From Macrostomum hystrix (taxonomy: Eukaryota; Animalia; Platyhelminthes), in assembly GCA_950097015.1 (NCBI GenBank), contig CATNEN010000030.1:2542001-2606000 (forward strand): a stretch of DNA of 64,000 nucleotides, given 5' to 3'. Numbering within the stretch: position 1 is the first letter of the stretch; each line of letters opens with the position of its first letter. The notes beneath the pieces are model-generated. The model ran no database searches. It was not told where the DNA came from and was given only the letters and a program-made list of their open reading frames with translations. Positions 1 to 64,000 of this stretch are shown in pieces. A program made the translations under genes and the position numbers.

Positions 1-485
1 GTCCCGCCGGTGCGAGCGTGTACACTCTCACTGTGCCTTGGATGGTTGACTCCGCAAAGGCGTAGATTGCAAGACAAGCCTGCAAGCCTTCTCTCCGCGG
101 CTGCGCCTCAGATTAGAGCTCAGGGACATTGGCGCGAATGTCAGACGTTGAAGTCGAAAGGAAGTAAAACTCCCTGGTTTGCCCCACCCCATTGGAAGCA
201 CATTTTTTAACAAGGATCGATCTCTAATCCATATAGGGGCTGGTGAGCGGTCTAAAGCGTTTGCCTCTCGCACCACCAAGATCCCTGAGCTCTATTCCGC
301 GGTAAGGTCGCATTACTTTGGTGCCGCATTCGCGTAGAGATGGCTTGTCGTACAATTTACACCCTTGAGGGTGGAGTATAAGAAAGTCAGGCCAGATTGT
401 GCGCACCTGTGAGAATCTATGCCTGCGTAAAGTATCAGTGTGCATTTGTGCTCAAGAGTCAGTGGAATGGGCAGAATTGCCAGTA
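1..485. mobile_element. Two diverged SINE-A fragments head-to-head (1-~125 minus; ~238-485 plus)
   Basis: Match to the SINE-A consensus (GGCGCAGCCGCGGAGAGAAGGCTT; GAGCGG..GCGTTTGCCTCTCGCACCA). Confidence 0.8.
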
Positions 486-568
486 CCCACAGCCCTCTTA
501 AAAAGATAATTCTTATTTACATGCTTTCTTTGTTACTGGCCTCATTTAATGTCCCTTTAAAATGCCAG

Positions 569-3500
569 CATCCCAGCAACAGTAGCTATCAACAATGATA
601 ATCTCGCTGCTGCTATAACAGGCTATGCCAGCTGCGTTAGTAGGCGCGCCACAGTTGCCACAGTTGACGATGTTGTGAGCAGCTTCGGCCTGACGGCCAG
701 GCCGCCCGCAGCGTTGCCTAGGCAACGCTCGGACTCTACAGGTATCTTTTTTGTAGTCACTTGTTACGAAATAAATGTTAGATTTTTTTCAGAATCTTTC
801 TCTTTAGCGTGAAAGCAGCGTATACTATGCAATTTTAGTCTGCTAATCTTATCTGTGTTTCCTCATACGCGTATTTCCGGATTAGTTTGTGTCTTGTGTC
901 TGCCTCTCTCTCTATATACTGTATCAGTGTTGAACTTGACTATCTTTTTGGCAGAAAAATAGTTTATATTGAGTTAAGTGCAAATAGATGTATGAAAATA
1001 TGACAGCTAATATTCCAAGGACCACTAGATCTAGAACCAAGGAATAAAAAATCCCACTCGCAAACACAACTTTTGTTGCTAACCCAGTATAACCCGTGAC
1101 AATAATTAATGATTTATACGCAAAAGATCTACTAGCCAGATATTAAGACATTTTCTGATTCTACGAGTATCTACTGTCAGAGGCTATAGTTATGTTTTAT
1201 TTGGTTGTTTAATTTTCTAAGAATGTACATAACGCACCCTTACACGCTTAGATCTAAAATACAGTAGGATTATATAGGAATTTCGCACATTGTCAGCACT
1301 ATTTTCTTTCTAGGAATTTGGTTTTGTGCTTGTTTTTGTACCATAAACAAACATTAGTTAATAATCAGTTATTAATCAGTCTTTCGTGTCTTCTGTGCAT
1401 TTTATTGTCTTTTATAGACAAATAAAGTGTAGGTGTCTTATCTTGATGTAATTTTCTTTATTGTATTAATTCTTATCATTATAACTCACCGAATCATCAC
1501 ATTTTCTATATTGTAAAGTTTGGCAATTGATGTATGCGAATTTAGTGTGGCGCCCATCGGTCCATGGACTGAACAGCCGTACGCAGCCTTCAGATGCGCC
1601 GCGCAATAGCTGCGGCTGTGCTGTCGGCTGCACATCTGGCCCGATAGTGGCAGGTGTAATCAGTTATTAATAATAATAATTATTATTACTATCCAAATCA
1701 GTGTTATATGCAAGATTTTGTTTCATATTGAATTGCACCTAAATACTCGTTATTTTTCCGTTAAAAATTCAACACAGGCGCCGGATCAGTAGACGAAGAC
1801 GCTTTCCTGATAGCATTTGAGCAGGTGCCCAAGTTAAATGTGAGTTCTTTTTTTGCTTTGAATTTAACAATACGCTGCCTATTGCTCTAAAATCTCAAAA
1901 TTAAGTGTGTTAAAAGGCACATTCTTGACATGGAATGTGCCTTATTAAAATATGATGTCTTTCAATACACATTTCTTAAATGTGATGTGTTCCAATAGGC
2001 ATTCTTGAAATGGGATGTGTTTCAATACACATTTCTTAAATGTGATGTGTTCCAATAGGCATTCTTGAAATGGGATGTGTTTCAATACACATTATTAAAA
2101 TGTGATGTGTTTCAATAGGCTTTTTTGAAATGGGATGTGTTTCAATAGAATTTCTTAAAATAGAATGTGTTCCAATAGGCATTCTTGAAATGGGATGTGT
2201 TTCAATACACTTTCTTGAAATGTGATGTGTTTCAATAGGCTTTTTTGAAATGGGATGTGTTTCAATAGAATTTCTTAAAATAGAATGTGTTCCAATAGGC
2301 ATTCTTGAAATGGGGTGTGGTTCAATACAAATTCTTAAAATGGGATGTGTTTCAATACAAATTCTTAAAATGGGATGTGTTTCAATACACTTTCTTGAAA
2401 TGGGATGTGTTTCAATACACTTTCTTGAAATGGGATGTGTTTCAATACAAATTCTTAAAATGGGATGTGTTTCAATACACTTTCTTGAAATGGGATGTGT
2501 TTCAATACACTTTCTTGAAATGGGATGTGTTTCAATACACTTTCTTGAAATGGGATGTGTTTCAATACACTTTCTTGAAATGGGGTGTGTTTCAATACAC
2601 TTTCTTGAAATGGGATGTGTTTCAATACACTTTCTTGAAATGGGATGTGTTTCAATACACTTTCTTGAAATGGGATGTGTTTCAATAGGCTTTTTTGAAA
2701 TGGGATGTGTTTCAATACACTTTCTTGAAATGGGATGTGTTTCAATACACTTTCTTGAAATGGGATGTGTTTCAATAGGCTTTTTTGAAATGGGATGTGT
2801 TTCAATACACTTTCTTGAAATGTGATTCGTTTCAATAGACTTTCTTAAAATAGAATGTGTTCCAATAGGCATTCTTGAAATGGGATGTGTTTCAATACAA
2901 ATGCTTAAAATAGGATGTGTTTCAATACACTTTCTTGAAATGGGATGTCTTTCAATAGACTTTTTTGAAATGGGATGTCTTTCAATAGACTTTCTTGAAA
3001 TGGGATGTCTTTCAATAGACTTTTTTGAAATGGGATGTCTTTCAATAGACTTTCTTGAAATGGGATGTGTTTCAATACACTTTCTTGAAATGTGATGTGT
3101 TTCAATAGGCATTCTCGAAATGGGATGTGTGTCCTATGTACATGCTCGCCACATTTATTTGGGGCGCAGCCGCGGAGAGAAGGCTTTGGGGCTTGTCGTG
3201 CAATTGACGCCCTTGAGGGCCAACCTCCAAGACACAGTGAAGTGTACACTGCCTGACGATGAGAAAGTCAGGGCAGATGTACACACCTGTGTGAGCGTGT
3301 GCCTGCGTACGGTATCTGTGTGCGTGTGTGCTCAGGAGTCAGCGAAATGGGCAGAATTGCCTCCTCGCTGGCTGCGGGTCTAGTGTCACCAAATGATGTG
3401 CCATTGCCCGCAGCCCTCCTGCAATTATTATTATTATTTACATGCTCGAAATAGAATATGCTTTAAGGCAAATTCTAGAAAAGTTTCTTTGAAAGAGCTT

Positions 3501-6500
3501 TTCCAACCAGACTGCAAAATAAGTCACCTGCCCGCCTTCCAGGTGTACAGCAACCGAGAAGCTCTGGAGTGCCTGAATAAAATTCGCGACGTTCTGTCTG
3601 GTAGCGCCTCGGAGGATTGGGAGAAGCGCGTCGACGCAATGAAACAGCTGCGAGCTCTCCTGCTGGCCGGAGGTCCGGAGTTCGAAGACTTCCTGCCCAG
3701 TCTGCGCTCCCTGGTCGTGCCGTTTCGTGGCTGCATAGCCGACCTGCGCTCGCAGGTTGTTCGCGAGGCCTGCGTCACTATTGCCCACCTGGCCAGTTGC
3801 CTTGGCAACCGATTCGACCAATTTGCCGAGCCAATCATGGAACCGCTACTGGCGTTGCTAAGCAACAGTGCCAAGATTGTGGCCACTTGCGGAATAGTGA
3901 GTACGGCTAAGGATAATGATGGAACATAAAGAGCTTTGGACTTCGGAAGTTCGAGCCCCAGTTATTTATATCTACCTGGAACATAATAGTCACCTTTATT
4001 TTGTTCATTAACCGCAATGGCATTACCTAGTTACACACAAATTAGTTATCTGTGGTCTGGTTTGAGGCATAGCAGCTTCAGGAATTATTTATTTCCGTTG
4101 CTCAGATTGTTAGCGGATTGCACTCAGTTAGTTCCTGTTCTAAATTAACAGTTTATTAATTCAATGCCCAATGAGTGCGGTAAAGATTAATTATAATATG
4201 CGACTAAGGATAGTTGTTGGTGATGTAGCTTTTTCTCAGCCCAGACTAGCACCATAAGGCCGCATAGCTGCCCTGCTACTCTCGTGTTAGTGTATCACTT
4301 CCCTAGGATTCTCATTTTTTAAACCATTTTGGTGCAATAAAAATTATATTTTCTAATTAGTTAGCATTTTTTATAGTTAACAGTAGGCCTACCAAGCCAT
4401 TTTACCGGGTCGTGACTGATTGGTTGACAGACTACGCGATGGTGTCCTGTGGTTAAGCTGCGCCTAATATTTAGGCTTGATCATTGAAGTAAGAGAAATT
4501 CGTATCAGGGTGTCCATAGTGGTCTATTTCCACCTGTTGTAGCCCTTGAAGGTCCGGCAAATCTGTCTGGATAAAGGTAGGTGACCATCGAAGTGTTCCT
4601 TGTTCCCGTGTTCTTGAGTTTCGTGAGCTTGCGTTGCTGCTCGGGTGCAGCACGAAAAATTGTCAGGGGTGTGAAATTCCCGCCCCTTTGTAGTTCTACT
4701 GAGGCTTGTACTGAGATTCATACGTTCGCAGGCTGTTGTGTCAGATTAGATTATGAGCTAGCTTAAAGCTTATTGTCAGATGATGGACTTAATTGCGTGA
4801 CATTTTCCCAGTTTACCGAATAGCTTAGTGTCTCCTCCTAGTCGTATTCGTCTGTATTTTGAGCATCATCATCGCGCTTAATTGATCCGGTCGCACCCTC
4901 CGCACTGCAGGTGTGCATCTCCATGCTGCTGCGGCACACCCAGAGTCACCGCCTGCTGCCCAGCCTGCTGTCTATGGGCCAGGCTAAATCTGCAATTCAA
5001 AGGCGCAGCGCTGCCGAGCTTTTAGCCGATCAGGTAATATTCTAGTTTGTTCTTCCTGCATTAAAGAACACTTTTTATAGTAAAATTGGTTAGGACCAGG
5101 TTCCAGTTAGGACCAGGTTCCAGTTAGGACCAGATTCCAATTTAGGACCAGGTACCAGTTAGGACCAGGTTCCAATTTAGGACCAGGTACCAGTTAGTAC
5201 CAGATTCCAGTTAGGACCAGATTCCAGTTAGGACCAGATTCCAATTTAGGACCAGATTCCAGTTAGGACCAGATTCCAGTTAGGACCAGATTCCATTTAG
5301 GACCAGATTCCATATAGGACCAAATGCCAGTTAGCACCAGCTTCCAGTTAGGACCAGGTACCAGTTAGGACCAGATTCCAGTTAGGACCAGATTCCAGTT
5401 AGGACCAGATTCCAGTTAGGACCAGATTCCATTTAGGACCAGATTCCAGTTAGGACCAGATTCCAGTTAGGACCGGATTCCATATAGGACCGGATTCCAT
5501 ATAGGACCAGATTCCAGTTAGGACCAGATTCCAGTTAGGACGAGGTACCAATCTAAACAGCGGTTTTTTCCCCGCCCGCAGGTCCTTGCCCGCTGGCCAG
5601 CGCACGCCCTGGAGCGGCAGCTTCCCGGCCTGCAGGACTGGCTGCGCCGGTGCCTGACCGATGCCGACCAGGAGACTCGGTCCAATGGCCGGCGCGCATT
5701 CTGGCTATTTGGCCGCCAGTTCTGGGCGCAGGCGGCCAGTGTGTTAAACAACTGCGATTCTCGCACCCGAGCCGCTATCGAGCGCGTCCGACCGTCGGAC
5801 ATGCCGGCCCCGGCCGCTCCTGGGGCCGGCGCCAACTCGCGGGCAACTCCGCAGTCGACGCCGGCCAGTCGCGGCGCGTCGCCGCCTCGCAGTCGCGCTG
5901 GGCCGCGATCGCAGGCCTCAAGCCGGGGCTCGTCTCCGCCCCGGTCTGGCATTCCGGTGCCAACGAATTCTTCGACACCGGCGCCGGGAGCTTCGTCTCA
6001 GCCTCGGCGCAGTCTAGGCGGCAGCGGCGGCGGCGGCTCCGTCTCGGCTCGCAGCAGCTTCCGCAGCGGCCGGAATCAGCAGCAGCAGGCAGCGGCCCAG
6101 TCGGCCCTGGCCGAAGCCCTGCAGTTCAAGCTGCAACAGCGGCGTCAGGCTTCGGCATCTGGCGACGGCGAGGATGCCAGCGAGACGTCGTCTGTGTGCT
6201 CCGACTCGTCTTTCAAGTCTTTCACGGTGAGACCAATTTCTCTTGTACAGTATAACTGTGTTTCCTTGCGTTCGTATTGTTGCCATCATTTGTTGCATAT
6301 AGGCGTAACACGTGGTTTTCTATTATACAGCTGTGTCAATGCGCTTTGGAGTTGGGATTGAATGTACTCAAATGACTAGGTTATGAATTTAATGGACTCA
6401 AATAACTAGGTCATGTATTGAATAGACATTAATGAGTACGTCATTAATTGAATAATCTCTAATGACTAGGCTATGAATTAAAAGTGCTCAAATGACCAGT

Positions 6501-8594
6501 TTATCTATTGAATGAACTCAATTGACCTAAGTGAGTACATTATGTATTGAATGTGCTCAAATGACTAGGTTATGTATTGAATGGGCTCAAATAACTAGGT
6601 TATGTATTGAATGTGCTCTAATGACTAGGTTATGTATTGAATTGGCTCAAATGACTAGGTTATGTATTGAATGTGCTCAAATGACTAGGTTATGTATTGA
6701 ATGTGCTCAAATGACTAGGTTATGTATTGAATGTGCTCAAATGACTAGGTTATGTATTGAATGTGCTCAAATGACTAGGTTATGCATTGAATGTGCTCAA
6801 ATTACTAGGTTATGCATTGAATGGGCTCAAATGACTAGGTTATGTATTGAATGTGCTCAAATGACTAGGTTATGTATTGAATGTGCTCAAATGACTAGGT
6901 TATGCATTGAATGTGCTCAAATTACTAGGTTATGCATTGAATGGGCTCAAATGACTAGGTTATGTATTGAATGGGCTCAAATGACTAGGTTATGCATTGA
7001 ATGGGCTCAAATGACTAGGTTATGCATTGAATGGGCTCAAATGACTAGGTTATGCATTGAATGGGCTCAAATGACTAGGTTATGCATTGAATGGGCTCAA
7101 ATGACTAGGTTATGTATTGAATGGGCTCAAATGACTAGGTTATGTATTGAATGGGCTCAAATGACTAGGTTATGTATTGAATGGGCTCAAATGACTAGGT
7201 TATGCATTGAATGGGCTCAAATGACTAGGTTATGCATTGAATGGGCTCAAATGACTAGGTTATGCATTGAATGGGCTCAAATGACTAGGTTATGCATTGA
7301 ATGGGCTCAAATGACTAGGTTATGTATTGAATGGGCTCAAATGACTAGGTTATGTATTGAATGTGCTCAAATAATCTGCTGACTACGAAAGCTAAATTAG
7401 CCTAACGATTGTTGGTACAAGTACGCCGTATTATGCCTCTAAAATGCTAGACTACCTGGCTATTATCCCCACCAACCCACCGGCCTAACTAAAGCGGGCG
7501 CTTCTTTTGTCATTGTAACGCGAGATTTGATTTGATTTGTTGGCTTGCGCGCGCAATGCACATTTAATAGTTTTCGCACCTTAGCCTACTATGAGTAGAG
7601 CGATGAAAATCACTTTCAATATCTAATTACCTCTGCAATACTGTTATATTCTTAGTCTAATAATTATCCACACCTGTCAGAGCTGCTACACCGGTCGTAG
7701 ATTTGTAGCCCGAATCAGCAAGGTAAATCATTATTCGATTTTAAACATTTCTGATTTTTGAAAAACTGCTTTACTTGCTGTTGTGTGATAATAGGTGACT
7801 TTTAGCTCTGTTTAATTTTATATACTTTTTTGTAAAAAAAAGCACCCTGCTTCGTCATTCAAAGTAATTCAAAATTTTACACTACAATTTTATGTATTTT
7901 AGTGCATGATATTCCTAGTTTTTTATTCATGTAAATTGCTTACAATTTTGATTCATTATACATATGCTATGCACTTTTAATAGATGTTGTGCACTTTTAT
8001 ACTTGGTGTTGTGTGGTGTCTAGGTAGCTCATTAGCAGTTTTTAACTGTCGTGTGCAGCATGCTAATGACTATTTCAACTACAGATTTACTATCGAATAC
8101 ATATTGAAACTGTATTCCCGCAGAACCTGGCCGAGATTCTCGCCCAGCTGCAGTCGCCCGAGTGGAGCTGCCGGCGAGACGGCCTCGCCAGCTTCAGCAG
8201 CTACCTGGCCAGGGAGGGCGGCCCTACCCTTAACCAGTTGGAATTGAAGAAGGTCTGCGAAATCTTTGGCAAACTGTTCGGCGAGCCCAATGGCCGGGTG
8301 ACGCAATTCTTTCTAGAAGCTCTCGGCGACTTTGTTAGCCGCTATCATAGCGACCTGCACGACTGGCTGTACACCCTGCTGGTGCGGCTCATTGGTCGAA
8401 TGGCCAGCGAGACACTGGCTAGTCAGCAGGCCCGCTTCCAGGTGAGAAACCACTCCGTTTCGGAATAATTAGCACATTTAGATTTAAATGGCTTTTTTGT
8501 AAATGGGCCCTGAGCACACTGCTCACACAGGTGTGAGTGCATCTGCACTGAATTCTTCAACGTTAGACAGTGTACATTCTCTCTGCTTGGCGGA

Positions 8595-8641
<47 letters not shown>

Positions 8642-11600
8642 TCTGGGCAGTTATGCACTTTCTAATATTTCGAATAGTATTTAATGAACAATGCTAGTCT
8701 TCCTGTCAGTTATTGATATGTATTGGTCATTTTCAGTTAGGTTTCCAAAGTTTAGCGCACAGAGGCCGATATTTTTTAGTTAAAATGTCTCCCGGCTTGA
8801 ACTGTGTGGACTCCAGCGACAGTTTAAGAGAAATTCGGTTCTAATGGGCTTAAGGAGGATAAATGGGATTAATTATTGAACTCCCGCAGACGGCCCTGGA
8901 ACGCATCCAGCGGGCCTTTCCGATGCCGCTGCAGCTGCGCTGCCTGTTGCGCTTCCTAATCGATCAGAATCAGCAGCCGACTCCGCGAGTCCAATCTGCC
9001 CTGCTGCAGTGCCTATTGCAAGTAGTGCGCCAGCTGCCCGCTGACGCACTGTCCTCCTGGCGCCAGCAGTCTGACCAGCCGGGCCCCGGTCAGGAGGCCC
9101 GCATTGCCCTCTCGCGGCTGACCACCCTCACCAAGGATCCGAAGTCGCCGGATGTGCGCAAGCTGTCCCAGGCGGTGCTGGCCGCATTGTTTGAATTGAG
9201 TCCGGCCTGTTTTAGTGCCGTATTGAAAGAGATGCAGCCTACAATACAGCAGCGCGCGACAGATGTACTCAGGCTACAGCTGGGAGCAAAAGGGTGAGCC
9301 TTAGCTGTATGTGCTTGTACAATTGTGCACCCGCTTGCTTTTAATACCGAGTTTTTTATTGTGTGTTCTGTTGCAAACTAAACTGAACGCTGGTTTCATC
9401 CCAACGGTTAATAATAATAATAATAATTGCAGGAGGGCTGCGGGCAGTGGCACATAATTTAGTGACACTAGACCCGCAGCCAGCGAGGAGGCAATTCTGC
9501 CCATTTCGCTGACTCCTGAGCACACACGCACTCAGATACTCTACGCAGGCATACGCTCACACAGGTGTGTACATCTGCCCTGACTTTCTCATCGTCAGGC
9601 AGTGTACACTCTCACTGTGCCTTGGAGTTTGGCCCTCAAGGGCGTAAATTGCACGACAAGCCCCCAAGCCTTCTCTCCGCGGCTGCGCCCCAAATAAATG
9701 TGGCTTCGCCGTGGAATCGAACTTAGGGACCGTGGTGCGAGAGGCAAACGCGATAACCGCTCTGCCACCGACCCATATCCCAACGGTTACAACTCTGGAA
9801 GCTGCTTTCTTAGAGGTCTTGAGTTCGAGTCTTATTATAATAATATTATTAATTGCAGGAGGGGTGCGGGCAATGGCATTTCATTTGGTGACACTAGACA
9901 CTTGGCAAGGAGGCAATTCTGCGCATTTCGCTGACTCCTGAGCACACACGCACTCAGATACTGTACACAGGCACACGCTCACACAGGTGTGTACATGTGC
10001 CCTGACTTTCTCATCGTCAGGCGGTGTACACTTCACTGTGCCTTGGAAAGGCCCTCAAAGGCGTAAAGTGGCCTCGCAGCAGAATCGAGCCCAGACCCTT
10101 GGCGCGAGAGGCAAACGCGTTTGACCGCTCTGCCACCCCCCGAGTTCGAATCTTAGCCTAGAAGAAACTATTTTCGTCTTATTTTAGCCAGACAGAGACT
10201 CAAATCCCTATGGCTTTAGTTCAGCATGTTCTGGCTTCCCAGTCCATGGACTAAACAGCTGTGCCACTGGCTGTACACCTGTTCCAACTGGGATCGGAGT
10301 GATTTCTTTTTGTACTTCTATTTAAGTTATATTTCTCCCAATTCTGGTTGCTAAGCACGCCATCCAGCAGCAGCCGGGTCAGTCAATACAGGCAACAGTC
10401 GTCGCCGAATCGGGGACTATCGCCATTGCGTTATGCTCGGCTCAGTCAGATTAGGTAGCCGCCGTGAACTGCTATCCTATCTGCTGTTATTCTATTTATT
10501 CTTGCTACTTTACTTATGTATTTATTTGCTTATCTTGTTAGTTTAATTGCCAATCCACTGCTGTATATTCAGTTGCGTTGGTCACAGGTAATTAATTAGA
10601 TCGAGGTTTCTGGAGCTGCTTCTATCAGTTTGCCTTTTTTTATTAGAAAACATTTTCTAATTGGACATTACTCATATAAGGGCTGATTCTTCCCGTGTAC
10701 TTGCCGTTATTTTGCATCGCTTATTTACAATAGACATAAGTCACATTGTCTATTTCCTTTTTATACCAATAATAATAAGAATAATTATTATTATAATTGC
10801 AGGAGGGCTGCAGGTAATGATAACTTTTTTCGGGACAGTAGACCCGCAGCCAGCGCGGAGGCAATTCTGCCCATTTCGCTGACTCCTGAGCACACACGCA
10901 CATAGATACTGTACACAGGCCTACGATCACACAGGTGTGTACATCTGCCCTGACTTTCTCATTGTCAATGCTAATAGTGTGCACTCTCACTGTGCCTTGG
11001 AGTTTGGCCCTCAACCTCGCCGCAGAATCGAGCTCAGGGACCTTGGTGCGAGAGGCAAACGCGTAAACCGCTCTGCCACTCACCCCCTTATTACACTACT
11101 TACTTGTAAGTTCAGTAGAGCAGTTTAGCTTTAGTTGTATTTTTTTGTTAATTCATTCAACAGGGCGAACCTTCCAATAGCTTCAATTAGCACGCCTCAG
11201 AGTGCGCCAACGCCAAGCGCGTCGTCTACTGCATCGGCGGCCAGAGTTGCCACCGCTGCCAGAGCCGACTCCGGTGCCGCCGCTAAATCCTCCGCCACCC
11301 CCTTGGCTAATCTCCCCGCCGAGGAAGACTTGGTTAATAGCATTCACCGCGCCGCGCTCAACTTGCAATCCTTTGCAATGGACGATGATGAAAATGAGAG
11401 AGACTCAACCATCGAGGCTAGGGTGCCGCAGATGATGACAAAGACTTCCGCTGCTGTGGCCACGACTCTGCCTGTTCCAACGCCGATGAGGCCGAGACAG
11501 CTGGCTAATGGAGCTGCACCGTATGGAGTGCCGCAGCAGCAGCAGCAGCAGCAACCAAAGCAACTGCCGACTGAGCTCGGGATCGTTTCAACTCCTTCAC

Positions 11601-13655
11601 GATTTCAGCCTGTGACTCAGCCGCAGCAGCTGCAAAATGAACCTGGAATCGCTTTAACTCCTTCGCGGTTTCCTCAGTCGATGAATCAGCAGCAGCAACA
11701 GCAGAAAGCGCCACAGCCGCCCCCGCCTCCTGCGCCGCTGCCGTTGGGCCAGCCAGAATTTGAAGAATTCGACGATGATCTGCTAGAAGATGTTGATGAC
11801 GATATTGACGGTAAGTTGTAAACAATAGCTGTCTGGTGTTTTGGCTTCTAGCTAGTGTAAAAATTGATTAATAAATTACAGAGATCTCTTCCGATGATGC
11901 TGTCACAGAAATACTCAAGGAGCTGTCAAATCATAATCAACGGTAAAGTTTTCGCTTTTTTCTGCTTTAGTTGTTCACTAGCACAAACTATATTTGGGTT
12001 TATTCATTATTAAATTTGCAGGCACGAGCAACGCACAGCCTCAATGCAGCGTCTGGTTCGCATGGTGCGCGACAACTCAGTGGACAGCTGGGATGAGCAT
12101 TTTAAAACTGTTCTACTACTTCTGCTGGAAACTCTGGGCGACAATGAGGTTAGTGCTTCATTTGTTTTTCATTGTTGGATAAAATTTCACTCACGTGCAC
12201 TGTTTGCACTTTTGTAAGCATAACACTGCTCATAGTATAGCATAACACTGCTCATAGTATAGCACAATACTGCTCATAGTATAGCACAACACTGCTCATA
12301 GTATGGCATAACACTGCTCATAGTATAGCACAACACTGCTCATAGTATGGCATAACACTGCTCATAGTATAGCACAACACTGCTCATAGTATGGCATAAC
12401 ACTGCTCATAGTATAGCACAATACTGCTCATAGTATAGCATAACACTGCTCATAGTATGGCATAACACTGCTCATAGTATAGCATAACACTGCTCATAGT
12501 ATAGCACAACACTGCTCATAGTATGGCATAACACTGCTCATAGTATAGCACAATACTGCTCATAGTATAGCACAACACTGCTCATAGTGTGGCATAACAC
12601 TGCTCATAGTATAGCATAACACTGCTCATAGTATGGCATAACACTGCTCATAGTATAGCATAACACTGCTCATAGTATAGCACAATACTGCTCACAGCTC
12701 GCTGTCACAGAGCATAATACTGCTAATTGTATCGCAGAACACTGCTCACAGCCCACTCTGTCAACTGAGCAGAACACTGCTCACAGCCCACTCTGTCACT
12801 GAGCAGAACACTGCTCACAGCCCACTCTGTCACTGAGCAGAACACTGCTCCCAGCCCACTCTGTCACTGAGCAGAACACTGCTCACAGCCCACTCTGTCA
12901 ACTGAGCAGAACACTGCTCACAGCCCACTCTGTCACTGAGCAGAACACTGCTCACAGCCAACTCTGTCACTGAGCAGAACACTGCTCACAGCCCACTCTG
13001 TCACTGAGCAGAACACTGCTCACAGCTCACTTTGTCACGGAGCAGAACACTGCTTATGGCTCGCTGTCACCGAGCGGAACGCTGCTCACAGCTCACTGTA
13101 CTTCTCCCCGAACAGGCGGACATCCGCACGCTGGCGCTAGCCGTACTGCAGGAGCTCATCCGCGCCCAGCCACGCCGCCTGGCCAACTACACGGAGCTGA
13201 CTCTGTTAAAAATTCTCGAAGCTCACCGCGACACTGACAAAAGCGTTGCTAAGGCGGCTGAAGACTGCGCCAAACACGTGGCCGCCCACTTGCCCGGCGA
13301 TGTCTGCCTGCGCGTCCTCACGTCGCTGATTAGCGAGCCGGACGCCAGCTTGGCCCTGGCCGCTGTCAAGATGCAGATGCGCGTTGTTCAGGAGTGCGAG
13401 CCGCGGGCCGTGGAGGCCGCCCTGCCGGACCTCTGTCCGGGCCTGGTGCGCTGCTGCGATCACTCCGAGTCGCAGATTCGCAAAGCTGCCATCTTCTGTC
13501 TGGTGCAGATGTACATGAAAGTTGGCGAAACGCTTCTGCTGCACCTAAAGGATATGAGCAGTACCAAGAGGCGATTGTTGCAGCTGTACATCTGCAAGGC
13601 CCGGGTTGGCACGCCCCAGGATCCCAGCGGTGGGGCCATACAGCCTGTCAGCTAA
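569..13655 (+). CDS. CLASP: CLIP-associating protein (CLASP/orbit), multi-exon, 5'-partial (TOG1 not in window)
   Basis: Phase-consistent GT-AG exons: ~569-741 (5' edge uncertain), 1778-1839 (GAGSVDEDAFLIAFEQVPKLN), 3543-3896 (VYSNRE...DLRSQVVREAC, TOG2), 4911-5033, 5582-6226 (S/R-rich, SGIP = SxIP motif), 8124-8441 and 8890-9293 (TOG3: ELKKVCEIFGKLF, KSPDVRK), 11164-11810, 11882-11942 (ILKELSNHN), 12022-12148 (WDEHFKTVLLLLLETLGD), 13116-13655 (CLIP-binding domain, SESQIRKAAIFCLV, stop). Motifs recognised from metazoan CLASP1/2. Candidate cassette exons at 7681-7722 and 10368-10454. Confidence 0.95.
713..726. promoter_or_regulatory. Palindromic RFX X-box-like site GTTGCCTAGGCAAC
   Basis: Fits GTNRCC-N0-3-RGYAAC and lies in an 18-bp palindrome (711-728). 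Function not shown. Confidence 0.4.
1905..3130. repeat. 30-bp minisatellite TGGGATGTGTTTCAATACACTTTCTTGAAA (CLASP intron)
   Basis: About 40 units, homogeneous core, degenerate edges. Confidence 0.97.
3135..3440 (+). mobile_element. SINE-A, 5'-truncated
   Basis: Body and (ATT)n tail match the consensus. Confidence 0.9.
5090..5545. repeat. 17-bp minisatellite GGACCAGATTCCAGTTA
   Basis: Direct inspection. Confidence 0.95.
6355..7375. repeat. 30-bp minisatellite ATGACTAGGTTATGTATTGAATGKGCTCAA
   Basis: Direct inspection. Confidence 0.97.
9411..9776 (-). mobile_element. tRNA-derived SINE family A, full length with 13-bp TSD
   Basis: A-box TGGCAGAGCGG, B-box AAGTTCGATTCC, (ATT)n tail. TSD ATCCCAACGGTTA at 9398-9410 and 9777-9789. 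Confidence 0.92.
9835..10140 (-). mobile_element. SINE-A
   Basis: Tail, body and head match the 9411-9776 copy; internal deletion. Confidence 0.88.
10768..11085 (-). mobile_element. SINE-A
   Basis: Tail, body and tRNA-like head present. Confidence 0.88.
12218..13095. repeat. Composite array: 22-bp unit (12218-12695) grading into a 34-35-bp unit (12730-13095), both containing AACACTGCTCA
   Basis: Direct inspection. Confidence 0.93.
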
Positions 13656-13859
13656 CATTGCGTCTGCTATTCAAGCCTGTTTGTCTTTCTGTTATGCTTG
13701 TCTGCTTTTTCGAATGCCGCATGTCAATCAAGATCTCTGCTTTGCCTGTTGTCTCCATCTTCTCGCTTGCGGTCTTATCTACCTCCTGCTTTGCCATTTT
13801 CTCTAACTTATATTTGTCCTCTTTTCACTTTCTCAACCCGTCTGTCTTCCTGTCTTCTT

Positions 13860-15975
13860 CTTCTCTCCCCTGTCCTATTTGTCCTCTCTCCCCTGTCCTG
13901 TTTTTCCTCTCTCCCATGTCCTGTTTTTCCTCTCTCCCCTGTCCTGTTTTTCCTCTCTCCCCTGTCCTATTTGTCCTCTCTCCCCTGTCCTATTTGTCCT
14001 CTCACCCCTGTCCTATTTGTCCTCTCTCCCCTGTCCTATTTGTCCTCTCTCCCCTGTCCTATTTGTCCTCTCACCCCTGTCCTATTTGTCCTCTCTCCCC
14101 TGTCCTATTTGTCCTCTCTCCCCTGTCCTATTTGTCCTCTCTCCCCTGTCCTATTTGTCCTCTCCCCTGTCCTGTTTGTCCTCTCTCCCCTGTCCTGTTT
14201 GTCCTCTCTCCCCTGTCCTGTTTGTCCTCTCCCCTGTCCTATTTGTCCTCTCTCCCCTGTCCTATTTGTCCTCTCACCCCTGTCCTATTTGTCCTCTCTC
14301 CCCTGTCCTATTTGTCCTCTCACCCCTGTCCTATTTGTCCTCTCTCCCCTGTCCTATTTGTCCTCTCACCCCTGTCCTATTTGTCCTCTCTCCCCTGTCC
14401 TATTTGTCCTCTCTCCCCTGTCCTATTTGTCCTCTCTCCCCTGTCCTATTTGTCCTCTCTCCCCTGTCCTATTTTTCCTCTCTCCCCTGTCCTATTTGTC
14501 CTCTCTCCCCTGTCCTATTTGTCCTCTCTCCCCTGTCCTATTTGTCCTCTCTCCCCTGTCCTATTTGTCCTCTCCCCTGTCCTATTTGTCCTCTCCCCTG
14601 TCCTATTTGTCCTCTCCCCTGTCCTATTTGTCCTCTCCCCTGTCCTATTTGTCCTCTCCCCTGTCCTATTTGTCCTCTCCCCCCTGTCCTATTTGTCCTC
14701 TCCCCTGTCCTATTTGTCCTCTCCCCTGTCCTATTTGTCCTCTCCCCTGTCCTATTTGTCCTCTCTCCCCTGTCCTATTTGTCCTCTCTCCCCTGTCCTA
14801 TTTGTCCTCTCCCCTGTCCTATTTGTCCTCTCCCCTGTCCTATTTGTCCTCTCCCCTGTCCTATTTGTCCTCTCCCCTGTCCTATTTGTCCTCTCCCCTG
14901 TCCTATTTGTCCTCTCCCCTGTCCTATTTGTCCTCTCCCCTGTCCTATTTGTCCTCTCCCCTGTCCTATTTGTCCTCTCTCCCCTGTCCTATTTGTCCTC
15001 TCTCCCCTGTCCTATTTGTCCTCTCCCCTGTCCTATTTGTCCTCTCCCCTGTCCTATTTGTCCTCTCCCTTGTCCTATTTGTCCTCTCCCCTGTCCTATT
15101 TGTCCTCTCCCCTGTCCTATTTGTCCTCTCCCCTGTCCTATTTGTCCTCTCCCCTGTCCTATTTGTCCTCTCCCCTGTCCTATTTGTCCTCTCTCCCCTG
15201 TCCTATTTGTCCTCTCTCCCCTGTCCTATTTGTCCTCTCCCCTGTCCTATTTGTCCTCTCCCCTGTCCTATTTGTCCTCTCCCCTGTCCTATTTGTCCTC
15301 TCCCCTGTCCTATTTGTCCTCTCTCCCTTGTCCTATTTGTCCTCTCTCCCCTGTCCTATTTGTCCTCTCTCCCCTGTCCTATTTGTCCTCTCCCCTGTCC
15401 TATTTGTCCTCTCCCCTGTCCTATTTGTCCTCTCTCCCCTGTCCTATTTGTCCTCTCCCCTGTCCTATTTGTCCTCTCTCCCCTGTCCTATTTGTCCTCT
15501 CTCCCCTGTCCTATTTGTCCTCTCCCCTTTCCTATTTGTCGTCTCTCCCCTGTCCTATTTGTCCTCTCCCCTGTCCTATTTGTTCTCTCCCCTGTCCTAT
15601 TTGTCCTCTCTCCCCTGTCCTATTTGTCCTCTCCCCTGTCCTATTTGTCCTCTCCCCTGTCCTATTTGTCCTCTCCCCTGTCCTATTTGTCCTCTCCCCT
15701 GTCCTATTTGTCCTCTCCCCTGTCCTATTTGTCCTCTCCCCTGTCCTATTTGTCCTCTCTCCCCTGTCCTATTTGTCCTCTCTCCCCTGTCCTATTTGTC
15801 CTCTCTCCCCTGTCCTATTTGTCCTCTCTCCCCTGTCCTATTTGTCCTCTCTCCCCTGTCCTGTTTGTCCTCTCTCCCCTGTCTTATTTGTCCTCTCTCC
15901 CCTGTCCTGTTTGTCCTCTCTCCCCTGTCTTATTTGTCCTCTCTCCCCTGTCCTGTTTGTCCTCTCTCCCTTGTC
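13860..15975. repeat. 20/22-bp pyrimidine-rich minisatellite CCTCT(CT)CCCCTGTCCTATTTGT
   Basis: About 100 units downstream of the CLASP stop. Confidence 0.97.
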
Positions 15976-16026
15976 TTCTTCCAGTTATTCGTATTTGGCT
16001 CTTCAGTATCAAATAGTTAGAAAACT

Positions 16027-16032
16027 AATAAA
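16027..16032 (+). terminator. First canonical AATAAA after the CLASP stop (candidate polyadenylation signal)
   Basis: No AATAAA seen between 13655 and 16027. Confidence 0.4.
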
Positions 16033-16767
16033 ATTTCATTTTAACTTTACTTCTCTGTGTGTCTATCTTAGGAAAAATGTAAACATTTTACTTAGCTATG
16101 CCATGATCCGTAGTCATTTATACACTCGCATACACTTACCTGACTCGCCTTAAATTAAACTGGTGAGAAAAAATAGTCTGCCAATGCTTATTTTCCTGTT
16201 CATCATTATTCGGCTTTCGCGACTTGGCCAATGTTAAAGAAGTATACATTAATTGTGTTCCAATAAGACAAATCGATCTCTGTGTTCTAACCTAAGCATA
16301 CACAAACCCAATGCCATGTATTATCTATCTAATAACACTGGAGTCCATTGTCGCGAGAAATTGAGTGCGCCAGTCACTGTTTATTTGCTGATTGAATGCG
16401 TGCGAAGTGTAAATAGCGAACCGCTTTGATTGGTTGCTTATTCGCCTGCCACTACCATAGTCGCCCCTGCCCCGTCATTACTTGTTTCATATGGCATTTT
16501 TCACATTTACATGTTTTGTGTCTTGTTGTTACTTCTAGACACTAAAGTAAGAAATGATTCGGCATTGTTCATTGTAGTTAGGCCTAAATAAAAAAGTCTT
16601 AGCTTATTTCATCATTCTTACACATCAACTTGCCGTGCCATAATGCTTACCTTTTTAGCAGTTTTTACTATTTACTGGCCAGTTCTTCGGGTGCTGAAAC
16701 AACTGAAAGAGATTATCAGATTAATAATAAAAGTATCATTTTTTGGTTGAACACTTTGGGCACTTGC

Positions 16768-17058
16768 ACATCATTTGGTGACAGTGGACCATTCCGCTGA
16801 CTCCTGAGCACACACTCACACAGATATTGTACACAGGCACACACTCACACAGGTGTGTACACCTGCCCTGACTTTCTCATCGTCAGGCGGTGTAAACTTT
16901 CAATGTGCCTTCGAGGTTGGCCTTTAAGGGCGTAAATTGCACGACAAGCCCACAAGCCTTCTCTCCGCGGCTGCGCCCCAAATTAATGCGGCCTCGCCAT
17001 GGAATCGAACTTAGGGACCGTGGTGCGAGAGGCAAACGCGTAGGACCGCTCCGTCACT
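16768..17058 (-). mobile_element. SINE-A
   Basis: Body and head match; 3' part deleted. Confidence 0.85.
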
Positions 17059-17879
17059 TAGCCCTCGATAGTGTATTATCATATATTTCAGTTTAAAAGC
17101 AATCGATTCACAAATTTCCCTGGTTGCTAGGCTACCGGAAGATTTGGTTTGCAAAGTACCAGTTATTAACCAATGAACAGTTAATTCATATCATTAATTT
17201 AGTTTAGTAAAACTCAAAGCTTATAAGATAGGCCATTCTAGTCTAAATTGTTGGTGATGTTTCTAATTCTTTAAAACCAATGTCACTGATTGTCAGGAAT
17301 TGACCAAGGACCCCATATGACTGTACTCTCTCTATTCCATGTGCTTCAGTTGCACTTTATTTATTTATTTATTTCTATTTTTTCCACATTTAAAGCTGCG
17401 AGTGCATACAATCTGTTCCAGTTCCATCGTCAAGCTCAACCAATATGAGATTAAAGTTTTCCTATTTTTATTAAGTATTATTGACAGCACCGTTTAGAAA
17501 AAAATCATTTGAATAAACTCGACCATACCACGGACCATTCCTCCGATTCCCTTGGCATATTGTTTTGTTGCTTTTTAACTTATTTTTTTTATTTTTAAAT
17601 TAGTTTTTTATCTTTGTGTCGGTTTTTACATTTGAAATTCGGAAATAAGTTTATTGCGAATACAAACGCGTCTCTGTTGTGATATTACTGATTTGTTGTT
17701 TCATTTCTTAAGAAATAGGAGCAAAAATCTCTATTTCAAAGCACGTGTGTTTTAATTCTTACTTTTAACTAATAGTTCGTGAAATTTCTGAAGGCAGTTT
17801 AAATTTTCGGAATATCCTTTAAACTTCTGTTAAATGAAACCCGACGTTATATCACTCAAAATAACTATCTTAATCAAAT

Positions 17880-18720
17880 ACCTCTACATTTCCTGGAATT
17901 CCAGAATCTTCCTCAAATCCCACCGGATCTTCGTAAAATCTCTAAATCTTCCTCAAATCCCACCGGAACTTTATTAAATCCCTTTAAATTTTCCTGGAAT
18001 TCCAGAATCTTCCTCAAATCCCACCGGATCTTTATCAAATCCCTGTACATTTTCCTGGAATTCCAGAATCTTCCTCGAATGCCACCGTAACTTTATCAAA
18101 TCCCTGTAACTTTTCCTGGAATTCCAGAATCTTCCTCAGATGCCACCGGATCTTTATCAAATCCCTTTAAATTTTCCTGGAATTCCAGAATCTTCCTCAG
18201 ATGCCACCGGAACTTTATCAAATCCCTGTAATTTTTTCTGGAATTCCAGAATCTTCCTCAGATGCCACCGGATCTTTCTCAAATCCCTGTACATTTTCCT
18301 GGAATTCCAGAATCTTCCTCAAATCCCTCCGGATCTTTATCAAATCCCTGTACATTTTCCTGGAATTCCAGAATCTTCCTCGAATGCACCGGATCTTTAT
18401 CAAATCTCTCTAAATTTTCCTGGAATTCCAGAATCTTCCTCAAATCCCACAGCATTTTTTATCAAACCCCTCTACATTTTCCTGGAATTCCAGAATCTTC
18501 CTCAAATCCCACCGGATCTTTATTAAATCCCTCTAAATTTTCCTGGAACTCCAGAATCTTCCTCAAATCCCACAGCATTTTTTATCAAATCCCTCTAAAT
18601 TTTCCTGGAACTCCAGAATCTTCCTCAAATCCCACAGCATTTTTTATCAAATCCCTTTACATTTTCCTGGAATTCCAGAAGCCTTTTCAAATCCCACTGG
18701 ATCTTTATCAAATCCTTCTA
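17880..18720. repeat. 61-bp minisatellite containing TTCCTGGAATTCCAGAA
   Basis: Unit spacing of 61 bp measured at 17993/18054/18115/18176. Confidence 0.95.
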
Positions 18721-19469
18721 AATTTCCCTTTAAAATTTAGAATTTTCCTTAAATCCTTTCTACTCATTAAAATCCTTCTTTATTTCTCAAACCCGTCTGA
18801 CTTCCCGAAATCCATCCTACTTCTATTTGAATCCCTAAGAAAGGAGATTGCCGCTTAAATGTCTCATTTTGAAGCCTTGTTATTGTTTGATTTGAATCTC
18901 CAATCAAATGGCTTGGCTAACTTATAGTTTCCATTTTCGTGTTGTTAGACAGGCAAAACTTTTTATTTTTATGCAACGAAATTTAAAGTACAAATGGAGA
19001 TTTCGAGTCCGTGTTGTAATTATTTTTTCGTATATTAGAAAACTAAATTTCCGCATCATTTTGTATTTTTTTGACATCGCGACTGCGCATTTGTTAAGCC
19101 AAACAGCTGAGTCAGCCCACCTGACCATATATCAACTCACCTACACCATGTTTCACCATTAGTAGTACAAGTTTGAGTCGCTGAATTACACACTCCGAAC
19201 TGGCAGTGATTCTCTGTTAGGTTTCCTATATTATTGCAGGCTAATTGCTCCGCCTTTGCTTTACTTTTTATTGTGAATCTTCTTATATAAATATACATAT
19301 TTAAACTGTTATGCCTGATCACTTGTGCCCGTCTCATTGCTCTAAGACCATTCAATTTGCGAGTCATTTGGCTAAAAAACTGTCTGGACCTTGTTTTCGG
19401 ACTTTGCTCTCTTTGCTGAAGGAAAGATGTTCCACTTCCATCTCCGGGCTCAAGTCACTCTACTCTCCA

Positions 19470-19990
19470 CAAAGCACACCAGACGACCAGAGTCACTTCG
19501 GTCTCCACACAGCACACGAGAGTCACCCTGGTCTCCACAAAGCACACGAGAGTCACTCCGGTCTCCACAAAGCACACCAGAGTCACTCCGGTCTCCACAA
19601 AGCACACCAGAGTCACTCCAGTCTCTACAAAGCACACCAGAGTCACTCCAGTCTCTACAAAGCACACCAGAGTCACTCCAGTCTCTACAAAGCACACCAG
19701 AGTCACTCCAGTCTCTACAAAGCACACCAGAGTCACTCCAGTCTCTACAAAGCACACCAGAGTCACTCCAGTCTCTACAAAGCACACCAGAGTCACTCCA
19801 GTCTCTACAAAGCACACCAGAGACACTTCGGTCTCCACAAAGCACACCAGAGTCACTCCGGTCTCTACAAAGCACACCAGAGTCACTCCAGTCTCTACAA
19901 AGCACACCAGAGTCACTCCAGTCTCTACAAAGCACACCAGAGTCACTCCAGTCTCTACAAAGCACACCAGAGTCACTCTCCACAAAGCAC
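19470..19990. repeat. 30-bp minisatellite GTCTCTACAAAGCACACCAGAGTCACTCCA
   Basis: Direct inspection. Confidence 0.96.
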
Positions 19991-20982
19991 ACCAAAGCAC
20001 ACTTCACCCCTGATTTGCAGAAAAATTTCAGGATTTGAACCTTAGCGCATTCTACTTGCAGTAGCTTAGTCGCGAAAAGCTTTTTACAAAGAGGTTACAA
20101 CCGTTTGGGCACAGCCGGTGCCCGCCTTAATTAACTAATGAGAGAATGCCTCCACTGACTGCGATTCACCTGGAGTGCCTCTTTTCCGGTTGTTTATCTT
20201 TTTCTCCCGGGCTCTGCTCTCTCCTTGTTGCAGAAGAAAAATGCAAAATCAGGCAAGTTGGCAATCGATTGCTTCGAATCGCACCTGCCGCAGTTTTGTT
20301 TGGCACCCAATGCTGCAGTTGTTCTCGCCCCCTCTCTCTGTCTCTCTATCCACTGGATGCTTGACTTCAAGTCTTTGGATTGTCGTCTGAATCCTTGGCT
20401 CGATGCACTTCATATACGGACGTGCCGTTGGATTCATTTTTGCAGATATTTCATGTGAAGTCCGTGAAGCTCTCTTTGATTTATTTGCTGATACTCGTAA
20501 ACAGCGAAATTGTGCTAACTTGGCAACTAAGATTATAAGTGCTTGAATTGAGAATGAATAAAACGTTTTGTAAGAAACTTACCTGTTTTTCAGTTTATTT
20601 TACTCTATCTACACCCTCGGATAAATAACCCACCAGTTTGTGCATTATCCCACCAGTACTCGTAGTTGATTATCCCACCAGTTAGCACGCCAACCCCTCA
20701 GCTAATTATCACACCATTTAGTACATATATTATCCCCTTAGATAATTATCCCACCAGTTAGCACGTTATCACCGCAGATAATTTTTTAGCATATTATTCT
20801 TTTAGTTTTGAAACTATACCCAGTTTTTTGGCTCGCAAAAAGATCATATAATTTTTTGTCCTAAGTGAGATAAAATAATTAAGAATAAAGACAATAAAGC
20901 AAAAAAAATGTATTAAAACAAAATCAGGAAATATTCAAGTGCTTGTACGAGAGCATGCATATCAAGGTCATTTTCAAGGTCA

Positions 20983-23341
20983 TTAGTGCCCCTTGTCCAG
21001 CATCACTAGCTCATTGCGCTTTGGGGGCTGCGGCTTTCGCAACATCTGCCCAGACGGTGATGCTGCGGCATCTTGCAGTCTTTGCTGCTGCTGCTGCTGC
21101 TGCTGCTGCCTTCCTGCCTGTCTCAGGGAGGCCTCCAGGAAGACCGTTCTCTGTCGCCTCAACTGTGAAGATGGAGAGTAAACACGGTTCTTCGAGTTCC
21201 ATTATGTAGAGTTGGTAGCTTATAGGTCGGGATTGCCCGAAACTCAGACCAGAATACACTTTGTGTCGTTTAGCAACATGCATTTATTCCTCACTAATAA
21301 GCTTCTGAGATGTGCAGGACCAAAAATCATAAGATTATAACCAATCAAAGAAAGGACAATTAAATACATCCAACAGGAAATCCGGTCTGAATACTCTGAC
21401 AATCAGTGAAGATCAATCTCTTCCCCTCAATCGTTCCAAGCCTTTAATGTCTATGGCCACTGCTTGTTTATATCTCTCCTGCTAAACTTGCCATAACTTT
21501 TGCCATAGACGACTGGAGTGTGCAACTCCATGTCAGACAGAATGCACACTCGTTGTGTCTTAGACAGTAGCCTATTGTTGCGAAATCAGGACCCTCTTGG
21601 CTATATTTAGAGATCCCTTATTAAATAAACCGGTTTTTGCCATAGACACCAGGCCATTGAACCCATGAGCCAATGGCTGCATCTTGCAAACCTGCGCAGG
21701 CGGCTCCTCATAGTCCTGGCTGACAACATAGTGAAAAGTCTTCTCCCTGCTCTGCAGGCCAGCCTGTCGGAAGCTGCGCGCCGCGCTGTCCCTCGATGCC
21801 GATGTTGGCGGCGGCTGGCCAGACGGCTGTCCGGCTGTGGCGATGCGGCCGGCTTTGAGGTCCACAATCATCGGCGAATGATCGTTGAACACCCGGTTGA
21901 GGTTCATGTCGCGGTTGGCCAGCTCCAGTTTGTACTTCATCAGCTCCCGCTGCAGCCGTTCGCACTCTTCCTCCAGCTGGCGCTCGGACTGTCCAGTGGT
22001 TGTGGAGCGTGTGAATAGCGTGTGGATCACTTTACCTGTTAGACAGGATGGCTATACCTGTTAGACAGGATGGCTATACCTGTTAGACAGGATGGCTATA
22101 CCTGTTAGACTGGATCACTATACCTGTTAGGCAGGATCGCTATACCTGTTAGACAGGAACACTATACATGTTAGACAAGATCACTATACCTGTTAGACAC
22201 GATCACTATACCTGTTAGACAGGATCACTATACCTGTTAGACAGGAACACTATACCTGTTAGACAAGATCACTATACCTGTTAGACACGATCACTATACC
22301 TGTTAGACAGGATTAATGGCTGTAAGCTAGACGACCACTGAGAGGGATTGTAACCCGCTGGTTTTGAACGACAGGTCAGGAGCTCGAATCTCAGCCTATC
22401 GGAAGGCAATTTGTTCCCCATTACTCAATTCAGCCAGCTGTGAAATGAGTATCCGCATTAGCTCGGTTAGAAATTTGGTTGGCTGTGGCAGCCTCCACAG
22501 TCCACGGACTGAACTGCTGTACACAGACTTGTATTGCTCATTTCCAGATATTGTGCTCCACAAAGGGCCGCTGACTTGCCTGACTCTGAGCAGCTCCTCT
22601 GTCGCCGCGCCCACCCAGCGGTTGAACTAGGCCCTCTGACAGCCGCCTGCTAGCGTCTCGCTTCATCATGCGCAGCTCATTCTCGATCTGCTTGTTCTTC
22701 TGCCTGAGCGCCTCCGCCGACCTAGCCTGCTCCTCGGCGTAGGCCTGCAGCTCTGCGCACTCCTTGTTCCACTTGACCGCCCGCCGCTTGGCCGCCTCCA
22801 CCTCCTTGCCGAGCTCGTCCGTCATTCGCTCCCGTTCGGTCAGCTTGTAGGACAGCTTCGCCAGCTTCTCCTTGAGGCCGGCGTTTTCCTCCTCCACTAG
22901 GCGGCTTCTCTCGCCCTTCTCTGACAGCTCGATGGTGACGCTGCTCCGCAGGCTGTCGATCTCCCTGCCGGCCTCCTCCAGCATCCGCTTCATCTGGTCG
23001 CGGCTCTCACGCAGCCGACTGAGCTGGGCCTCCCGATCAGCCAGCTGGCGCTCCAGTCTGACCCGCTGCTCATCGAATTCGCGTCTCCGCTGGGCCAGGT
23101 CGGCGTCCAGCCGTTTGGCGGTGTCGTCGCGCTCTCTGGCCAGCAGCTCATGGGCTTCCAGGCGCTCGGCTGCGTCCCGCCGGGCCGATTCCAGCTCCGC
23201 GGCGAAGGCGGAGCGCACGGCGGCCAGCTCGCACTCGCGCTCGTGCTGCCGCTTGAAGAGCAGGTGCACCACCTGGGTTAGCTCGGCGATCTTCTTGGAG
23301 ACCCGGTACTCGAAGCTGAGCCTCGGCTCGCCCAGATTCAT
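20983..23341 (-). CDS. FAM184: FAM184-family coiled-coil protein, compact (~416 aa), 3 exons
   Basis: Exons 23341-22615, 22035-21692, 21162-20983. N-terminal SKKIAELTQVVHLL resembles FAM184A SKKIAQLTKVIYAL; YKLELANRDMNLNRVFN resembles the C-terminal YQLELVNRETNFNKVFN. Donors GTGGGC and GTTTGC are inferred from phase; the last exon has polyQ and a TAA stop. Confidence 0.75.
22031..22312. repeat. 22-bp array CTATACCTGTTAGACAGGATCA including the FAM184 exon-2 acceptor
   Basis: 13 units. Confidence 0.95.
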
Positions 23342-23501
23342 GGCTTAAACTCGCCTTAGTCTCGGCTCAAATCCTTAACTTGCCGGCCTTAGAATGGCTG
23401 CGCTATTTCATGCGCATTTATTCGCTGTGCACTAGACAATTTTGCAACTATTGTCTCCGATCTAGCTAGACCCCCTACCCACTAAACCCTCTGTCTGACC
23501 A

Positions 23502-23532
<31 letters not shown>

Positions 23533-23824
23533 TTTGCTGCTGCCATAAAGAAGAACGCCTTTGAAGAAAGAAGAGAAAAGCGAATGCGCACAGTCGAAAT
23601 CTGTCTTGAGACAAGCTGTGCCACTCCAACTTCTCTCTCAAATTAGTGAAAAATTGAGGTGGAGGGTGCGCGACTTTGGGGCAACGCTTTGATGAGTTTT
23701 TAGTCTAGAAAGGAAATTTAGCAATGTACGAGCTATTAGCGGAATTTCCGATGCTACACAACTTCATTACAAAGGTTATTAGACCGGACCGAAGCACTTT
23801 AAAGCTGTATCAATACTGTATAAC

Positions 23825-24105
23825 TCTGGAGGAGGGGAACATGAGCAGCTTGTGGAGGGGAACATGAGCAGCTTGAAGAAAGGTTATGAGCAGCTGGAGG
23901 AGGGGAACATGAGCAGCTGGAGGAGGGGAACATGAGCAGCTTGTGGAGGGGAACATGAGCAGCTGGATGAGAGGTTATGAGCAGCTGGAGGAGAGGTTAT
24001 GAGCAGCTGGAGGAGAGGTTATGAGCAGCTGGAGGAGAGGTTATGAGCAGCTGGAGGAGGGGACTATGAGCAGCTGGAGAAGGGTATTATGAGCAGCTGG
24101 AAGAG
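23825..24105. repeat. 22-bp array ATGAGCAGCTGGAGGAGAGGTT
   Basis: Direct inspection. Confidence 0.9.
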
Positions 24106-24398
24106 CTGGGGGGTAAGCTACTTCCACCAGTAATAGTACCTGGAGTAGAGCAAACTATCTGAGGTTCGCAGTGTCAACTTCTGTTTGTCAAAGATTTAGA
24201 CGAAGCAAAATGTGAAATGATGCAGAAATATGTCACAGCCTCCGCTTAACAGCTTAGGCGTAGTTTTAATTACGCTTAAGAAACATTTATTTTGGTTTCA
24301 ACCCTTTGATTGGAGTAATAGTATCGTTTTAGTATACTATCGAGTTAGGAAATTATTGAGGGTACATTATGATTCCGCGCTGTGTCCGCTCTTGATGT

Positions 24399-24876
24399 TC
24401 ACTTGCCAATGAACTCAGATAAGCGCTTCTTCACGTCGACATTTTCAACGCTTCGGTGTCGATCTAGATAAGCCGAGACGCGCTTACGGAAGGCGTTCAC
24501 AATTCTTCTGAGGCCAGAGTCATTGTCGCTGCTGCTCCGTCTACTGCCACGGATGAAGTACACGACGGGCACTTTATTTTGCATCTTCAGGCCATTGTCA
24601 ACGTCCTCCAGCGGCTCCAGAAGAATTTGATCTGCGGAAATCGTTGATTTCTAAATCTTACTAATTCCAGAAATGGTAGTCAATCACAATTGACTCAAAT
24701 ACCTTGGGTGTCAGGTTCACAATTAACAGTTGGCACAACTGTGAGCTGCAGCAACAGGCACAGTCCAAGGACAGCCTTGATCGTCGTTGTCGAACTCACG
24801 AGCACTGTAATGCAGTATTGTGAGCCGAAATGTAAACTTTAATTAGAATAAGACTCCCATTTTTAACGAACTTACT
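24399..24876 (-). CDS. Small secreted prepropeptide (111 aa), putative neuropeptide precursor releasing LSEFI-amide
   Basis: A at 24876 | intron 24875-24805 (GTAAGT...TTACAG) | exon 24804-24703 | intron 24702-24632 (GTATTT...CCGCAG) | exon 24631-24399. Protein: MLVSSTTTIKAVLGLCLLLQLTVVPTVNC-EPDTQDQILLEPLEDVDNGLKMQNKVPVVYFIRGSRRSSSDNDSGLRRIVNAFRKRVSAYLDRHRSVENVDVKKRLSEFIGK*. Signal peptide, multiple basic cleavage sites, and Gly-Lys at the C-terminus. Confidence 0.75.
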
Positions 24877-26104
24877 GATCCAAGTTGATGGCGAAATCGA
24901 AATTGCTTTTTTAACTGACAGGCTGACAATGATGGAAGCGAATAGGCAAATTTATACTCAGTTAGATCTCAGTCCAACCAATCAGATCTGAACTATCCGA
25001 TTTAGGAAATTCCATGCTAATTTCTGCGAAAATGTTGTAAAACAGCAGAAAAATAAGGGGCGGTAAATAACAGACAATCCTTTTTAATTCGCACCTGTGG
25101 CCATTTTAAGATGTTATTCTGCCGTATTGCAGCTCGAGACTCGTAGAGACTCCATTAAATTCATTTTGACCAAAACGGATGGAAGCAGGTGTATCTCGCC
25201 TATGTAAAATCCAATGAAATGATTATGAGCATTTTTTCTAAATTCCGTGTAGGCGGTTCGTGTAATCATTTTAGCAACAACTTCTATTGAAAGCCATGAA
25301 AAAAATAGTCTTTTTTGCTTTGAGTTACCCAAACTCGTAGTTAACTTTGGGTGAGAGTGAATATTTATTTAACTGACAATCAAAAAGTCAGGGCAGATCT
25401 ACATACCTGTGAGAATGCACATCTACACTTTTATTTTGACTCACTGTAAGTTATAGTAGTTTACTACAAAAAAAGATAAAATCAATAAATGTAAAGAAAG
25501 CCGAAGACCTGTATTGATATTTAATCGTGCAGAGTTCCGATTCGAGAATTTATATTATATTTAAGGCTTGGAACTGTGCAAAGCATTAACAAATTTTCTG
25601 TATGACCGAACCAACCCAGAAAGGAAATAATTGTCTTGTTTATACGCAATAAATTCCATAATTTTTTGTGTCCTACTAAAAATAAATTGTTTTAATTACA
25701 GGAAAATAGTACGTGACAGTTAAGAATTTAACTTATTAGCATAAAAATTATTATCTATCACTACTAATGAGGGTACAACTGTTATAACGAACTTCCTTAC
25801 TAGGTAATCGAGGGTAGCTAAGTGCTCCTCAACATGTGGTCAACAGCAGAGCTTTTGCTTCAAAGGTATTTAAAATATTGTCTCTTCCAAGCGCTTTGAG
25901 TGCACATTCAAATTACAGTCACTTATAGTTACGAGACAAGAAGAACTTTTAAGTACAGCTACATTTATACTCGTATATGTCAATCTTCAAAAAAAAATAA
26001 TAAAATTATGAGTACTATGGTGGATTAGTTGTTAAGTCGAATTCATAATTACGTTAATTTACTCTGCAGGCACTCCGTACCCAGCCCATTCTACACGCGT
26101 CATT

Positions 26105-26360
26105 ATACACCCACCTCAACCCACACCAACCTCACTCCACACCCACATCATTCAAAACCACCTCACTCCACACCCACCTCACTCCACACCCACCTCACTC
26201 CACACCCACCTCACTCCACACCCACCTCACTCCACACCCACCTCACTCCACACCCACCTCACTCCACACCCACCTCACTCCACACCCACCTCACTCCACA
26301 CCCACCTCACTCCACACCCACCTCACTCCACACCCACCTCACTCCACACCCACCTCCACA
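26105..26360. repeat. 16-bp array CTCACTCCACACCCAC (TRPM 3'UTR side)
   Basis: Direct inspection. Confidence 0.93.
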
Positions 26361-26419
26361 ACCGCGTAATTCAATAAAGAAGTCTTTCCATGCCCGTCCG
26401 TTTAAATTCCACCCGCTAT

Positions 26420-29400
26420 TCAGAAGAACGCCGCGTGCTGCTGCGCCACCATCTGCAGCAGGGTGTTATGCGATTGCCGCATCAACTTCCGATTGGCTAC
26501 ATCGATCCAGGCGATCCGCTCGCCGCTGCCGGCTTCTCGCAGGCTCTCCGTGAGCACATCGTCCTGGAAGTTGTAATTGAAGTGCTCGTGCAGATTTAGC
26601 AGGCTGGTCTCCAGCCAGGCGCAGTCACCGTTGACACGGTCGTTCAGCATTCCGGAGTAAACGAGGCTGAAAGTGGCCGCCGTGACCGCCTCCTGCTGGA
26701 TGTGCAGCCGCTTGGCGCTCAGCCGGCTAGCGTCAAGAGCATCGATGCGATCCCGCAGCCAGGCGCGCAGCACATTCTGCAGGGCGCACTGGCCGGATGA
26801 GCCGTCGCCTGCCGATGAAGCCGACGATGAAGCCGATGTGGATGCAGCGGAGATGCAGGTCGGCAGATTGTGCTTCACGTGGAACCAGGGCAGCTGCATG
26901 CCACCGCGCCTGTCTAGCACGGCTGCCGCTTGCAGAACCGGCCGGCCGGCCTTCTTGGCGATGTTCTGGCGATCGTCTCGTTTCCAGCGGGTCACGGCCA
27001 GGTGCACACAGTGGTTCGGGCCCCACAGGGGCAGTCGGCCCCGGTCCGGGACTCCAGCACTGCCACAGGGGTTCAGCGGACGTCCATCATTATCTAGCTG
27101 GTAGCTGCAAGTGGAAGTGAGGAGTGAGATGGGTGTGGAGTGAGGCGGGTGTAGAGTGAGGTGGGTGTGGAGTGAGTTGTATTTGGAGTGAGGTGGGTGT
27201 GGAGTGAGTTGTATTTGGAGTGAGGTGGGTGTGGAGTGAGTTGTTTCTGGAGTAGGGTCGATGTGGAGTGAGTTAGGTGTGAAGTGAAATTCTTTAGACA
27301 TTGATGCTACACAGTCTAATATGATTGGCAGCTGAAGCTCAGGGGTTGGCAAAGACAAATAACAGCCTTACCGTCCAGCGCAGGAGCCTCTGTGAAAGCC
27401 GGCGGCCGTATCAAATCCATTAAAGCCTCCCGCAGCGATGTTGTCCTCTTTATCCGGCCACTCTGTGCTGCGCCACGTGACTGGCCCCTCGGCCGATGCG
27501 TCCAGCTGGTAGGGCACCAGCCTAGCCATCTGGTGATGCTGGAGCCGGCACAGCCAGACCCGCGGCCGCTGCTCCTCCTCGGTGGAGTCGTCGCTGCCCA
27601 GATGGACACTGAAATCGTCGTCTGCAGGACTGGATCGTCTGGCAGCGTCAGCCAATTGCAGACGCTGGCCGCGAGAGCCGCCAGACAGGGTCATGGCCTG
27701 GCGGCGGTTGCGCTCATCCGACTGCTCGTACTGGTGCTGAATTATCGTCACCATCTGGGCGAGTTTAACGGCATGTACGAAGGACTTTGTGTAACCAGGC
27801 TTTGCACAGAGACACAGAGAATGCGGAGAGACAGAAGACCCACCTGGACAGAGTGGAAGCTTGATAGAAGACCCAACTGGGCAGTGTGGACGCTTGACAG
27901 AAGACCCAACTGGGCAGAGTGGAAGCTTGATAGAAGACCCAACTGGGCAGTGTGGACGCTTGACAGAAGACCCAACTGGGCAGAGTGGACGCTTGACAGA
28001 AGACCCAACTGGGCAGTGTGGACGCTTGACAGAAGACCCACCTGGACAGAGTGGAAGCTTGATAGAAGACCCAACTGGGCAGTGTGGACGCTTGACAGAA
28101 GACCCAACTGGGCAGAGTGGACGCTTGATAGAAGACCCAACTGGGCAGAGTGGACGCTTGATAGAAAACCCAAATAAGTAATATGGCTAGTCTTCCAGCA
28201 CTAATCATTGAAAGTTCACATATTGTTGAACAGAAAGTTACAACATAGGAATAATCGACCTCATAGTGCTTCTCTCCCATAGACTTGGCCAGGTTGGCAA
28301 CCATCTCGGTAAGCTCCTCGAGCCGGCGTTCCACGTTGTCGATTCGTTTGACATTCACCTCGACCTCGCGAATCGAGTCGCGAAACAGATCGCCCAGGCC
28401 CTCCTGCACCGAGTCAAGCTCCTTCTTCATGTTGGCTGCGTTGCCCCCGACCCCCCCTGCGCGCACAATGGTCCTTGTGTCCGACTTGCGCTTACGCTTC
28501 GGGTCGTCCAGGCCCCGGAGGAACTCAACGGCGCGAATGTGCTCCCACTGCATCAGCTGGCGCTCGCGCTGCTTGTTGCCTGAGTAGCTGCGCTCTGCAA
28601 TGGGCGAAACACTGAAATGATTCGTTAGAAAGCTAGACTTTGGTTTAACTACTAAACTACTAACTACTCAACTAAGATATTTTGCGGCGTGACAGTCGGA
28701 GGAAAAACTCGCCACCTACAAGCTCAACCCGAGTACTCCGCTCGCTAGATTCTTATCGAGCTTGAGACCGATATTAGACTTTCCTAATGATTCGGTATTA
28801 GATTCACACGAGGCACTCACTGAATGGACCATTTTCAAATACTCGATTGCCGCGACAGCGTTGCACCAGAACGTACAGGACAAAGACCAGGTGCCAAACT
28901 ATGATGAGAGGCGGCGCAATGGGACTTCGCTCGGTGTACTCTCGCATGATCATGTACCGCTGCAGGGTCCAGTGCTGGGTGCTGGAGCTTTGAATCTCCT
29001 CGTAGGTGTGCCTGTGGTTGGTGTGATGTCAAATTCGCACTAAGCAACAAGAAACACAGGAACAAACTAAATTGAACGATAGTATTTTCGCAGTCATATC
29101 GCCAATAGAACTCACGAAAAGGTGGCAATGAGCAGGTTCAGTAGCAGCACATTTGTCAGCACAATGTGAACACCGAGCAGGATGGGCGCGAGCCATTTTC
29201 CCCAGATGTCCGGGCAGCCGATGCTGTTTGTCTTGCAATTGTCGCCTTTTAGAGAAAAAAGTAAAAAAAAACTTGATACCAAAGTAGTGGGGTGAGTGGC
29301 AGAGCGGTTAACGCGTTTGCCACTGGCAACAAGGTCCCTGAGCTCGCCGAGAGAAGGCTTGGGGGCTTGTCGTGCAATTTACGCCCCTGAGGGCCAACCT

Positions 29401-32400
29401 CCAAGGCACAGTGAGAGTGTACACTGCTTGACAATGAGAAAGTCAGGGCAGATGTATACACCTATTCGAGCGTGTACCTACGTACAGTGTCTGTGTGCGT
29501 GTGTGCTCAGGAGTCAGTGAAATGGGTAGAATTGCCTCCTCGCTGGCTGCGGGTCTAGTGTCACCAAATGATGTGCCAGGTGTTCTGCGGCCCTCATGCA
29601 ATTACTATTGTTATTGATGCCAAAAAGTTAAAAATGTATTTTTGTTTATGCATTCAAAATTGGCTTCGCGCGTACATTGACACCAGAATGCACTCACTCA
29701 AGGTTGACACTGAAAAAAAGTGATTGGATGAAAATTCCACGTCAGTCAGCATGTTCCACTTAAGACAATATTCTGGCAGTTTAGCACCTGAGCACACTCA
29801 CCGTCTCCGGCCATCAAGTCAACTTTTAGTTCGCCAAACACCTGAAAGTAGGACGTCTTCATGATGTTGATGATCTCGCTCATCGCCTCAGCCACTGAGA
29901 GACTGCTCTTCGGAAACAGTATGCTGGACCACATGATGCCGTAGGCCAGAATGAATAGCAGGAATATTACCAGGAATGGCAGAAGGTCTTTCACGATCTG
30001 TGTGGGTTAAATTTCAGGTCTTTTCAAGTAGCCCGCGATCATTGTTTTGAATGGCACTGGGTCTTTGTAAAATGTGCTTTTGGGGGTCTGATTCAACGAG
30101 TTTTCAGAATTTTCTTGTTTTATCGGAAGAGGTTTCCGATTTTTTCTTAGTTCTGACTTCTGAGTAGTTTCCAACAGTTGGTTCTGAGTAGTTTTCTGGG
30201 GGTTGTTTTGAGTAGTTTTCTGTGATTTTTCTGAGTAGTTTTCTGGGCTTCTTTTTGAGTAGTTTTCAGGATTTCTTTTTGAGTAGTTTTCTGGATTTCT
30301 TTTTGAGTAGTTTTCTGGGTTTCTTTTTGAGTAGTTTTCTGGGGGTTGTTTTGAGTAGTTTTCTGGGATTTTTCTGAGTAGTTTTCTGGGCTTCTTTTTG
30401 AGTAGTTTTCTAGTTTCTTTTTGAGTAGTTTTCTGGGTTTCTTTTTGAGTAGTTTTCTGGGTTTCTTATTGAGTAGTTTTCTGGGTTTCTTTTTGAGTAG
30501 TTATCTGGGCTTCTTTTTGAGTAGTTTTCTAGTTTTTTTTAGTAGTTTTCTGGGTTTCTTTTTGGGTAGTTTTCTGGATTTCTTTTTGAGTAGTTTTCTG
30601 GATTTCTTTTTGAGTAGTTTTCTGGATTTCTTTTTGAGTAGTTTTCTGGGTTTCTTTTTTGAGTAGTTTTCTGGATTTCTTTTTGAGTAGTTTTCTGGAT
30701 TTCTTTTTTGAGTAGTTTTCTGGATTTCTTTTTGAGTAGTTTTCTGGGTTTCTTTTTGAGTAGTTTTCTGGGTTTCTTGTTGAGTAGTTTTCTGGGTTTC
30801 TCTTTGAGTAGTTTTCTGGGCTTCTTTTTGAGTAGTTTTCTGGGTTTCTTTTTGAGCAGTTTTCTGGGCTTCTTTTTGAGTAGTTTTCTGGGTTTCTTTT
30901 TGAGTAGTTTTCTGGATTTCTTTTTGAGTAGTTTTCTGGGTTTCTTGTTGAGTAGTTTTCTGGGTTTATTTTTGAGTAGTTTTCTGGGTTTTTTTTGAGT
31001 AGTTTTCTGGGTTTCTTGTTGAGTAGTTTTCTGGGTTTCTTTTTGAGTAGTTTTCTGGGTTTCTTGTTGAGTAGTTTTCTGGGTTTATTTTTGAGTAGTT
31101 TTCTGGGTTTTTTTTGAGTAGTTTTCTGGGTTTCTTGTTGATTAGTTTTCTAGGTTTCTTTTTGAGTAGTTTTCTGGGTTTCTTGTTGAGTAGTTTTCTG
31201 GGTTTCTCTTTGAGTAGTTTTCTGGGCTTCTTTTTGAGTAGTTTTCTGGGTTTCTTTTTGAGCAGTTTTCTGGGTTTCTTTTTGAGTAGTTTTCTGGGTT
31301 TCTTTTTGAGTAGTTTTCTGGATTTCTTTTTGAGTAGTTTTCTGGGTTTCTTTTTGAGTAGTTTTCTGGATTTATTTTTTGAGTAGTTTTCTGGATTTCT
31401 TTTTTGAGTAGTTTTCTGGATTTCTTTTTTGAGTAGTTTTCTGGGTTTCTTTTTTGAGTAGTTTTCTGGGTTTCTTTTTTGAGTAGTTTTCTGGATTTCT
31501 TTTTGAGTAGTTTTCTGGATTTCTTTTTGAGTAGTTTTCTGGGTTTCTTGTTGAGTAGTTTTCTGGGTTTCTTATTGAGTAGTTTTTGGGAGGTTCTTTT
31601 GAGTACTTTTCTGGGTTGTTGTGAGGAGTTTTCTGGGTCTTTCTGAGTAGTTTTTGGGGTTGCTTTTGTGTAGTTTTTGTGAAGTTTTAAAGCAAAAATT
31701 GTTCAAGATACAGAGCCTGAATAATAAATCGAACCATGTGTGACGCATGGGGCTTCAAACCTCACTCACCATATTTTGAATCATGACCACCTTGGGTCCC
31801 AGGCTGACGTGAATGGAGAACACCTGCAGAATGCGGATGTAAAATATGAACAGCGCGATGCACAGGCAGATTCTGCTCAGACGAATCAGCGTCTCCTTCG
31901 CGTTCTTCAGCGCCGCGGCGTCGGTGCCCGTGAGGAACAGCTCCTGCACCAGACTGTCCATTGAGCGCATGATGAAGAAGCAGCTGCCAATGAGGAACAG
32001 GGCTATGGCCACAATGTCCATCACATTCCACATGTCCGACACGTACGACCGAAACGAGGTGCCCGACAGTGCAGCCTGGCGGATCTCCTCCAGGCCGAGG
32101 GACACGACCCACACTAGCAGCAGCAGGTGGATCACCGACCAGTTGTCGATGCCGTTGTCAAACAGAAACAGCATCACGTAAGAGTAGATGCCCAGGAAGA
32201 TCAGGTAGGCCAGCTGGGAAAATTGAACAATTTGAGAATTTTGACAATCTCTAGAACATTGAGCGAGTACAAGTAACGACATTTGCTTGCCGAAGTGTGC
32301 TTTCAAATCGAAAACAAGCGTATTATTAATTAAGCATGCCAAGCCTTCACTGTTTGGATTTGGTAGTCCACTTGCACTGAGCAGATTCGCATTGAGGATT

Positions 32401-35400
32401 GAAAGTTCCGTGAAGGTAGAAGCGACATTCCTGCAAGCAGACTTCGGCAAGCAAATTTCTCGCAAGAAAGTTTCATAGAAACCTTCTGCTATCCTTTCTA
32501 GGTTTTAATCTTCTGTCTTATAGTCTATAGGTTACCTCGTCAGTTAACCTACCTCGTAACCCACGCTTAGTACATTAATTTTTCATCAACTAGTGATTCC
32601 TTCAAGTCCTCTTAACTGAACTAATTGAAAGTTCTTTATCCTAATTAAGTAAAGCTTTAAATAATCCTTGCCTCTGGTGCTTAATATGAAAATTAATAGT
32701 TTGCCGAATCAATTTTCTGTAAACATACTACTCACAGTAGAGTAGATAAACCGCACAACCGGAGCGAAGTAAAAGTCCAGAATGCGCGTAGCGAACTCTT
32801 TTGGTGCCAGACAGCGGCAGCGGCGCCTTCTGGAAATGCATTCACATTCACTGTTGCCCTATGCGGAACTGCTTAACTAAAAGCTATTAGCAGAGCGGTC
32901 AACTCGTCTGCCTTTCGTACCAAGGTCCCTGAGGCAGAGACGATGAGAGTAAGGGCAGCCCAGTTGTCTCAGATCGCCTCACCTGACCACCGGCAGCCGG
33001 TCTCCGGTCTCCGGGTCCACTTTGTTAGTCTTGAAGTTGGGCCTAATCGCCGCGGTGCTCTTGCGTCGGTTTCCAAAGGAGCTGACGCCGCTGACGCCGC
33101 TGCCGCCGCCAACCAGAGCCAATGCATTGTTTGATGCATCGGGGTGGCCCGCCGGTCCCGCCTCGTCCCGATCGTCGGCGTTGTACTTGATCACCAACGC
33201 CAGGAGCGGTGGGCACACGAGGCCGCAGCCGAGACCGCAGAAAAACTGCAGAATGAGACGGGGCGGGTCAGAGAGTGTTGGGATTTTGTTAGTTCTTAAA
33301 TCCCAGATAAGACGAGATTGCTTCCGCTCACCCTTAGCGCCCCATTCTTCTTAGTTGACAGGTTGCCCTTCCAGATGAGGTCCAGCATCTCCTGGCAGCA
33401 GCGGTGCGAGATGAACTTGATGGAGCCGCCCTCGGCCGCCAGCACAAAGCAGGTGCTCTGGCCATAGAAGGGCAGCTCGCGGACCAGGTTCTCCTGCGTG
33501 TTGCTCTGGTTGTCCCGGTAGCACTCCTCGAGTACACCCTCAGCGCGGGCCTCGAACGCGCTGGAAGATTTTAATTGAGATTGGCTACTATTAGTACTAT
33601 CTTGCAGATGCAAAAGTAGGAGACCTCTTTTGAGAACAGGAGTTCATGGTGTACCGCAGAAAGCGCATCCATAATTTTATCTCACAAACTAGATGTACGC
33701 CTAAATATGCACCATTTTTATCGACCGTCTACGGAGAATTTCACAATGTTTATTCTAGTAAAACTGAACACTGTTATGAGATTATTAAATAGCGCTTCAG
33801 AAGGCTGTGTACAGTGTACAGTGTACAGTGTACATTGTACTGTGTACTGTGTACTGTGTAATGTGTACTGAAGAGGCCGCGACACATCCAAACAATTTTT
33901 TGCCCAGGTGATGCTAATACCCATAGCTAGGTAGAATAAAGCACTAGGGAATGAAGCGCCTTGCTCAAGGACTCAAATTGCTCAAAATGGGTATCCTAAT
34001 CCCTCATCTATTCTCCCTCACTTTGCCAGCGCCTCCAGTTGCTCCTTCTCCGTCAGGTCGTCGCTGAACGCCCTCGCCTCCCTCAGCAGCATGGCCGCGA
34101 AGAGCGCCCCGGCGATGCACTCCTTCTCCAGGCTCCAGAAGAACTCTGCCAGAACTGTTCTCTGCGTCAGCAGCGACCACGTGAACAAGTCCAGAACGGG
34201 CCGCTCCATGCAGGCTGGGCTGCTCGAGTCTGTCTCCGGGTGAGTAGGGTTTCACAGTTTTGAGCTAAGCTAATGATGGCATAAAGTTCCATTTGGAAGG
34301 CATCTTCTTCCAAAAGCCGTCTGCAACCAATTTCTTAAAGTTGCCTCACCATAATATTTTAGTCTTAGTCGAATCTCACCTCCACCAAGGTCTTGGTCAC
34401 ACCTGCCCCCTTCTAGAGTCTTGGCCGCACCCCATCCCCCTCCTAGAGTCTTGGCCGCACCCCATCCCCCTCCTAGAGTCTTGGCCGCACCCCATCCCCC
34501 TCCTAGAGTCTTGGCTGCACCCCACCCCCCTCCTAGAGTCTTGGCCGCACCCCACCCCTCAAAAGTCTTGGCCGCACCCCACCCCTCAAAAGTCTTGGCC
34601 GCATCCCACCCCTCAAAAGTCTTGGCCGCACCCCACCCCTCAAAAGTCTTGGCCGCACCCCACCCCTCAAAAGTCTTGGCCGCACCTCACCCCTCAAAAG
34701 TCTTGGCCGCACCCCACCCCTCAAAAGTCTTGGCCGCACCCCACCCCTCAAAAGTATTGTTCGCACGCACTAACCAGAGTTCCTCCTATCCATCTCGTTG
34801 GCGCTGAATTTCACGTAAGATGAATTTCTAAAGCCTAATCCGTGTTGACTTTTTTGAGAATCTGAAATGATTTAATTCGAATTCGTAAGAAATACGTCGA
34901 AATTTTCCTTATTCTGCTTAACTAAAAGTACTCTTGTATAACTTAATCCAATAGCTTCTCGTAGTTCTCACTTCCAATCCTAAATTCCTTTTGAAACTCT
35001 TTGCTTAAGTAGAATGGCTTGTAGAATGAGCCCATCATGTGGAGCAGTACTCTGCCGATGTCTTCCAAACTGACGCGATTGACTCCCTGCGGAATATAGA
35101 ATTTCGCATAGATTTATGGAAGTAATTTCCGTGCTAAAATGGTACAAATTCCGTAAAAAAATAATTAGTTTTTTACCGTCTTGCCAACAGCAGCCTGCAA
35201 TCCGTTTCTAAGAATCCCGACAGTTTGAAACTGAAATCATTGATTTATGAAAAGAACTAATTTATCTGCTAGATCTGCCTCCAATCACCATGAGATTACC
35301 TACAACCACCTTAAAATTACATGCAATCTCCCTAAAAGTACCTAAAATTACCTAAATCTCGTTAATATTACCTTCAATCTCCCTAAGATAACCTTCAATC

Positions 35401-38400
35401 TCCCAGAGATTACCTGCAACCACCTTATAATTACCTACAATCACACAGAGATTACCTACAATCACGCAGAGATTACCTACAACCACTCTGAGATTACCTA
35501 CAATCACTCTGCGATTACCTACAATCACTCTGCGATTGCCTACAATCACTCTGCGATTGCCTACAATCACTCTGCGATTGCCTAGAGTCTCTCAGAGATT
35601 ACCTACAACCACTCTGAGATTACCTTCAATCACTCTGAGATTACCTACAACCACTCTGAGATTACCTTCAATCACTCTGAGATTACCTACAATCACTCTG
35701 AGATTACCTACAATCACTCTGCGATTGCCTACAATCACTCTGAGATTACCTACAATCACTCTGCGATTGCCTACAATCACTCTGAGATTACCTACAATCA
35801 CTCTGAGATTACCTACAATCACTCTGCGATTGCCTACAATCACTCTGCGATTGCCTACAATCACTCTGAGATTACCTACAATCACTCTGCGATTGCCTAC
35901 AATCACTCTGAGATTACCTACAATCACTCTGCGATTGCCTACAATCACTCTGAGATTACCTACAATCACTCTGAGATTACCTACAATCACTCTGAGATTA
36001 CCTACAATCACTCTGAGATTACCTACAATCACTCTGCGATTACCTACAACCACTCTGAGATTACCTACAATCACTCTGCGATTGCCTACAATCACTCTGA
36101 GATTACCTACAATCACTCTGAGATTGCCTACAATCACTCTGAGATTACCTACAATCACTCTGCGATTGCCTACAATCACTCTGAGATTACCTACAATCAC
36201 TCTGAGATTACCTACAATCACTCTGCGATTGCCTACAATCACTCTGCGATTGCCTATAATCACTCTGAGATTACCTACAATCACTCTGCGATTGCCTACA
36301 ATCACTCTGAGATTACCTACAATCACTCTGCGATTGCCTACAATCACTCTGCGATTGCCTAGAGTCTCTCAGAGATTACCTACAACCACTCTGAGATTAC
36401 CTTCAATCACTCTGAGATTACCTACAACCACTCTGAGATTACCTTCAATCACTCTGAGATTACCTACAATCACTCTGAGATTACCTACAATCACTTTGCG
36501 ATTGCCTACAATCACTCTGAGATTACCTACAATCACTCTGCGATTGCCTACAATCACTCTGCGATTGCCTACAATCACTCTGCGATTGCCTACAATCACT
36601 CTGAGATTACCTACAATCACTCTGAGATTACCTACAATCACTCTGCGATTGCCTACAATCACTCTGCGATTGCCTACAATCACTCTGAGATTACCTACAA
36701 TCACTCTGCGATTGCCTACAATCACTCTGAGATTACCTACAATCACTCTGCGATTGCCTACAATCACTCTGAGATTACCTACAATCACTCTGAGATTACC
36801 TACAATCACTCTGAGATTACCTACAATCACTCTGAGATTACCTACAATCACTCTGCGATTACCTACAACCACTCTGAGATTACCTACAATCACTCTGCGA
36901 TTACCTACAACCACTCTGAGATTACCTACAACCACTCTGAGATTACCTACAATCACTCTGCGATTGCCTACAATCACTCTGAGATTACCTTCAATCACTC
37001 TGAGATTACCTACAATCACTCTGAGATTACCTACAATCACTCTGAGATTACCTACAATCACTCTGCGATTACCTACAACCACTCTGAGATTACCTACAAT
37101 CACTCTGCGATTACCTACAACCACTCTGAGATTACCTACAACCACTCTGAGATTACCTACAATCACTCTGCGATTGCCTACAATCACTCTGAGATTACCT
37201 ACAATCACTCTGAGATTACCTACAATCACTCTGCGATTGCCTACAATCACTCTGCGATTGCCTACAATCACTCTGAGATTACCTACAATCACTCTGCGAT
37301 TGCCTTCAATCACTCTGCGATTGCCTACAATCACTCTGCGATTGCCTACAATCACTCTGAGATTACCTACAATCACTCTGAGATTACCTACAATCACTCT
37401 GCGATTGCCTACAATCACTCTGAGATTACCTACAATCACTCTGAGATTACCTACAATCACTCTGCGATTGCCTAGAGTCTCTCAGAGATTATCTACAAAC
37501 TCCTAGAGATGATGATGTTCTTATCCTAAAATATGCCACAGATAGGGGCCAGCGCAAGGGGTTGCTAGACCCACCCCAGTCATGACGTCCTCAGTGTAAA
37601 GATCCTCTAGCAGCTGGATGGTGACGAACTGCTCCAGACTGAAGCCCTGTTGCACGAACAGCTTGACGAAGGCCACCTTGTTGTCCCGCAGGGCCTCGCG
37701 CATGAATGCGTCCAGGTCGCCTTTGCGCCACTTTTTGTTTTCGCCGAACACCTTCTGGCGGGCCACGTCGCTGCGGTCCAACGCCAGGGCGATCTTCAGC
37801 TGGGCCTTGTTGAATCTCTCCGACTCTTCGTGACTGTCTACGCCGGCCGAGTTCAACAGCGAGGCCAGAATCTTGGCGTCCAAGTCTGTTGGCGCGTCCT
37901 CGTCAAGTGAGAAGATCTCGATGCACTGCTTTCTACGAAGGATCTCAATTAGGGCGGCCACCTCTTTGTCCAGGTCGGTGCCCAGCGGCAGAGTCCAGAT
38001 GTCCAGCATGAGATTGCGCAGCCGGTTGAACTCAAGGATGTCCTGCTCGCGCTCCAAGTTTTTCTTCTTCTTGTGCTTGGCACCTTCCACCTCCAGCAGC
38101 TCCTCAATCAGAACTGCGAGAAGGTCGGCCAAGCCGCCGGTGCCCTTGATCAGCACAAGAGGGACTTCGTTGCGGCACAGACTGGCGTGGACACCCTTCA
38201 GGGCATGCCGACCGCCGCCGGAGAGCAGGCCGCAGATGGGCACCGCGCCTGCCGTTCGTTGTGGAGGTGTGGTGCTGTCAAAAACTTGACTTCCGATGCT
38301 TAGATTCTCAAAGTTCATAGCTCGTATCTCCAAAGCTCAGATCCCAATGCTCAGATCCCAATGCTTAGATCCTCAAAGCTTAGATTCCCAAAGCTCAGAT

Positions 38401-41400
38401 ACTCAAAGCTCAGATCCTCAAAGCTCAGATCCTCAAAGCTTAAGATTCCCAAAGCTCAGATCCCCAATGCTCAGATCCCCAATGCTTAGATCCTCAAAGC
38501 TTAGATTCCCAAAGCTCATATCCCCAATGCTCAGATCCCCAATGCTCAGATCCTCAAAGCTCAGATCCTCAAAGCTCAGATCCTCAAAGCTCAGATCCCC
38601 AAAGCTCAGATCCTCAAAGCTTAGATCCTCAAAGCTCAGATCCCCAATGCTCAGATCCCCAATGCTCAGATCCTCAAAGCTCAGATCCCCAAAGCTTAGA
38701 TCCTCAAAGCTCAGATCCCCAATGCTTAGATCCTCAAAGCTCAGATCCCCAAAGCATAGATCCCCAAAGCTCAGATCCTCAAAGCTCAGTTCCCCAAAGC
38801 TTAGATCCTCAGAGCTCAGATCCCCAAAGCATAGATCCCCAAAGCTCTGATCCCCAAAGCTCAGATCCTCAGAGCTCAGATCCCCAAAGCATAGATCCTC
38901 AAAGCTCAGATCCCCAAAGCTAAGATCCCCAAAGCTAAGATCCTCAAAGCTCAGATCCCTAAAGCTCAGGTCCCAAATTCTCTGATCCCCAAGTCCCAAA
39001 CAAGAGTCGAACCATCAAGATAAGCCGAGCTGCCAGCCCTATCAGGCCCACTCGCCGCTGACCACTCCTTCACCAGCAGTTCGAATCGGCTGCGAAACAT
39101 TCTGGCGTCGTCTACGGCTGCGTCGCCATAGCGACCTGAGTCCGGCAGTAGAAAGTGCGAATGATTGTGATCAAGGCTGATGCTGGAGCTGCCGCCATCA
39201 CTCTCCATGGCATACTTGGCTGGGTAGCAACCCTAGATGAGGCGTTTGGATGGGAATTCCTTGGCGTTACGTCATTATGAATCGAAGGATTCAGTAATTT
39301 ATATATGCACAACTATTTTGGTTTTTATAGAGGTGAGGGGCAGAGCGGCCTAACGCGTTTGTCTCTCTCACCAAAGTACCTGAGCTCGATTCCACGGTGA
39401 GGCCACCCTCATCATTTGGGGTGCAGCCGCGGAGAGAAGGCTTGGAGGCTTGTCGTGCAATTTACACCCTTGAGGGCCAACCTCCAAGGTACAGTGAGAG
39501 TGTAATCTGCCTGACAATGAGAAATTCAGTGCAGATGTACACACCTGTGTGAGCATGCGCCTGAGGGGGCGAGTGGGTCAGCGGCTAACGTCGCTGCCTC
39601 GCACTCCAAAGGACGCTAGTTCGATTCACCCTTCAAGTCACGATTAATTTCGGGACTTGTTGGGGGGTTTGGACAGTAGCGACCGGCGGAGGTGCACCAT
39701 ATTTCGTGCAATCAAAGCTGGAAATAATAGCTTCGCTCCTACCTTCTGGGTGCCTGTTCTGCGTTGTGTGAGTTGTGTGCGTTGGTGCTGGGGCGTGAGG
39801 CCTTGCGGGGGGTGGCTGGAGGGCGGGTGTACACCGCCGCGCGCTTTCTGGACTTCCGTCAGCGCGATTGGATAAGTGTACACTCATCACCCGGCCCCCC
39901 TGAGGACTGATTTCTTATCAGGCTTGGTCTGCTATGTGCGTGTGGGGCTGGGGTGGGGGACACTGCTGCCTATTCTGGGTGCCTCCTGCCCTCCCCGGCT
40001 GGTCTGTGCTGCTGTGTGTGGTGCCTGCTCAGGGGAGGCGGCGCGATGGGCGCAAAAGCGCCTAGTTCGCCGGTCTGGGGGCGTGCCGCTCCGTCGCTTG
40101 TGCGACAAGTGCCCCGGGCCCCCCTGCAAATAGATAGAGATAGAGTATGCGCCTGTGTACAGTTTCTGAGTGCGTGTGCTCAGGAGTCAGCGAAATGGGC
40201 AGAATTGCCTTCTCGCTGGCTGCAGGTCTAGTGTCACCAAACGATGTGCCATTGCCTGCAGCCCTCCTGAAATTATTAGCTCGTATTATTTAATGTTTAT
40301 TTTATATTTTGGATTTCATATTTCAACCTTCAAGGGTCTCTCCCCCGCCCCCGGCTCACCAAATAGGTTTCAGAGGCCAGGCTAGACCGATTGGCCACGC
40401 GGCCCCAGGGGCTCACGCCGATGGCCAGGATGGAGTCTTCGCCGTAGGCGTCGCAATAGTCACGGACGGCCTGGCCGGACAGCTCGGACAGACCATCGTA
40501 GCCGTCAGTCACGACCCAGGCGCCTGTATGACCAGTTTTGTGTCATAAAAAGCTATGTCTTTGTGTATCTATGACCAGTCGTGTATCTATGACCAGTCGT
40601 GTATCTATGACCAGTCGTGTATCTATGACCAGTCGTGTATCTATGACCAGTCGTGTATCTATGACCAGTCGTGTATCTATGACCAGTCGTGTATCTATGA
40701 CCAGTCGTGTATCTATGACCAGTCGTGTATCTATGACCAGTCGTGTATCTATGACCAGTCGTGTATCTATGACCAGTCGTGTATCTATGACCAGTCGTGT
40801 ATCTATGACCAGTTGTTTGCCAGCTTCTGTGTTGTCGCTTATGACCAATTCTTGTGCCTCTGGTGAGCTAGTGCTTTATGATCAGACTTGAAATGTGAGG
40901 TCATTATTGTATGACCTCTGTAATTTCGTGTCTAATATCCATCTGCTGCTAATTTTATATACTTTACTAGCGAAAATCACGCTTTTTGCTTTCTAAAACT
41001 CCTGTCGACTTACCAGAACCTCCGGCCGCCTTCCAGAGACCCTTCTGCCAGACGCTCTTGAATGTGGTCTTATCAATCTCCGTGCCGTAGACGCTGATGA
41101 TCAGGGATGGCTTGCCGAGGCCCCAGTGGCCTGTTAGCAGAGACATCAGGGCTTCATCCGTGGCGTTCTGACTGACTCGGTAGTACTGGAATGACCAATT
41201 TATCGCATATCACAGCCATAGATAAAAAATCAAAATTACACTTATCAATATATCAAAAACATTTCTCACCTGAGCAGTGTTTCCCAGACCGGAGAACTCG
41301 ACCTCGCCGAAGCAGTTATTCACCAGTTCGACTGTGTCGCCATCGCGACTCCAGGTGTGCCGACTGGGCAGCGCTGTGGTAAGGAGTTCGTGACCATCGG

Positions 41401-44400
41401 CCGGCTGACCACACGGGCACACGGGTGAGGCCGAGCCGTTGCTAGGGTTATGGAACGTTATGGAAATAAACTGGTGTTCTGCTGACTGAATCACGAGTTT
41501 AAAAGATTGAACAATACTGTCAATGGTCAGCTTCTTTGTTTCTAACTATAGTTACTAATTTGCTGAACTTATAAGAAAAAAGCTAAATAGCACATTTTTG
41601 AAGACAAGATAGAAAATTGCTTTACATACTCAAAGCTGGCCTCAAGCAGCGGCTGCTCAGGCATCCGGTAGGTGCACACCTTGCGCATCAGGCGCAGCTG
41701 CACCGGCATCTGAGCGATCAGGGTGCCAGACTCCGCATCCACCAGCTGCTTCAGCAGGGCAGCTGCAGAATTCGCGTTGCGACTGTCCTCTGAACTGTTG
41801 TAGTCATCCAGATAATCCAGTGCCGTCTTGCCCTCCTAGACGAGTGACAATCAAAATTGCATAAGCAACTCGAGACTCGAGAGCCAACACTCATCGAGAC
41901 TCAAGAATCTATATTCATCCAGACACGAGAACCTATATTCATCCAGACACGAGAACCTATATTCATCCAGACACGAGAACCAATATTCATCCAGACACGA
42001 GAACCAATATTCATCCAGACACGAGAACCTATATTCATCCAGACACGAGAACCTATATTCATCCAGACACGAGAACCTATATTCATCCAGACACGAGAAC
42101 CTATATTCATCGAGACACGAGAACCAATATTCATCCAGACACGAGAACCAATATTCATCCAGACACGAGAACCTATATTCATCGAGACTCGAGAACCAAT
42201 ATTCATCCAGACACGAGAACCTATATTCATCCAGACACGAGAACCTATATTCATCGAGACACGAGAACCTATATTCATCGAGACACGAGAACCTATATTC
42301 ATCCAGACACGAGAACCTATATTCATCCAGACACAAGAACCTATATTCATCCAGACACGAGAACCAATATTCATCGAGACACAAGAACCTATATTCATCC
42401 AGACACAAGAACCAATATTCATCCAGACACAAGAACCTATATTCATCCAGACACGAGAACCAATATTCATCCAGACACGAGAACCTATATTCATCCAGAC
42501 ACGAGAACCTATATTCATCCAGACACAAGAACCAATATTCATCCAGACACGAGAACCTATATTCATCCAGACACGAGAACCAATATTCATCCAGACACGA
42601 GAACCTATATTCATCCAGACACGAGAACCTATATTCATCCAGACACGAGAACCAATATTCATCCAGACACGAGAACCTATATTCATCCAGACACGAGAAC
42701 CTATATTCATCGAGACACGAGAACCAATATTCATCCAGACACGAGAACCTATATTCATCCAGACACGAGAACCTATATTCATCGAGACACGAGAACCAAT
42801 ATTCATCCAGACACGAGAACCAATATTCATCCAGACACGAGAACCTATATTCATCCAGACACGAGAACCAATATTCATCCAGACACGAGAACCTATATTC
42901 ATCCAGACACGAGAACCAATATTCATCCAGACACGAGAACCAATATTCATCCAGACACGAGAACCTATATTCATCCAGACACGAGAACCAATATTCATCC
43001 AGACACGAGAACCTATATTCATCCAGACACGAGAACCAATATTCATCCAGACACGAGAACCTATATTCATCCAGACACGAGAACCTATATTCATCCAGAC
43101 ACGAGAACCTATATTCATCCAGACACGAGAACCAATATTCATCCAGACACGAGAACCAATATTCATCCAGACACGAGAACCTATATTCATCCAGACACGA
43201 GAACCTATATTCATCCAGACACGAGAACCAATATTCATCCAGACACGAGAACCAATATTCATCCAGACACGAGAACCAATATTCATCGAGACACGAGAAC
43301 CAATATTCATCGAGACTCGAGAATCTATATTCATCCAGACACGAGAGCCTATATTCATCCAGACACGAGAACCTATATTCATCGAGACACGAGAACCTAT
43401 ATTCATCGAGACACGAGAACCTATATTCATCCAGACACGAGAACCTATATTCATCCAGACACGAGAACCTATATTCATCCAGACACGAGAACCTATATTC
43501 ATCCAGACACAAGAACCTATATTCATCCAGACACAAGAACCAATATTCATCCAGACACGAGAACCTATATTCATCCAGACACAAGAACCTATATTCATCC
43601 AGACACGAGAACCTATATTCATCCAGACACGAGAACCAATATTCATCCAGACACGAGAACCAATATTCATCCAGACACGAGAACCAATATTCATCGAGAC
43701 ACGAGAACCAATATTCATCGAGACTCGAGAATCTATATTCATCCAGACACGAGAGCCTATATTCATCCAGACACGAGAACCTATATTTATCGAGACACGA
43801 GAACCTATATTCATCGAGACACGAGAACCTATATTCATCCAGACACGAGAACCTATATTCATCCAGACACGAGAACCTATATTCATCCAGACACGAGAAC
43901 CTATATTCATCCAGACACAAGAACCTATATTCATCCAGACACAAGAACCAATATTCATCCAGACACAAGAACCTATATTCATCCAGACACAAGAACCTAT
44001 ATTCATCCAGACACAAGAACCTATATTCATCCAGACACGCGAACTAATATTCATCCAGACACGAGAACCTATATTCATCGAGACTCGAGAACTAATATTC
44101 ATCGAGACTCGAGAACCAATATTCATCGAGACACGAGAACCAATATTCATCGAGACACGAGAACCAATATTCATCCAGACACGAGAACCTATATTCATCG
44201 AGACACGAGAACCTATATTCATCGAGACACGAGAACCTATATTCATCCAGACACGAGAACCTATATTCATCCAGACACGAGAACCTATATTCATCCAGAC
44301 ACAAGAACCTATATTCATCCAGACACGAGAACCAATATTCATCCAGACACGAGAACCAATATATTCATCCAGAAACGAGAACCAATATTCATCCAGACAC

Positions 44401-46257
44401 GAGAACCAATATTCATCCAGACACGAGAACCTATATTCATCCAGACACGAGAACCTATATTCATCCAGACACGAGAACCAATATTCATCCAGACACGAGA
44501 ACCAATATTCATCCAGACACGAGAACCAATATTCATCGAGACACGAGAACCAATATTCATCGAGACTCGAGAGCCAACACTCATCGAGACTCAAGAATCT
44601 ATATTCATCCAGACACGAGAGCCTATATTCATCCAGACACGAGAACCTATATTCATCGAGACACGAGAACCTATATTCATCGAGACACGAGAACCTATAT
44701 TCATCCAGACACGAGAACCAATATTCATCCAGACACGAGAACCTATATTCATCGAGACACGAGAACCAATATTCATCCAGACACGAGAACCAATATTCAT
44801 CCAGACACGAGAACCTATATTCATCCAGACACGAGAACCAATATTCATCCAGACACGCGAACTAATATTCATCCAGACACGAGAACCTATATTCATCGAG
44901 ACTCGAGAACCAATATTCATCGAGACACGAGAACCAATATTCATCGAGACACGAGAACCAATATTCATCCAGACACGAGAACCTATATTCATCGAGACAC
45001 GAGAACCTATATTCATCGAGACACGAGAACCTATATTCATCCAGACACAAGAACCTATATTCATCCAGACACGAGAACCAATATTCATCCAGACACAAGA
45101 ACCTATATTCATCCAGACACGAGAACCAATATTCATCCAGACACGAGAACCAATATATTCATCCAGACACGAGAACCAATATTCATCCAGACACGAGAAC
45201 CAATATTCATCGAGACAAATGAAAGGCAATTAGATCTCTCGACCTCTTACCAGATCAGGCAAGTCAAGCGGCGGCAGCACAGGCTCTTCTGGCATCCTGA
45301 GACCGCCAGCGGCATCGAAGCAGCCAACAGAGACGAGCTCTGCAAGGCAGGCGCTGCTGCCTGTTGCCAGGGCCCAGAGCAGCGGTGTTCGACCGTGCGA
45401 CCTGTCGGCTGTGACCCGGCTGGCCGGCCTGGTTGCAGGGCCCAACAGGCGTACAGATACCGGGTCACTGGTGCGACAGGCCAGGTGAAGCGGGAACTGG
45501 CCAGACTGGGAAAAAGCATGGGGGCATGGCTTTATTGTTGGCTTTACGAATCAAGAGTCAACACACTCAAGTTTTATCGAGAAATCACGAGGTCTTAACC
45601 GACGAAGGGAATATCAACAAAAAGATTTAATGATCGACGAAAGGCGAATGGAAGGGAAAAGCGGTGAAACTAAATTCGATCGTACGGGCTCGTATATATT
45701 AGTCCTCATTAGATCAAGGTTCACGAAAAGTCCTTGAGTCGTGGGGGTATGTTTAGCTGCGGGTTCAAGCAAAGCACAAGCGACGTAGTAGTCACAATGT
45801 ACGCCCCTTGTCACTGTCTTAAAAATTTAAATCTTAAAATTTCTACCTCGTCCACCTGGTTTGCGAACTGTTCGTCCCGATCTAGCAGCCTTCGCATCAC
45901 GTGGTAGCTTCGCGTAATCACCGTCGCATGCATCAGAGGGCAGCTTTCCAGCACCGTTGGGATGTTCGCTAGTTCAGCGTCATTGGTTCCCGCCAACCGG
46001 ATGCGCTCATCCTCGGTCAGCTCCAGACGGTAGACCGCATCATTCGGAGACAACTGTTCCTGCTCCGCAATTCCGCTTTCGACGTCTCCACGAAGCAGGC
46101 TGCCAATGTCTACTTGCTCCGATACCATCTTGACAGTCTTCCTGGCGGAAGGTAATGCAGCTGTTGAAGATGCTGGCGATTGCGTTCCCGCAGCGTTTTT
46201 ATTGACGCTCTCACTCAGCTCCAGGCTGTCGGTAAGACGAGTCTTGGAGGAGTTCAT
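26420..46257 (-). CDS. TRPM: TRPM2-like cation channel with N-terminal ankyrin repeats, MHR1-4, 6 TM, TRP box, coiled coil and NUDT9-H (~1,870 aa, ~21 exons)
   Basis: Exons (minus): 46257-45847, 45505-45251, 41835-41630, 41441-41270 (CPCGQ..GH), 41185-41014 (WGLGKPSLIISVYG), 40523-40360 (GAWVVTDG..AIGVSPWG), 39232-~39000 (LDHNHSHFLL; donor uncertain), ~38290-37575, 35230-35177, 35086-34972, 34229-34022 (LFTWSLL..FFW), 33560-33332, 33245-32983, 32829-32736 (DFYFAPVVRF), 32213-31770 (S1-S4, EEIRQ, WNVMD, LGPKVVMI), 29997-29802 (S5, YFQVFGEL), 29245-29116 (S6, NVLLLNLLIATF), 29011-28821 (WTLQRY), 28594-28260, 27754-27372, 27104-26420 (PLNPCG..GPNH..VTRWKR..AWLET). Phases match at all junctions except the one noted. 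Confidence 0.93.
27112..27290. repeat. Inverted, more diverged copy of the same 16-bp array (GTGGGTGTGGAGTGAG) in the last TRPM intron
   Basis: Reverse complement of the 26105-26360 unit. Confidence 0.85.
27830..28175. repeat. 33-bp minisatellite GACAGAAGACCCAACTGGGCAGTGTGGACGCTT
   Basis: Direct inspection. Confidence 0.93.
29289..29616 (+). mobile_element. SINE-A, near full length, in a TRPM intron
   Basis: GGGGTGAGTGGCAGAGCGGTTAACGCG head through the ATT tail. Confidence 0.9.
30130..31680. repeat. ~24-bp T-rich minisatellite TTTTTGAGTAGTTTTCTGGGTTTC
   Basis: Fills the TRPM S4/S5 intron. Confidence 0.96.
34400..34757. repeat. 27/30-bp minisatellite TTGGCCGCACCCCACCCCTCAAAAGTC
   Basis: Direct inspection. 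Confidence 0.94.
35280..37500. repeat. 21-bp minisatellite CTACAATCACTCTGAGATTAC with higher-order blocks
   Basis: The variant CCTAGAGTCTCTCAG recurs at 35581, 36358 and 37471. Confidence 0.97.
38295..38995. repeat. 15-bp minisatellite AGATCCYCAAAGCTC
   Basis: Direct inspection. Confidence 0.95.
39335..40290 (+). mobile_element. SINE-A split by a nested insertion (39335-39563 and 40143-40290)
   Basis: The 5' and 3' halves of the consensus flank a 579-bp insert. Confidence 0.88.
39564..40142 (+). mobile_element. Longer tRNA-headed SINE (family C) with 13-bp TSD
   Basis: A-box-like TGGGTCAGCGG, B-box GTTCGATTC, 3' CCCCTGCAAATAGATAGAG tail. TSD GAG(C/T)ATGCGCCTG at 39551-39563 and 40143-40155. 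Confidence 0.8.
40560..40812. repeat. 18-bp perfect array GTGTATCTATGACCAGTC
   Basis: About 14 identical units. Confidence 0.96.
41630..46257 (-). CDS. Ankyrin-repeat N-terminal exons of the TRPM gene
   Basis: CPLMHATVITRSYHVMRRLL; DE|SGQFPLHLACRTSDPVSVRLL; HGRTPLLWALATGSSACLAELV; DL|EGKTALDYL. These fit the ankyrin G-x-T-P-L-H-x-A consensus, giving 3-4 repeats. Confidence 0.8.
41865..45215. repeat. 24-bp minisatellite ACGAGAACCWATATTCATCSAGAC filling a 3.4-kb intron
   Basis: About 140 units. Confidence 0.98.
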
Positions 46258-48584
46258 CGCCTGGCAGGACGTGTGGAGTGTAGCTCGCTCAGTTCTGGTG
46301 GAAACTAATGGCGCGTCTGTTATGTTATTGGGTTTGCAAGTTTTTTAAATCGACTTTACCACCCGTTTGAATTCAAAGCTTCATTCTAAGAACTGGTACG
46401 AAATTTTATCAATAATGTACGAGCGAACTTCATGGGGGTTCGGGTTGGGGTTCGTATTGGATTTGAGTTAAACTTTTTGGAAATTTCCATATACCACGGC
46501 TCTTCAGAGCTGTGGATGAAAACTCTTTATAAAGACACTCACAACTCACGATGCGTTGTCGAAAATGTCTTGCGAGGAAACTAATTCCTGATCTATTTCT
46601 GTTCCATAAAGGTTAGCACGATTTGAAGTCTGCTTCGAGAATAAACGAATCGGGGTAGATTCGTAGGTGAATACGGAGGTGAATTCAGTTGAGAAGCTGT
46701 ATTTCACCGGAGTTCTGCGCGCACACACCTAATAACCAACTAAGCCTGACGCGCAGAAGAATAGGTGGGGCGTTGGGGTTGCCGGGCCGAGCCTGGGACC
46801 ACAACAAACTCAGCGGCGTGCCTAGCAACGCCAAGCAGATTGTGAAGGACAGAGGCGAGAGCAATCGAGTGTGAGTCAGTGTGCACTTATCGTAATATTA
46901 GAGAGAAAGGGTGACGAGAAGCAGACGTGTCCGCACAGACAAAACGAGTGCATTGGGCAGCTACCAGAGTGTATTTGCACAGCTCATCAGTTCTGATTGC
47001 TGTTTAGCCATTGGGCGATTGGCATACAGCTGGAAGAGATCTGGGATGCTTCAAGGTCGATTAATTTGGCGTCCTATAATGGATGGGTTCGGTGATTTCA
47101 ACGGGGCTTACGCGTGTACGCGAGAACCACACTTTTTATTGACATCACACACGGTTGCACTAAATATGATTTAACATTTAAATAGAGCTTTTGGTTGATT
47201 TTGGTTGTTCCTCGAGCCCAACAACATGGCATGTAGCTATTTGTGGCGCACAATTTAGGTTTAGATACTTACATGCCTAATTAAACTTAAATGAGCTAAA
47301 ATGATAGTTAAATTACCATTGAACCGGCTTAAAACAGGCAATTAGTGTGGAGATTTTAGCTTTGATTAAAGTACTAGTTCATGCGGTCGCAGCATTGTAG
47401 TGTATTTGTGCAGTTGCCATTGCATTGTCAATGCATTTTGGTTTGGCACCGAATAAAAGCAGAGTAGAAGTGCCTGCTGCAGCTGGTCACACATAACTTT
47501 CTGACAATCGGAACCGATTTTATTGGCGCGTATAATAAACGGCACAATCATTAGAAAAGCTATTAAATTAATGAAAAATTCATGAACAAACTGGACGCGA
47601 TAAAGACTGCAATAATTGACTAAGCTTATATTGTCTTCTCTACTGAATTCGGCCAGATTGCATTATAATATGAGAATGAGAAAAGCTTTCATATTTGCTT
47701 AATTGTCGTCTATTTTTAGGAGGCCGTGACGCAGACTACTATATATAGTAAACTTTAATGGTCTGATTCAATCAAACAAGTTTATCGTTTCAGTATTTCT
47801 AATCAAGTTTGTAAGTTTCAAGTCAATAGTGCCAGCTCTTGTACCAATCGTGAATTACTTTAAGGTATAACAAACCATCGATATTTTTTATAATCTCACA
47901 GTGTGCATGTACAATAAATAATGAATACTTCAGATAATTTAAAGTAATTTTAATAAACCATTTTTTATTTATTCTGTGGGTTTAAAAATAATTCTGTGGA
48001 CAATAGAATGAAAATATTTGGACATTTTTTGGATTAGTACGTTAGAATGGTGACTTTTTGGAGCGTTGCAGCTAAAGGTACTCGTGTGTATAATTCATAT
48101 CATTTATCTGCTCCATCTGCTTCCTGTTTGAAATGGAGTAACCTAGTGTGTAGTGGTAATTAGAGCTGCCTTAATTGACTGCATGCGATACATAGACCCA
48201 AACGCACCTGGCTCTTCATCAGCAGAGCATAATAGAGATATTTGCTTGTCAAACTGGTTAATTCAGGCTGCACTCTGAAGAACACTCATAACTAAACGGC
48301 TCGTATCGCGTGGATCGGTGTTGAGAATGCATCCGATATATATGACAGGTAAGGCAAATGATGGAGGCAAAGTTATCTCAGAGTATATAAATGGATGTAT
48401 CTGCAGACATCCATTGTAGATAAAGCTCTTGTAAGCTTGTGATGCTGAAGGATGACAGTTTCATGTATTTAAGGGGGGATCGTTGCCACATGAATTTATC
48501 ATTCTTTTTCATTATATAGTGCAAAACCTGGACAAATATTGATTCTTGTGTCTCTGCGAATGTTAATAATCATAATATAATAGT

Positions 48585-48745
48585 AATATTAATAATTGCA
48601 GGAGCGATGCGGGCAATGGTACATCATTTGGTGAGGCGCAGCGAGGAGGCAATTCTGCCCCATGTCGCTGACTCCTGAGCACACACACTCAGAAACTGTA
48701 CGCAGGCGCACGCTTACACAGGTGTGTACATCTGCACTGACTTTG
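48585..48745 (-). mobile_element. SINE-A 3' half
   Basis: Tail and body match the consensus. Confidence 0.85.
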
Positions 48746-49354
48746 TAAATTATTTGCTAGACAAGCACATAAAAAAATAGTTTACGTTTTTCGGACTCTA
48801 CTTTAAGTAGTCAATTCGGTTGTTTTAATCATCACACATTCTACGAGTTCGCATTCTCTCGTATCTGTTGGGTAGCAGACCGCGGACGCACAGGCCTCAG
48901 GACAATTTTATTTTTTACGCATAACGAAACTTTCTTCAATGGTAAGATAACATAAGATTGGCTCAAAAATCTCCTAGTTTTAAAATGCAGGTCTCACCTG
49001 TAGCGTCAATAACATCAGAACAATATTTGACTGGATTTAATCTGCCAAAATAGTGATCAAGGGTGACTGGCTAAAACAAATAGTGCACGTGGCATTTTGT
49101 AAGACAGTTACTACTACGAATTAAATGGTTTCCTAATTTTCTAAGGATGACATGCAGCAACTAGAAAGCCACAGCTTTTTTAAAACAAACAAAACAATTG
49201 CAATACAAGTCATCACAGCCCATCACCTAAGATTGAGAGGATGAAAACACAAGCATACTATAGTGTTATACGAGCCAAATAGATATGAAAACATGTAGTA
49301 TAGTACCAAAAGCACTGAAAAAACGAATAGTGTGCTCAAACATTTAATCGCTCT

Positions 49355-52281
49355 TTAATCGGACTTCTTAGATGACTGCCTTGTGGATAGTGCCACGTAC
49401 TTGCTGTGCGACTTGTACCACAGAGCCAGTGGAATGAAGACTGACGGCAACGACATCAGGCCGAAGGTCAGCCATTCGGTCTGCAAGGCGGAGATAGAAT
49501 CACACACTATACTCAGGGACTAGCTAGCAGTCCTCTCACTGTCCTCTCACTATCTCCCTCTCATTTTGCCCTCCCCCTCTATCTACTCTCATTTTGCCCT
49601 CCCCCTCTATCTACTCTCATTTTGCCATCTCCCTCTATCTACTCTCATTTTGCCCTCCCCTCTATCTACTCTCATTTTGCCCTCCCCTCTATCTACTCTC
49701 ATTTTGCCCTCCCCCTCTATCTACTCTCAATTTGCCCTCCCCTCTATCTACTCTCATTTTGCCCTCCCCCTCTATCTACTCTCATTTTGCCCTCCCCCTC
49801 TATCTACTCTCATTTTGCCATCTCCCTCTATTTACTCTCATTTTGCCCTCCCTCTATCTCCCTCTCAATTTGCCCTCCCCTCTATCTACTCTCATTTTGC
49901 CCTCCCTCTATCTCCCTCTCAATTTGCCCTCCCCCTCTATCTAGTCTCATTTTGCCATCTCCCTCTATTTACTCTCATTTTGCCCTCCCCCTCTATCTAC
50001 TCTCATTTTGCCCTCCCCCTCTATCTACTCTCATTTTGCCATCTCCCTCTATTTACTCTCATTTTGCCCTCCCTCTATCTCCCTCTCAATTTGCCCTCCC
50101 CTCTATCTACTCTCATTTTGCCCTCCCCCTCTATCTACTCTCATTTTGCCCTCCCCCTCTATCTACTCTCATTTTGCCCTCCCCCTCTATCTACTCTCAT
50201 TTTGCCATCTCCCTCTATTTACTCTCATTTTGCCATCCCCCTCTATCTACTCTCATTTTGCCATCTCCCTCTATCTACTCTCATTTTGCCCTCCCTCTAT
50301 CTACTCTCATTTTGCCATCTCCCTCTATCTACTCTCATTTTGCCCTCCCTCTATCTCCCTCTCAATTTGCCCTCCCCTCTATCTACTCTCATTTTGCCCT
50401 CCCCCTCTATCTACTCTCATTTTGCCCTCCCCCTCTATCTACTCTCATTTTGCCCTACCCCTCTATCTCCCTCTCATTTTGTCCTCCCTCTATCACCCTC
50501 CCCTTTCATTTTCATTCTACCGATCTTGGCTATATCCTCTTTCCGGCCCTCCACTTAATCGAACTCTTATTTGCCATGCCCTACATCACATCTTATCTTC
50601 CACATTTCTTGTCCTCATAATAATAAATATATATTAATTGTTTAAACTTTTAAATCACGTTCACCAATATCAAACGCCCTTGTTATAGCTCTTATATTAA
50701 AGGAACCAAATAAAGTTGGACTTGATTTCCCGTGTTAAAGTTAAAGTTCTACTAGAGCTGGGAGTATGTGTTACTTCGGACTACATTGTAGAATCAATTA
50801 ATGTCTAGGACTTTCTATTTTATGTTGATTGTTGAAAATAGACAGAAGACAATTAATAAAATGCGATTAAAAAATATGCTAAACGTTCCGTTCGGAAGTC
50901 ACACTAACATGTCACGGCAAAACAGGCATAGTAGAATCGCCCAGTACGTATGATTCAGCAAATTTCCTCCACTCTACTTGCTTTATGAACCGAAAGAATC
51001 GCGCCTGGCGGGCGCGCATGGGGTTGGGGTTCGGATTGAGTTTGGAATGTACATTCGCGCTATTTTTAATGTACATTGCCTGGGCCACACACTGGATAGA
51101 GAAGGATTGGTCGTGCTTATGCTTACTTGAAAAGGATAAAAGTTTAGCTATATTCCATTCCCTATAGCGCCCATGTTTTTAGAGGATTAGGATTATAACA
51201 GCATACGGTTAAAATGGCAGAACAGTTCTTATCGTGAGAACAGCCTATTATTATATTTCTAGGCGGTATTTCGGGGGAAGCATTGCACCAGGAGCATAAG
51301 TAGAGACGTTACGAGTATTATTATTTTAACTCAAAATGAACTTGGCTGATTCACTAGCGTTATTAATACTGCTTACTAAATGTTGCGTACAAAAATGAAT
51401 TCGTGGATCACTAGATACAATTTCGTCATCGTAATTCTCCAACTATAATTTAACTTTGCCGTTTTGACTGTTTTGCTGTTGCTAAATGACAAACATCCAA
51501 AACTGCCAGAAGTAAATTTGAATTGAAAATGACTCCTGACTGTGAGGGAATAGAATTTAAAGTCTTAAGTGCTCGTACATTCTTATCGAATGTAGCTAAA
51601 TAAAAACACAACTGGTCCAGAATGATTGACTCTTCCATTAATCGTAAAATAAAGCAAACTAGCAGCAAAAGAAAACTTGAAATAAAAAATCTAATCTAAA
51701 GAAAACTCACAGCCCTGGCGGAGAACTGCCGCTCGTAGGCGGCCGTGTCGTAGATGGCCACCTCGCCGAATCCACTGGTCTGGCCGACAGTGAAGCCGCG
51801 CTCATCTTCACTGGCACGGTAGCGAATTGTAGCCTGGCTAACGTTGAACACCACACTCTGAAGTGGCGTCAGCACCACCGAGTGGCTGACGTTGGCGCCG
51901 GGCGCCAGGCTAGCCCAGCGTGCCCGCAGGAGGCCGGCCTTAAGTTGGAAATAATCGCCGGGGAAGCCCTCCTCCTCTAGCTGCAGATTCTGGGCGGCCC
52001 TGTGCAGGTAGATTCGAGTGAGATAAGGGCATGCAAGGAGACTATTATTGCAGTCCAATGAGTAGACAACTTGAAGTCAATCAAACAGTTGAACAGTAGA
52101 AACTTAGAAGCACTTACTTTGAGCCAACGTTGTACAAGTCATACTGAACAGTGATGTCTTTGCCCTTGACGACATAATTGTTAAGAATTGATTTCAGTGC
52201 AATGACTTGAGCTCTTTCTTCACTTTCGGCCATGCACGACGCAACCATCAACACGAGGAGTAGCGCGCTGAATTTCCACAT
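49355..52281 (-). CDS. SSR2: Translocon-associated protein subunit beta (TRAP-beta), 192 aa
   Basis: Exons 52281-52118 (MWKFSALLLVLMVASCMA..KSILNNYVVKGKDITVQYDLYNVGS), 51999-51711 (PGANVSHSVVLTPL..YERQFS), 49480-49355 (EWLTFGLMSLPSVFIPLALWYKS..*). Collinear with known SSR2. A 5'UTR intron is likely at 52291-52372. Confidence 0.96.
49545..50500. repeat. 27-29-bp pyrimidine-rich minisatellite CCCTCCCCTCTATCTACTCTCATTTTG (SSR2 intron)
   Basis: Direct inspection. Confidence 0.95.
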
Positions 52282-52412
52282 GATGAATTTCTATAAAATG
52301 GAACAGCAGCAAATTAGATTAGGTACAAAATACGAATGTTGGTTTAAGTGAGAAAAAAACAGAAAAAATTACGTAAAATCACAACTATTACTGTATAAAT
52401 AACGTTAACTAA

Positions 52413-52493
52413 ATGGTGCTCCGTGCTTCTGATGTTAAAATGAAAAGTCTTAAAAAGACAGAAGCGTCGGTTTTCTTAGAATTGAAAAGTCAG
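52413..52493 (+). CDS. Candidate first coding exon of TUT4/7 (MVLRASDVKMKSLKKTEASVFLELKSQ)
   Basis: ATG followed by 27 open codons ending CAG|GTAATA, phase 0, matching the phase-0 acceptor at 55096. No homology support. Confidence 0.45.
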
Positions 52494-53619
52494 GTAATAC
52501 AGAAAAAAAAAATTCACTAATATTATTGTTTCACCGTACAGTATGCAGTTAAAAGATTAGCGAAAGAACTTACAAAATGGAAAGAAAAAGAATGATAATG
52601 GAACCAGTTTTTTAGTTGGTTAACTTTAGTTAACTTGTTCAGTTCTGACCGATGATAACATGCGCGTGTTCATTTGAAAATCAACGAATTTTAGTATGAA
52701 TATTATAACAAAAATAGACAAACACAAAAATTTAAAGAAACATTTATTGTATAAAATTTTGTACTATATAATTCAGAAAATGTAATTTTTTAATACCATA
52801 AAAGTTTTTTTCGCATTGTTACGAAACACAAACACGCGCGAAAACATAAACATAGTTATCACTCAACTACGCCACTAGTGAAACAATTGAGAATTGAATT
52901 TTATAATTTCTTATTCTGAAACTAAATATTGATTTAAGCATAAACACTGGCGCAGGTGCTTAATTTAATTCTGTGTTTGTGTATCTTGCCAACGATCGTC
53001 CACACAGAGCATCTAAGTTAACAAGCAAACATTTGCTCCTTATATTTAGACTTATGTACTATACAGTATACTATAGGCTAATAACTAATTATATTTTTGT
53101 AGGCGCTGCTATTGCTACTAGTACCTTTCTCATATCGACACTAGTTTAAACACTGTAGCGGCATTTCTATGTATAGACCGTTCCTATTAGTATTTCGAAA
53201 TATAAAAATGTGCAAATATGAGTTAACTGTAAGTTAAGTCTATATAACATAGACTTAACTTAGATATATTAATTATTACACGTATTAAGTAAGAGGACAG
53301 GAGGCATTCGGTATGACTTTAGCACTGTGGACCATCTAAATATCCAAATTTAACTGGTGATTCAGACATAATGTTTATGTTTAAAAGATAAACTAAATAT
53401 TATACATATTTTTGTATTGATTTTAAATGTTATATTTCATTCTACCCTATTCTGACTGTCCCATTGATTTTTCCAGTAAAATAAGGTAACAAGGTTTCTG
53501 TCAATTTTCATGAGACAAAAAATGAATTTATGTTAATTAAAAAGAATTGATAGCCTACATACTCATAGCTATCTTTTTATAGGCCTATGTTGTGTTAGGC
53601 TTATAGGGTTAATTGGTAA

Positions 53620-54235
53620 AGCAATTAACATATTTGCCTCTTTTACCAAGGTCCCTAGCTTGATTCCATATCAAATTAGGGTATAGCTGCTGTGAGAAAG
53701 CTTTAGGGGCTAATAATCAAAATATTTGTAGGAGGGCTATAGGCAATGACACATTTGGTGACACTAGACTAGCAGCCAGCAAGAAATAAAGTCTGCCCAT
53801 TTTGCTGACCCCAAGCACACATGTACACAGATTACACTGTATGCAGGCATGTGCTCATATAGGTTTATGTGTTTACATCTGCCCTGACTTCTCATTGTCA
53901 GTTAGTGTACACTTTCATTGTGCCTTAGAGGTTTGCCTACAATGTGCACTAATTGTATAATAAGCCCCTTAAGCCATCTCTATGGCTGCACCACAATTTA
54001 ATTTGACCTCATTGTGGCATCTGAAAGCTTAAGGACCTTGATGCAAGAGCCAAATGCTTTAACCACTATGCCATTGACCCCCAGCTTTTGGGGGCTTATT
54101 GTGTAATTATGCCAATAAGGGCAAACCTCCTGGGCATAGTGAAAGTGTTCACTGTCTGATAAAAATAATGTTTGGGCAGTTGTACACACCTATGTGAGCA
54201 TGTGCCTAAGTACAGTATATCTGTGCTATGTGTGT
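53620..54235. mobile_element. Cluster of three CpG-less SINE-A remnants (head fragment +, ~53715-54075 minus, ~54080-54235 plus)
   Basis: Alignable to the consensus, but every CpG is converted to TG, CA or TA or otherwise lost. Confidence 0.8.
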
Positions 54236-55095
54236 GTGTTTAGTAGTAAACAGTTAGCTAGCAGAACAAGACATTATGCTTTTAGGCCTAAGACCCTAAG
54301 CCTAGTTTATTGTAGCTAATATGCCTAATAATCTCAAAATATTGGAACGTATTGACCCTTTTTACATCTGTGGGAAGGGTCATGGAGGTATGTTACACTT
54401 TTTACTATCTCTTTCAATAGTTAGAAATACTGAATCTGGGCATCACCATCTAGGCACAAATGTCTCACAAATGTCTTACATCACTGTGGTGTACTTAATA
54501 CTTAGCTTCATCTTACTGACAATGAAAAATATCTATCAAAGACACAGAATTTTTTTATTTTATACCCAAGTTCTCATTGATAATTATAATTGTTGTCCTT
54601 TAATTTTTATTAGAAAGAAAGCAAATATATATGCTATGCATACATAAAGCTATATATATAATATGAGCATGTGTGTATTAAGCTAACTGTTATAGTCTTG
54701 GTACAATTGTTCAAACATACTATTTATCACATCCAAATTCTAATTTCCTGTTTGAGAAGTTTTAGTTTATTATATGAAAGCTTGAAAAGAGCCTTATTTA
54801 TAAAGGTAATACATTTATTTCAGTAATAAATTATAGTAAATTTATTCATTTTGGAACTATAGCAAAAATTTTGCTATACAACTTCTATATTATGTAAAAA
54901 GTATTATGCTTATTTTAAATAGCTACTTTGCAATTGGTCTAAATTCAAATTCAAGCTTAATGTCTTCTACATGTTTGTAATCACTTAATTGGTAAAAAAT
55001 GTTTAGAAATCTACAGTAGGATTCGTTTATTTTTTACTAAGCACCATTTGGCCATTCTAATGCTGCTGCATCCTACTAAAAACTGAAATCTCCAG

Positions 55096-58000
55096 GCGGG
55101 GCCGTCGCACAACAGCGCAGCGGCCAAGAAGAATGCCCGCGCGCCTCTTGATGCCGGCTGCCCGACAGATGCCGACTTGGACGAGCTCGAAGCCGAAGCC
55201 ATCTATCCGCTGCCGAAGGTCTCCGATCGATTTCCACGAGCCAAGTATCACTGCCGAGCCTGCGATTATCATTGCGACTCTCTGCCAAAGTGTCGCCAGC
55301 ACGTTAAGGATCAGCGACATCGGGTGAAGTCGGACGCCGGCCGTCTTGGCCGCCTAGCCGCCCTGCTGCCTGAGCCGACAGCCGGCCACGCCGAGGTCCT
55401 TGGCGAGCAGCTGGCCACGCTGGCCGATTCGGTCGCACTAGAACCGGCCGAGGCTGCTAGGCGGCGACAGATAGCCGAGGTTGTAATCTCCATCATCCTT
55501 GCCGCAGCTCCGGGCGGTGCTGTCAGCGCTAACCTCTGCGGCAGCCTGGCCAGCGGACTGTCAACCGTGCGCAGCGATGTCAACATCTGCCTGGTGCTGA
55601 ACCTGCGCCAATGCCCCGAAGCATTCGACCTGTGCGTGTCGGCACTGCGCAGAAAGGGCTGCTTCTCCCTCATCCAGCCGGACCTGGCCATGCCGGGCAT
55701 CATCTGCTGCGACAGGGCCGGCGTCACCTACCGCATCGTCTGCGCCTCCAGCTCCGCCAGGGCTTCCGTGGCTCGCCTAATCGGCGCCTACGCCGGCCTC
55801 AGGCGCCGCTGCCGCCGGCTCTGCTTGGCTCTGCGCGCCGTGGCTGGCCGGGCCGGCCTGGCCTCGCCTGATCGGAACGGCACCCTGCCGCCGCACGCCT
55901 TCGACCTCATGGTTGTGCACTATATGCAGCTGACTGGCCACCTGCCTGTGCTTAATAGACTAGCCGAGACAGCGCCGCCTCATCTGGCTCGCGTTGAAGG
56001 CGTCGGCGACGACGGCGTCCGACTAGTCTATCTGGACGCTGCGCGAGCCGACGGTCGGTTAGACGGAATCTGGCGCCGGCCGCGCGGCGTTGGTCTTGGC
56101 GTCAGCGGCTGCGAGGGCCTCGGCCGGCAGTGGCTAGAACTGTTGCGCTATTACGCATTGCCGGGTCGCGAGACGGCAGTTGTCACGGTGACTAGATCCG
56201 AGCCAGCCGCACTAACCTGCGCCGACAAGGATTGGCCACCACGACCTATCAACATCGAGGATCCATTTCAGCCGAGATGCAATCTGACTAGGGCCGCAGC
56301 CACTGTTGAACTCATCGACTATACGTTGACTCAGCTAAGAGCCGCGTTTGCTCACTTTTCCGTGCCAAGAACAGCGCGCGGCCCCATCTACAGCCGACTG
56401 CGGCTGACTCAAACTGCCGGGTGCAGCAGCAGCAGCAGCAGTGTTCTGCGCGTAGTTTTTAGCAACGAAGAAGAAGAGGCCGCCATTACCGAATGGCACC
56501 GTCTGACATTGGCCACCAAGGCAGCTGCTTCGGTGGCCTCGCCAGACAATGTTGTTGAAAATGCCGACGAAGCAAAAGACGGAAATGACGACGAGGACGG
56601 CAATAGCGAAGCCGATCCGAATGGCGACGACCCGGCTGCGGCGGCAACTGCTGACGAGAATTACTCAGACGACAAGGTCTCAGAAGCTGCCACGGCGACA
56701 GAAGCGGAGGAAAACGGTGAGCAAGGTGCAGCAAAGCCAACTGACTCGAACGGCAAGGAGAGCGGCTCCATTGTTGATAGCAATCAGCCGGGCTACTACA
56801 ACCGAGCTCTGGTTGAGTCCGTGCCCAAATCCTCTCTGAAGTTTGCTGCCCTAACGAACGGCTGCTGCACCCTGCCAGTTGATCCGCCGCTAAAGTGCTC
56901 CGCCTGTCGCGGCACCGGCCACCTGCGTGACACCTGCGGCCAGTACGAACTGCCGCTGGCGCCTGCACCGGTGTCCTCGGCTTCGTCCGCGACTCCGGTG
57001 TGGCCCGTGCAGGCTCCTCAGTCGCGGCTTCACTGGTTGGGCCAGTCGTTGAAGTCCCTGCCAACGGAACTAGCCGCCACTCCCAGCGAAGAGGATCGTC
57101 GGGAGGCTGTTCGCCGAGAAATACTCGGCCTACTCCGGGTCCACCTGACCGACGTGGCCTGCCGCCTTGAGCTGTTTGGCTCCTGCTGTAACGGATTCGC
57201 CTTCCGCGACAGCGACCTCGACATGTGCCTGACCTTCGCCGAGTACGCCAGCGCCGCCGCTCTTCCCCAGCGCCTACTGGCACCCGGCCTGATGGACCAG
57301 GTGGCCGCCATACTAAAGGGGGCTCCAGGCGGCCATTTCGATTCCGTGCTACCCGTGCATAGCGCCAAGGTGCCAATTGTAAAATTTCGTCATCGACGCT
57401 TCGATATGGAGGGCGATTTGAGCTTGTACAATTTGCTGGCCGTTCACAATACCAGGATGCTCAGGGCCTACGCTGCTATGGATCAACGGGTCAGGCCGTT
57501 AGGCTATGCTGTAAAGGTGAGCTTGTGATTGCACCTGTGATCACTAGTGGCTATACTGGATAGTTTACCGGATGCTATTCTAGATAAGGTTACCGGTTGC
57601 TATTCTAGATAGGTTGTCTGTGAGTACTGGATAGGTTAAAGGGGCCTGGGGACATAATTGAGTGTAGAGAACTTGTGTAGATAGGTGGAGAACTCGTGTA
57701 TATAGGTAGAGAACTTGCGTATATAGGTGGAGAACTTGTGTATATAGTTGGAGAACTCGTGTATATAGGTGGGGAACTCGTGTATATAGTTGGAGAACTT
57801 GCGTATATAGGTGGAGAACTTGTGTATATAGTTGGAGAACTCGTGTATATAGGTGGGGAACTCGTGTATATAGTTGGAGAACTTGTGTATATAGGTGAAG
57901 AACTTGTGTATATAGGTAGAGAACTTGCGTATATAGGTGGAGAACTTGTGTATATAGTTGGAGAACTCGTGTATATAGTTGGAGAACTCGTGTATATAGG

Positions 58001-61000
58001 TGGAGAACTTGTGTATATAGGTGGAGAACTTGTGTATATAGCTGGAGAACTTGTGTATATAGGTGGAGAACTTGTGTATATAGCTGGAGAACTTGTGTAT
58101 GTAGGTGGAGAACTTGTGTATGTAGCTGGAGAACTTGTGTATATAGCTGGAGAACTTGTGTATGTAGATGGAGAACTTGTGTATGTTGGTGGAGAACTCG
58201 TGTATATAGTTGGAGAACTCGTGTATATAGGTGGAGAACTTGTGTATATAGGTGGAGAACTTGTGTATATAGCTGGAGAACTTGTGTATATAGGTGGAGA
58301 ACTTGTGTATATAGCTGGAGAACTTGTGTATGTAGGTGGAGAACTTGTGTATGTAGCTGGAGAACTTGTGTATATAGCTGGAGAACTTGTGTATGTAGAT
58401 GGAGAACTTGTGTATGTTGGTGGAGAACTCGTGTATATAGTTGGAGAACTCGTGTATATAGGTGGAGAACTTGTGTATATAGGTAGAGAACTTGTTTTTG
58501 TAGGTGGAGAACTCGTGTAGATAGGTGGAGAACTCGTGTATACAGGTGGAGAACTTGTGTATATAGGTGGAGAACTCGTAATCTTACTGTATGCATTGTA
58601 TGTAAATTTTGTCGTTAGTTTAATAGATAAGGCATTAGCTTGTTTAACGTGACATCGAATAATTTTACTCCCTCATTCATAGGCTCACAATGTAATCTTA
58701 AGAAGTTCGAAGTCCACTGTGCCATTGTGTTTATCTTTTTTCTTATCTGCTAAGCTGTCCGACCGTTAGTTGAGCAAATTTTAGCCCGAGAAAAATATAC
58801 AGCAAATTTTTGTGCGAAGTCCTTCTCAGCCAGAGCTATACTAAATTAATAATTTCTGTCTTTCCTTTGCCTGAAGTCACTGCGCGCTTAACTCAAAGAA
58901 GGATTGGAAACGCTCGCAACACATTTAATGGGCGTGGTCTGGCCCGACTAGATTATTTTCCAAATCACTATTCTTTCAAGTCGATTTGATTGCTTCTTCA
59001 ACTCCCCCACCTGCTCCCTCGCATATATCAGGCTTTTCAATAACATTTTCAGTCTTGCTTCGGCTCAAAGATATAGCATGTAATCTATATATATAAAAGT
59101 GAAAACTCTGTCTGTCTGTGTGTGTGTGTGTGTGTGTGCAACCTTTTGTCTTTATAGACGCCGAAACCGCTCAACCAAATCGCACCAAACTTTGCACATA
59201 CCTAAAACCACCTACGCTGAGTGCAATAGGCTACTCAAATTCCCGAAAAATCATTTCCTTCCTGCTCAAAAGTGCAAAAAACTGCTCAAAAATAGTCAAA
59301 AAATCACTCAATTCGACATATCGTCGCCCCACTTTGTCAGATTTTCTCCAAATTTGATCCACTTACACTTTACATGTTTTCCAACAATGCTGTCAATTTT
59401 GAACATCTCTACTCAATCCAGAGCAAAGCTGCATCATCTCAAAGTGAGTCACTTTTTGTTTTCCGAGGACAGCCACCCCAACTCCCCTCCGCCACTCTGC
59501 GGGCCAAATTTTATTACAGCCACCCCCTCCCTTCCCCGGGCGCCGAAGCCCCAGACTGTACATTGTATTTCAAGCCGTGAATGTACACAGCCCAAACCCC
59601 TAGACAGTCTACTGGCCCCCAAGCAGCACTGAGACTGAGTGCGGTGAGTGCGGTGGCGTCCCAGTGCGCAGGGCTCTCCGGTCGATATTTCTCTCCAGCC
59701 AGCCTGGGATAGAAGAAAGAGAGAGGCTGGCGTTGACTGGCTGTCAGAGAAGGCAATTCTGTGTCCTAGAAATGATGCCGCCAACGAAATTAACTACCAA
59801 CTGCTTCAGGAGTTGCCAGGTGCAGTTTTCACCTACAAGTCAATTGATACAACGTTGACTGATGACACCGCTGTGGAGTATCCTGTTGAGTTTCTGAACT
59901 CTCTAGATCCTCCTGGAACTCCATCGCACAACTTGCAGCTGAAAGTTGGGGCACCAATTATGCTCCTCCGCAACCTGAATGCGCCAAGGCTGTGTAACGG
60001 CACCAGACTGATAGTCAGGCGGCTCTTCCCACACGTGATTGAGGCCACGATAATGACTGGATCTGGCAGAGGAGAGTCTGTGTTCGTTCCCCGGATTCCA
60101 ATTATCCCCACGGACCTGCCATTTCAGTTCAAGCGACTGCAGTTCCCTGTGAGAGTGTGCTTTGCGATGACTATTAACAAGGCTCAGGGACAGTCGCTGA
60201 AGGTGGCTGGCATCAACCTGGAGACTCCTTGCTTCTCGCATGGGCAGCTTTATGTCGCCTGTTGGAACTCCAGCTGGCCTATTCATTTTCGCACCAAGGG
60301 GAAGAACGAAGAATGTGGTGTATCCCCAGGCCTTGAGGTGACTCGCAAGCAATTAATAGAAAAGTAGTCACGAATTGACCTTGACCTGTCTAACTCTGAA
60401 CTCTGAAACAGTTTAATTTTGTTTCTTTGACATTGTTATTGTTATGCCATGGCTATTTTCCTTATGTATACGCGTGTACATGCATACTGTATACAGAGGC
60501 AGATTTAGGGGGGGGCGGGGGGGCAGTCGCCCCCCTAAATTTTAATCATGGGAATAAGATGCCCCCACCAGGGGCGCCAGTCGCAGCACTGGCGCCCCTT
60601 TTCGGCCGCTGGCGCTCCTTTTTCAGCCGCTGGCTCACGTTTTTCAGCCGCTGGCGCCCTTTCTTGGCTCCTGGCGCCCTTTTCGGCCGCTGGCACCCCC
60701 TCTGTGATTCTCATGGCGCTCCCCTGACAGACCGCCCCAAAACAAAATTCCTGGATCTGCCACTGACTGTATAGAGGAGTGGCTAAGAGACATGTTTCTA
60801 AAGAAGTAATCAAGAGGGGGCTGTTTGGACAAACTTTTCACTTATTTTTTACTTAAAACGCCCTTAAACAAACTCTTCACTTTTCATTAATGCAGTAAAT
60901 AAATAAATGGTGACCTTCACTATAAAGTTCATACAGAGACGTGAATTGCTTACTGCTTTGCTTTAAATTTCTGCCCCAAAAACAACGGGCAAAAAAAGCT

Positions 61001-62184
61001 AGTATTCTATAAATAGCGATAGATTGGTAATATTTACTGATGTATTACGTTTGTCCAGAGATTTGCCCTTCGGACGCTTTAACCTAGAGGGCGGCAGTTC
61101 GAATCTCAGTCTCGGAATAGCAGTTTGTGTCATTTAGCGATGCACTTGATTACCTGTTGTTTTAATTAACCCAGCAGTAAAATTCGTACCATCCGCAGGG
61201 GTAGATGAATGTGGCGCCCCTTACCTCGCAGTCCATGGACTGAACAGCTGTACGCAACCTTTGGATAGCTGAAGCTGTGCTACTGGTGGTTGCACTGTAC
61301 ATCTGGCCCAACTGGGTTGGGAGAATTTTTATCAATTTGTAAGGAGCCAGGAGCCCAGTGAACTTCTGACTCAGAGGTCGGGAGTTCGAATCTCAGTCCA
61401 AGGGAAAAAGGCGGTGTCCTTGATCAATAAACTTAGTTCCTCATTGCCTCAGTTCTCCCAGCTATATAATGGGTACCAATAATAGCTGGGGTGCATATTT
61501 AGGTTAGGTTACCCAGTCCACGGACTGAAAAGCTGTACGCAGTCTTAGTAGTCCGGGTATTCCTTATTATATCTGCTGTTTTTTAGTATAAAATGAGAAG
61601 TCATAGATACTAATTTCAGGACTAAATATCCAGCTATCCCACTTAAATAAGTAGTGTTGTATGCTGCTTAAATGCTGATTAATCAATTTTCCAACAGACT
61701 CTGGCCAGACTGTGCAGCATCGGCGACGCCAGTCGGGGTAGCCTATCCTCCTATGCCTACCTGATCCTGCTAATTAACTACCTGCAGTTGGAGGGCGTCC
61801 TGCCCTGCCTACAGGAGCTGCACTCGGGGCCCAGACAGCCGGAGGTCATCATAGACGGTTGGAACGCCTGGTTCCAGGACGACCAGTCCGAGGTGGCCCG
61901 CCACTGGCAGCCGGCCTGCAGCAAAAGCCTTGGCGAGCTCTGGCTGGGCTTTCTGCAGCACTGCCTGAGCTTTGATTGGCCCAATAGGGTGGTCACAATT
62001 CGGCGCAGCCGGCCTCTGCTACGCCAGGAGAAGCTTTGGACAACTCCGCTAGCTATTGAGGATCCGTTTGATCTGAGCCACAACCTGGCTAGCGGCATGA
62101 CTAAGAAAATGGCTTGGTTCATCCTAACCACATTTCGCAATGCTCTGGCCCGCTCGGCTGGCAGGATTCGGCACCAGCTCAATG
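55096..62184 (+). CDS. TUT4/7: Terminal uridylyltransferase TUT4/TUT7 (ZCCHC11/ZCCHC6) orthologue, 3'-partial
   Basis: Exon 55096-57516 encodes the C2H2 finger (CRACDYHC..HVKDQRH), inactive NTD1 (SDVNI), PAP-associated IEDPF, CCHC knuckle (CSACRGTGHLRDTC) and catalytic LFGSCCNGFAFRDSDLD...EGDLSLYN. Exon 61698-~62184 encodes IGDASRGSLSSYAY and IEDPFDLSHNL (UTP-selecting His). The gene continues beyond the window. Confidence 0.94.
57660..58580. repeat. 21-bp minisatellite GAGAACTYGTGTATATAGKTG (TUT intron)
   Basis: Contains a 231-bp (11-unit) block duplication. Confidence 0.96.
59699..60341 (+). pseudogene. Helitron PIF1-like helicase fragment with frameshift near 60261
   Basis: After HGQLYVAC the expected SR is missing; VGTPAGLFIFAPRGRTKNVVYPQALR* continues in another frame, so a small deletion shifted the frame. 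The same lesion is in copy 2. Confidence 0.85.
60494..60765 (+). mobile_element. hAT-type MITE (272 bp) nested in Helitron copy 1
   Basis: Imperfect TIRs CAGAGGCAGATTTAGG / CAGTGGCAGATCCAGG, perfect 8-bp TSD ACTGTATA (60486-60493, 60766-60773), internal 21-bp GC-rich repeats. Confidence 0.85.
61060..61560 (+). mobile_element. Two tandem diverged copies of a second SINE-like family (B); further fragments at ~1545-1660, ~10140-10310, ~22495-22525, ~62280-62340
   Basis: B-box GAGTTCGAATC, CORE-like GTGTCCTTG..CCTCATTGCCTCAGTTCTCCCAGCT..AATGGGTACC, and conserved CAGTCCAYGGACTG-AACAGCTGTAC. Confidence 0.6.
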
Positions 62185-62409
62185 GTCTGTTATCAAATAC
62201 TCAATATACTCAATACTCAATTGCTCGTTTCTCATTCTATTGCTTCAGTCCACCCAGCTTTAAATGGCTACTACCATTATCTGGGGTAAGGGCTTCCCCA
62301 GTCCATGGACTGAGCAGCTGTACACAGCGTCACAGCGTAGCGCATTATCATCATTTCTGCCAATCTTAGATCCCATCTCTAGTTATCTCGCTCGTTTAAA
62401 TTGTTCTAA

Positions 62410-62772
62410 GACTATGCGGTCCAATGCTATTGCCTCTTGCACCAAGGTTTCTGAGCTCGATTCCGCGCTAAGGCCACATTAATTTAGGGCGCAGCCGCGG
62501 AGAGAAGGCTTGGTGCTTGTGCAATTTACGTCCTTGAGAGCCAACCTCCAAGACACAGTGAGAGTGTGTACTGCCCGACGATGAGAAAGTCAGGGCAGAT
62601 GTACACACCTGGGTGAGCGTGTGCCTGCGTACAGTATCTGAGTGCGTGTGTGCTCAGGTGATCAGGAGTCAGAAATGGGCAGAATTGCTTCCTCGCTGGC
62701 TGCGGGTCTAGTGTCACCAAATGATGTGCCATTGCCCGCAGCACTCATGCAATTGTTATTCTTATTATTATA
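62410..62772 (+). mobile_element. SINE-A whose tail received Helitron copy 2
   Basis: Head (GAGCTCGATTCC), body and tail present. Confidence 0.88.
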
Positions 62773-62779
62773 GCAAATA

Positions 62780-64000
62780 CTAGCTTTTTTTGCCCGTTGT
62801 TTTTGGGGCAGAAATTTAAAGCAAAGCAGTAAGCAATTCACGTCTCTGTATGAACTTTATAGTGAAGGTCACCATTTATTTATTTACTGCATTAATGAAA
62901 AGTGAAGAGTTTGTTTAAGGGCGTTTTAAGTAAAAAATAAGTGAAAAGTTTGTCCAAACAGCCCCCTCTTGATTACTTCTTTAGAAACATGTCTCTTAGC
63001 CACTCCTCTATACAGTCAGTGGCAGATCCAGGAATTTTGTTTTGGGGCGGTCTGTCAGGGGAGCGCCATGAGAATCACAGAGGGGGTGCCAGCGGCCGAA
63101 AAGGGCGCCAGGAGCCAAGAAAGGGCGCCAGCGGCTGAAAAACGTGAGCCAGCGGCTGAAAAAGGAGCGCCAGCGGCCGAAAAGGGGCGCCAGTGCTGCG
63201 ACTGGCGCCCCTGGTGGGGGCATCTTATTCCCATGATTAAAATTTAGGGGGGCGACTGCCCCCCCGCCCCCCCCCTAAATCTGCCTCTGTATACAGTATG
63301 CATGTACACGCGTATACATAAGGAAAATAGCCATGGCATAACAATAACAATGTCAAAGAAACAAAATTAAACTGTTTCAGAGTTCAGAGTTAGACAGGTC
63401 AAGGTCAATTCGTGACTACTTTTCTATTAATTGCTTGCGAGTCACCTCAAGGCCTGGGGATACACCACATTCTTCGTTCTTCCCCTTGGTGCGAAAATGA
63501 ATAGGCCAGCTGGAGTTCCAACAGGCGACATAAAGCTGCCCATGCGAGAAGCAAGGAGTCTCCAGGTTGATGCCAGCCACCTTCAGCGACTGTCCCTGAG
63601 CCTTGTTAATAGTCATCGCAAAGCACACTCTCACAGGGAACTGCAGTCGCTTGAACTGAAATGGCAGGTCCGTGGGGATAATTGGAATCCGGGGAACGAA
63701 CACAGACTCTCCTCTGCCAGATCCAGTCATTATCGTGGCCTCAATCACGTGTGGGAAGAGCCGCCTGACTATCAGTCTGGTGCCGTTACACAGCCTTGGC
63801 GCATTCAGGTTGCGGAGGAGCATAATTGGTGCCCCAACTTTCAGCTGCAAGTTGTGCGATGGAGTTCCAGGAGGATCTAGAGAGTTCAGAAACTCAACAG
63901 GATACTCCACAGCGGTGTCATCAGTCAACGTTGTATCAATTGACTTGTAGGTGAAAACTGCACCTGGCAACTCCTGAAGCAGTTGGTAGTTAATTTCGTT
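62780..64000 (-). mobile_element. Non-autonomous Helitron, copy 2 (inverted, runs off the window end)
   Basis: Reverse complement of 59783-61002, apparently identical except one G in a homopolymer. The 3' CTAG|T end at 62780 is inserted in the A/T tail of a SINE. Confidence 0.92.
63017..63289 (-). mobile_element. hAT-type MITE nested in Helitron copy 2
   Basis: Same element and TSD (TATACAGT) as in copy 1. Confidence 0.85.

Follow-up and report, generated by a model that had tools for sequence, protein, structure and literature searches.

A candidate LSEFI-amide precursor with an intron-split start codon and three xSEFΦ-amide paralogues in the flatworm Macrostomum hystrix

Can a short open reading frame that ends in a neuropeptide-like motif be traced back to a start codon that is present only in the spliced mRNA? 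This question is raised by an ORF of 61 amino acids on the minus strand of a 64,000-nucleotide stretch of the Macrostomum hystrix genome (GCA_950097015.1, contig CATNEN010000030.1, positions 2,542,001 to 2,606,000; hereafter the window), which a first-pass annotation had read as the end of a neuropeptide precursor. We consider it probable that the locus is a functional gene whose product is a single amidated pentapeptide of the fulicin/EFLamide (TRH-type) class, and one of four such genes in this genome.

Exons and signals of the LSEFI gene

The ORF at 24399-24584 forms the end of a longer reading frame, which is interrupted by two GT-AG introns of 71 nt each (Table 1). These introns and a restored frame of 111 amino acids had been proposed in the first-pass annotation, and both are confirmed: the coding sequence computed by script sums to 1+102+230 = 333 nt, or 111 codons, with the junction codons A|TG and G|AT. 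Only the last 61 codons of exon 3 are visible in the ORF track. After its leading TG, exon 2 translates as LVSSTTTIKAVLGLCLLLQLTVVPTVNCEPDTQ; exon 3 translates as QILLEPLEDVDNGLKMQNKVPVVYFIRGSRRSSSDNDSGLRRIVNAFRKRVSAYLDRHRSVENVDVKKRLSEFIGK, which begins with QILLEPLEDV, passes through two RR sites and closes with RKRVSAYLDRHRSVENVDVKKRLSEFIGK before the TGA stop at 24401-24399. The RR, RKR and KKR sites and the KKR-LSEFIG-K-stop ending noted earlier are all present in this translation. A second processed peptide, VSAYLDRHRSVENVDV, had been suggested as well, but this segment is a spacer between RKR and KKR and finds no independent support as a product.

Table 1. Features of the LSEFI gene and of its three paralogues; two dots mark positions within the window
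Feature	Position	Strand	Description
Candidate TATA box, TATAAA	24951..24956	-	81 nt 5' of the exon-1 donor; from the sequence and computed position
Exon 1, ~49 nt 5' UTR	24876..24924	-	Ends in A24876, which supplies the A of the start codon
Intron 1, 71 nt, phase 1	24805..24875	-	GTAAGT...TTACAG; splits codon A|TG; donor A|GTAAGT
Exon 2, 102 nt	24703..24804	-	TG + 33 codons + G; signal-peptide exon; begins TG CTC GTG
Intron 2, 71 nt, phase 1 (G|AT)	24632..24702	-	GTATTT...CCGCAG
Exon 3, coding part and stop	24399..24631	-	Acidic spacer, RR, RR, RKR, KKR, LSEFIG, K, TGA
KKR-LSEFIG-K	24402..24431	-	Convertase site, pentapeptide, amidation Gly, C-terminal Lys for trimming; predicted product LSEFI-NH2
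Poly(A) signal, AATAAA	24286..24291	-	110 nt 3' of the T of TGA; ATTAAA at +131
24-copy [G/E]PVSEFLGKR gene	contig 34, 1,846,146-1,846,825	-	Tandem 30-nt units, 248-codon ORF, signal-peptide exon upstream
MSEFVG gene	contig 14		Eight units, ending KR-MSEFVG-K-stop
VSEFLG/ISEFLGG gene	contig 38, ~24,417,470-24,417,860	-	77 codons, three exons, KR-VSEFLG-KR and RRKR-ISEFLGG-stop

The start codon had been claimed to be split A|TG across intron 1, and this is what the sequence holds: A24876, joined to the TG of exon 2 once intron 1 is removed. The frame of exon 2 is closed on its 5' side by a TAA at 24841-24839, has no in-frame ATG of its own and, if left unspliced, runs into a TGA two codons inside intron 2. 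The putative 5' end of exon 1 (~24924) was placed at a TCAGC ~30 nt past the TATA box. From there to 24876 all frames are free of ATG; the spliced A|TG, which has an A at -3, would therefore be the earliest AUG in the transcript. Could the AUG be supplied in another way? About one fifth of Macrostomum genes receive, by trans-splicing, a leader whose last three bases are ATG (PMC8629364; PMC10468722). A spliced-leader start on the exon-2 acceptor was rejected: it reads ATG TGC TCG TGA and so falls out of frame, and between the upstream TAA and exon 2 no AG coincides with a codon boundary of the exon-2 frame. The signal-peptide frame would therefore receive its AUG solely through the cis-splice A|TG. 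Intron-split start codons are rare, which counts against the model.

The splice motifs of Macrostomum lignano are GT[G/A]AG at the donor and [T/C]TNCAG at the acceptor (PMC8629364), and intron 1 of the LSEFI gene fits both. The intron-2 donor, GTATTT, deviates from GTRAG; the same donor is also seen in one paralogue, at the modelled intron 1 of the 24-copy gene. An in-frame alternative donor for intron 2, AATT|GTGAAC, lies 18 nt upstream, and its use would drop six residues. Exon 2 encodes a Lys-bearing n-region and an h-region, LGLCLLLQLTVV, with a hydrophobic core of 12-14 residues and a likely cleavage at VNC|EP. Its best 12-residue Kyte-Doolittle window reaches 2.43, and sites that agree with the (-3,-1) rule follow residues 26 and 29, with small residues before E30. 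On these two values (2.43 and the VNC|E site), the hydrophobic signal peptide claimed earlier is upheld by a heuristic call (Kyte-Doolittle plus the (-3,-1) rule, not SignalP).

The exon structure, the motifs and the paralogues (Table 1) can be read directly from the DNA, and the original observation of exons, split ATG and motifs is confirmed. In all six frames of the window, the LSEFIG site is the sole match to [ED]F[LIVM]G(G)[KR*]. The 901-nt LSEFI locus occurs once in the M. hystrix assembly, which was covered by the genome searches at its full 220,453,370 bases in 42 contigs.

Two repeat arrays lie near the gene on the minus strand of the window. A minisatellite of ~30-nt units (CCAGCTGCTCAT...) occupies 23830-24120, ~150 nt downstream of the LSEFI poly(A) signal, and gives rise to spurious S/P/A-rich ORFs on both strands. 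A tandem 16-nt unit (GGTGGGTGTGGAGTGA) at 26140-26375 immediately follows the stop of a TRPM2-like gene on its 3' side and presumably belongs to the 3' UTR.

Paralogues and chance expectation

Genome-wide pattern searches for SEFLG-basic and MSEFVG located three paralogues of the LSEFI gene (Table 1). The 24-copy gene, of ~308 codons, is a canonical multi-copy SEFL-amide (EFLamide/TRH-type) precursor; its exon 1 is a predicted one, and an upstream out-of-frame ATG occurs there too. The contig-38 gene predicts a VSEFL-amide together with an annelid-style ISEFLG-amide and has a TATAAA 94 nt 5' of its exon-1 donor. Its intron 2 is open in frame by chance, which leads to a misleading 105-codon frame in the ORF track.

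Each of the four xSEFΦ-amide genes is divided into three coding exons by introns of 69-98 nt, and in each the signal-peptide exon is flanked by phase-1 introns. The phases at both introns of the LSEFI gene had been predicted without knowledge of the paralogues and equal those of the family. Intron 1 lies close to the 5' end throughout the family, after 16, 16 and 7 coding nucleotides in the paralogues and after 1 in the LSEFI gene. The split ATG is therefore the extreme position of an early family intron.

The MSEFV gene resembles the LSEFI gene in its exon number and phases, and also has the junction G|AT at intron 2. In each precursor a Gly follows a pentapeptide x-S-E-F-aliphatic, and the sequence closes with KR-xSEFxG-K-stop. 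The two genes differ in copy number (eight versus one), in exon 1 (ATG plus 13 coding nucleotides versus a single A), in their unrelated spacers and in the peptide end (Val versus Ile). In BLASTP, exon 3 of the LSEFI gene matches the MSEFV gene with E=8e-5 and the PVSEFL gene with E=1e-3, and the observed scores were attained in 0/2000 and 1/2000 shuffles, respectively. Without the last 11 residues, the similarity of exon 3 to the two genes falls within the shuffle range (291/2000 and 244/2000; p about 0.12-0.15), so the likeness to the paralogues rests on those 11 residues. A search for a promoter motif common to the four genes gave nothing above shuffles.

How often would such features arise by chance? 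We ran a deliberately liberal search for upstream signal-peptide exons on the open frames in the window that span 62 codons or more, allowing an ATG or a split start and introns of 40-150 nt. It succeeded in 18 of 339 frames, and in 5 of 339 (1.5%) via a split start. Taken by itself, the exon model of the LSEFI gene reaches only about p=0.05. Single motifs are likewise at chance frequency: [KR]R-x-SEFxG has 22 matches genome-wide versus 28 in the reversed control, and SEFIG[KR] strings number 28 in the six frames of the genome versus 30 in the control. Chance is exceeded when the features are taken together: the exon model with its terminal processing motif, the flanking promoter and poly(A) signals, and an architecture that agrees with that of three paralogues. 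By a rough estimate, the joint genome-wide chance expectation for the whole feature set is well below 0.01.

Several other motif matches were rejected as genes. A KR-GSEFIG-P on contig 15 lies off-frame within a larger coding exon of another gene and is plainly due to chance, and the remaining single SEFIG/SEFLG matches in the genome are without processing context. Arrays of FSEFFG and YWEFLG (contig 2, 1,366,156-1,368,132; contig 34, 3,796,423-3,797,481) are satellites with many stops, either stop-filled or of a period that is not a multiple of three. A search for neuropeptides by motif can easily be misled by such satellites in the M. hystrix genome. Separately, for a 126-codon open frame at 51699-52076 on the minus strand of the window, the null scan built an upstream exon starting MWKFSALLLVLMVASCMAESEE..., which has the look of a true signal peptide, belonging to a different small secreted protein.

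Predicted expression and function of the LSEFI gene

From these features we infer how the gene would be transcribed and its product processed, amidated and recognized by a receptor. Transcription would start ~30 nt past the TATA box. The AUG-free exon 1 of ~49 nt would end in A, and removal of the 71-nt intron would join this A to TG, creating the first and sole usable start codon. The exon-2 signal peptide of the 111-residue prepropeptide would be cleaved near VNC|EP, and prohormone convertases would cut the propeptide at RR, RKR and KKR. A carboxypeptidase would then trim the last Lys, and the exposed Gly would be converted to the amide, yielding LSEFI-NH2. The four xSEFΦ-amide genes together would make up the fulicin/EFLamide (protostome TRH-type) family of this flatworm.

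The main rival reading, which we regard as unlikely, is that of a decaying or silent paralogue. A formerly multi-copy SEFΦ-amide gene would have lost its repeats and the original coding bases of its first exon, and its frame would be open by chance, with little or no expression and no functional peptide. Such decay would fit the single intact LSEFI copy, as against 2, 8 and 24 copies in the paralogues, and the absence of a start codon unless the transcript is spliced. However, none of the three exons contains a premature stop, the splice sites of both introns are usable, and the spliced AUG would be the first AUG in a good context; the gene keeps its KKR, its Gly and its Lys-stop, as well as TATA and AATAAA where they would be expected. 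The stretches VSAYLD, VENVD and PVVYFIRG align with repeat units in BLASTP and might be taken as relics of lost copies, but they are not significant in shuffles and were dropped. It also speaks for a silent gene that searches with exon 3 yielded no transcript-derived protein: neither a word search nor a full HMMER search (1.84 billion representatives) nor Pfam returned a homologue or a protein of that kind, and looking up the 61-aa ORF as an exact product gave nothing. These searches were run exon by exon. The same protein databases were blank, however, for exon 3 of the 24-copy gene, which is clearly real, and of the contig-38 gene, both used as control queries. The collections are evidently without these M. 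hystrix products, so the blanks for the LSEFI gene carry no weight and are uninformative on its expression or conservation.

Somewhat less likely still is that the locus encodes a real small secreted protein or propeptide of another, unrecognized class, for instance a fast-evolving reproductive secretion of the sort common in Macrostomum, in which the C-terminal SEFIG is a coincidence. The confinement of homology to the last 11 residues would agree with a coincidence, as would the chance frequency of SEFIG[KR] in six frames, and phase 1-1 flanks are generic for signal-peptide exons of genes for secreted proteins. Against this, the whole order of elements at the very C-terminus, from a dibasic site through x-SEF-aliphatic, Gly and a basic residue to the stop, is that of the MSEFV gene, the very early phase-1 intron is shared with all three other SEFΦ-amide genes, and the phases were predicted before the paralogues were known. 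That there is no gene at all, and that a chance 61-codon ORF has been extended by a chance GT-AG pair, seems very improbable: the liberal search does build a signal-peptide exon for 5% of long open frames (far fewer by split start), but chance would have to add the terminal processing motif, TATA and AATAAA at proper distances, an ATG-free 5' exon and the intron phases of the family.

Returning to the preferred reading of a functional LSEFI-amide gene, the first-pass annotation had described a single-copy TRH/EFLamide precursor. As a description of the organism's sole gene of this type it is not upheld: the 24-copy PVSEFLamide, 8-copy MSEFVamide and VSEFL/ISEFLG genes are all more canonical. 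Judged from sequence, the LSEFI gene is most likely a diverged one-peptide paralogue, the fourth, most reduced and least canonical of the four xSEFΦ-amide genes. More tentatively, the TRH-type/EFLamide system may have expanded in Macrostomum to four genes that differ at the receptor-facing end of the peptide (SEFL-, SEFV-, SEFI- and SEFLG-amide). The LSEFI gene could then be a specialized member, limited to one peptide and paired with a receptor or cell type of its own, whose translation depends wholly on splicing, the early family intron having moved into the start codon.

The start codon of the LSEFI gene is present only in the spliced mRNA, so ORF-based or ATG-anchored annotation misses the gene, which is a clear example of this kind. 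TRH-type (EFLamide/fulicin) signalling is seen as an ancient bilaterian system that, in flatworms, is thought to have been lost in planarians and parasites (PMC13551398). In the literature searched, flatworm precursors of this type are named only from a polyclad larva (PMC10396302; PMC13551398), and there is no mention of a SEFI-amide, or of SEFL/SEFV-amides in flatworms. Four such genes in the tractable genus Macrostomum would open the TRH-type system of a flatworm to ligand-receptor pairing, knock-down and cell mapping. The LSEFI gene adds to a known family and is not a new kind of system.

Comparison with fulicin, EFLamide and other TRH-type peptides

Among the published signatures of this family are the oyster motif (F/Y)S(E/D)FL-amide and a core, E-[L/F]-[L/F/V] (PMC8398477); in Platynereis the TRH-type receptor has FSEFLGamide as its ligand (PMC5818035), and fulicins and EFLGamides are classed together as TRH-type (PMC11890989). 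The predicted paralogue peptides, PVSEFL-, VSEFL-, ISEFLG- and MSEFV-amide, fit the published signatures exactly. In LSEFI-amide the S-E-F matches, and the terminal Ile is conservative but outside E-[L/F]-[L/F/V]. Like other members of the family, the LSEFI peptide is bounded by basic sites with Gly as the amide donor (KKR-LSEFIG-K-stop). Its motif recurs as SEF[L/V] in the three paralogues of the same genome, and the word and HMMER searches with exon 3 gave no orthologue from another species. The EFLamide/TRH-type assignment made at first is supported by these SEFL-, SEFV- and SEFLG-amide paralogues and by the shared exon phases.

The fulicin/EFLGa region of annelids and molluscs is encoded in one gene together with FVamide/MIP peptides (PMC8398477). 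No MIP/FVamide stretch (P-x-F-[VI]-G-basic) turned up when the window and the three paralogous loci were scanned in six frames. Such sharing is not universal for the TRH-type family, and arthropods lack it. Veenstra and Simo are said to have reported, in 2020, that arthropod EFLamide precursors may carry few copies.

The mollusc fulicin-type peptides are short and amidated with an S-E-F-aliphatic core, as LSEFI-amide is predicted to be, and fulicin is a pentapeptide (PMC11890989; PMC8398477). The mollusc and annelid genes differ from the LSEFI gene in being multi-copy and joined with MIP/FVamide by alternative splicing or read-through. Fulicin has a D-residue at position 2, a feature that DNA cannot reveal for LSEFI-amide. 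Platynereis FSEFLGamide shares with LSEFI-amide the S-E-F-aliphatic core and C-terminal amidation, the latter being predicted for LSEFI. LSEFI-amide is without the extra Gly and ends in Ile; the contig-38 paralogue, which ends in ISEFLGG, would give the annelid form. Arthropod EFLamide and crustacean GSEFLamide precursors, like the paralogues and the LSEFI gene, encode xSEF-aliphatic amide peptides, in arthropods xSEFL-amide; they belong to another phylum, their peptides end in Leu, and their sequence likeness to LSEFI is confined to the motif. Among flatworms, Fasciola is reported to possess GPCRs that cluster with TRH receptors (PMC6114109). TRH and TRH2 proneuropeptides have been described from the polyclad Prostheceraeus crozieri (PMC10396302; review PMC13551398); they are TRH-type precursors of an early-branching free-living flatworm that has more than one such gene, as M. 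hystrix probably does.

What the first reader, a model, noticed from the sequence alone, without database searches (positions are those of the whole stretch)
26420..46257. TRPM2-type channel fused to an N-terminal ankyrin-repeat domain (ANK-MHR-TM-NUDT9H)
Seen: three 5' exons encode 3-4 ankyrin repeats (SGQFPLHLAC, GRTPLLWALATG, EGKTALDY). Exon 41835-41630 carries the last ankyrin motif and splices in phase, with no stop, into the MHR1 exon (CPCG..GH..W..FGEVEF). The gene ends in a NUDT9-H domain. Known: canonical TRPMs lack ankyrin repeats, which characterise TRPA/N/V/C. Inference: a chimeric sensory channel adding a TRPA/TRPN-like module to an ADPR/Ca2+-gated TRPM2 scaffold. From memory, some TRPS/soromelastatin sequences also carry ankyrins, so phylogeny must decide novelty. 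If the host is a flatworm, the link to the praziquantel-target TRPM clade is also worth testing.
Basis: partly seen in the sequence, partly recalled or inferred. Interest (0 to 1): 0.8.

Follow-up and report, generated by a model that had tools for sequence, protein, structure and literature searches.

The report
Flatworm TRPM2-like channel with ankyrin head
This is an intact 22-exon flatworm (Macrostomum) gene for a TRPM2-like ion channel that really does carry four ankyrin repeats in front of the usual TRPM sensor domain, a layout shared by relatives in Schistosoma and liver flukes that sits unremarked in public databases.

Summary
On the minus strand, 46257 to 26420, lies a 22-exon gene: 1,895 codons, no internal stop, every intron GT-AG. 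It encodes ankyrin repeats, the TRPM SLOG/MHR1-4 region, six transmembrane helices with a TRP helix, and a NUDT9-homology domain whose Nudix box is lost.

No RNA run was listed for this window, so the ankyrin-to-TRPM join rests on comparison:
- A transcript-derived Macrostomum lignano protein (PAA68780.1, 1,889 aa) is collinear with the whole gene and has the same intron positions and phases.
- Exon 3 encodes both the fourth ankyrin repeat and the first TRPM strand.
- The ankyrin exons are under purifying selection.
- Two more M. lignano paralog groups and models from Clonorchis, Opisthorchis and Schistosoma have the same ANK+SLOG layout.

On a tree these form one flatworm clade, with a single change of ankyrin state. 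Its sister is an ankyrin-free flatworm clade that also carries NUDT9H.

The gene is not TRPS. It is not TRPM_MCLZ-like, because it keeps SLOG. No link to the TRPM_PZQ clade could be shown. ADPR gating is doubtful, since two of three MHR1/2 contact residues are changed.

The earlier ankyrin-TRPM findings of this scan concern the different, SLOG-less type. I judge this a lineage-specific variant of a known kind, present in databases but not described in the papers searched.

The parts
45847..46257 (-). Exon 1 (aa 1-137). It holds the start codon, a poorly conserved N-terminal tail with a conserved MNSS.TRLTDSLEL motif, and ankyrin repeat 1 (CPLMHATVITRSYHVMRRLLDRDEQFANQVDE).
   Evidence: First ATG after an in-frame stop; donor GAG|GTAGAA. 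Collinear with P0151 residues 1-138. Ank_2/Ank_4 begin at residue 109-110 of the ortholog. DNA conservation with the M. lignano locus starts 6 nt before the ATG.
45251..45505 (-). Exon 2 (aa 138-222): ankyrin repeats 2 and 3, then a variable loop ending in LPPLDLPDL.
   Evidence: Pfam Ank 25.4 bits (cut-off 21.1) and Ank_2 25.9 bits. PDB hits are NOMPC and designed ankyrin proteins. Acceptor CCCAG|TCT, donor CTG|GTAAGA, phase 0. dN/dS 0.39 against M. lignano.
41836..45250 (-). Intron 2 (3,415 nt), almost entirely a 24-bp minisatellite of about 139 copies.
   Evidence: Tandem Repeats Finder rows 41873-45217. The orthologous M. lignano intron is only about 600 nt.
41630..41835 (-). Exon 3 (aa 223-291), the junction exon. 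It encodes the fourth, capping ankyrin repeat (EGKTALDYL...AALLKQL), a linker helix, and the first TRPM strand (RKVCTYRMPE).
   Evidence: An in-frame TAG overlaps the acceptor, so the exon cannot extend 5'. Donor GA|GTATGT, phase 2, identical in position and phase to M. lignano. In the ortholog's fold model this segment forms helices 135-143 and 152-161, then strand 179-183. dN/dS 0.57. No Pfam or PDB sequence hit on its own.
41270..41441 (-). Exon 4 (aa 291-348): Cys-rich TRPM N-terminus (SPVCPCGQPADGH ... NNCFGEVEFSGLGNTAQ).
   Evidence: The junction peptide ..LLEASF-D-NGSASPVCPCG matches P0151 ..LLEAGLDNGSTSPVCPCG. dN/dS 0.09.
41014..41185 (-). Exon 5: start of SLOG/MHR1 (YYRVSQ...ISVYGTE...).
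   Evidence: Pfam LSDAT_euk 29.4 bits; splice model.
40360..40523 (-). Exon 6: SLOG/MHR1 (GAWVVTDGYDGLSELSGQAVRD...).
   Evidence: Pfam LSDAT_euk 37.4 bits.
39013..39232 (-). Exon 7: SLOG/MHR1-2, holding the equivalents of hsTRPM2 Y295 (here Ala) and R302 (kept).
   Evidence: Alignment to 6mix residues 258-313.
37575..38248 (-). Exon 8: end of SLOG/MHR2 (GTGGLAD; the R358 equivalent is Gly) and start of MHR3 (TRPM2 domain).
   Evidence: Pfam LSDAT_euk plus TRPM2 domain. PDB hits are TRPM8/TRPM2, E 4e-19..
33332..35230 (-). Exons 9-13: MHR3/MHR4 (TRPM2-like domain). Coordinates are 35230-35177, 35086-34972, 34861-34775, 34229-34022 and 33560-33332.
   Evidence: Pfam PF25508 52.8 bits on the last of them. 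Splice junctions are guided by P0151, all GT-AG.
32736..33245 (-). Exons 14-15: variable pre-S1 linker and pre-S1/S1 start. Coordinates are 33245-32983 and 32829-32736. The exon 15 acceptor is ambiguous between 32829 and 32826.
31770..32213 (-). Exon 16: S1-S4 and the S4-S5 linker, with the TRPM Ca2+-site motifs LEEIRQ (S2) and DMWNVMD (S3).
   Evidence: PDB hits are TRPM5/TRPM2/TRPM4, E 1.5e-12, with alignment shown.
28821..29997 (-). Exons 17-19: S5, pore loop, S6 and TRP helix (WTLQRYMIMREYTERSP). Coordinates are 29997-29802, 29245-29116 and 29011-28821.
28260..28594 (-). Exon 20: post-TRP helices and coiled-coil region.
   Evidence: 93% identical to P0151.
26420..27754 (-). Exons 21-22 (27754-27372 and 27104-26420, including the stop codon): linker and NUDT9-homology domain with a degenerate Nudix box.
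   Evidence: Human NUDT9 1q33 matches at E 3.4e-19 in two stretches, leaving the Nudix-box part (query 64-120) unaligned. TRPM2 NUDT9H of several species also matches. No Pfam NUDIX hit..

Best explanation
The locus is one intact gene of a Macrostomum flatworm. It encodes a 1,895-residue subunit of a TRPM2-like cation channel in which a four-repeat ankyrin domain is fused directly in front of the complete TRPM ligand-sensing region (SLOG/MHR1-2, MHR3-4). The six-helix channel, the TRP helix and a catalytically dead NUDT9-homology domain follow.

Shown here:
- The exon structure and the domains.
- Collinearity with a transcript-derived M. lignano protein.
- Conservation of the fusion across Macrostomum, flukes and schistosomes as a single clade.

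Inferred:
- The subunit assembles as a tetramer like other TRPMs.
- It is Ca2+-dependent, because the S2/S3 Ca2+-site motifs are kept.
- The ankyrin domain projects from the cytosolic ligand-sensing layer next to MHR1/2. It most likely serves as a docking or regulatory surface, not as a spring or an electrophile sensor.
- The activating ligand is uncertain. It may not be ADPR, because the Nudix box and two of three MHR1/2 ADPR contacts are changed.
For: Gene model:
- 22 exons, all GT-AG, 5,688 nt, no internal stop, 80.6% identical to PAA68780.1.
- tblastn of that 1,889-aa protein covers the window from 46257 to 26423 in order.
- The M. lignano locus has the same exon 1-4 boundaries and phases, and the same upstream TRAP-beta neighbour.
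- That annotation derives from RNA-seq transcript assembly cut at spliced-leader and poly(A) sites (PMC5730564).

Constraint on the ankyrin exons:
- Only exons, including ankyrin exon 2 and exon 3, align at DNA level between the two loci.
- dN/dS is 0.39 for exon 2 and 0.57 for exon 3.

Domains:
-.

Fold model of the ortholog's residues 95-600 (pLDDT 83.8, pTM 0.85):
- It shows four ankyrin helix pairs, the fourth from exon 3, followed by MHR1/2.
- Structural matches are the TRPM2 MHR1/2 crystal structure 7aov (Z 31.9) and IkB-alpha (Z 14.6 over model residues 9-162).

Same ANK+SLOG layout elsewhere:
- Mlig003066g1-3, Mlig009389g3, Clonorchis KAG5447154.1, Opisthorchis T265_14336 and S. mekongi MN116_003343.
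- Their ankyrin modules align with each other.
- They form one clade with SH-aLRT 99, and the ankyrin state changes once on the tree.
Against: - No RNA evidence exists for this window itself. No RNA run was listed, so no reads could be laid.
- Exons 1 and 3 give no ankyrin HMM hit on their own.
- Exon 3 has an in-frame Met (..AQMPVQ..). It could start an ankyrin-less isoform if a transcript began or was trans-spliced there. M. lignano trans-splices about 39% of its genes.
- The M. lignano copy g1 is annotated without the N-terminus, though that model starts in mid-exon.
- The fold model is of the ortholog, not of the window's own protein.
- All functional statements are inference.
Confidence: 0.85

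Rival explanations
1. The gene makes both an ankyrin-bearing and an ankyrin-less channel. An internal promoter or a spliced-leader acceptor at exon 3 gives an mRNA that starts translation at the Met in exon 3 (MPVQLRLMRKVCTY...), so the ankyrin exons are alternative 5' exons. This does not exclude the main reading.
For: An in-frame Met lies just before the first TRPM strand in exon 3, and it is conserved in M. lignano. Trans-splicing is common in M. lignano. Some public models of the clade lack the N-terminus (S. japonicum P0015, Mlig025325g1).
Against: The 40 codons of exon 3 upstream of that Met are conserved as coding sequence and form an ankyrin repeat in the fold model. The truncated public models start in mid-domain and look like incomplete predictions.
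Confidence: 0.2
2. Exons 1-2 are a separate small ankyrin-protein gene upstream of an ordinary TRPM gene, for example in one operon-like transcription unit. On this reading the fused protein models are annotation artefacts.
For: If intron 2 is not spliced, exon 2 runs into a stop after six codons (VRGREI*), giving a possible 228-aa product. All three 5' junctions are phase-compatible, which happens by chance about one time in three per junction. No RNA run was listed for this window.
Against: Exon 3 itself carries the fourth ankyrin repeat together with the TRPM start, and it cannot be extended upstream. Intron positions and phases are identical in a locus with saturated or near-saturated synonymous divergence. 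The transcript-based M. lignano model is cut at spliced-leader and poly(A) sites and still joins them. Models deposited separately for flukes and schistosomes show the same fusion with homologous ankyrin modules.
Confidence: 0.05
3. The copy in this window is a silent or decaying duplicate of the functional gene.
For: Macrostomum genomes carry many duplicates. The introns are swollen by minisatellites. No RNA run was listed.
Against: The reading frame of 1,895 codons is intact with 21 canonical introns. dN/dS is well below 1, at 0.09 in exon 4. Synteny with TRAP-beta is kept.
Confidence: 0.05

Closest known systems
Macrostomum lignano BOX15_Mlig025325g2 (PAA68780.1 / UniRef A0A267F4T8), annotated 'hypothetical protein'
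   Same: It is collinear over the whole length, with 80.6% identity. Intron positions are the same where checked, and so is the upstream neighbour. The domain order is the same: Ank_2, LSDAT_euk, TRPM2 domain, Ion_trans, NUDT9H-like C-terminus.
   Different: It is not the same locus. The ankyrin exons are only 53-61% identical and synonymous sites are near saturation. Intron 2 is 0.6 kb there and 3.4 kb here.
Flatworm 'nudix subclade' TRPM paralogs of parasites (Clonorchis KAG5447154.1 'TRPM2', Opisthorchis T265_14336, Schistosoma mekongi MN116_003343)
   Same: They share the ANK + SLOG + TRPM2 domain + channel + NUDT9H-like layout. Their ankyrin modules are homologous, and they fall in the same clade on the tree. 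The review PMC11731825 says that two schistosome TRPMs besides TRPM_PZQ carry a nudix domain.
   Different: They are about 25-30% identical in the N-terminal region. The review's text does not mention ankyrin repeats in these paralogs. Its Figure 1B could not be seen.
Vertebrate and cnidarian TRPM2 (hsTRPM2 6mix/6puo, drTRPM2 6drj/7aov, nvTRPM2 6co7)
   Same: The MHR1-4, channel, TRP helix, Ca2+-site motifs and C-terminal NUDT9H domain are shared. The best structural match of the ortholog's MHR1/2 is a TRPM2 domain at Z 31.9.
   Different: TRPM2 has no N-terminal ankyrin domain. Here the equivalents of Y295 and R358 of the MHR1/2 ADPR site are Ala and Gly, and the Nudix box is not recognisable.
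TRPM_MCLZ (Smp_333650), the schistosome meclonazepam target, and the ankyrin-TRPM genes that this scan found elsewhere in the same genome
   Same: It is a flatworm TRPM-type channel with N-terminal ankyrin repeats.
   Different: TRPM_MCLZ lacks MHR1/2 (SLOG) and has no C-terminal enzyme domain (PMC11731825). The gene here keeps both. Its ankyrins are added to the TRPM sensor, not put in its place.
TRPM_PZQ (Smp_246790), the praziquantel target
   Same: It is a flatworm TRPM with MHR and NUDT9H.
   Different: No N-terminal ankyrin domain is described for it. No retrieved sequence fits the published spacing N1388/W1451/R1514/T1518/Q1673/D1677. The relationship is unresolved because TRPM_PZQ itself was not retrieved.
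TRPA, TRPN (NOMPC), TRPV and TRPC channels
   Same: They have canonical ankyrin repeats at the N-terminus. NOMPC is the best PDB sequence hit of exon 2.
   Different: In those families the ankyrin domain (up to 29 repeats in NOMPC) leads into the pre-S1 region. Here four repeats lead into a SLOG domain, and the channel core is TRPM by every test.

Membership tests
TRPM (melastatin) channels | N-terminal SLOG/MHR1-2 domain | tested here: met
   Pfam LSDAT_euk on three exons. The ortholog scores 119 bits. The fold model matches the TRPM2 MHR1/2 crystal structure at Z 31.9.
TRPM (melastatin) channels | MHR3/4 region, six-helix channel with pore loop, and TRP helix (W..QRY...EY) | tested here: met
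   Pfam TRPM2 domain. PDB TRPM hits on the MHR3 and S1-S4 exons. The TRP helix reads WTLQRYMIMREY.
TRPM2-type (Ca2+ and ADPR gated, NUDT9H-bearing) channels | C-terminal NUDT9-homology domain | tested here: met
   The last exon matches human NUDT9 at E 3.4e-19 and TRPM2 NUDT9H domains at 1e-14 to 1e-8.
TRPM2-type (Ca2+ and ADPR gated, NUDT9H-bearing) channels | Transmembrane Ca2+ site (E and Q in S2, N and D in S3) | tested here: met
   LEEIRQ and DMWNVMD align with the TRPM5/TRPM2 motifs. That these residues form the Ca2+ site rests on my own knowledge of TRPM2/4/5/8 structures.
TRPM2-type (Ca2+ and ADPR gated, NUDT9H-bearing) channels | MHR1/2 ADPR contacts (hsTRPM2 Y295, R302, R358; PMC6759353) | tested here: not met
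   R302 is kept, Y295 aligns with Ala, and R358 aligns with Gly. Gly is shared by all flatworm clade A and B sequences except one, which has Lys. This weakens the claim of ADPR gating, not membership of the TRPM2-like clade.
Active Nudix hydrolases (NUDT9, 'chanzyme' TRPM2) | Nudix box GX5EX7REUXEEXGU | tested here: not met
   The box region (residues 64-120 of the last exon) does not align to NUDT9, and a Ser-rich insert sits there. Pfam NUDIX gives no hit.
Ankyrin repeat domain | Repeats recognised by the Pfam Ank models above threshold | tested here: met
   Exon 2: Ank 25.4 bits against 21.1. Ortholog: Ank_2 36.5 against 27.3, Ank_4 24.7 against 22.7.
Ankyrin repeat domain | Stacked helix-turn-helix repeat fold | tested here: met
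   Tested on the ortholog only. It has four helix pairs, with IkB-alpha at Z 14.6 (rmsd 2.6 over 131 residues) and ANK1 AR1-5 at Z 14.5. The window's own joined protein was not folded.
TRPM_MCLZ-like ('TRPM-like') channels | Ankyrin repeats in place of MHR1/2 (SLOG), and no C-terminal enzyme domain | tested here: not met
   SLOG and NUDT9H are both present. The definition comes from PMC11731825.
TRPM_PZQ orthologs | Published binding-pocket residues and their spacing (N/H/T in S1, R1514, T/S/I at +4, Q1673, D/E1677) | tested here: inconclusive
   No retrieved protein, including the S. mansoni member of the sister clade, fits the spacing. Four residues after the S4 Arg the window gene has Val, where the paper gives T, S or I. 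TRPM_PZQ itself was not retrieved, so no tree placement is possible.
TRPS (soromelastatin) | Placement with ced-11-like sequences, and the divergent TRP domain described by Himmel et al. | not tested
   No TRPS reference sequence was in hand. All nearest named relatives are 'TRPM member-like 2'. TRPS is reported to lack ankyrin repeats.

The most novel reading that the evidence does not exclude
The ankyrin domain was gained once in an early flatworm. It gives this TRPM2-like lineage a gating or anchoring input that no other TRPM has, such as a partner protein or cytoskeletal tether acting on the MHR1/2 clamshell in place of ADPR. That would make the clade, including its orthologs in Schistosoma, Clonorchis and Opisthorchis, a functionally distinct and so far undescribed class of TRPM channel.
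Probability: 0.25. Interest if true: 0.7.

Novelty: new variant of a known kind. Interest (0 to 1): 0.5.

Why it matters
Papers on TRP channel evolution state that TRPM is the one TRP family without canonical ankyrin repeats. The flatworm literature treats N-terminal ankyrins as a peculiarity of the SLOG-less TRPM_MCLZ group.

This gene and its clade show that a canonical four-repeat ankyrin domain can sit in front of an intact SLOG sensor, and that the combination has been kept from Macrostomum to schistosomes. That is a clean natural case of domain gain on a ligand-sensing layer whose structure is well understood.

The parasite orthologs belong to the same small group of NUDT9H-bearing TRPMs as the praziquantel target, and they have no known ligand. 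The free-living Macrostomum genes offer a tractable system for asking what the added domain does.

Tried and rejected
1. RNA evidence. The look-up of sequencing runs (kind rna, 40300-46300) listed no run, so read laying was never used.
2. Pfam and PDB sequence searches of exon 1 and exon 3 alone found no ankyrin signal, even at E up to 10. The fourth repeat is seen only in the ortholog's fold model.
3. My first hand model of exon 3/4 (donor at 41626, acceptor at 41485 or 41470, all phase 0) was wrong.
4. A word search with the ortholog's ankyrin region returned only generic ankyrin proteins. It says nothing about TRPM relatives.
5. Identifying TRPM_PZQ:
- I first took the 2,100-2,340-aa sister clade for TRPM_PZQ on size and a Q-x3-D pattern.
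- I rejected this because the published E/D position aligns with the conserved E before the aromatic residue.
- The S1 Asn/Thr (Schistosoma/Fasciola) difference and the S4-S5 T/S/I pattern are also absent, and no protein fits the published residue spacing.
- Two further word searches did not retrieve a protein named TRPM_PZQ.
- The supplement of PMC9910428 is not held.
6. The first tree run timed out in MAFFT. The trees reported use a faster alignment and the 'quick' search with LG+G4, with SH-aLRT support only.
7. The separate-gene and pseudogene readings were considered and given low odds (see rivals).
Full report
WHAT IS THERE

The region 46257-26420 carries one gene on the minus strand. 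Stop-free segments and hand inspection of splice sites gave the first exons. The closest database protein then served as a guide for all junctions. The result is 22 exons with 21 GT-AG introns. The coding sequence is 5,688 nt (1,895 codons) and has no internal stop.

Exon 3 is 41835-41630 and ends in phase 2 at GA|GTATGT. Exon 4 starts at 41441, giving ...LLEASF-D-NGSASPVCPCG. My own first guess, an all-phase-0 model, was wrong and was corrected by the ortholog.

Many introns are filled with minisatellites. Intron 2 is 3.4 kb of a 24-bp unit repeated about 139 times.

I assembled the joined protein only inside a local script, to count length, stops and identity. Searches used single exons by reference, or the database ortholog.

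DOMAINS

- Ankyrin, exon 2: Pfam Ank scores 25.4 bits against a cut-off of 21.1. The best PDB sequence hits are NOMPC and designed ankyrin proteins.
- Ankyrin, exons 1 and 3: neither gives an ankyrin hit on its own.
- SLOG: LSDAT_euk is found on exons 5, 6 and 8.
- MHR3/4: the TRPM2 domain (PF25508) is found on exons 8 and 13.
- MHR3 exon: it matches TRPM8 and TRPM2 structures at about 4e-19.
- S1-S4 exon: it matches TRPM5, TRPM2 and TRPM4, and carries LEEIRQ and DMWNVMD. From my knowledge of TRPM2/4/5/8 structures these are the Ca2+-site motifs.
- NUDT9H: the last exon matches human NUDT9 (1q33) at 3.4e-19 in two stretches, with the Nudix-box part between them unaligned. That part holds a Ser-rich insert, and the catalytic REFGEE-type motif is not recognisable. 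The domain is at most a binding module.

IS THE ANKYRIN PART REALLY FUSED TO THE CHANNEL?

No RNA run was listed for the window, so the answer is comparative.

(a) The exhaustive protein search with the 271-aa MHR3 exon and cluster look-ups found Macrostomum lignano BOX15_Mlig025325g1/g2/g3. The g2 protein (PAA68780.1, 1,889 aa) covers the window gene from its first to its last codon, in order. Identity is 53-61% in exons 1-3 and 85-98% in the core, and 80.6% overall.

(b) Its genomic locus has the same upstream TRAP-beta gene as the window. It also has the same exon 1-4 boundaries and phases.

(c) According to Wudarski et al. 2017, the GenBank annotation of that assembly comes from a genome-guided RNA-seq transcript assembly. 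Its units were cut at spliced-leader and poly(A) sites (PMC5730564). The join therefore has transcript support in the sister locus.

(d) Between the two loci only exons align at DNA level, including ankyrin exon 2 and exon 3.
- Synonymous sites are near saturation.
- dN/dS is 0.39 for exon 2, 0.57 for exon 3 and 0.09 for exon 4.
- The ankyrin exons are therefore constrained coding sequence, though more loosely than the core.

(e) Exon 3 is a physical link.
- An in-frame TAG overlaps its acceptor, so the exon cannot start a longer frame.
- Its first 40 codons are conserved.
- In the fold model of the ortholog (residues 95-600, mean pLDDT 83.8, pTM 0.85) those codons form a fourth helix pair.
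- A linker helix and the first beta strand of MHR1 follow, encoded by the same exon.
- VIA-align matched model residues 165-498 to the TRPM2 MHR1/2 crystal structure 7aov (Z 31.9).
- It matched residues 9-162 to ankyrin domains: IkB-alpha at Z 14.6 (rmsd 2.6 over 131 residues) and ANK1 repeats 1-5 at Z 14.5.

(f) The same ANK+SLOG layout occurs in public models deposited separately:
- Mlig003066g1-3 (1,781-1,786 aa).
- Mlig009389g3 (1,457 aa).
- Clonorchis sinensis KAG5447154.1.
- Opisthorchis viverrini T265_14336.
- Schistosoma mekongi MN116_003343.
- In each, Ank_2 scores above the Pfam cut-off.
- Their ankyrin modules align repeat by repeat.

PHYLOGENY

Quick maximum-likelihood trees (LG+G4, SH-aLRT support only, about 1,000 columns) place all flatworm hits in one clade (100), nested among 'TRPM member-like 2' proteins of other animals. 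The M. lignano ortholog stood in for the window gene.

That clade splits in two:
- An ankyrin-bearing clade (99). It holds three Macrostomum paralog groups plus fluke, schistosome and cestode members.
- An ankyrin-free sister clade (100). It is present in Macrostomum and in every neodermatan sampled.

The ankyrin state changes once on the tree. Generic ankyrin-repeat proteins used as probes hit only the first clade among about 180 TRPM-family proteins held. Most members of both clades carry a NUDT9H-like C-terminus. This agrees with the 'nudix subclade' of schistosome TRPMs named in PMC11731825.

PRAZIQUANTEL QUESTION

The window gene is not demonstrably linked to TRPM_PZQ. I first suspected that the sister clade was TRPM_PZQ, because its members are 2,100-2,340 aa long. 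It does not fit what Rohr et al. report, for these reasons:
- The Asn/Thr (Schistosoma/Fasciola) difference in S1 is absent.
- The T/S/I pattern after the S4 Arg is absent.
- No protein held has the published spacing of N1388, W1451, R1514, T1518, Q1673 and D1677. This includes the S. mansoni member.

TRPM_PZQ itself was not retrieved, so its position relative to this clade stays open. An unchecked note of this scan places an 'NIE'-type TRPM on another piece of the genome.

HOW IT LIKELY WORKS

By homology the protein should form a tetrameric, Ca2+-dependent cation channel.

ADPR gating cannot be assumed. Huang et al. 2019 name three hsTRPM2 MHR1/2 contacts (PMC6759353):
- R302 is kept.
- Y295 aligns with Ala.
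- R358 aligns with Gly, and the same holds for nearly all flatworm members of both clades.

The Nudix box is also gone.

The ankyrin domain has four repeats, too few for a NOMPC-like spring. It is attached to the N-terminus of MHR1/2. I infer a docking or regulatory surface on the ligand-sensing layer. This inference is not tested here.

COMPARISON WITH WHAT IS KNOWN

- Morini et al. 2026 discuss gains and losses of the kinase and NUDT9H domains, but no N-terminal ankyrin domain.
- The flatworm literature describes N-terminal ankyrins only for TRPM_MCLZ, which lacks SLOG and the enzyme domain.
- That literature says the other schistosome paralogs have the ancestral 'SLOG plus channel' layout.
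- Figure 1B of PMC11731825 draws domain cartoons of all paralogs with an ankyrin colour key. I could not see it, so the fusion may be depicted there without comment.
- Earlier follow-ups of this scan on other pieces of the same genome dealt with the SLOG-less, TRPM_MCLZ-like type. This gene is a different architecture.

VERDICT

It is a clade-wide, database-visible feature of flatworm TRPM2-like channels that the papers searched do not describe: a new variant of a known kind. Interest is moderate, and would be higher if the ankyrin domain proves to replace ADPR as the input.

Noticed in passing
window 51699-52076 (-): This is an exon of a translocon-associated protein beta (TRAP_beta, 75 bits) gene, upstream on the same strand. 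The same neighbour precedes the orthologous gene in M. lignano, so the region is syntenic.
   Followed up: partly
window 55087-57525 (+) and 61683-62366 (+): This is a terminal uridylyltransferase / non-canonical poly(A) polymerase gene (MTPAP-like palm, TUTase and PAP_assoc domains). Its two parts are separated by about 4 kb.
   Followed up: partly
window 59648-60364 (+) and 63419-64000 (-): Two inverted, near-identical copies of a Pif1-type helicase fragment (Pif1_2B domain) flank the second TUTase part. They look like remains of Helitron-like elements. The flanking stretches 60400-60771 (+) and 63011-63274 (-) repeat as well.
   Followed up: no
window 41873-45217, 35367-37498, 30185-31677, 38326-38992, 40563-40813, 27830-28173: Most large introns of the channel gene consist of long, very regular minisatellites (periods 15-33 bp, up to 139 copies, 85-100% matches). 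The orthologous M. lignano intron 2 is only about 600 nt.
   Followed up: partly
window 46206-46263 (-): The first 17 codons (MNSSKTRLTDSLELSES) and 6 nt before the ATG are conserved with M. lignano at 84% DNA identity, while the next 60 or so codons are not. This looks like a short conserved N-terminal motif of unknown role.
   Followed up: no
L001 and protein clusters: M. lignano holds three copies of the orthologous gene (g1-g3) that are about 99.5% identical to each other and about 80-90% identical to the window. The window is therefore another Macrostomum species or an old homeolog, not the DV1 locus.
   Followed up: partly
protein P0008 (Clonorchis KAG5451156.1): The public model of the sister-clade channel in Clonorchis begins with a vinculin C-terminal domain (222 bits). 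This is probably a mis-joined gene prediction.
   Followed up: no
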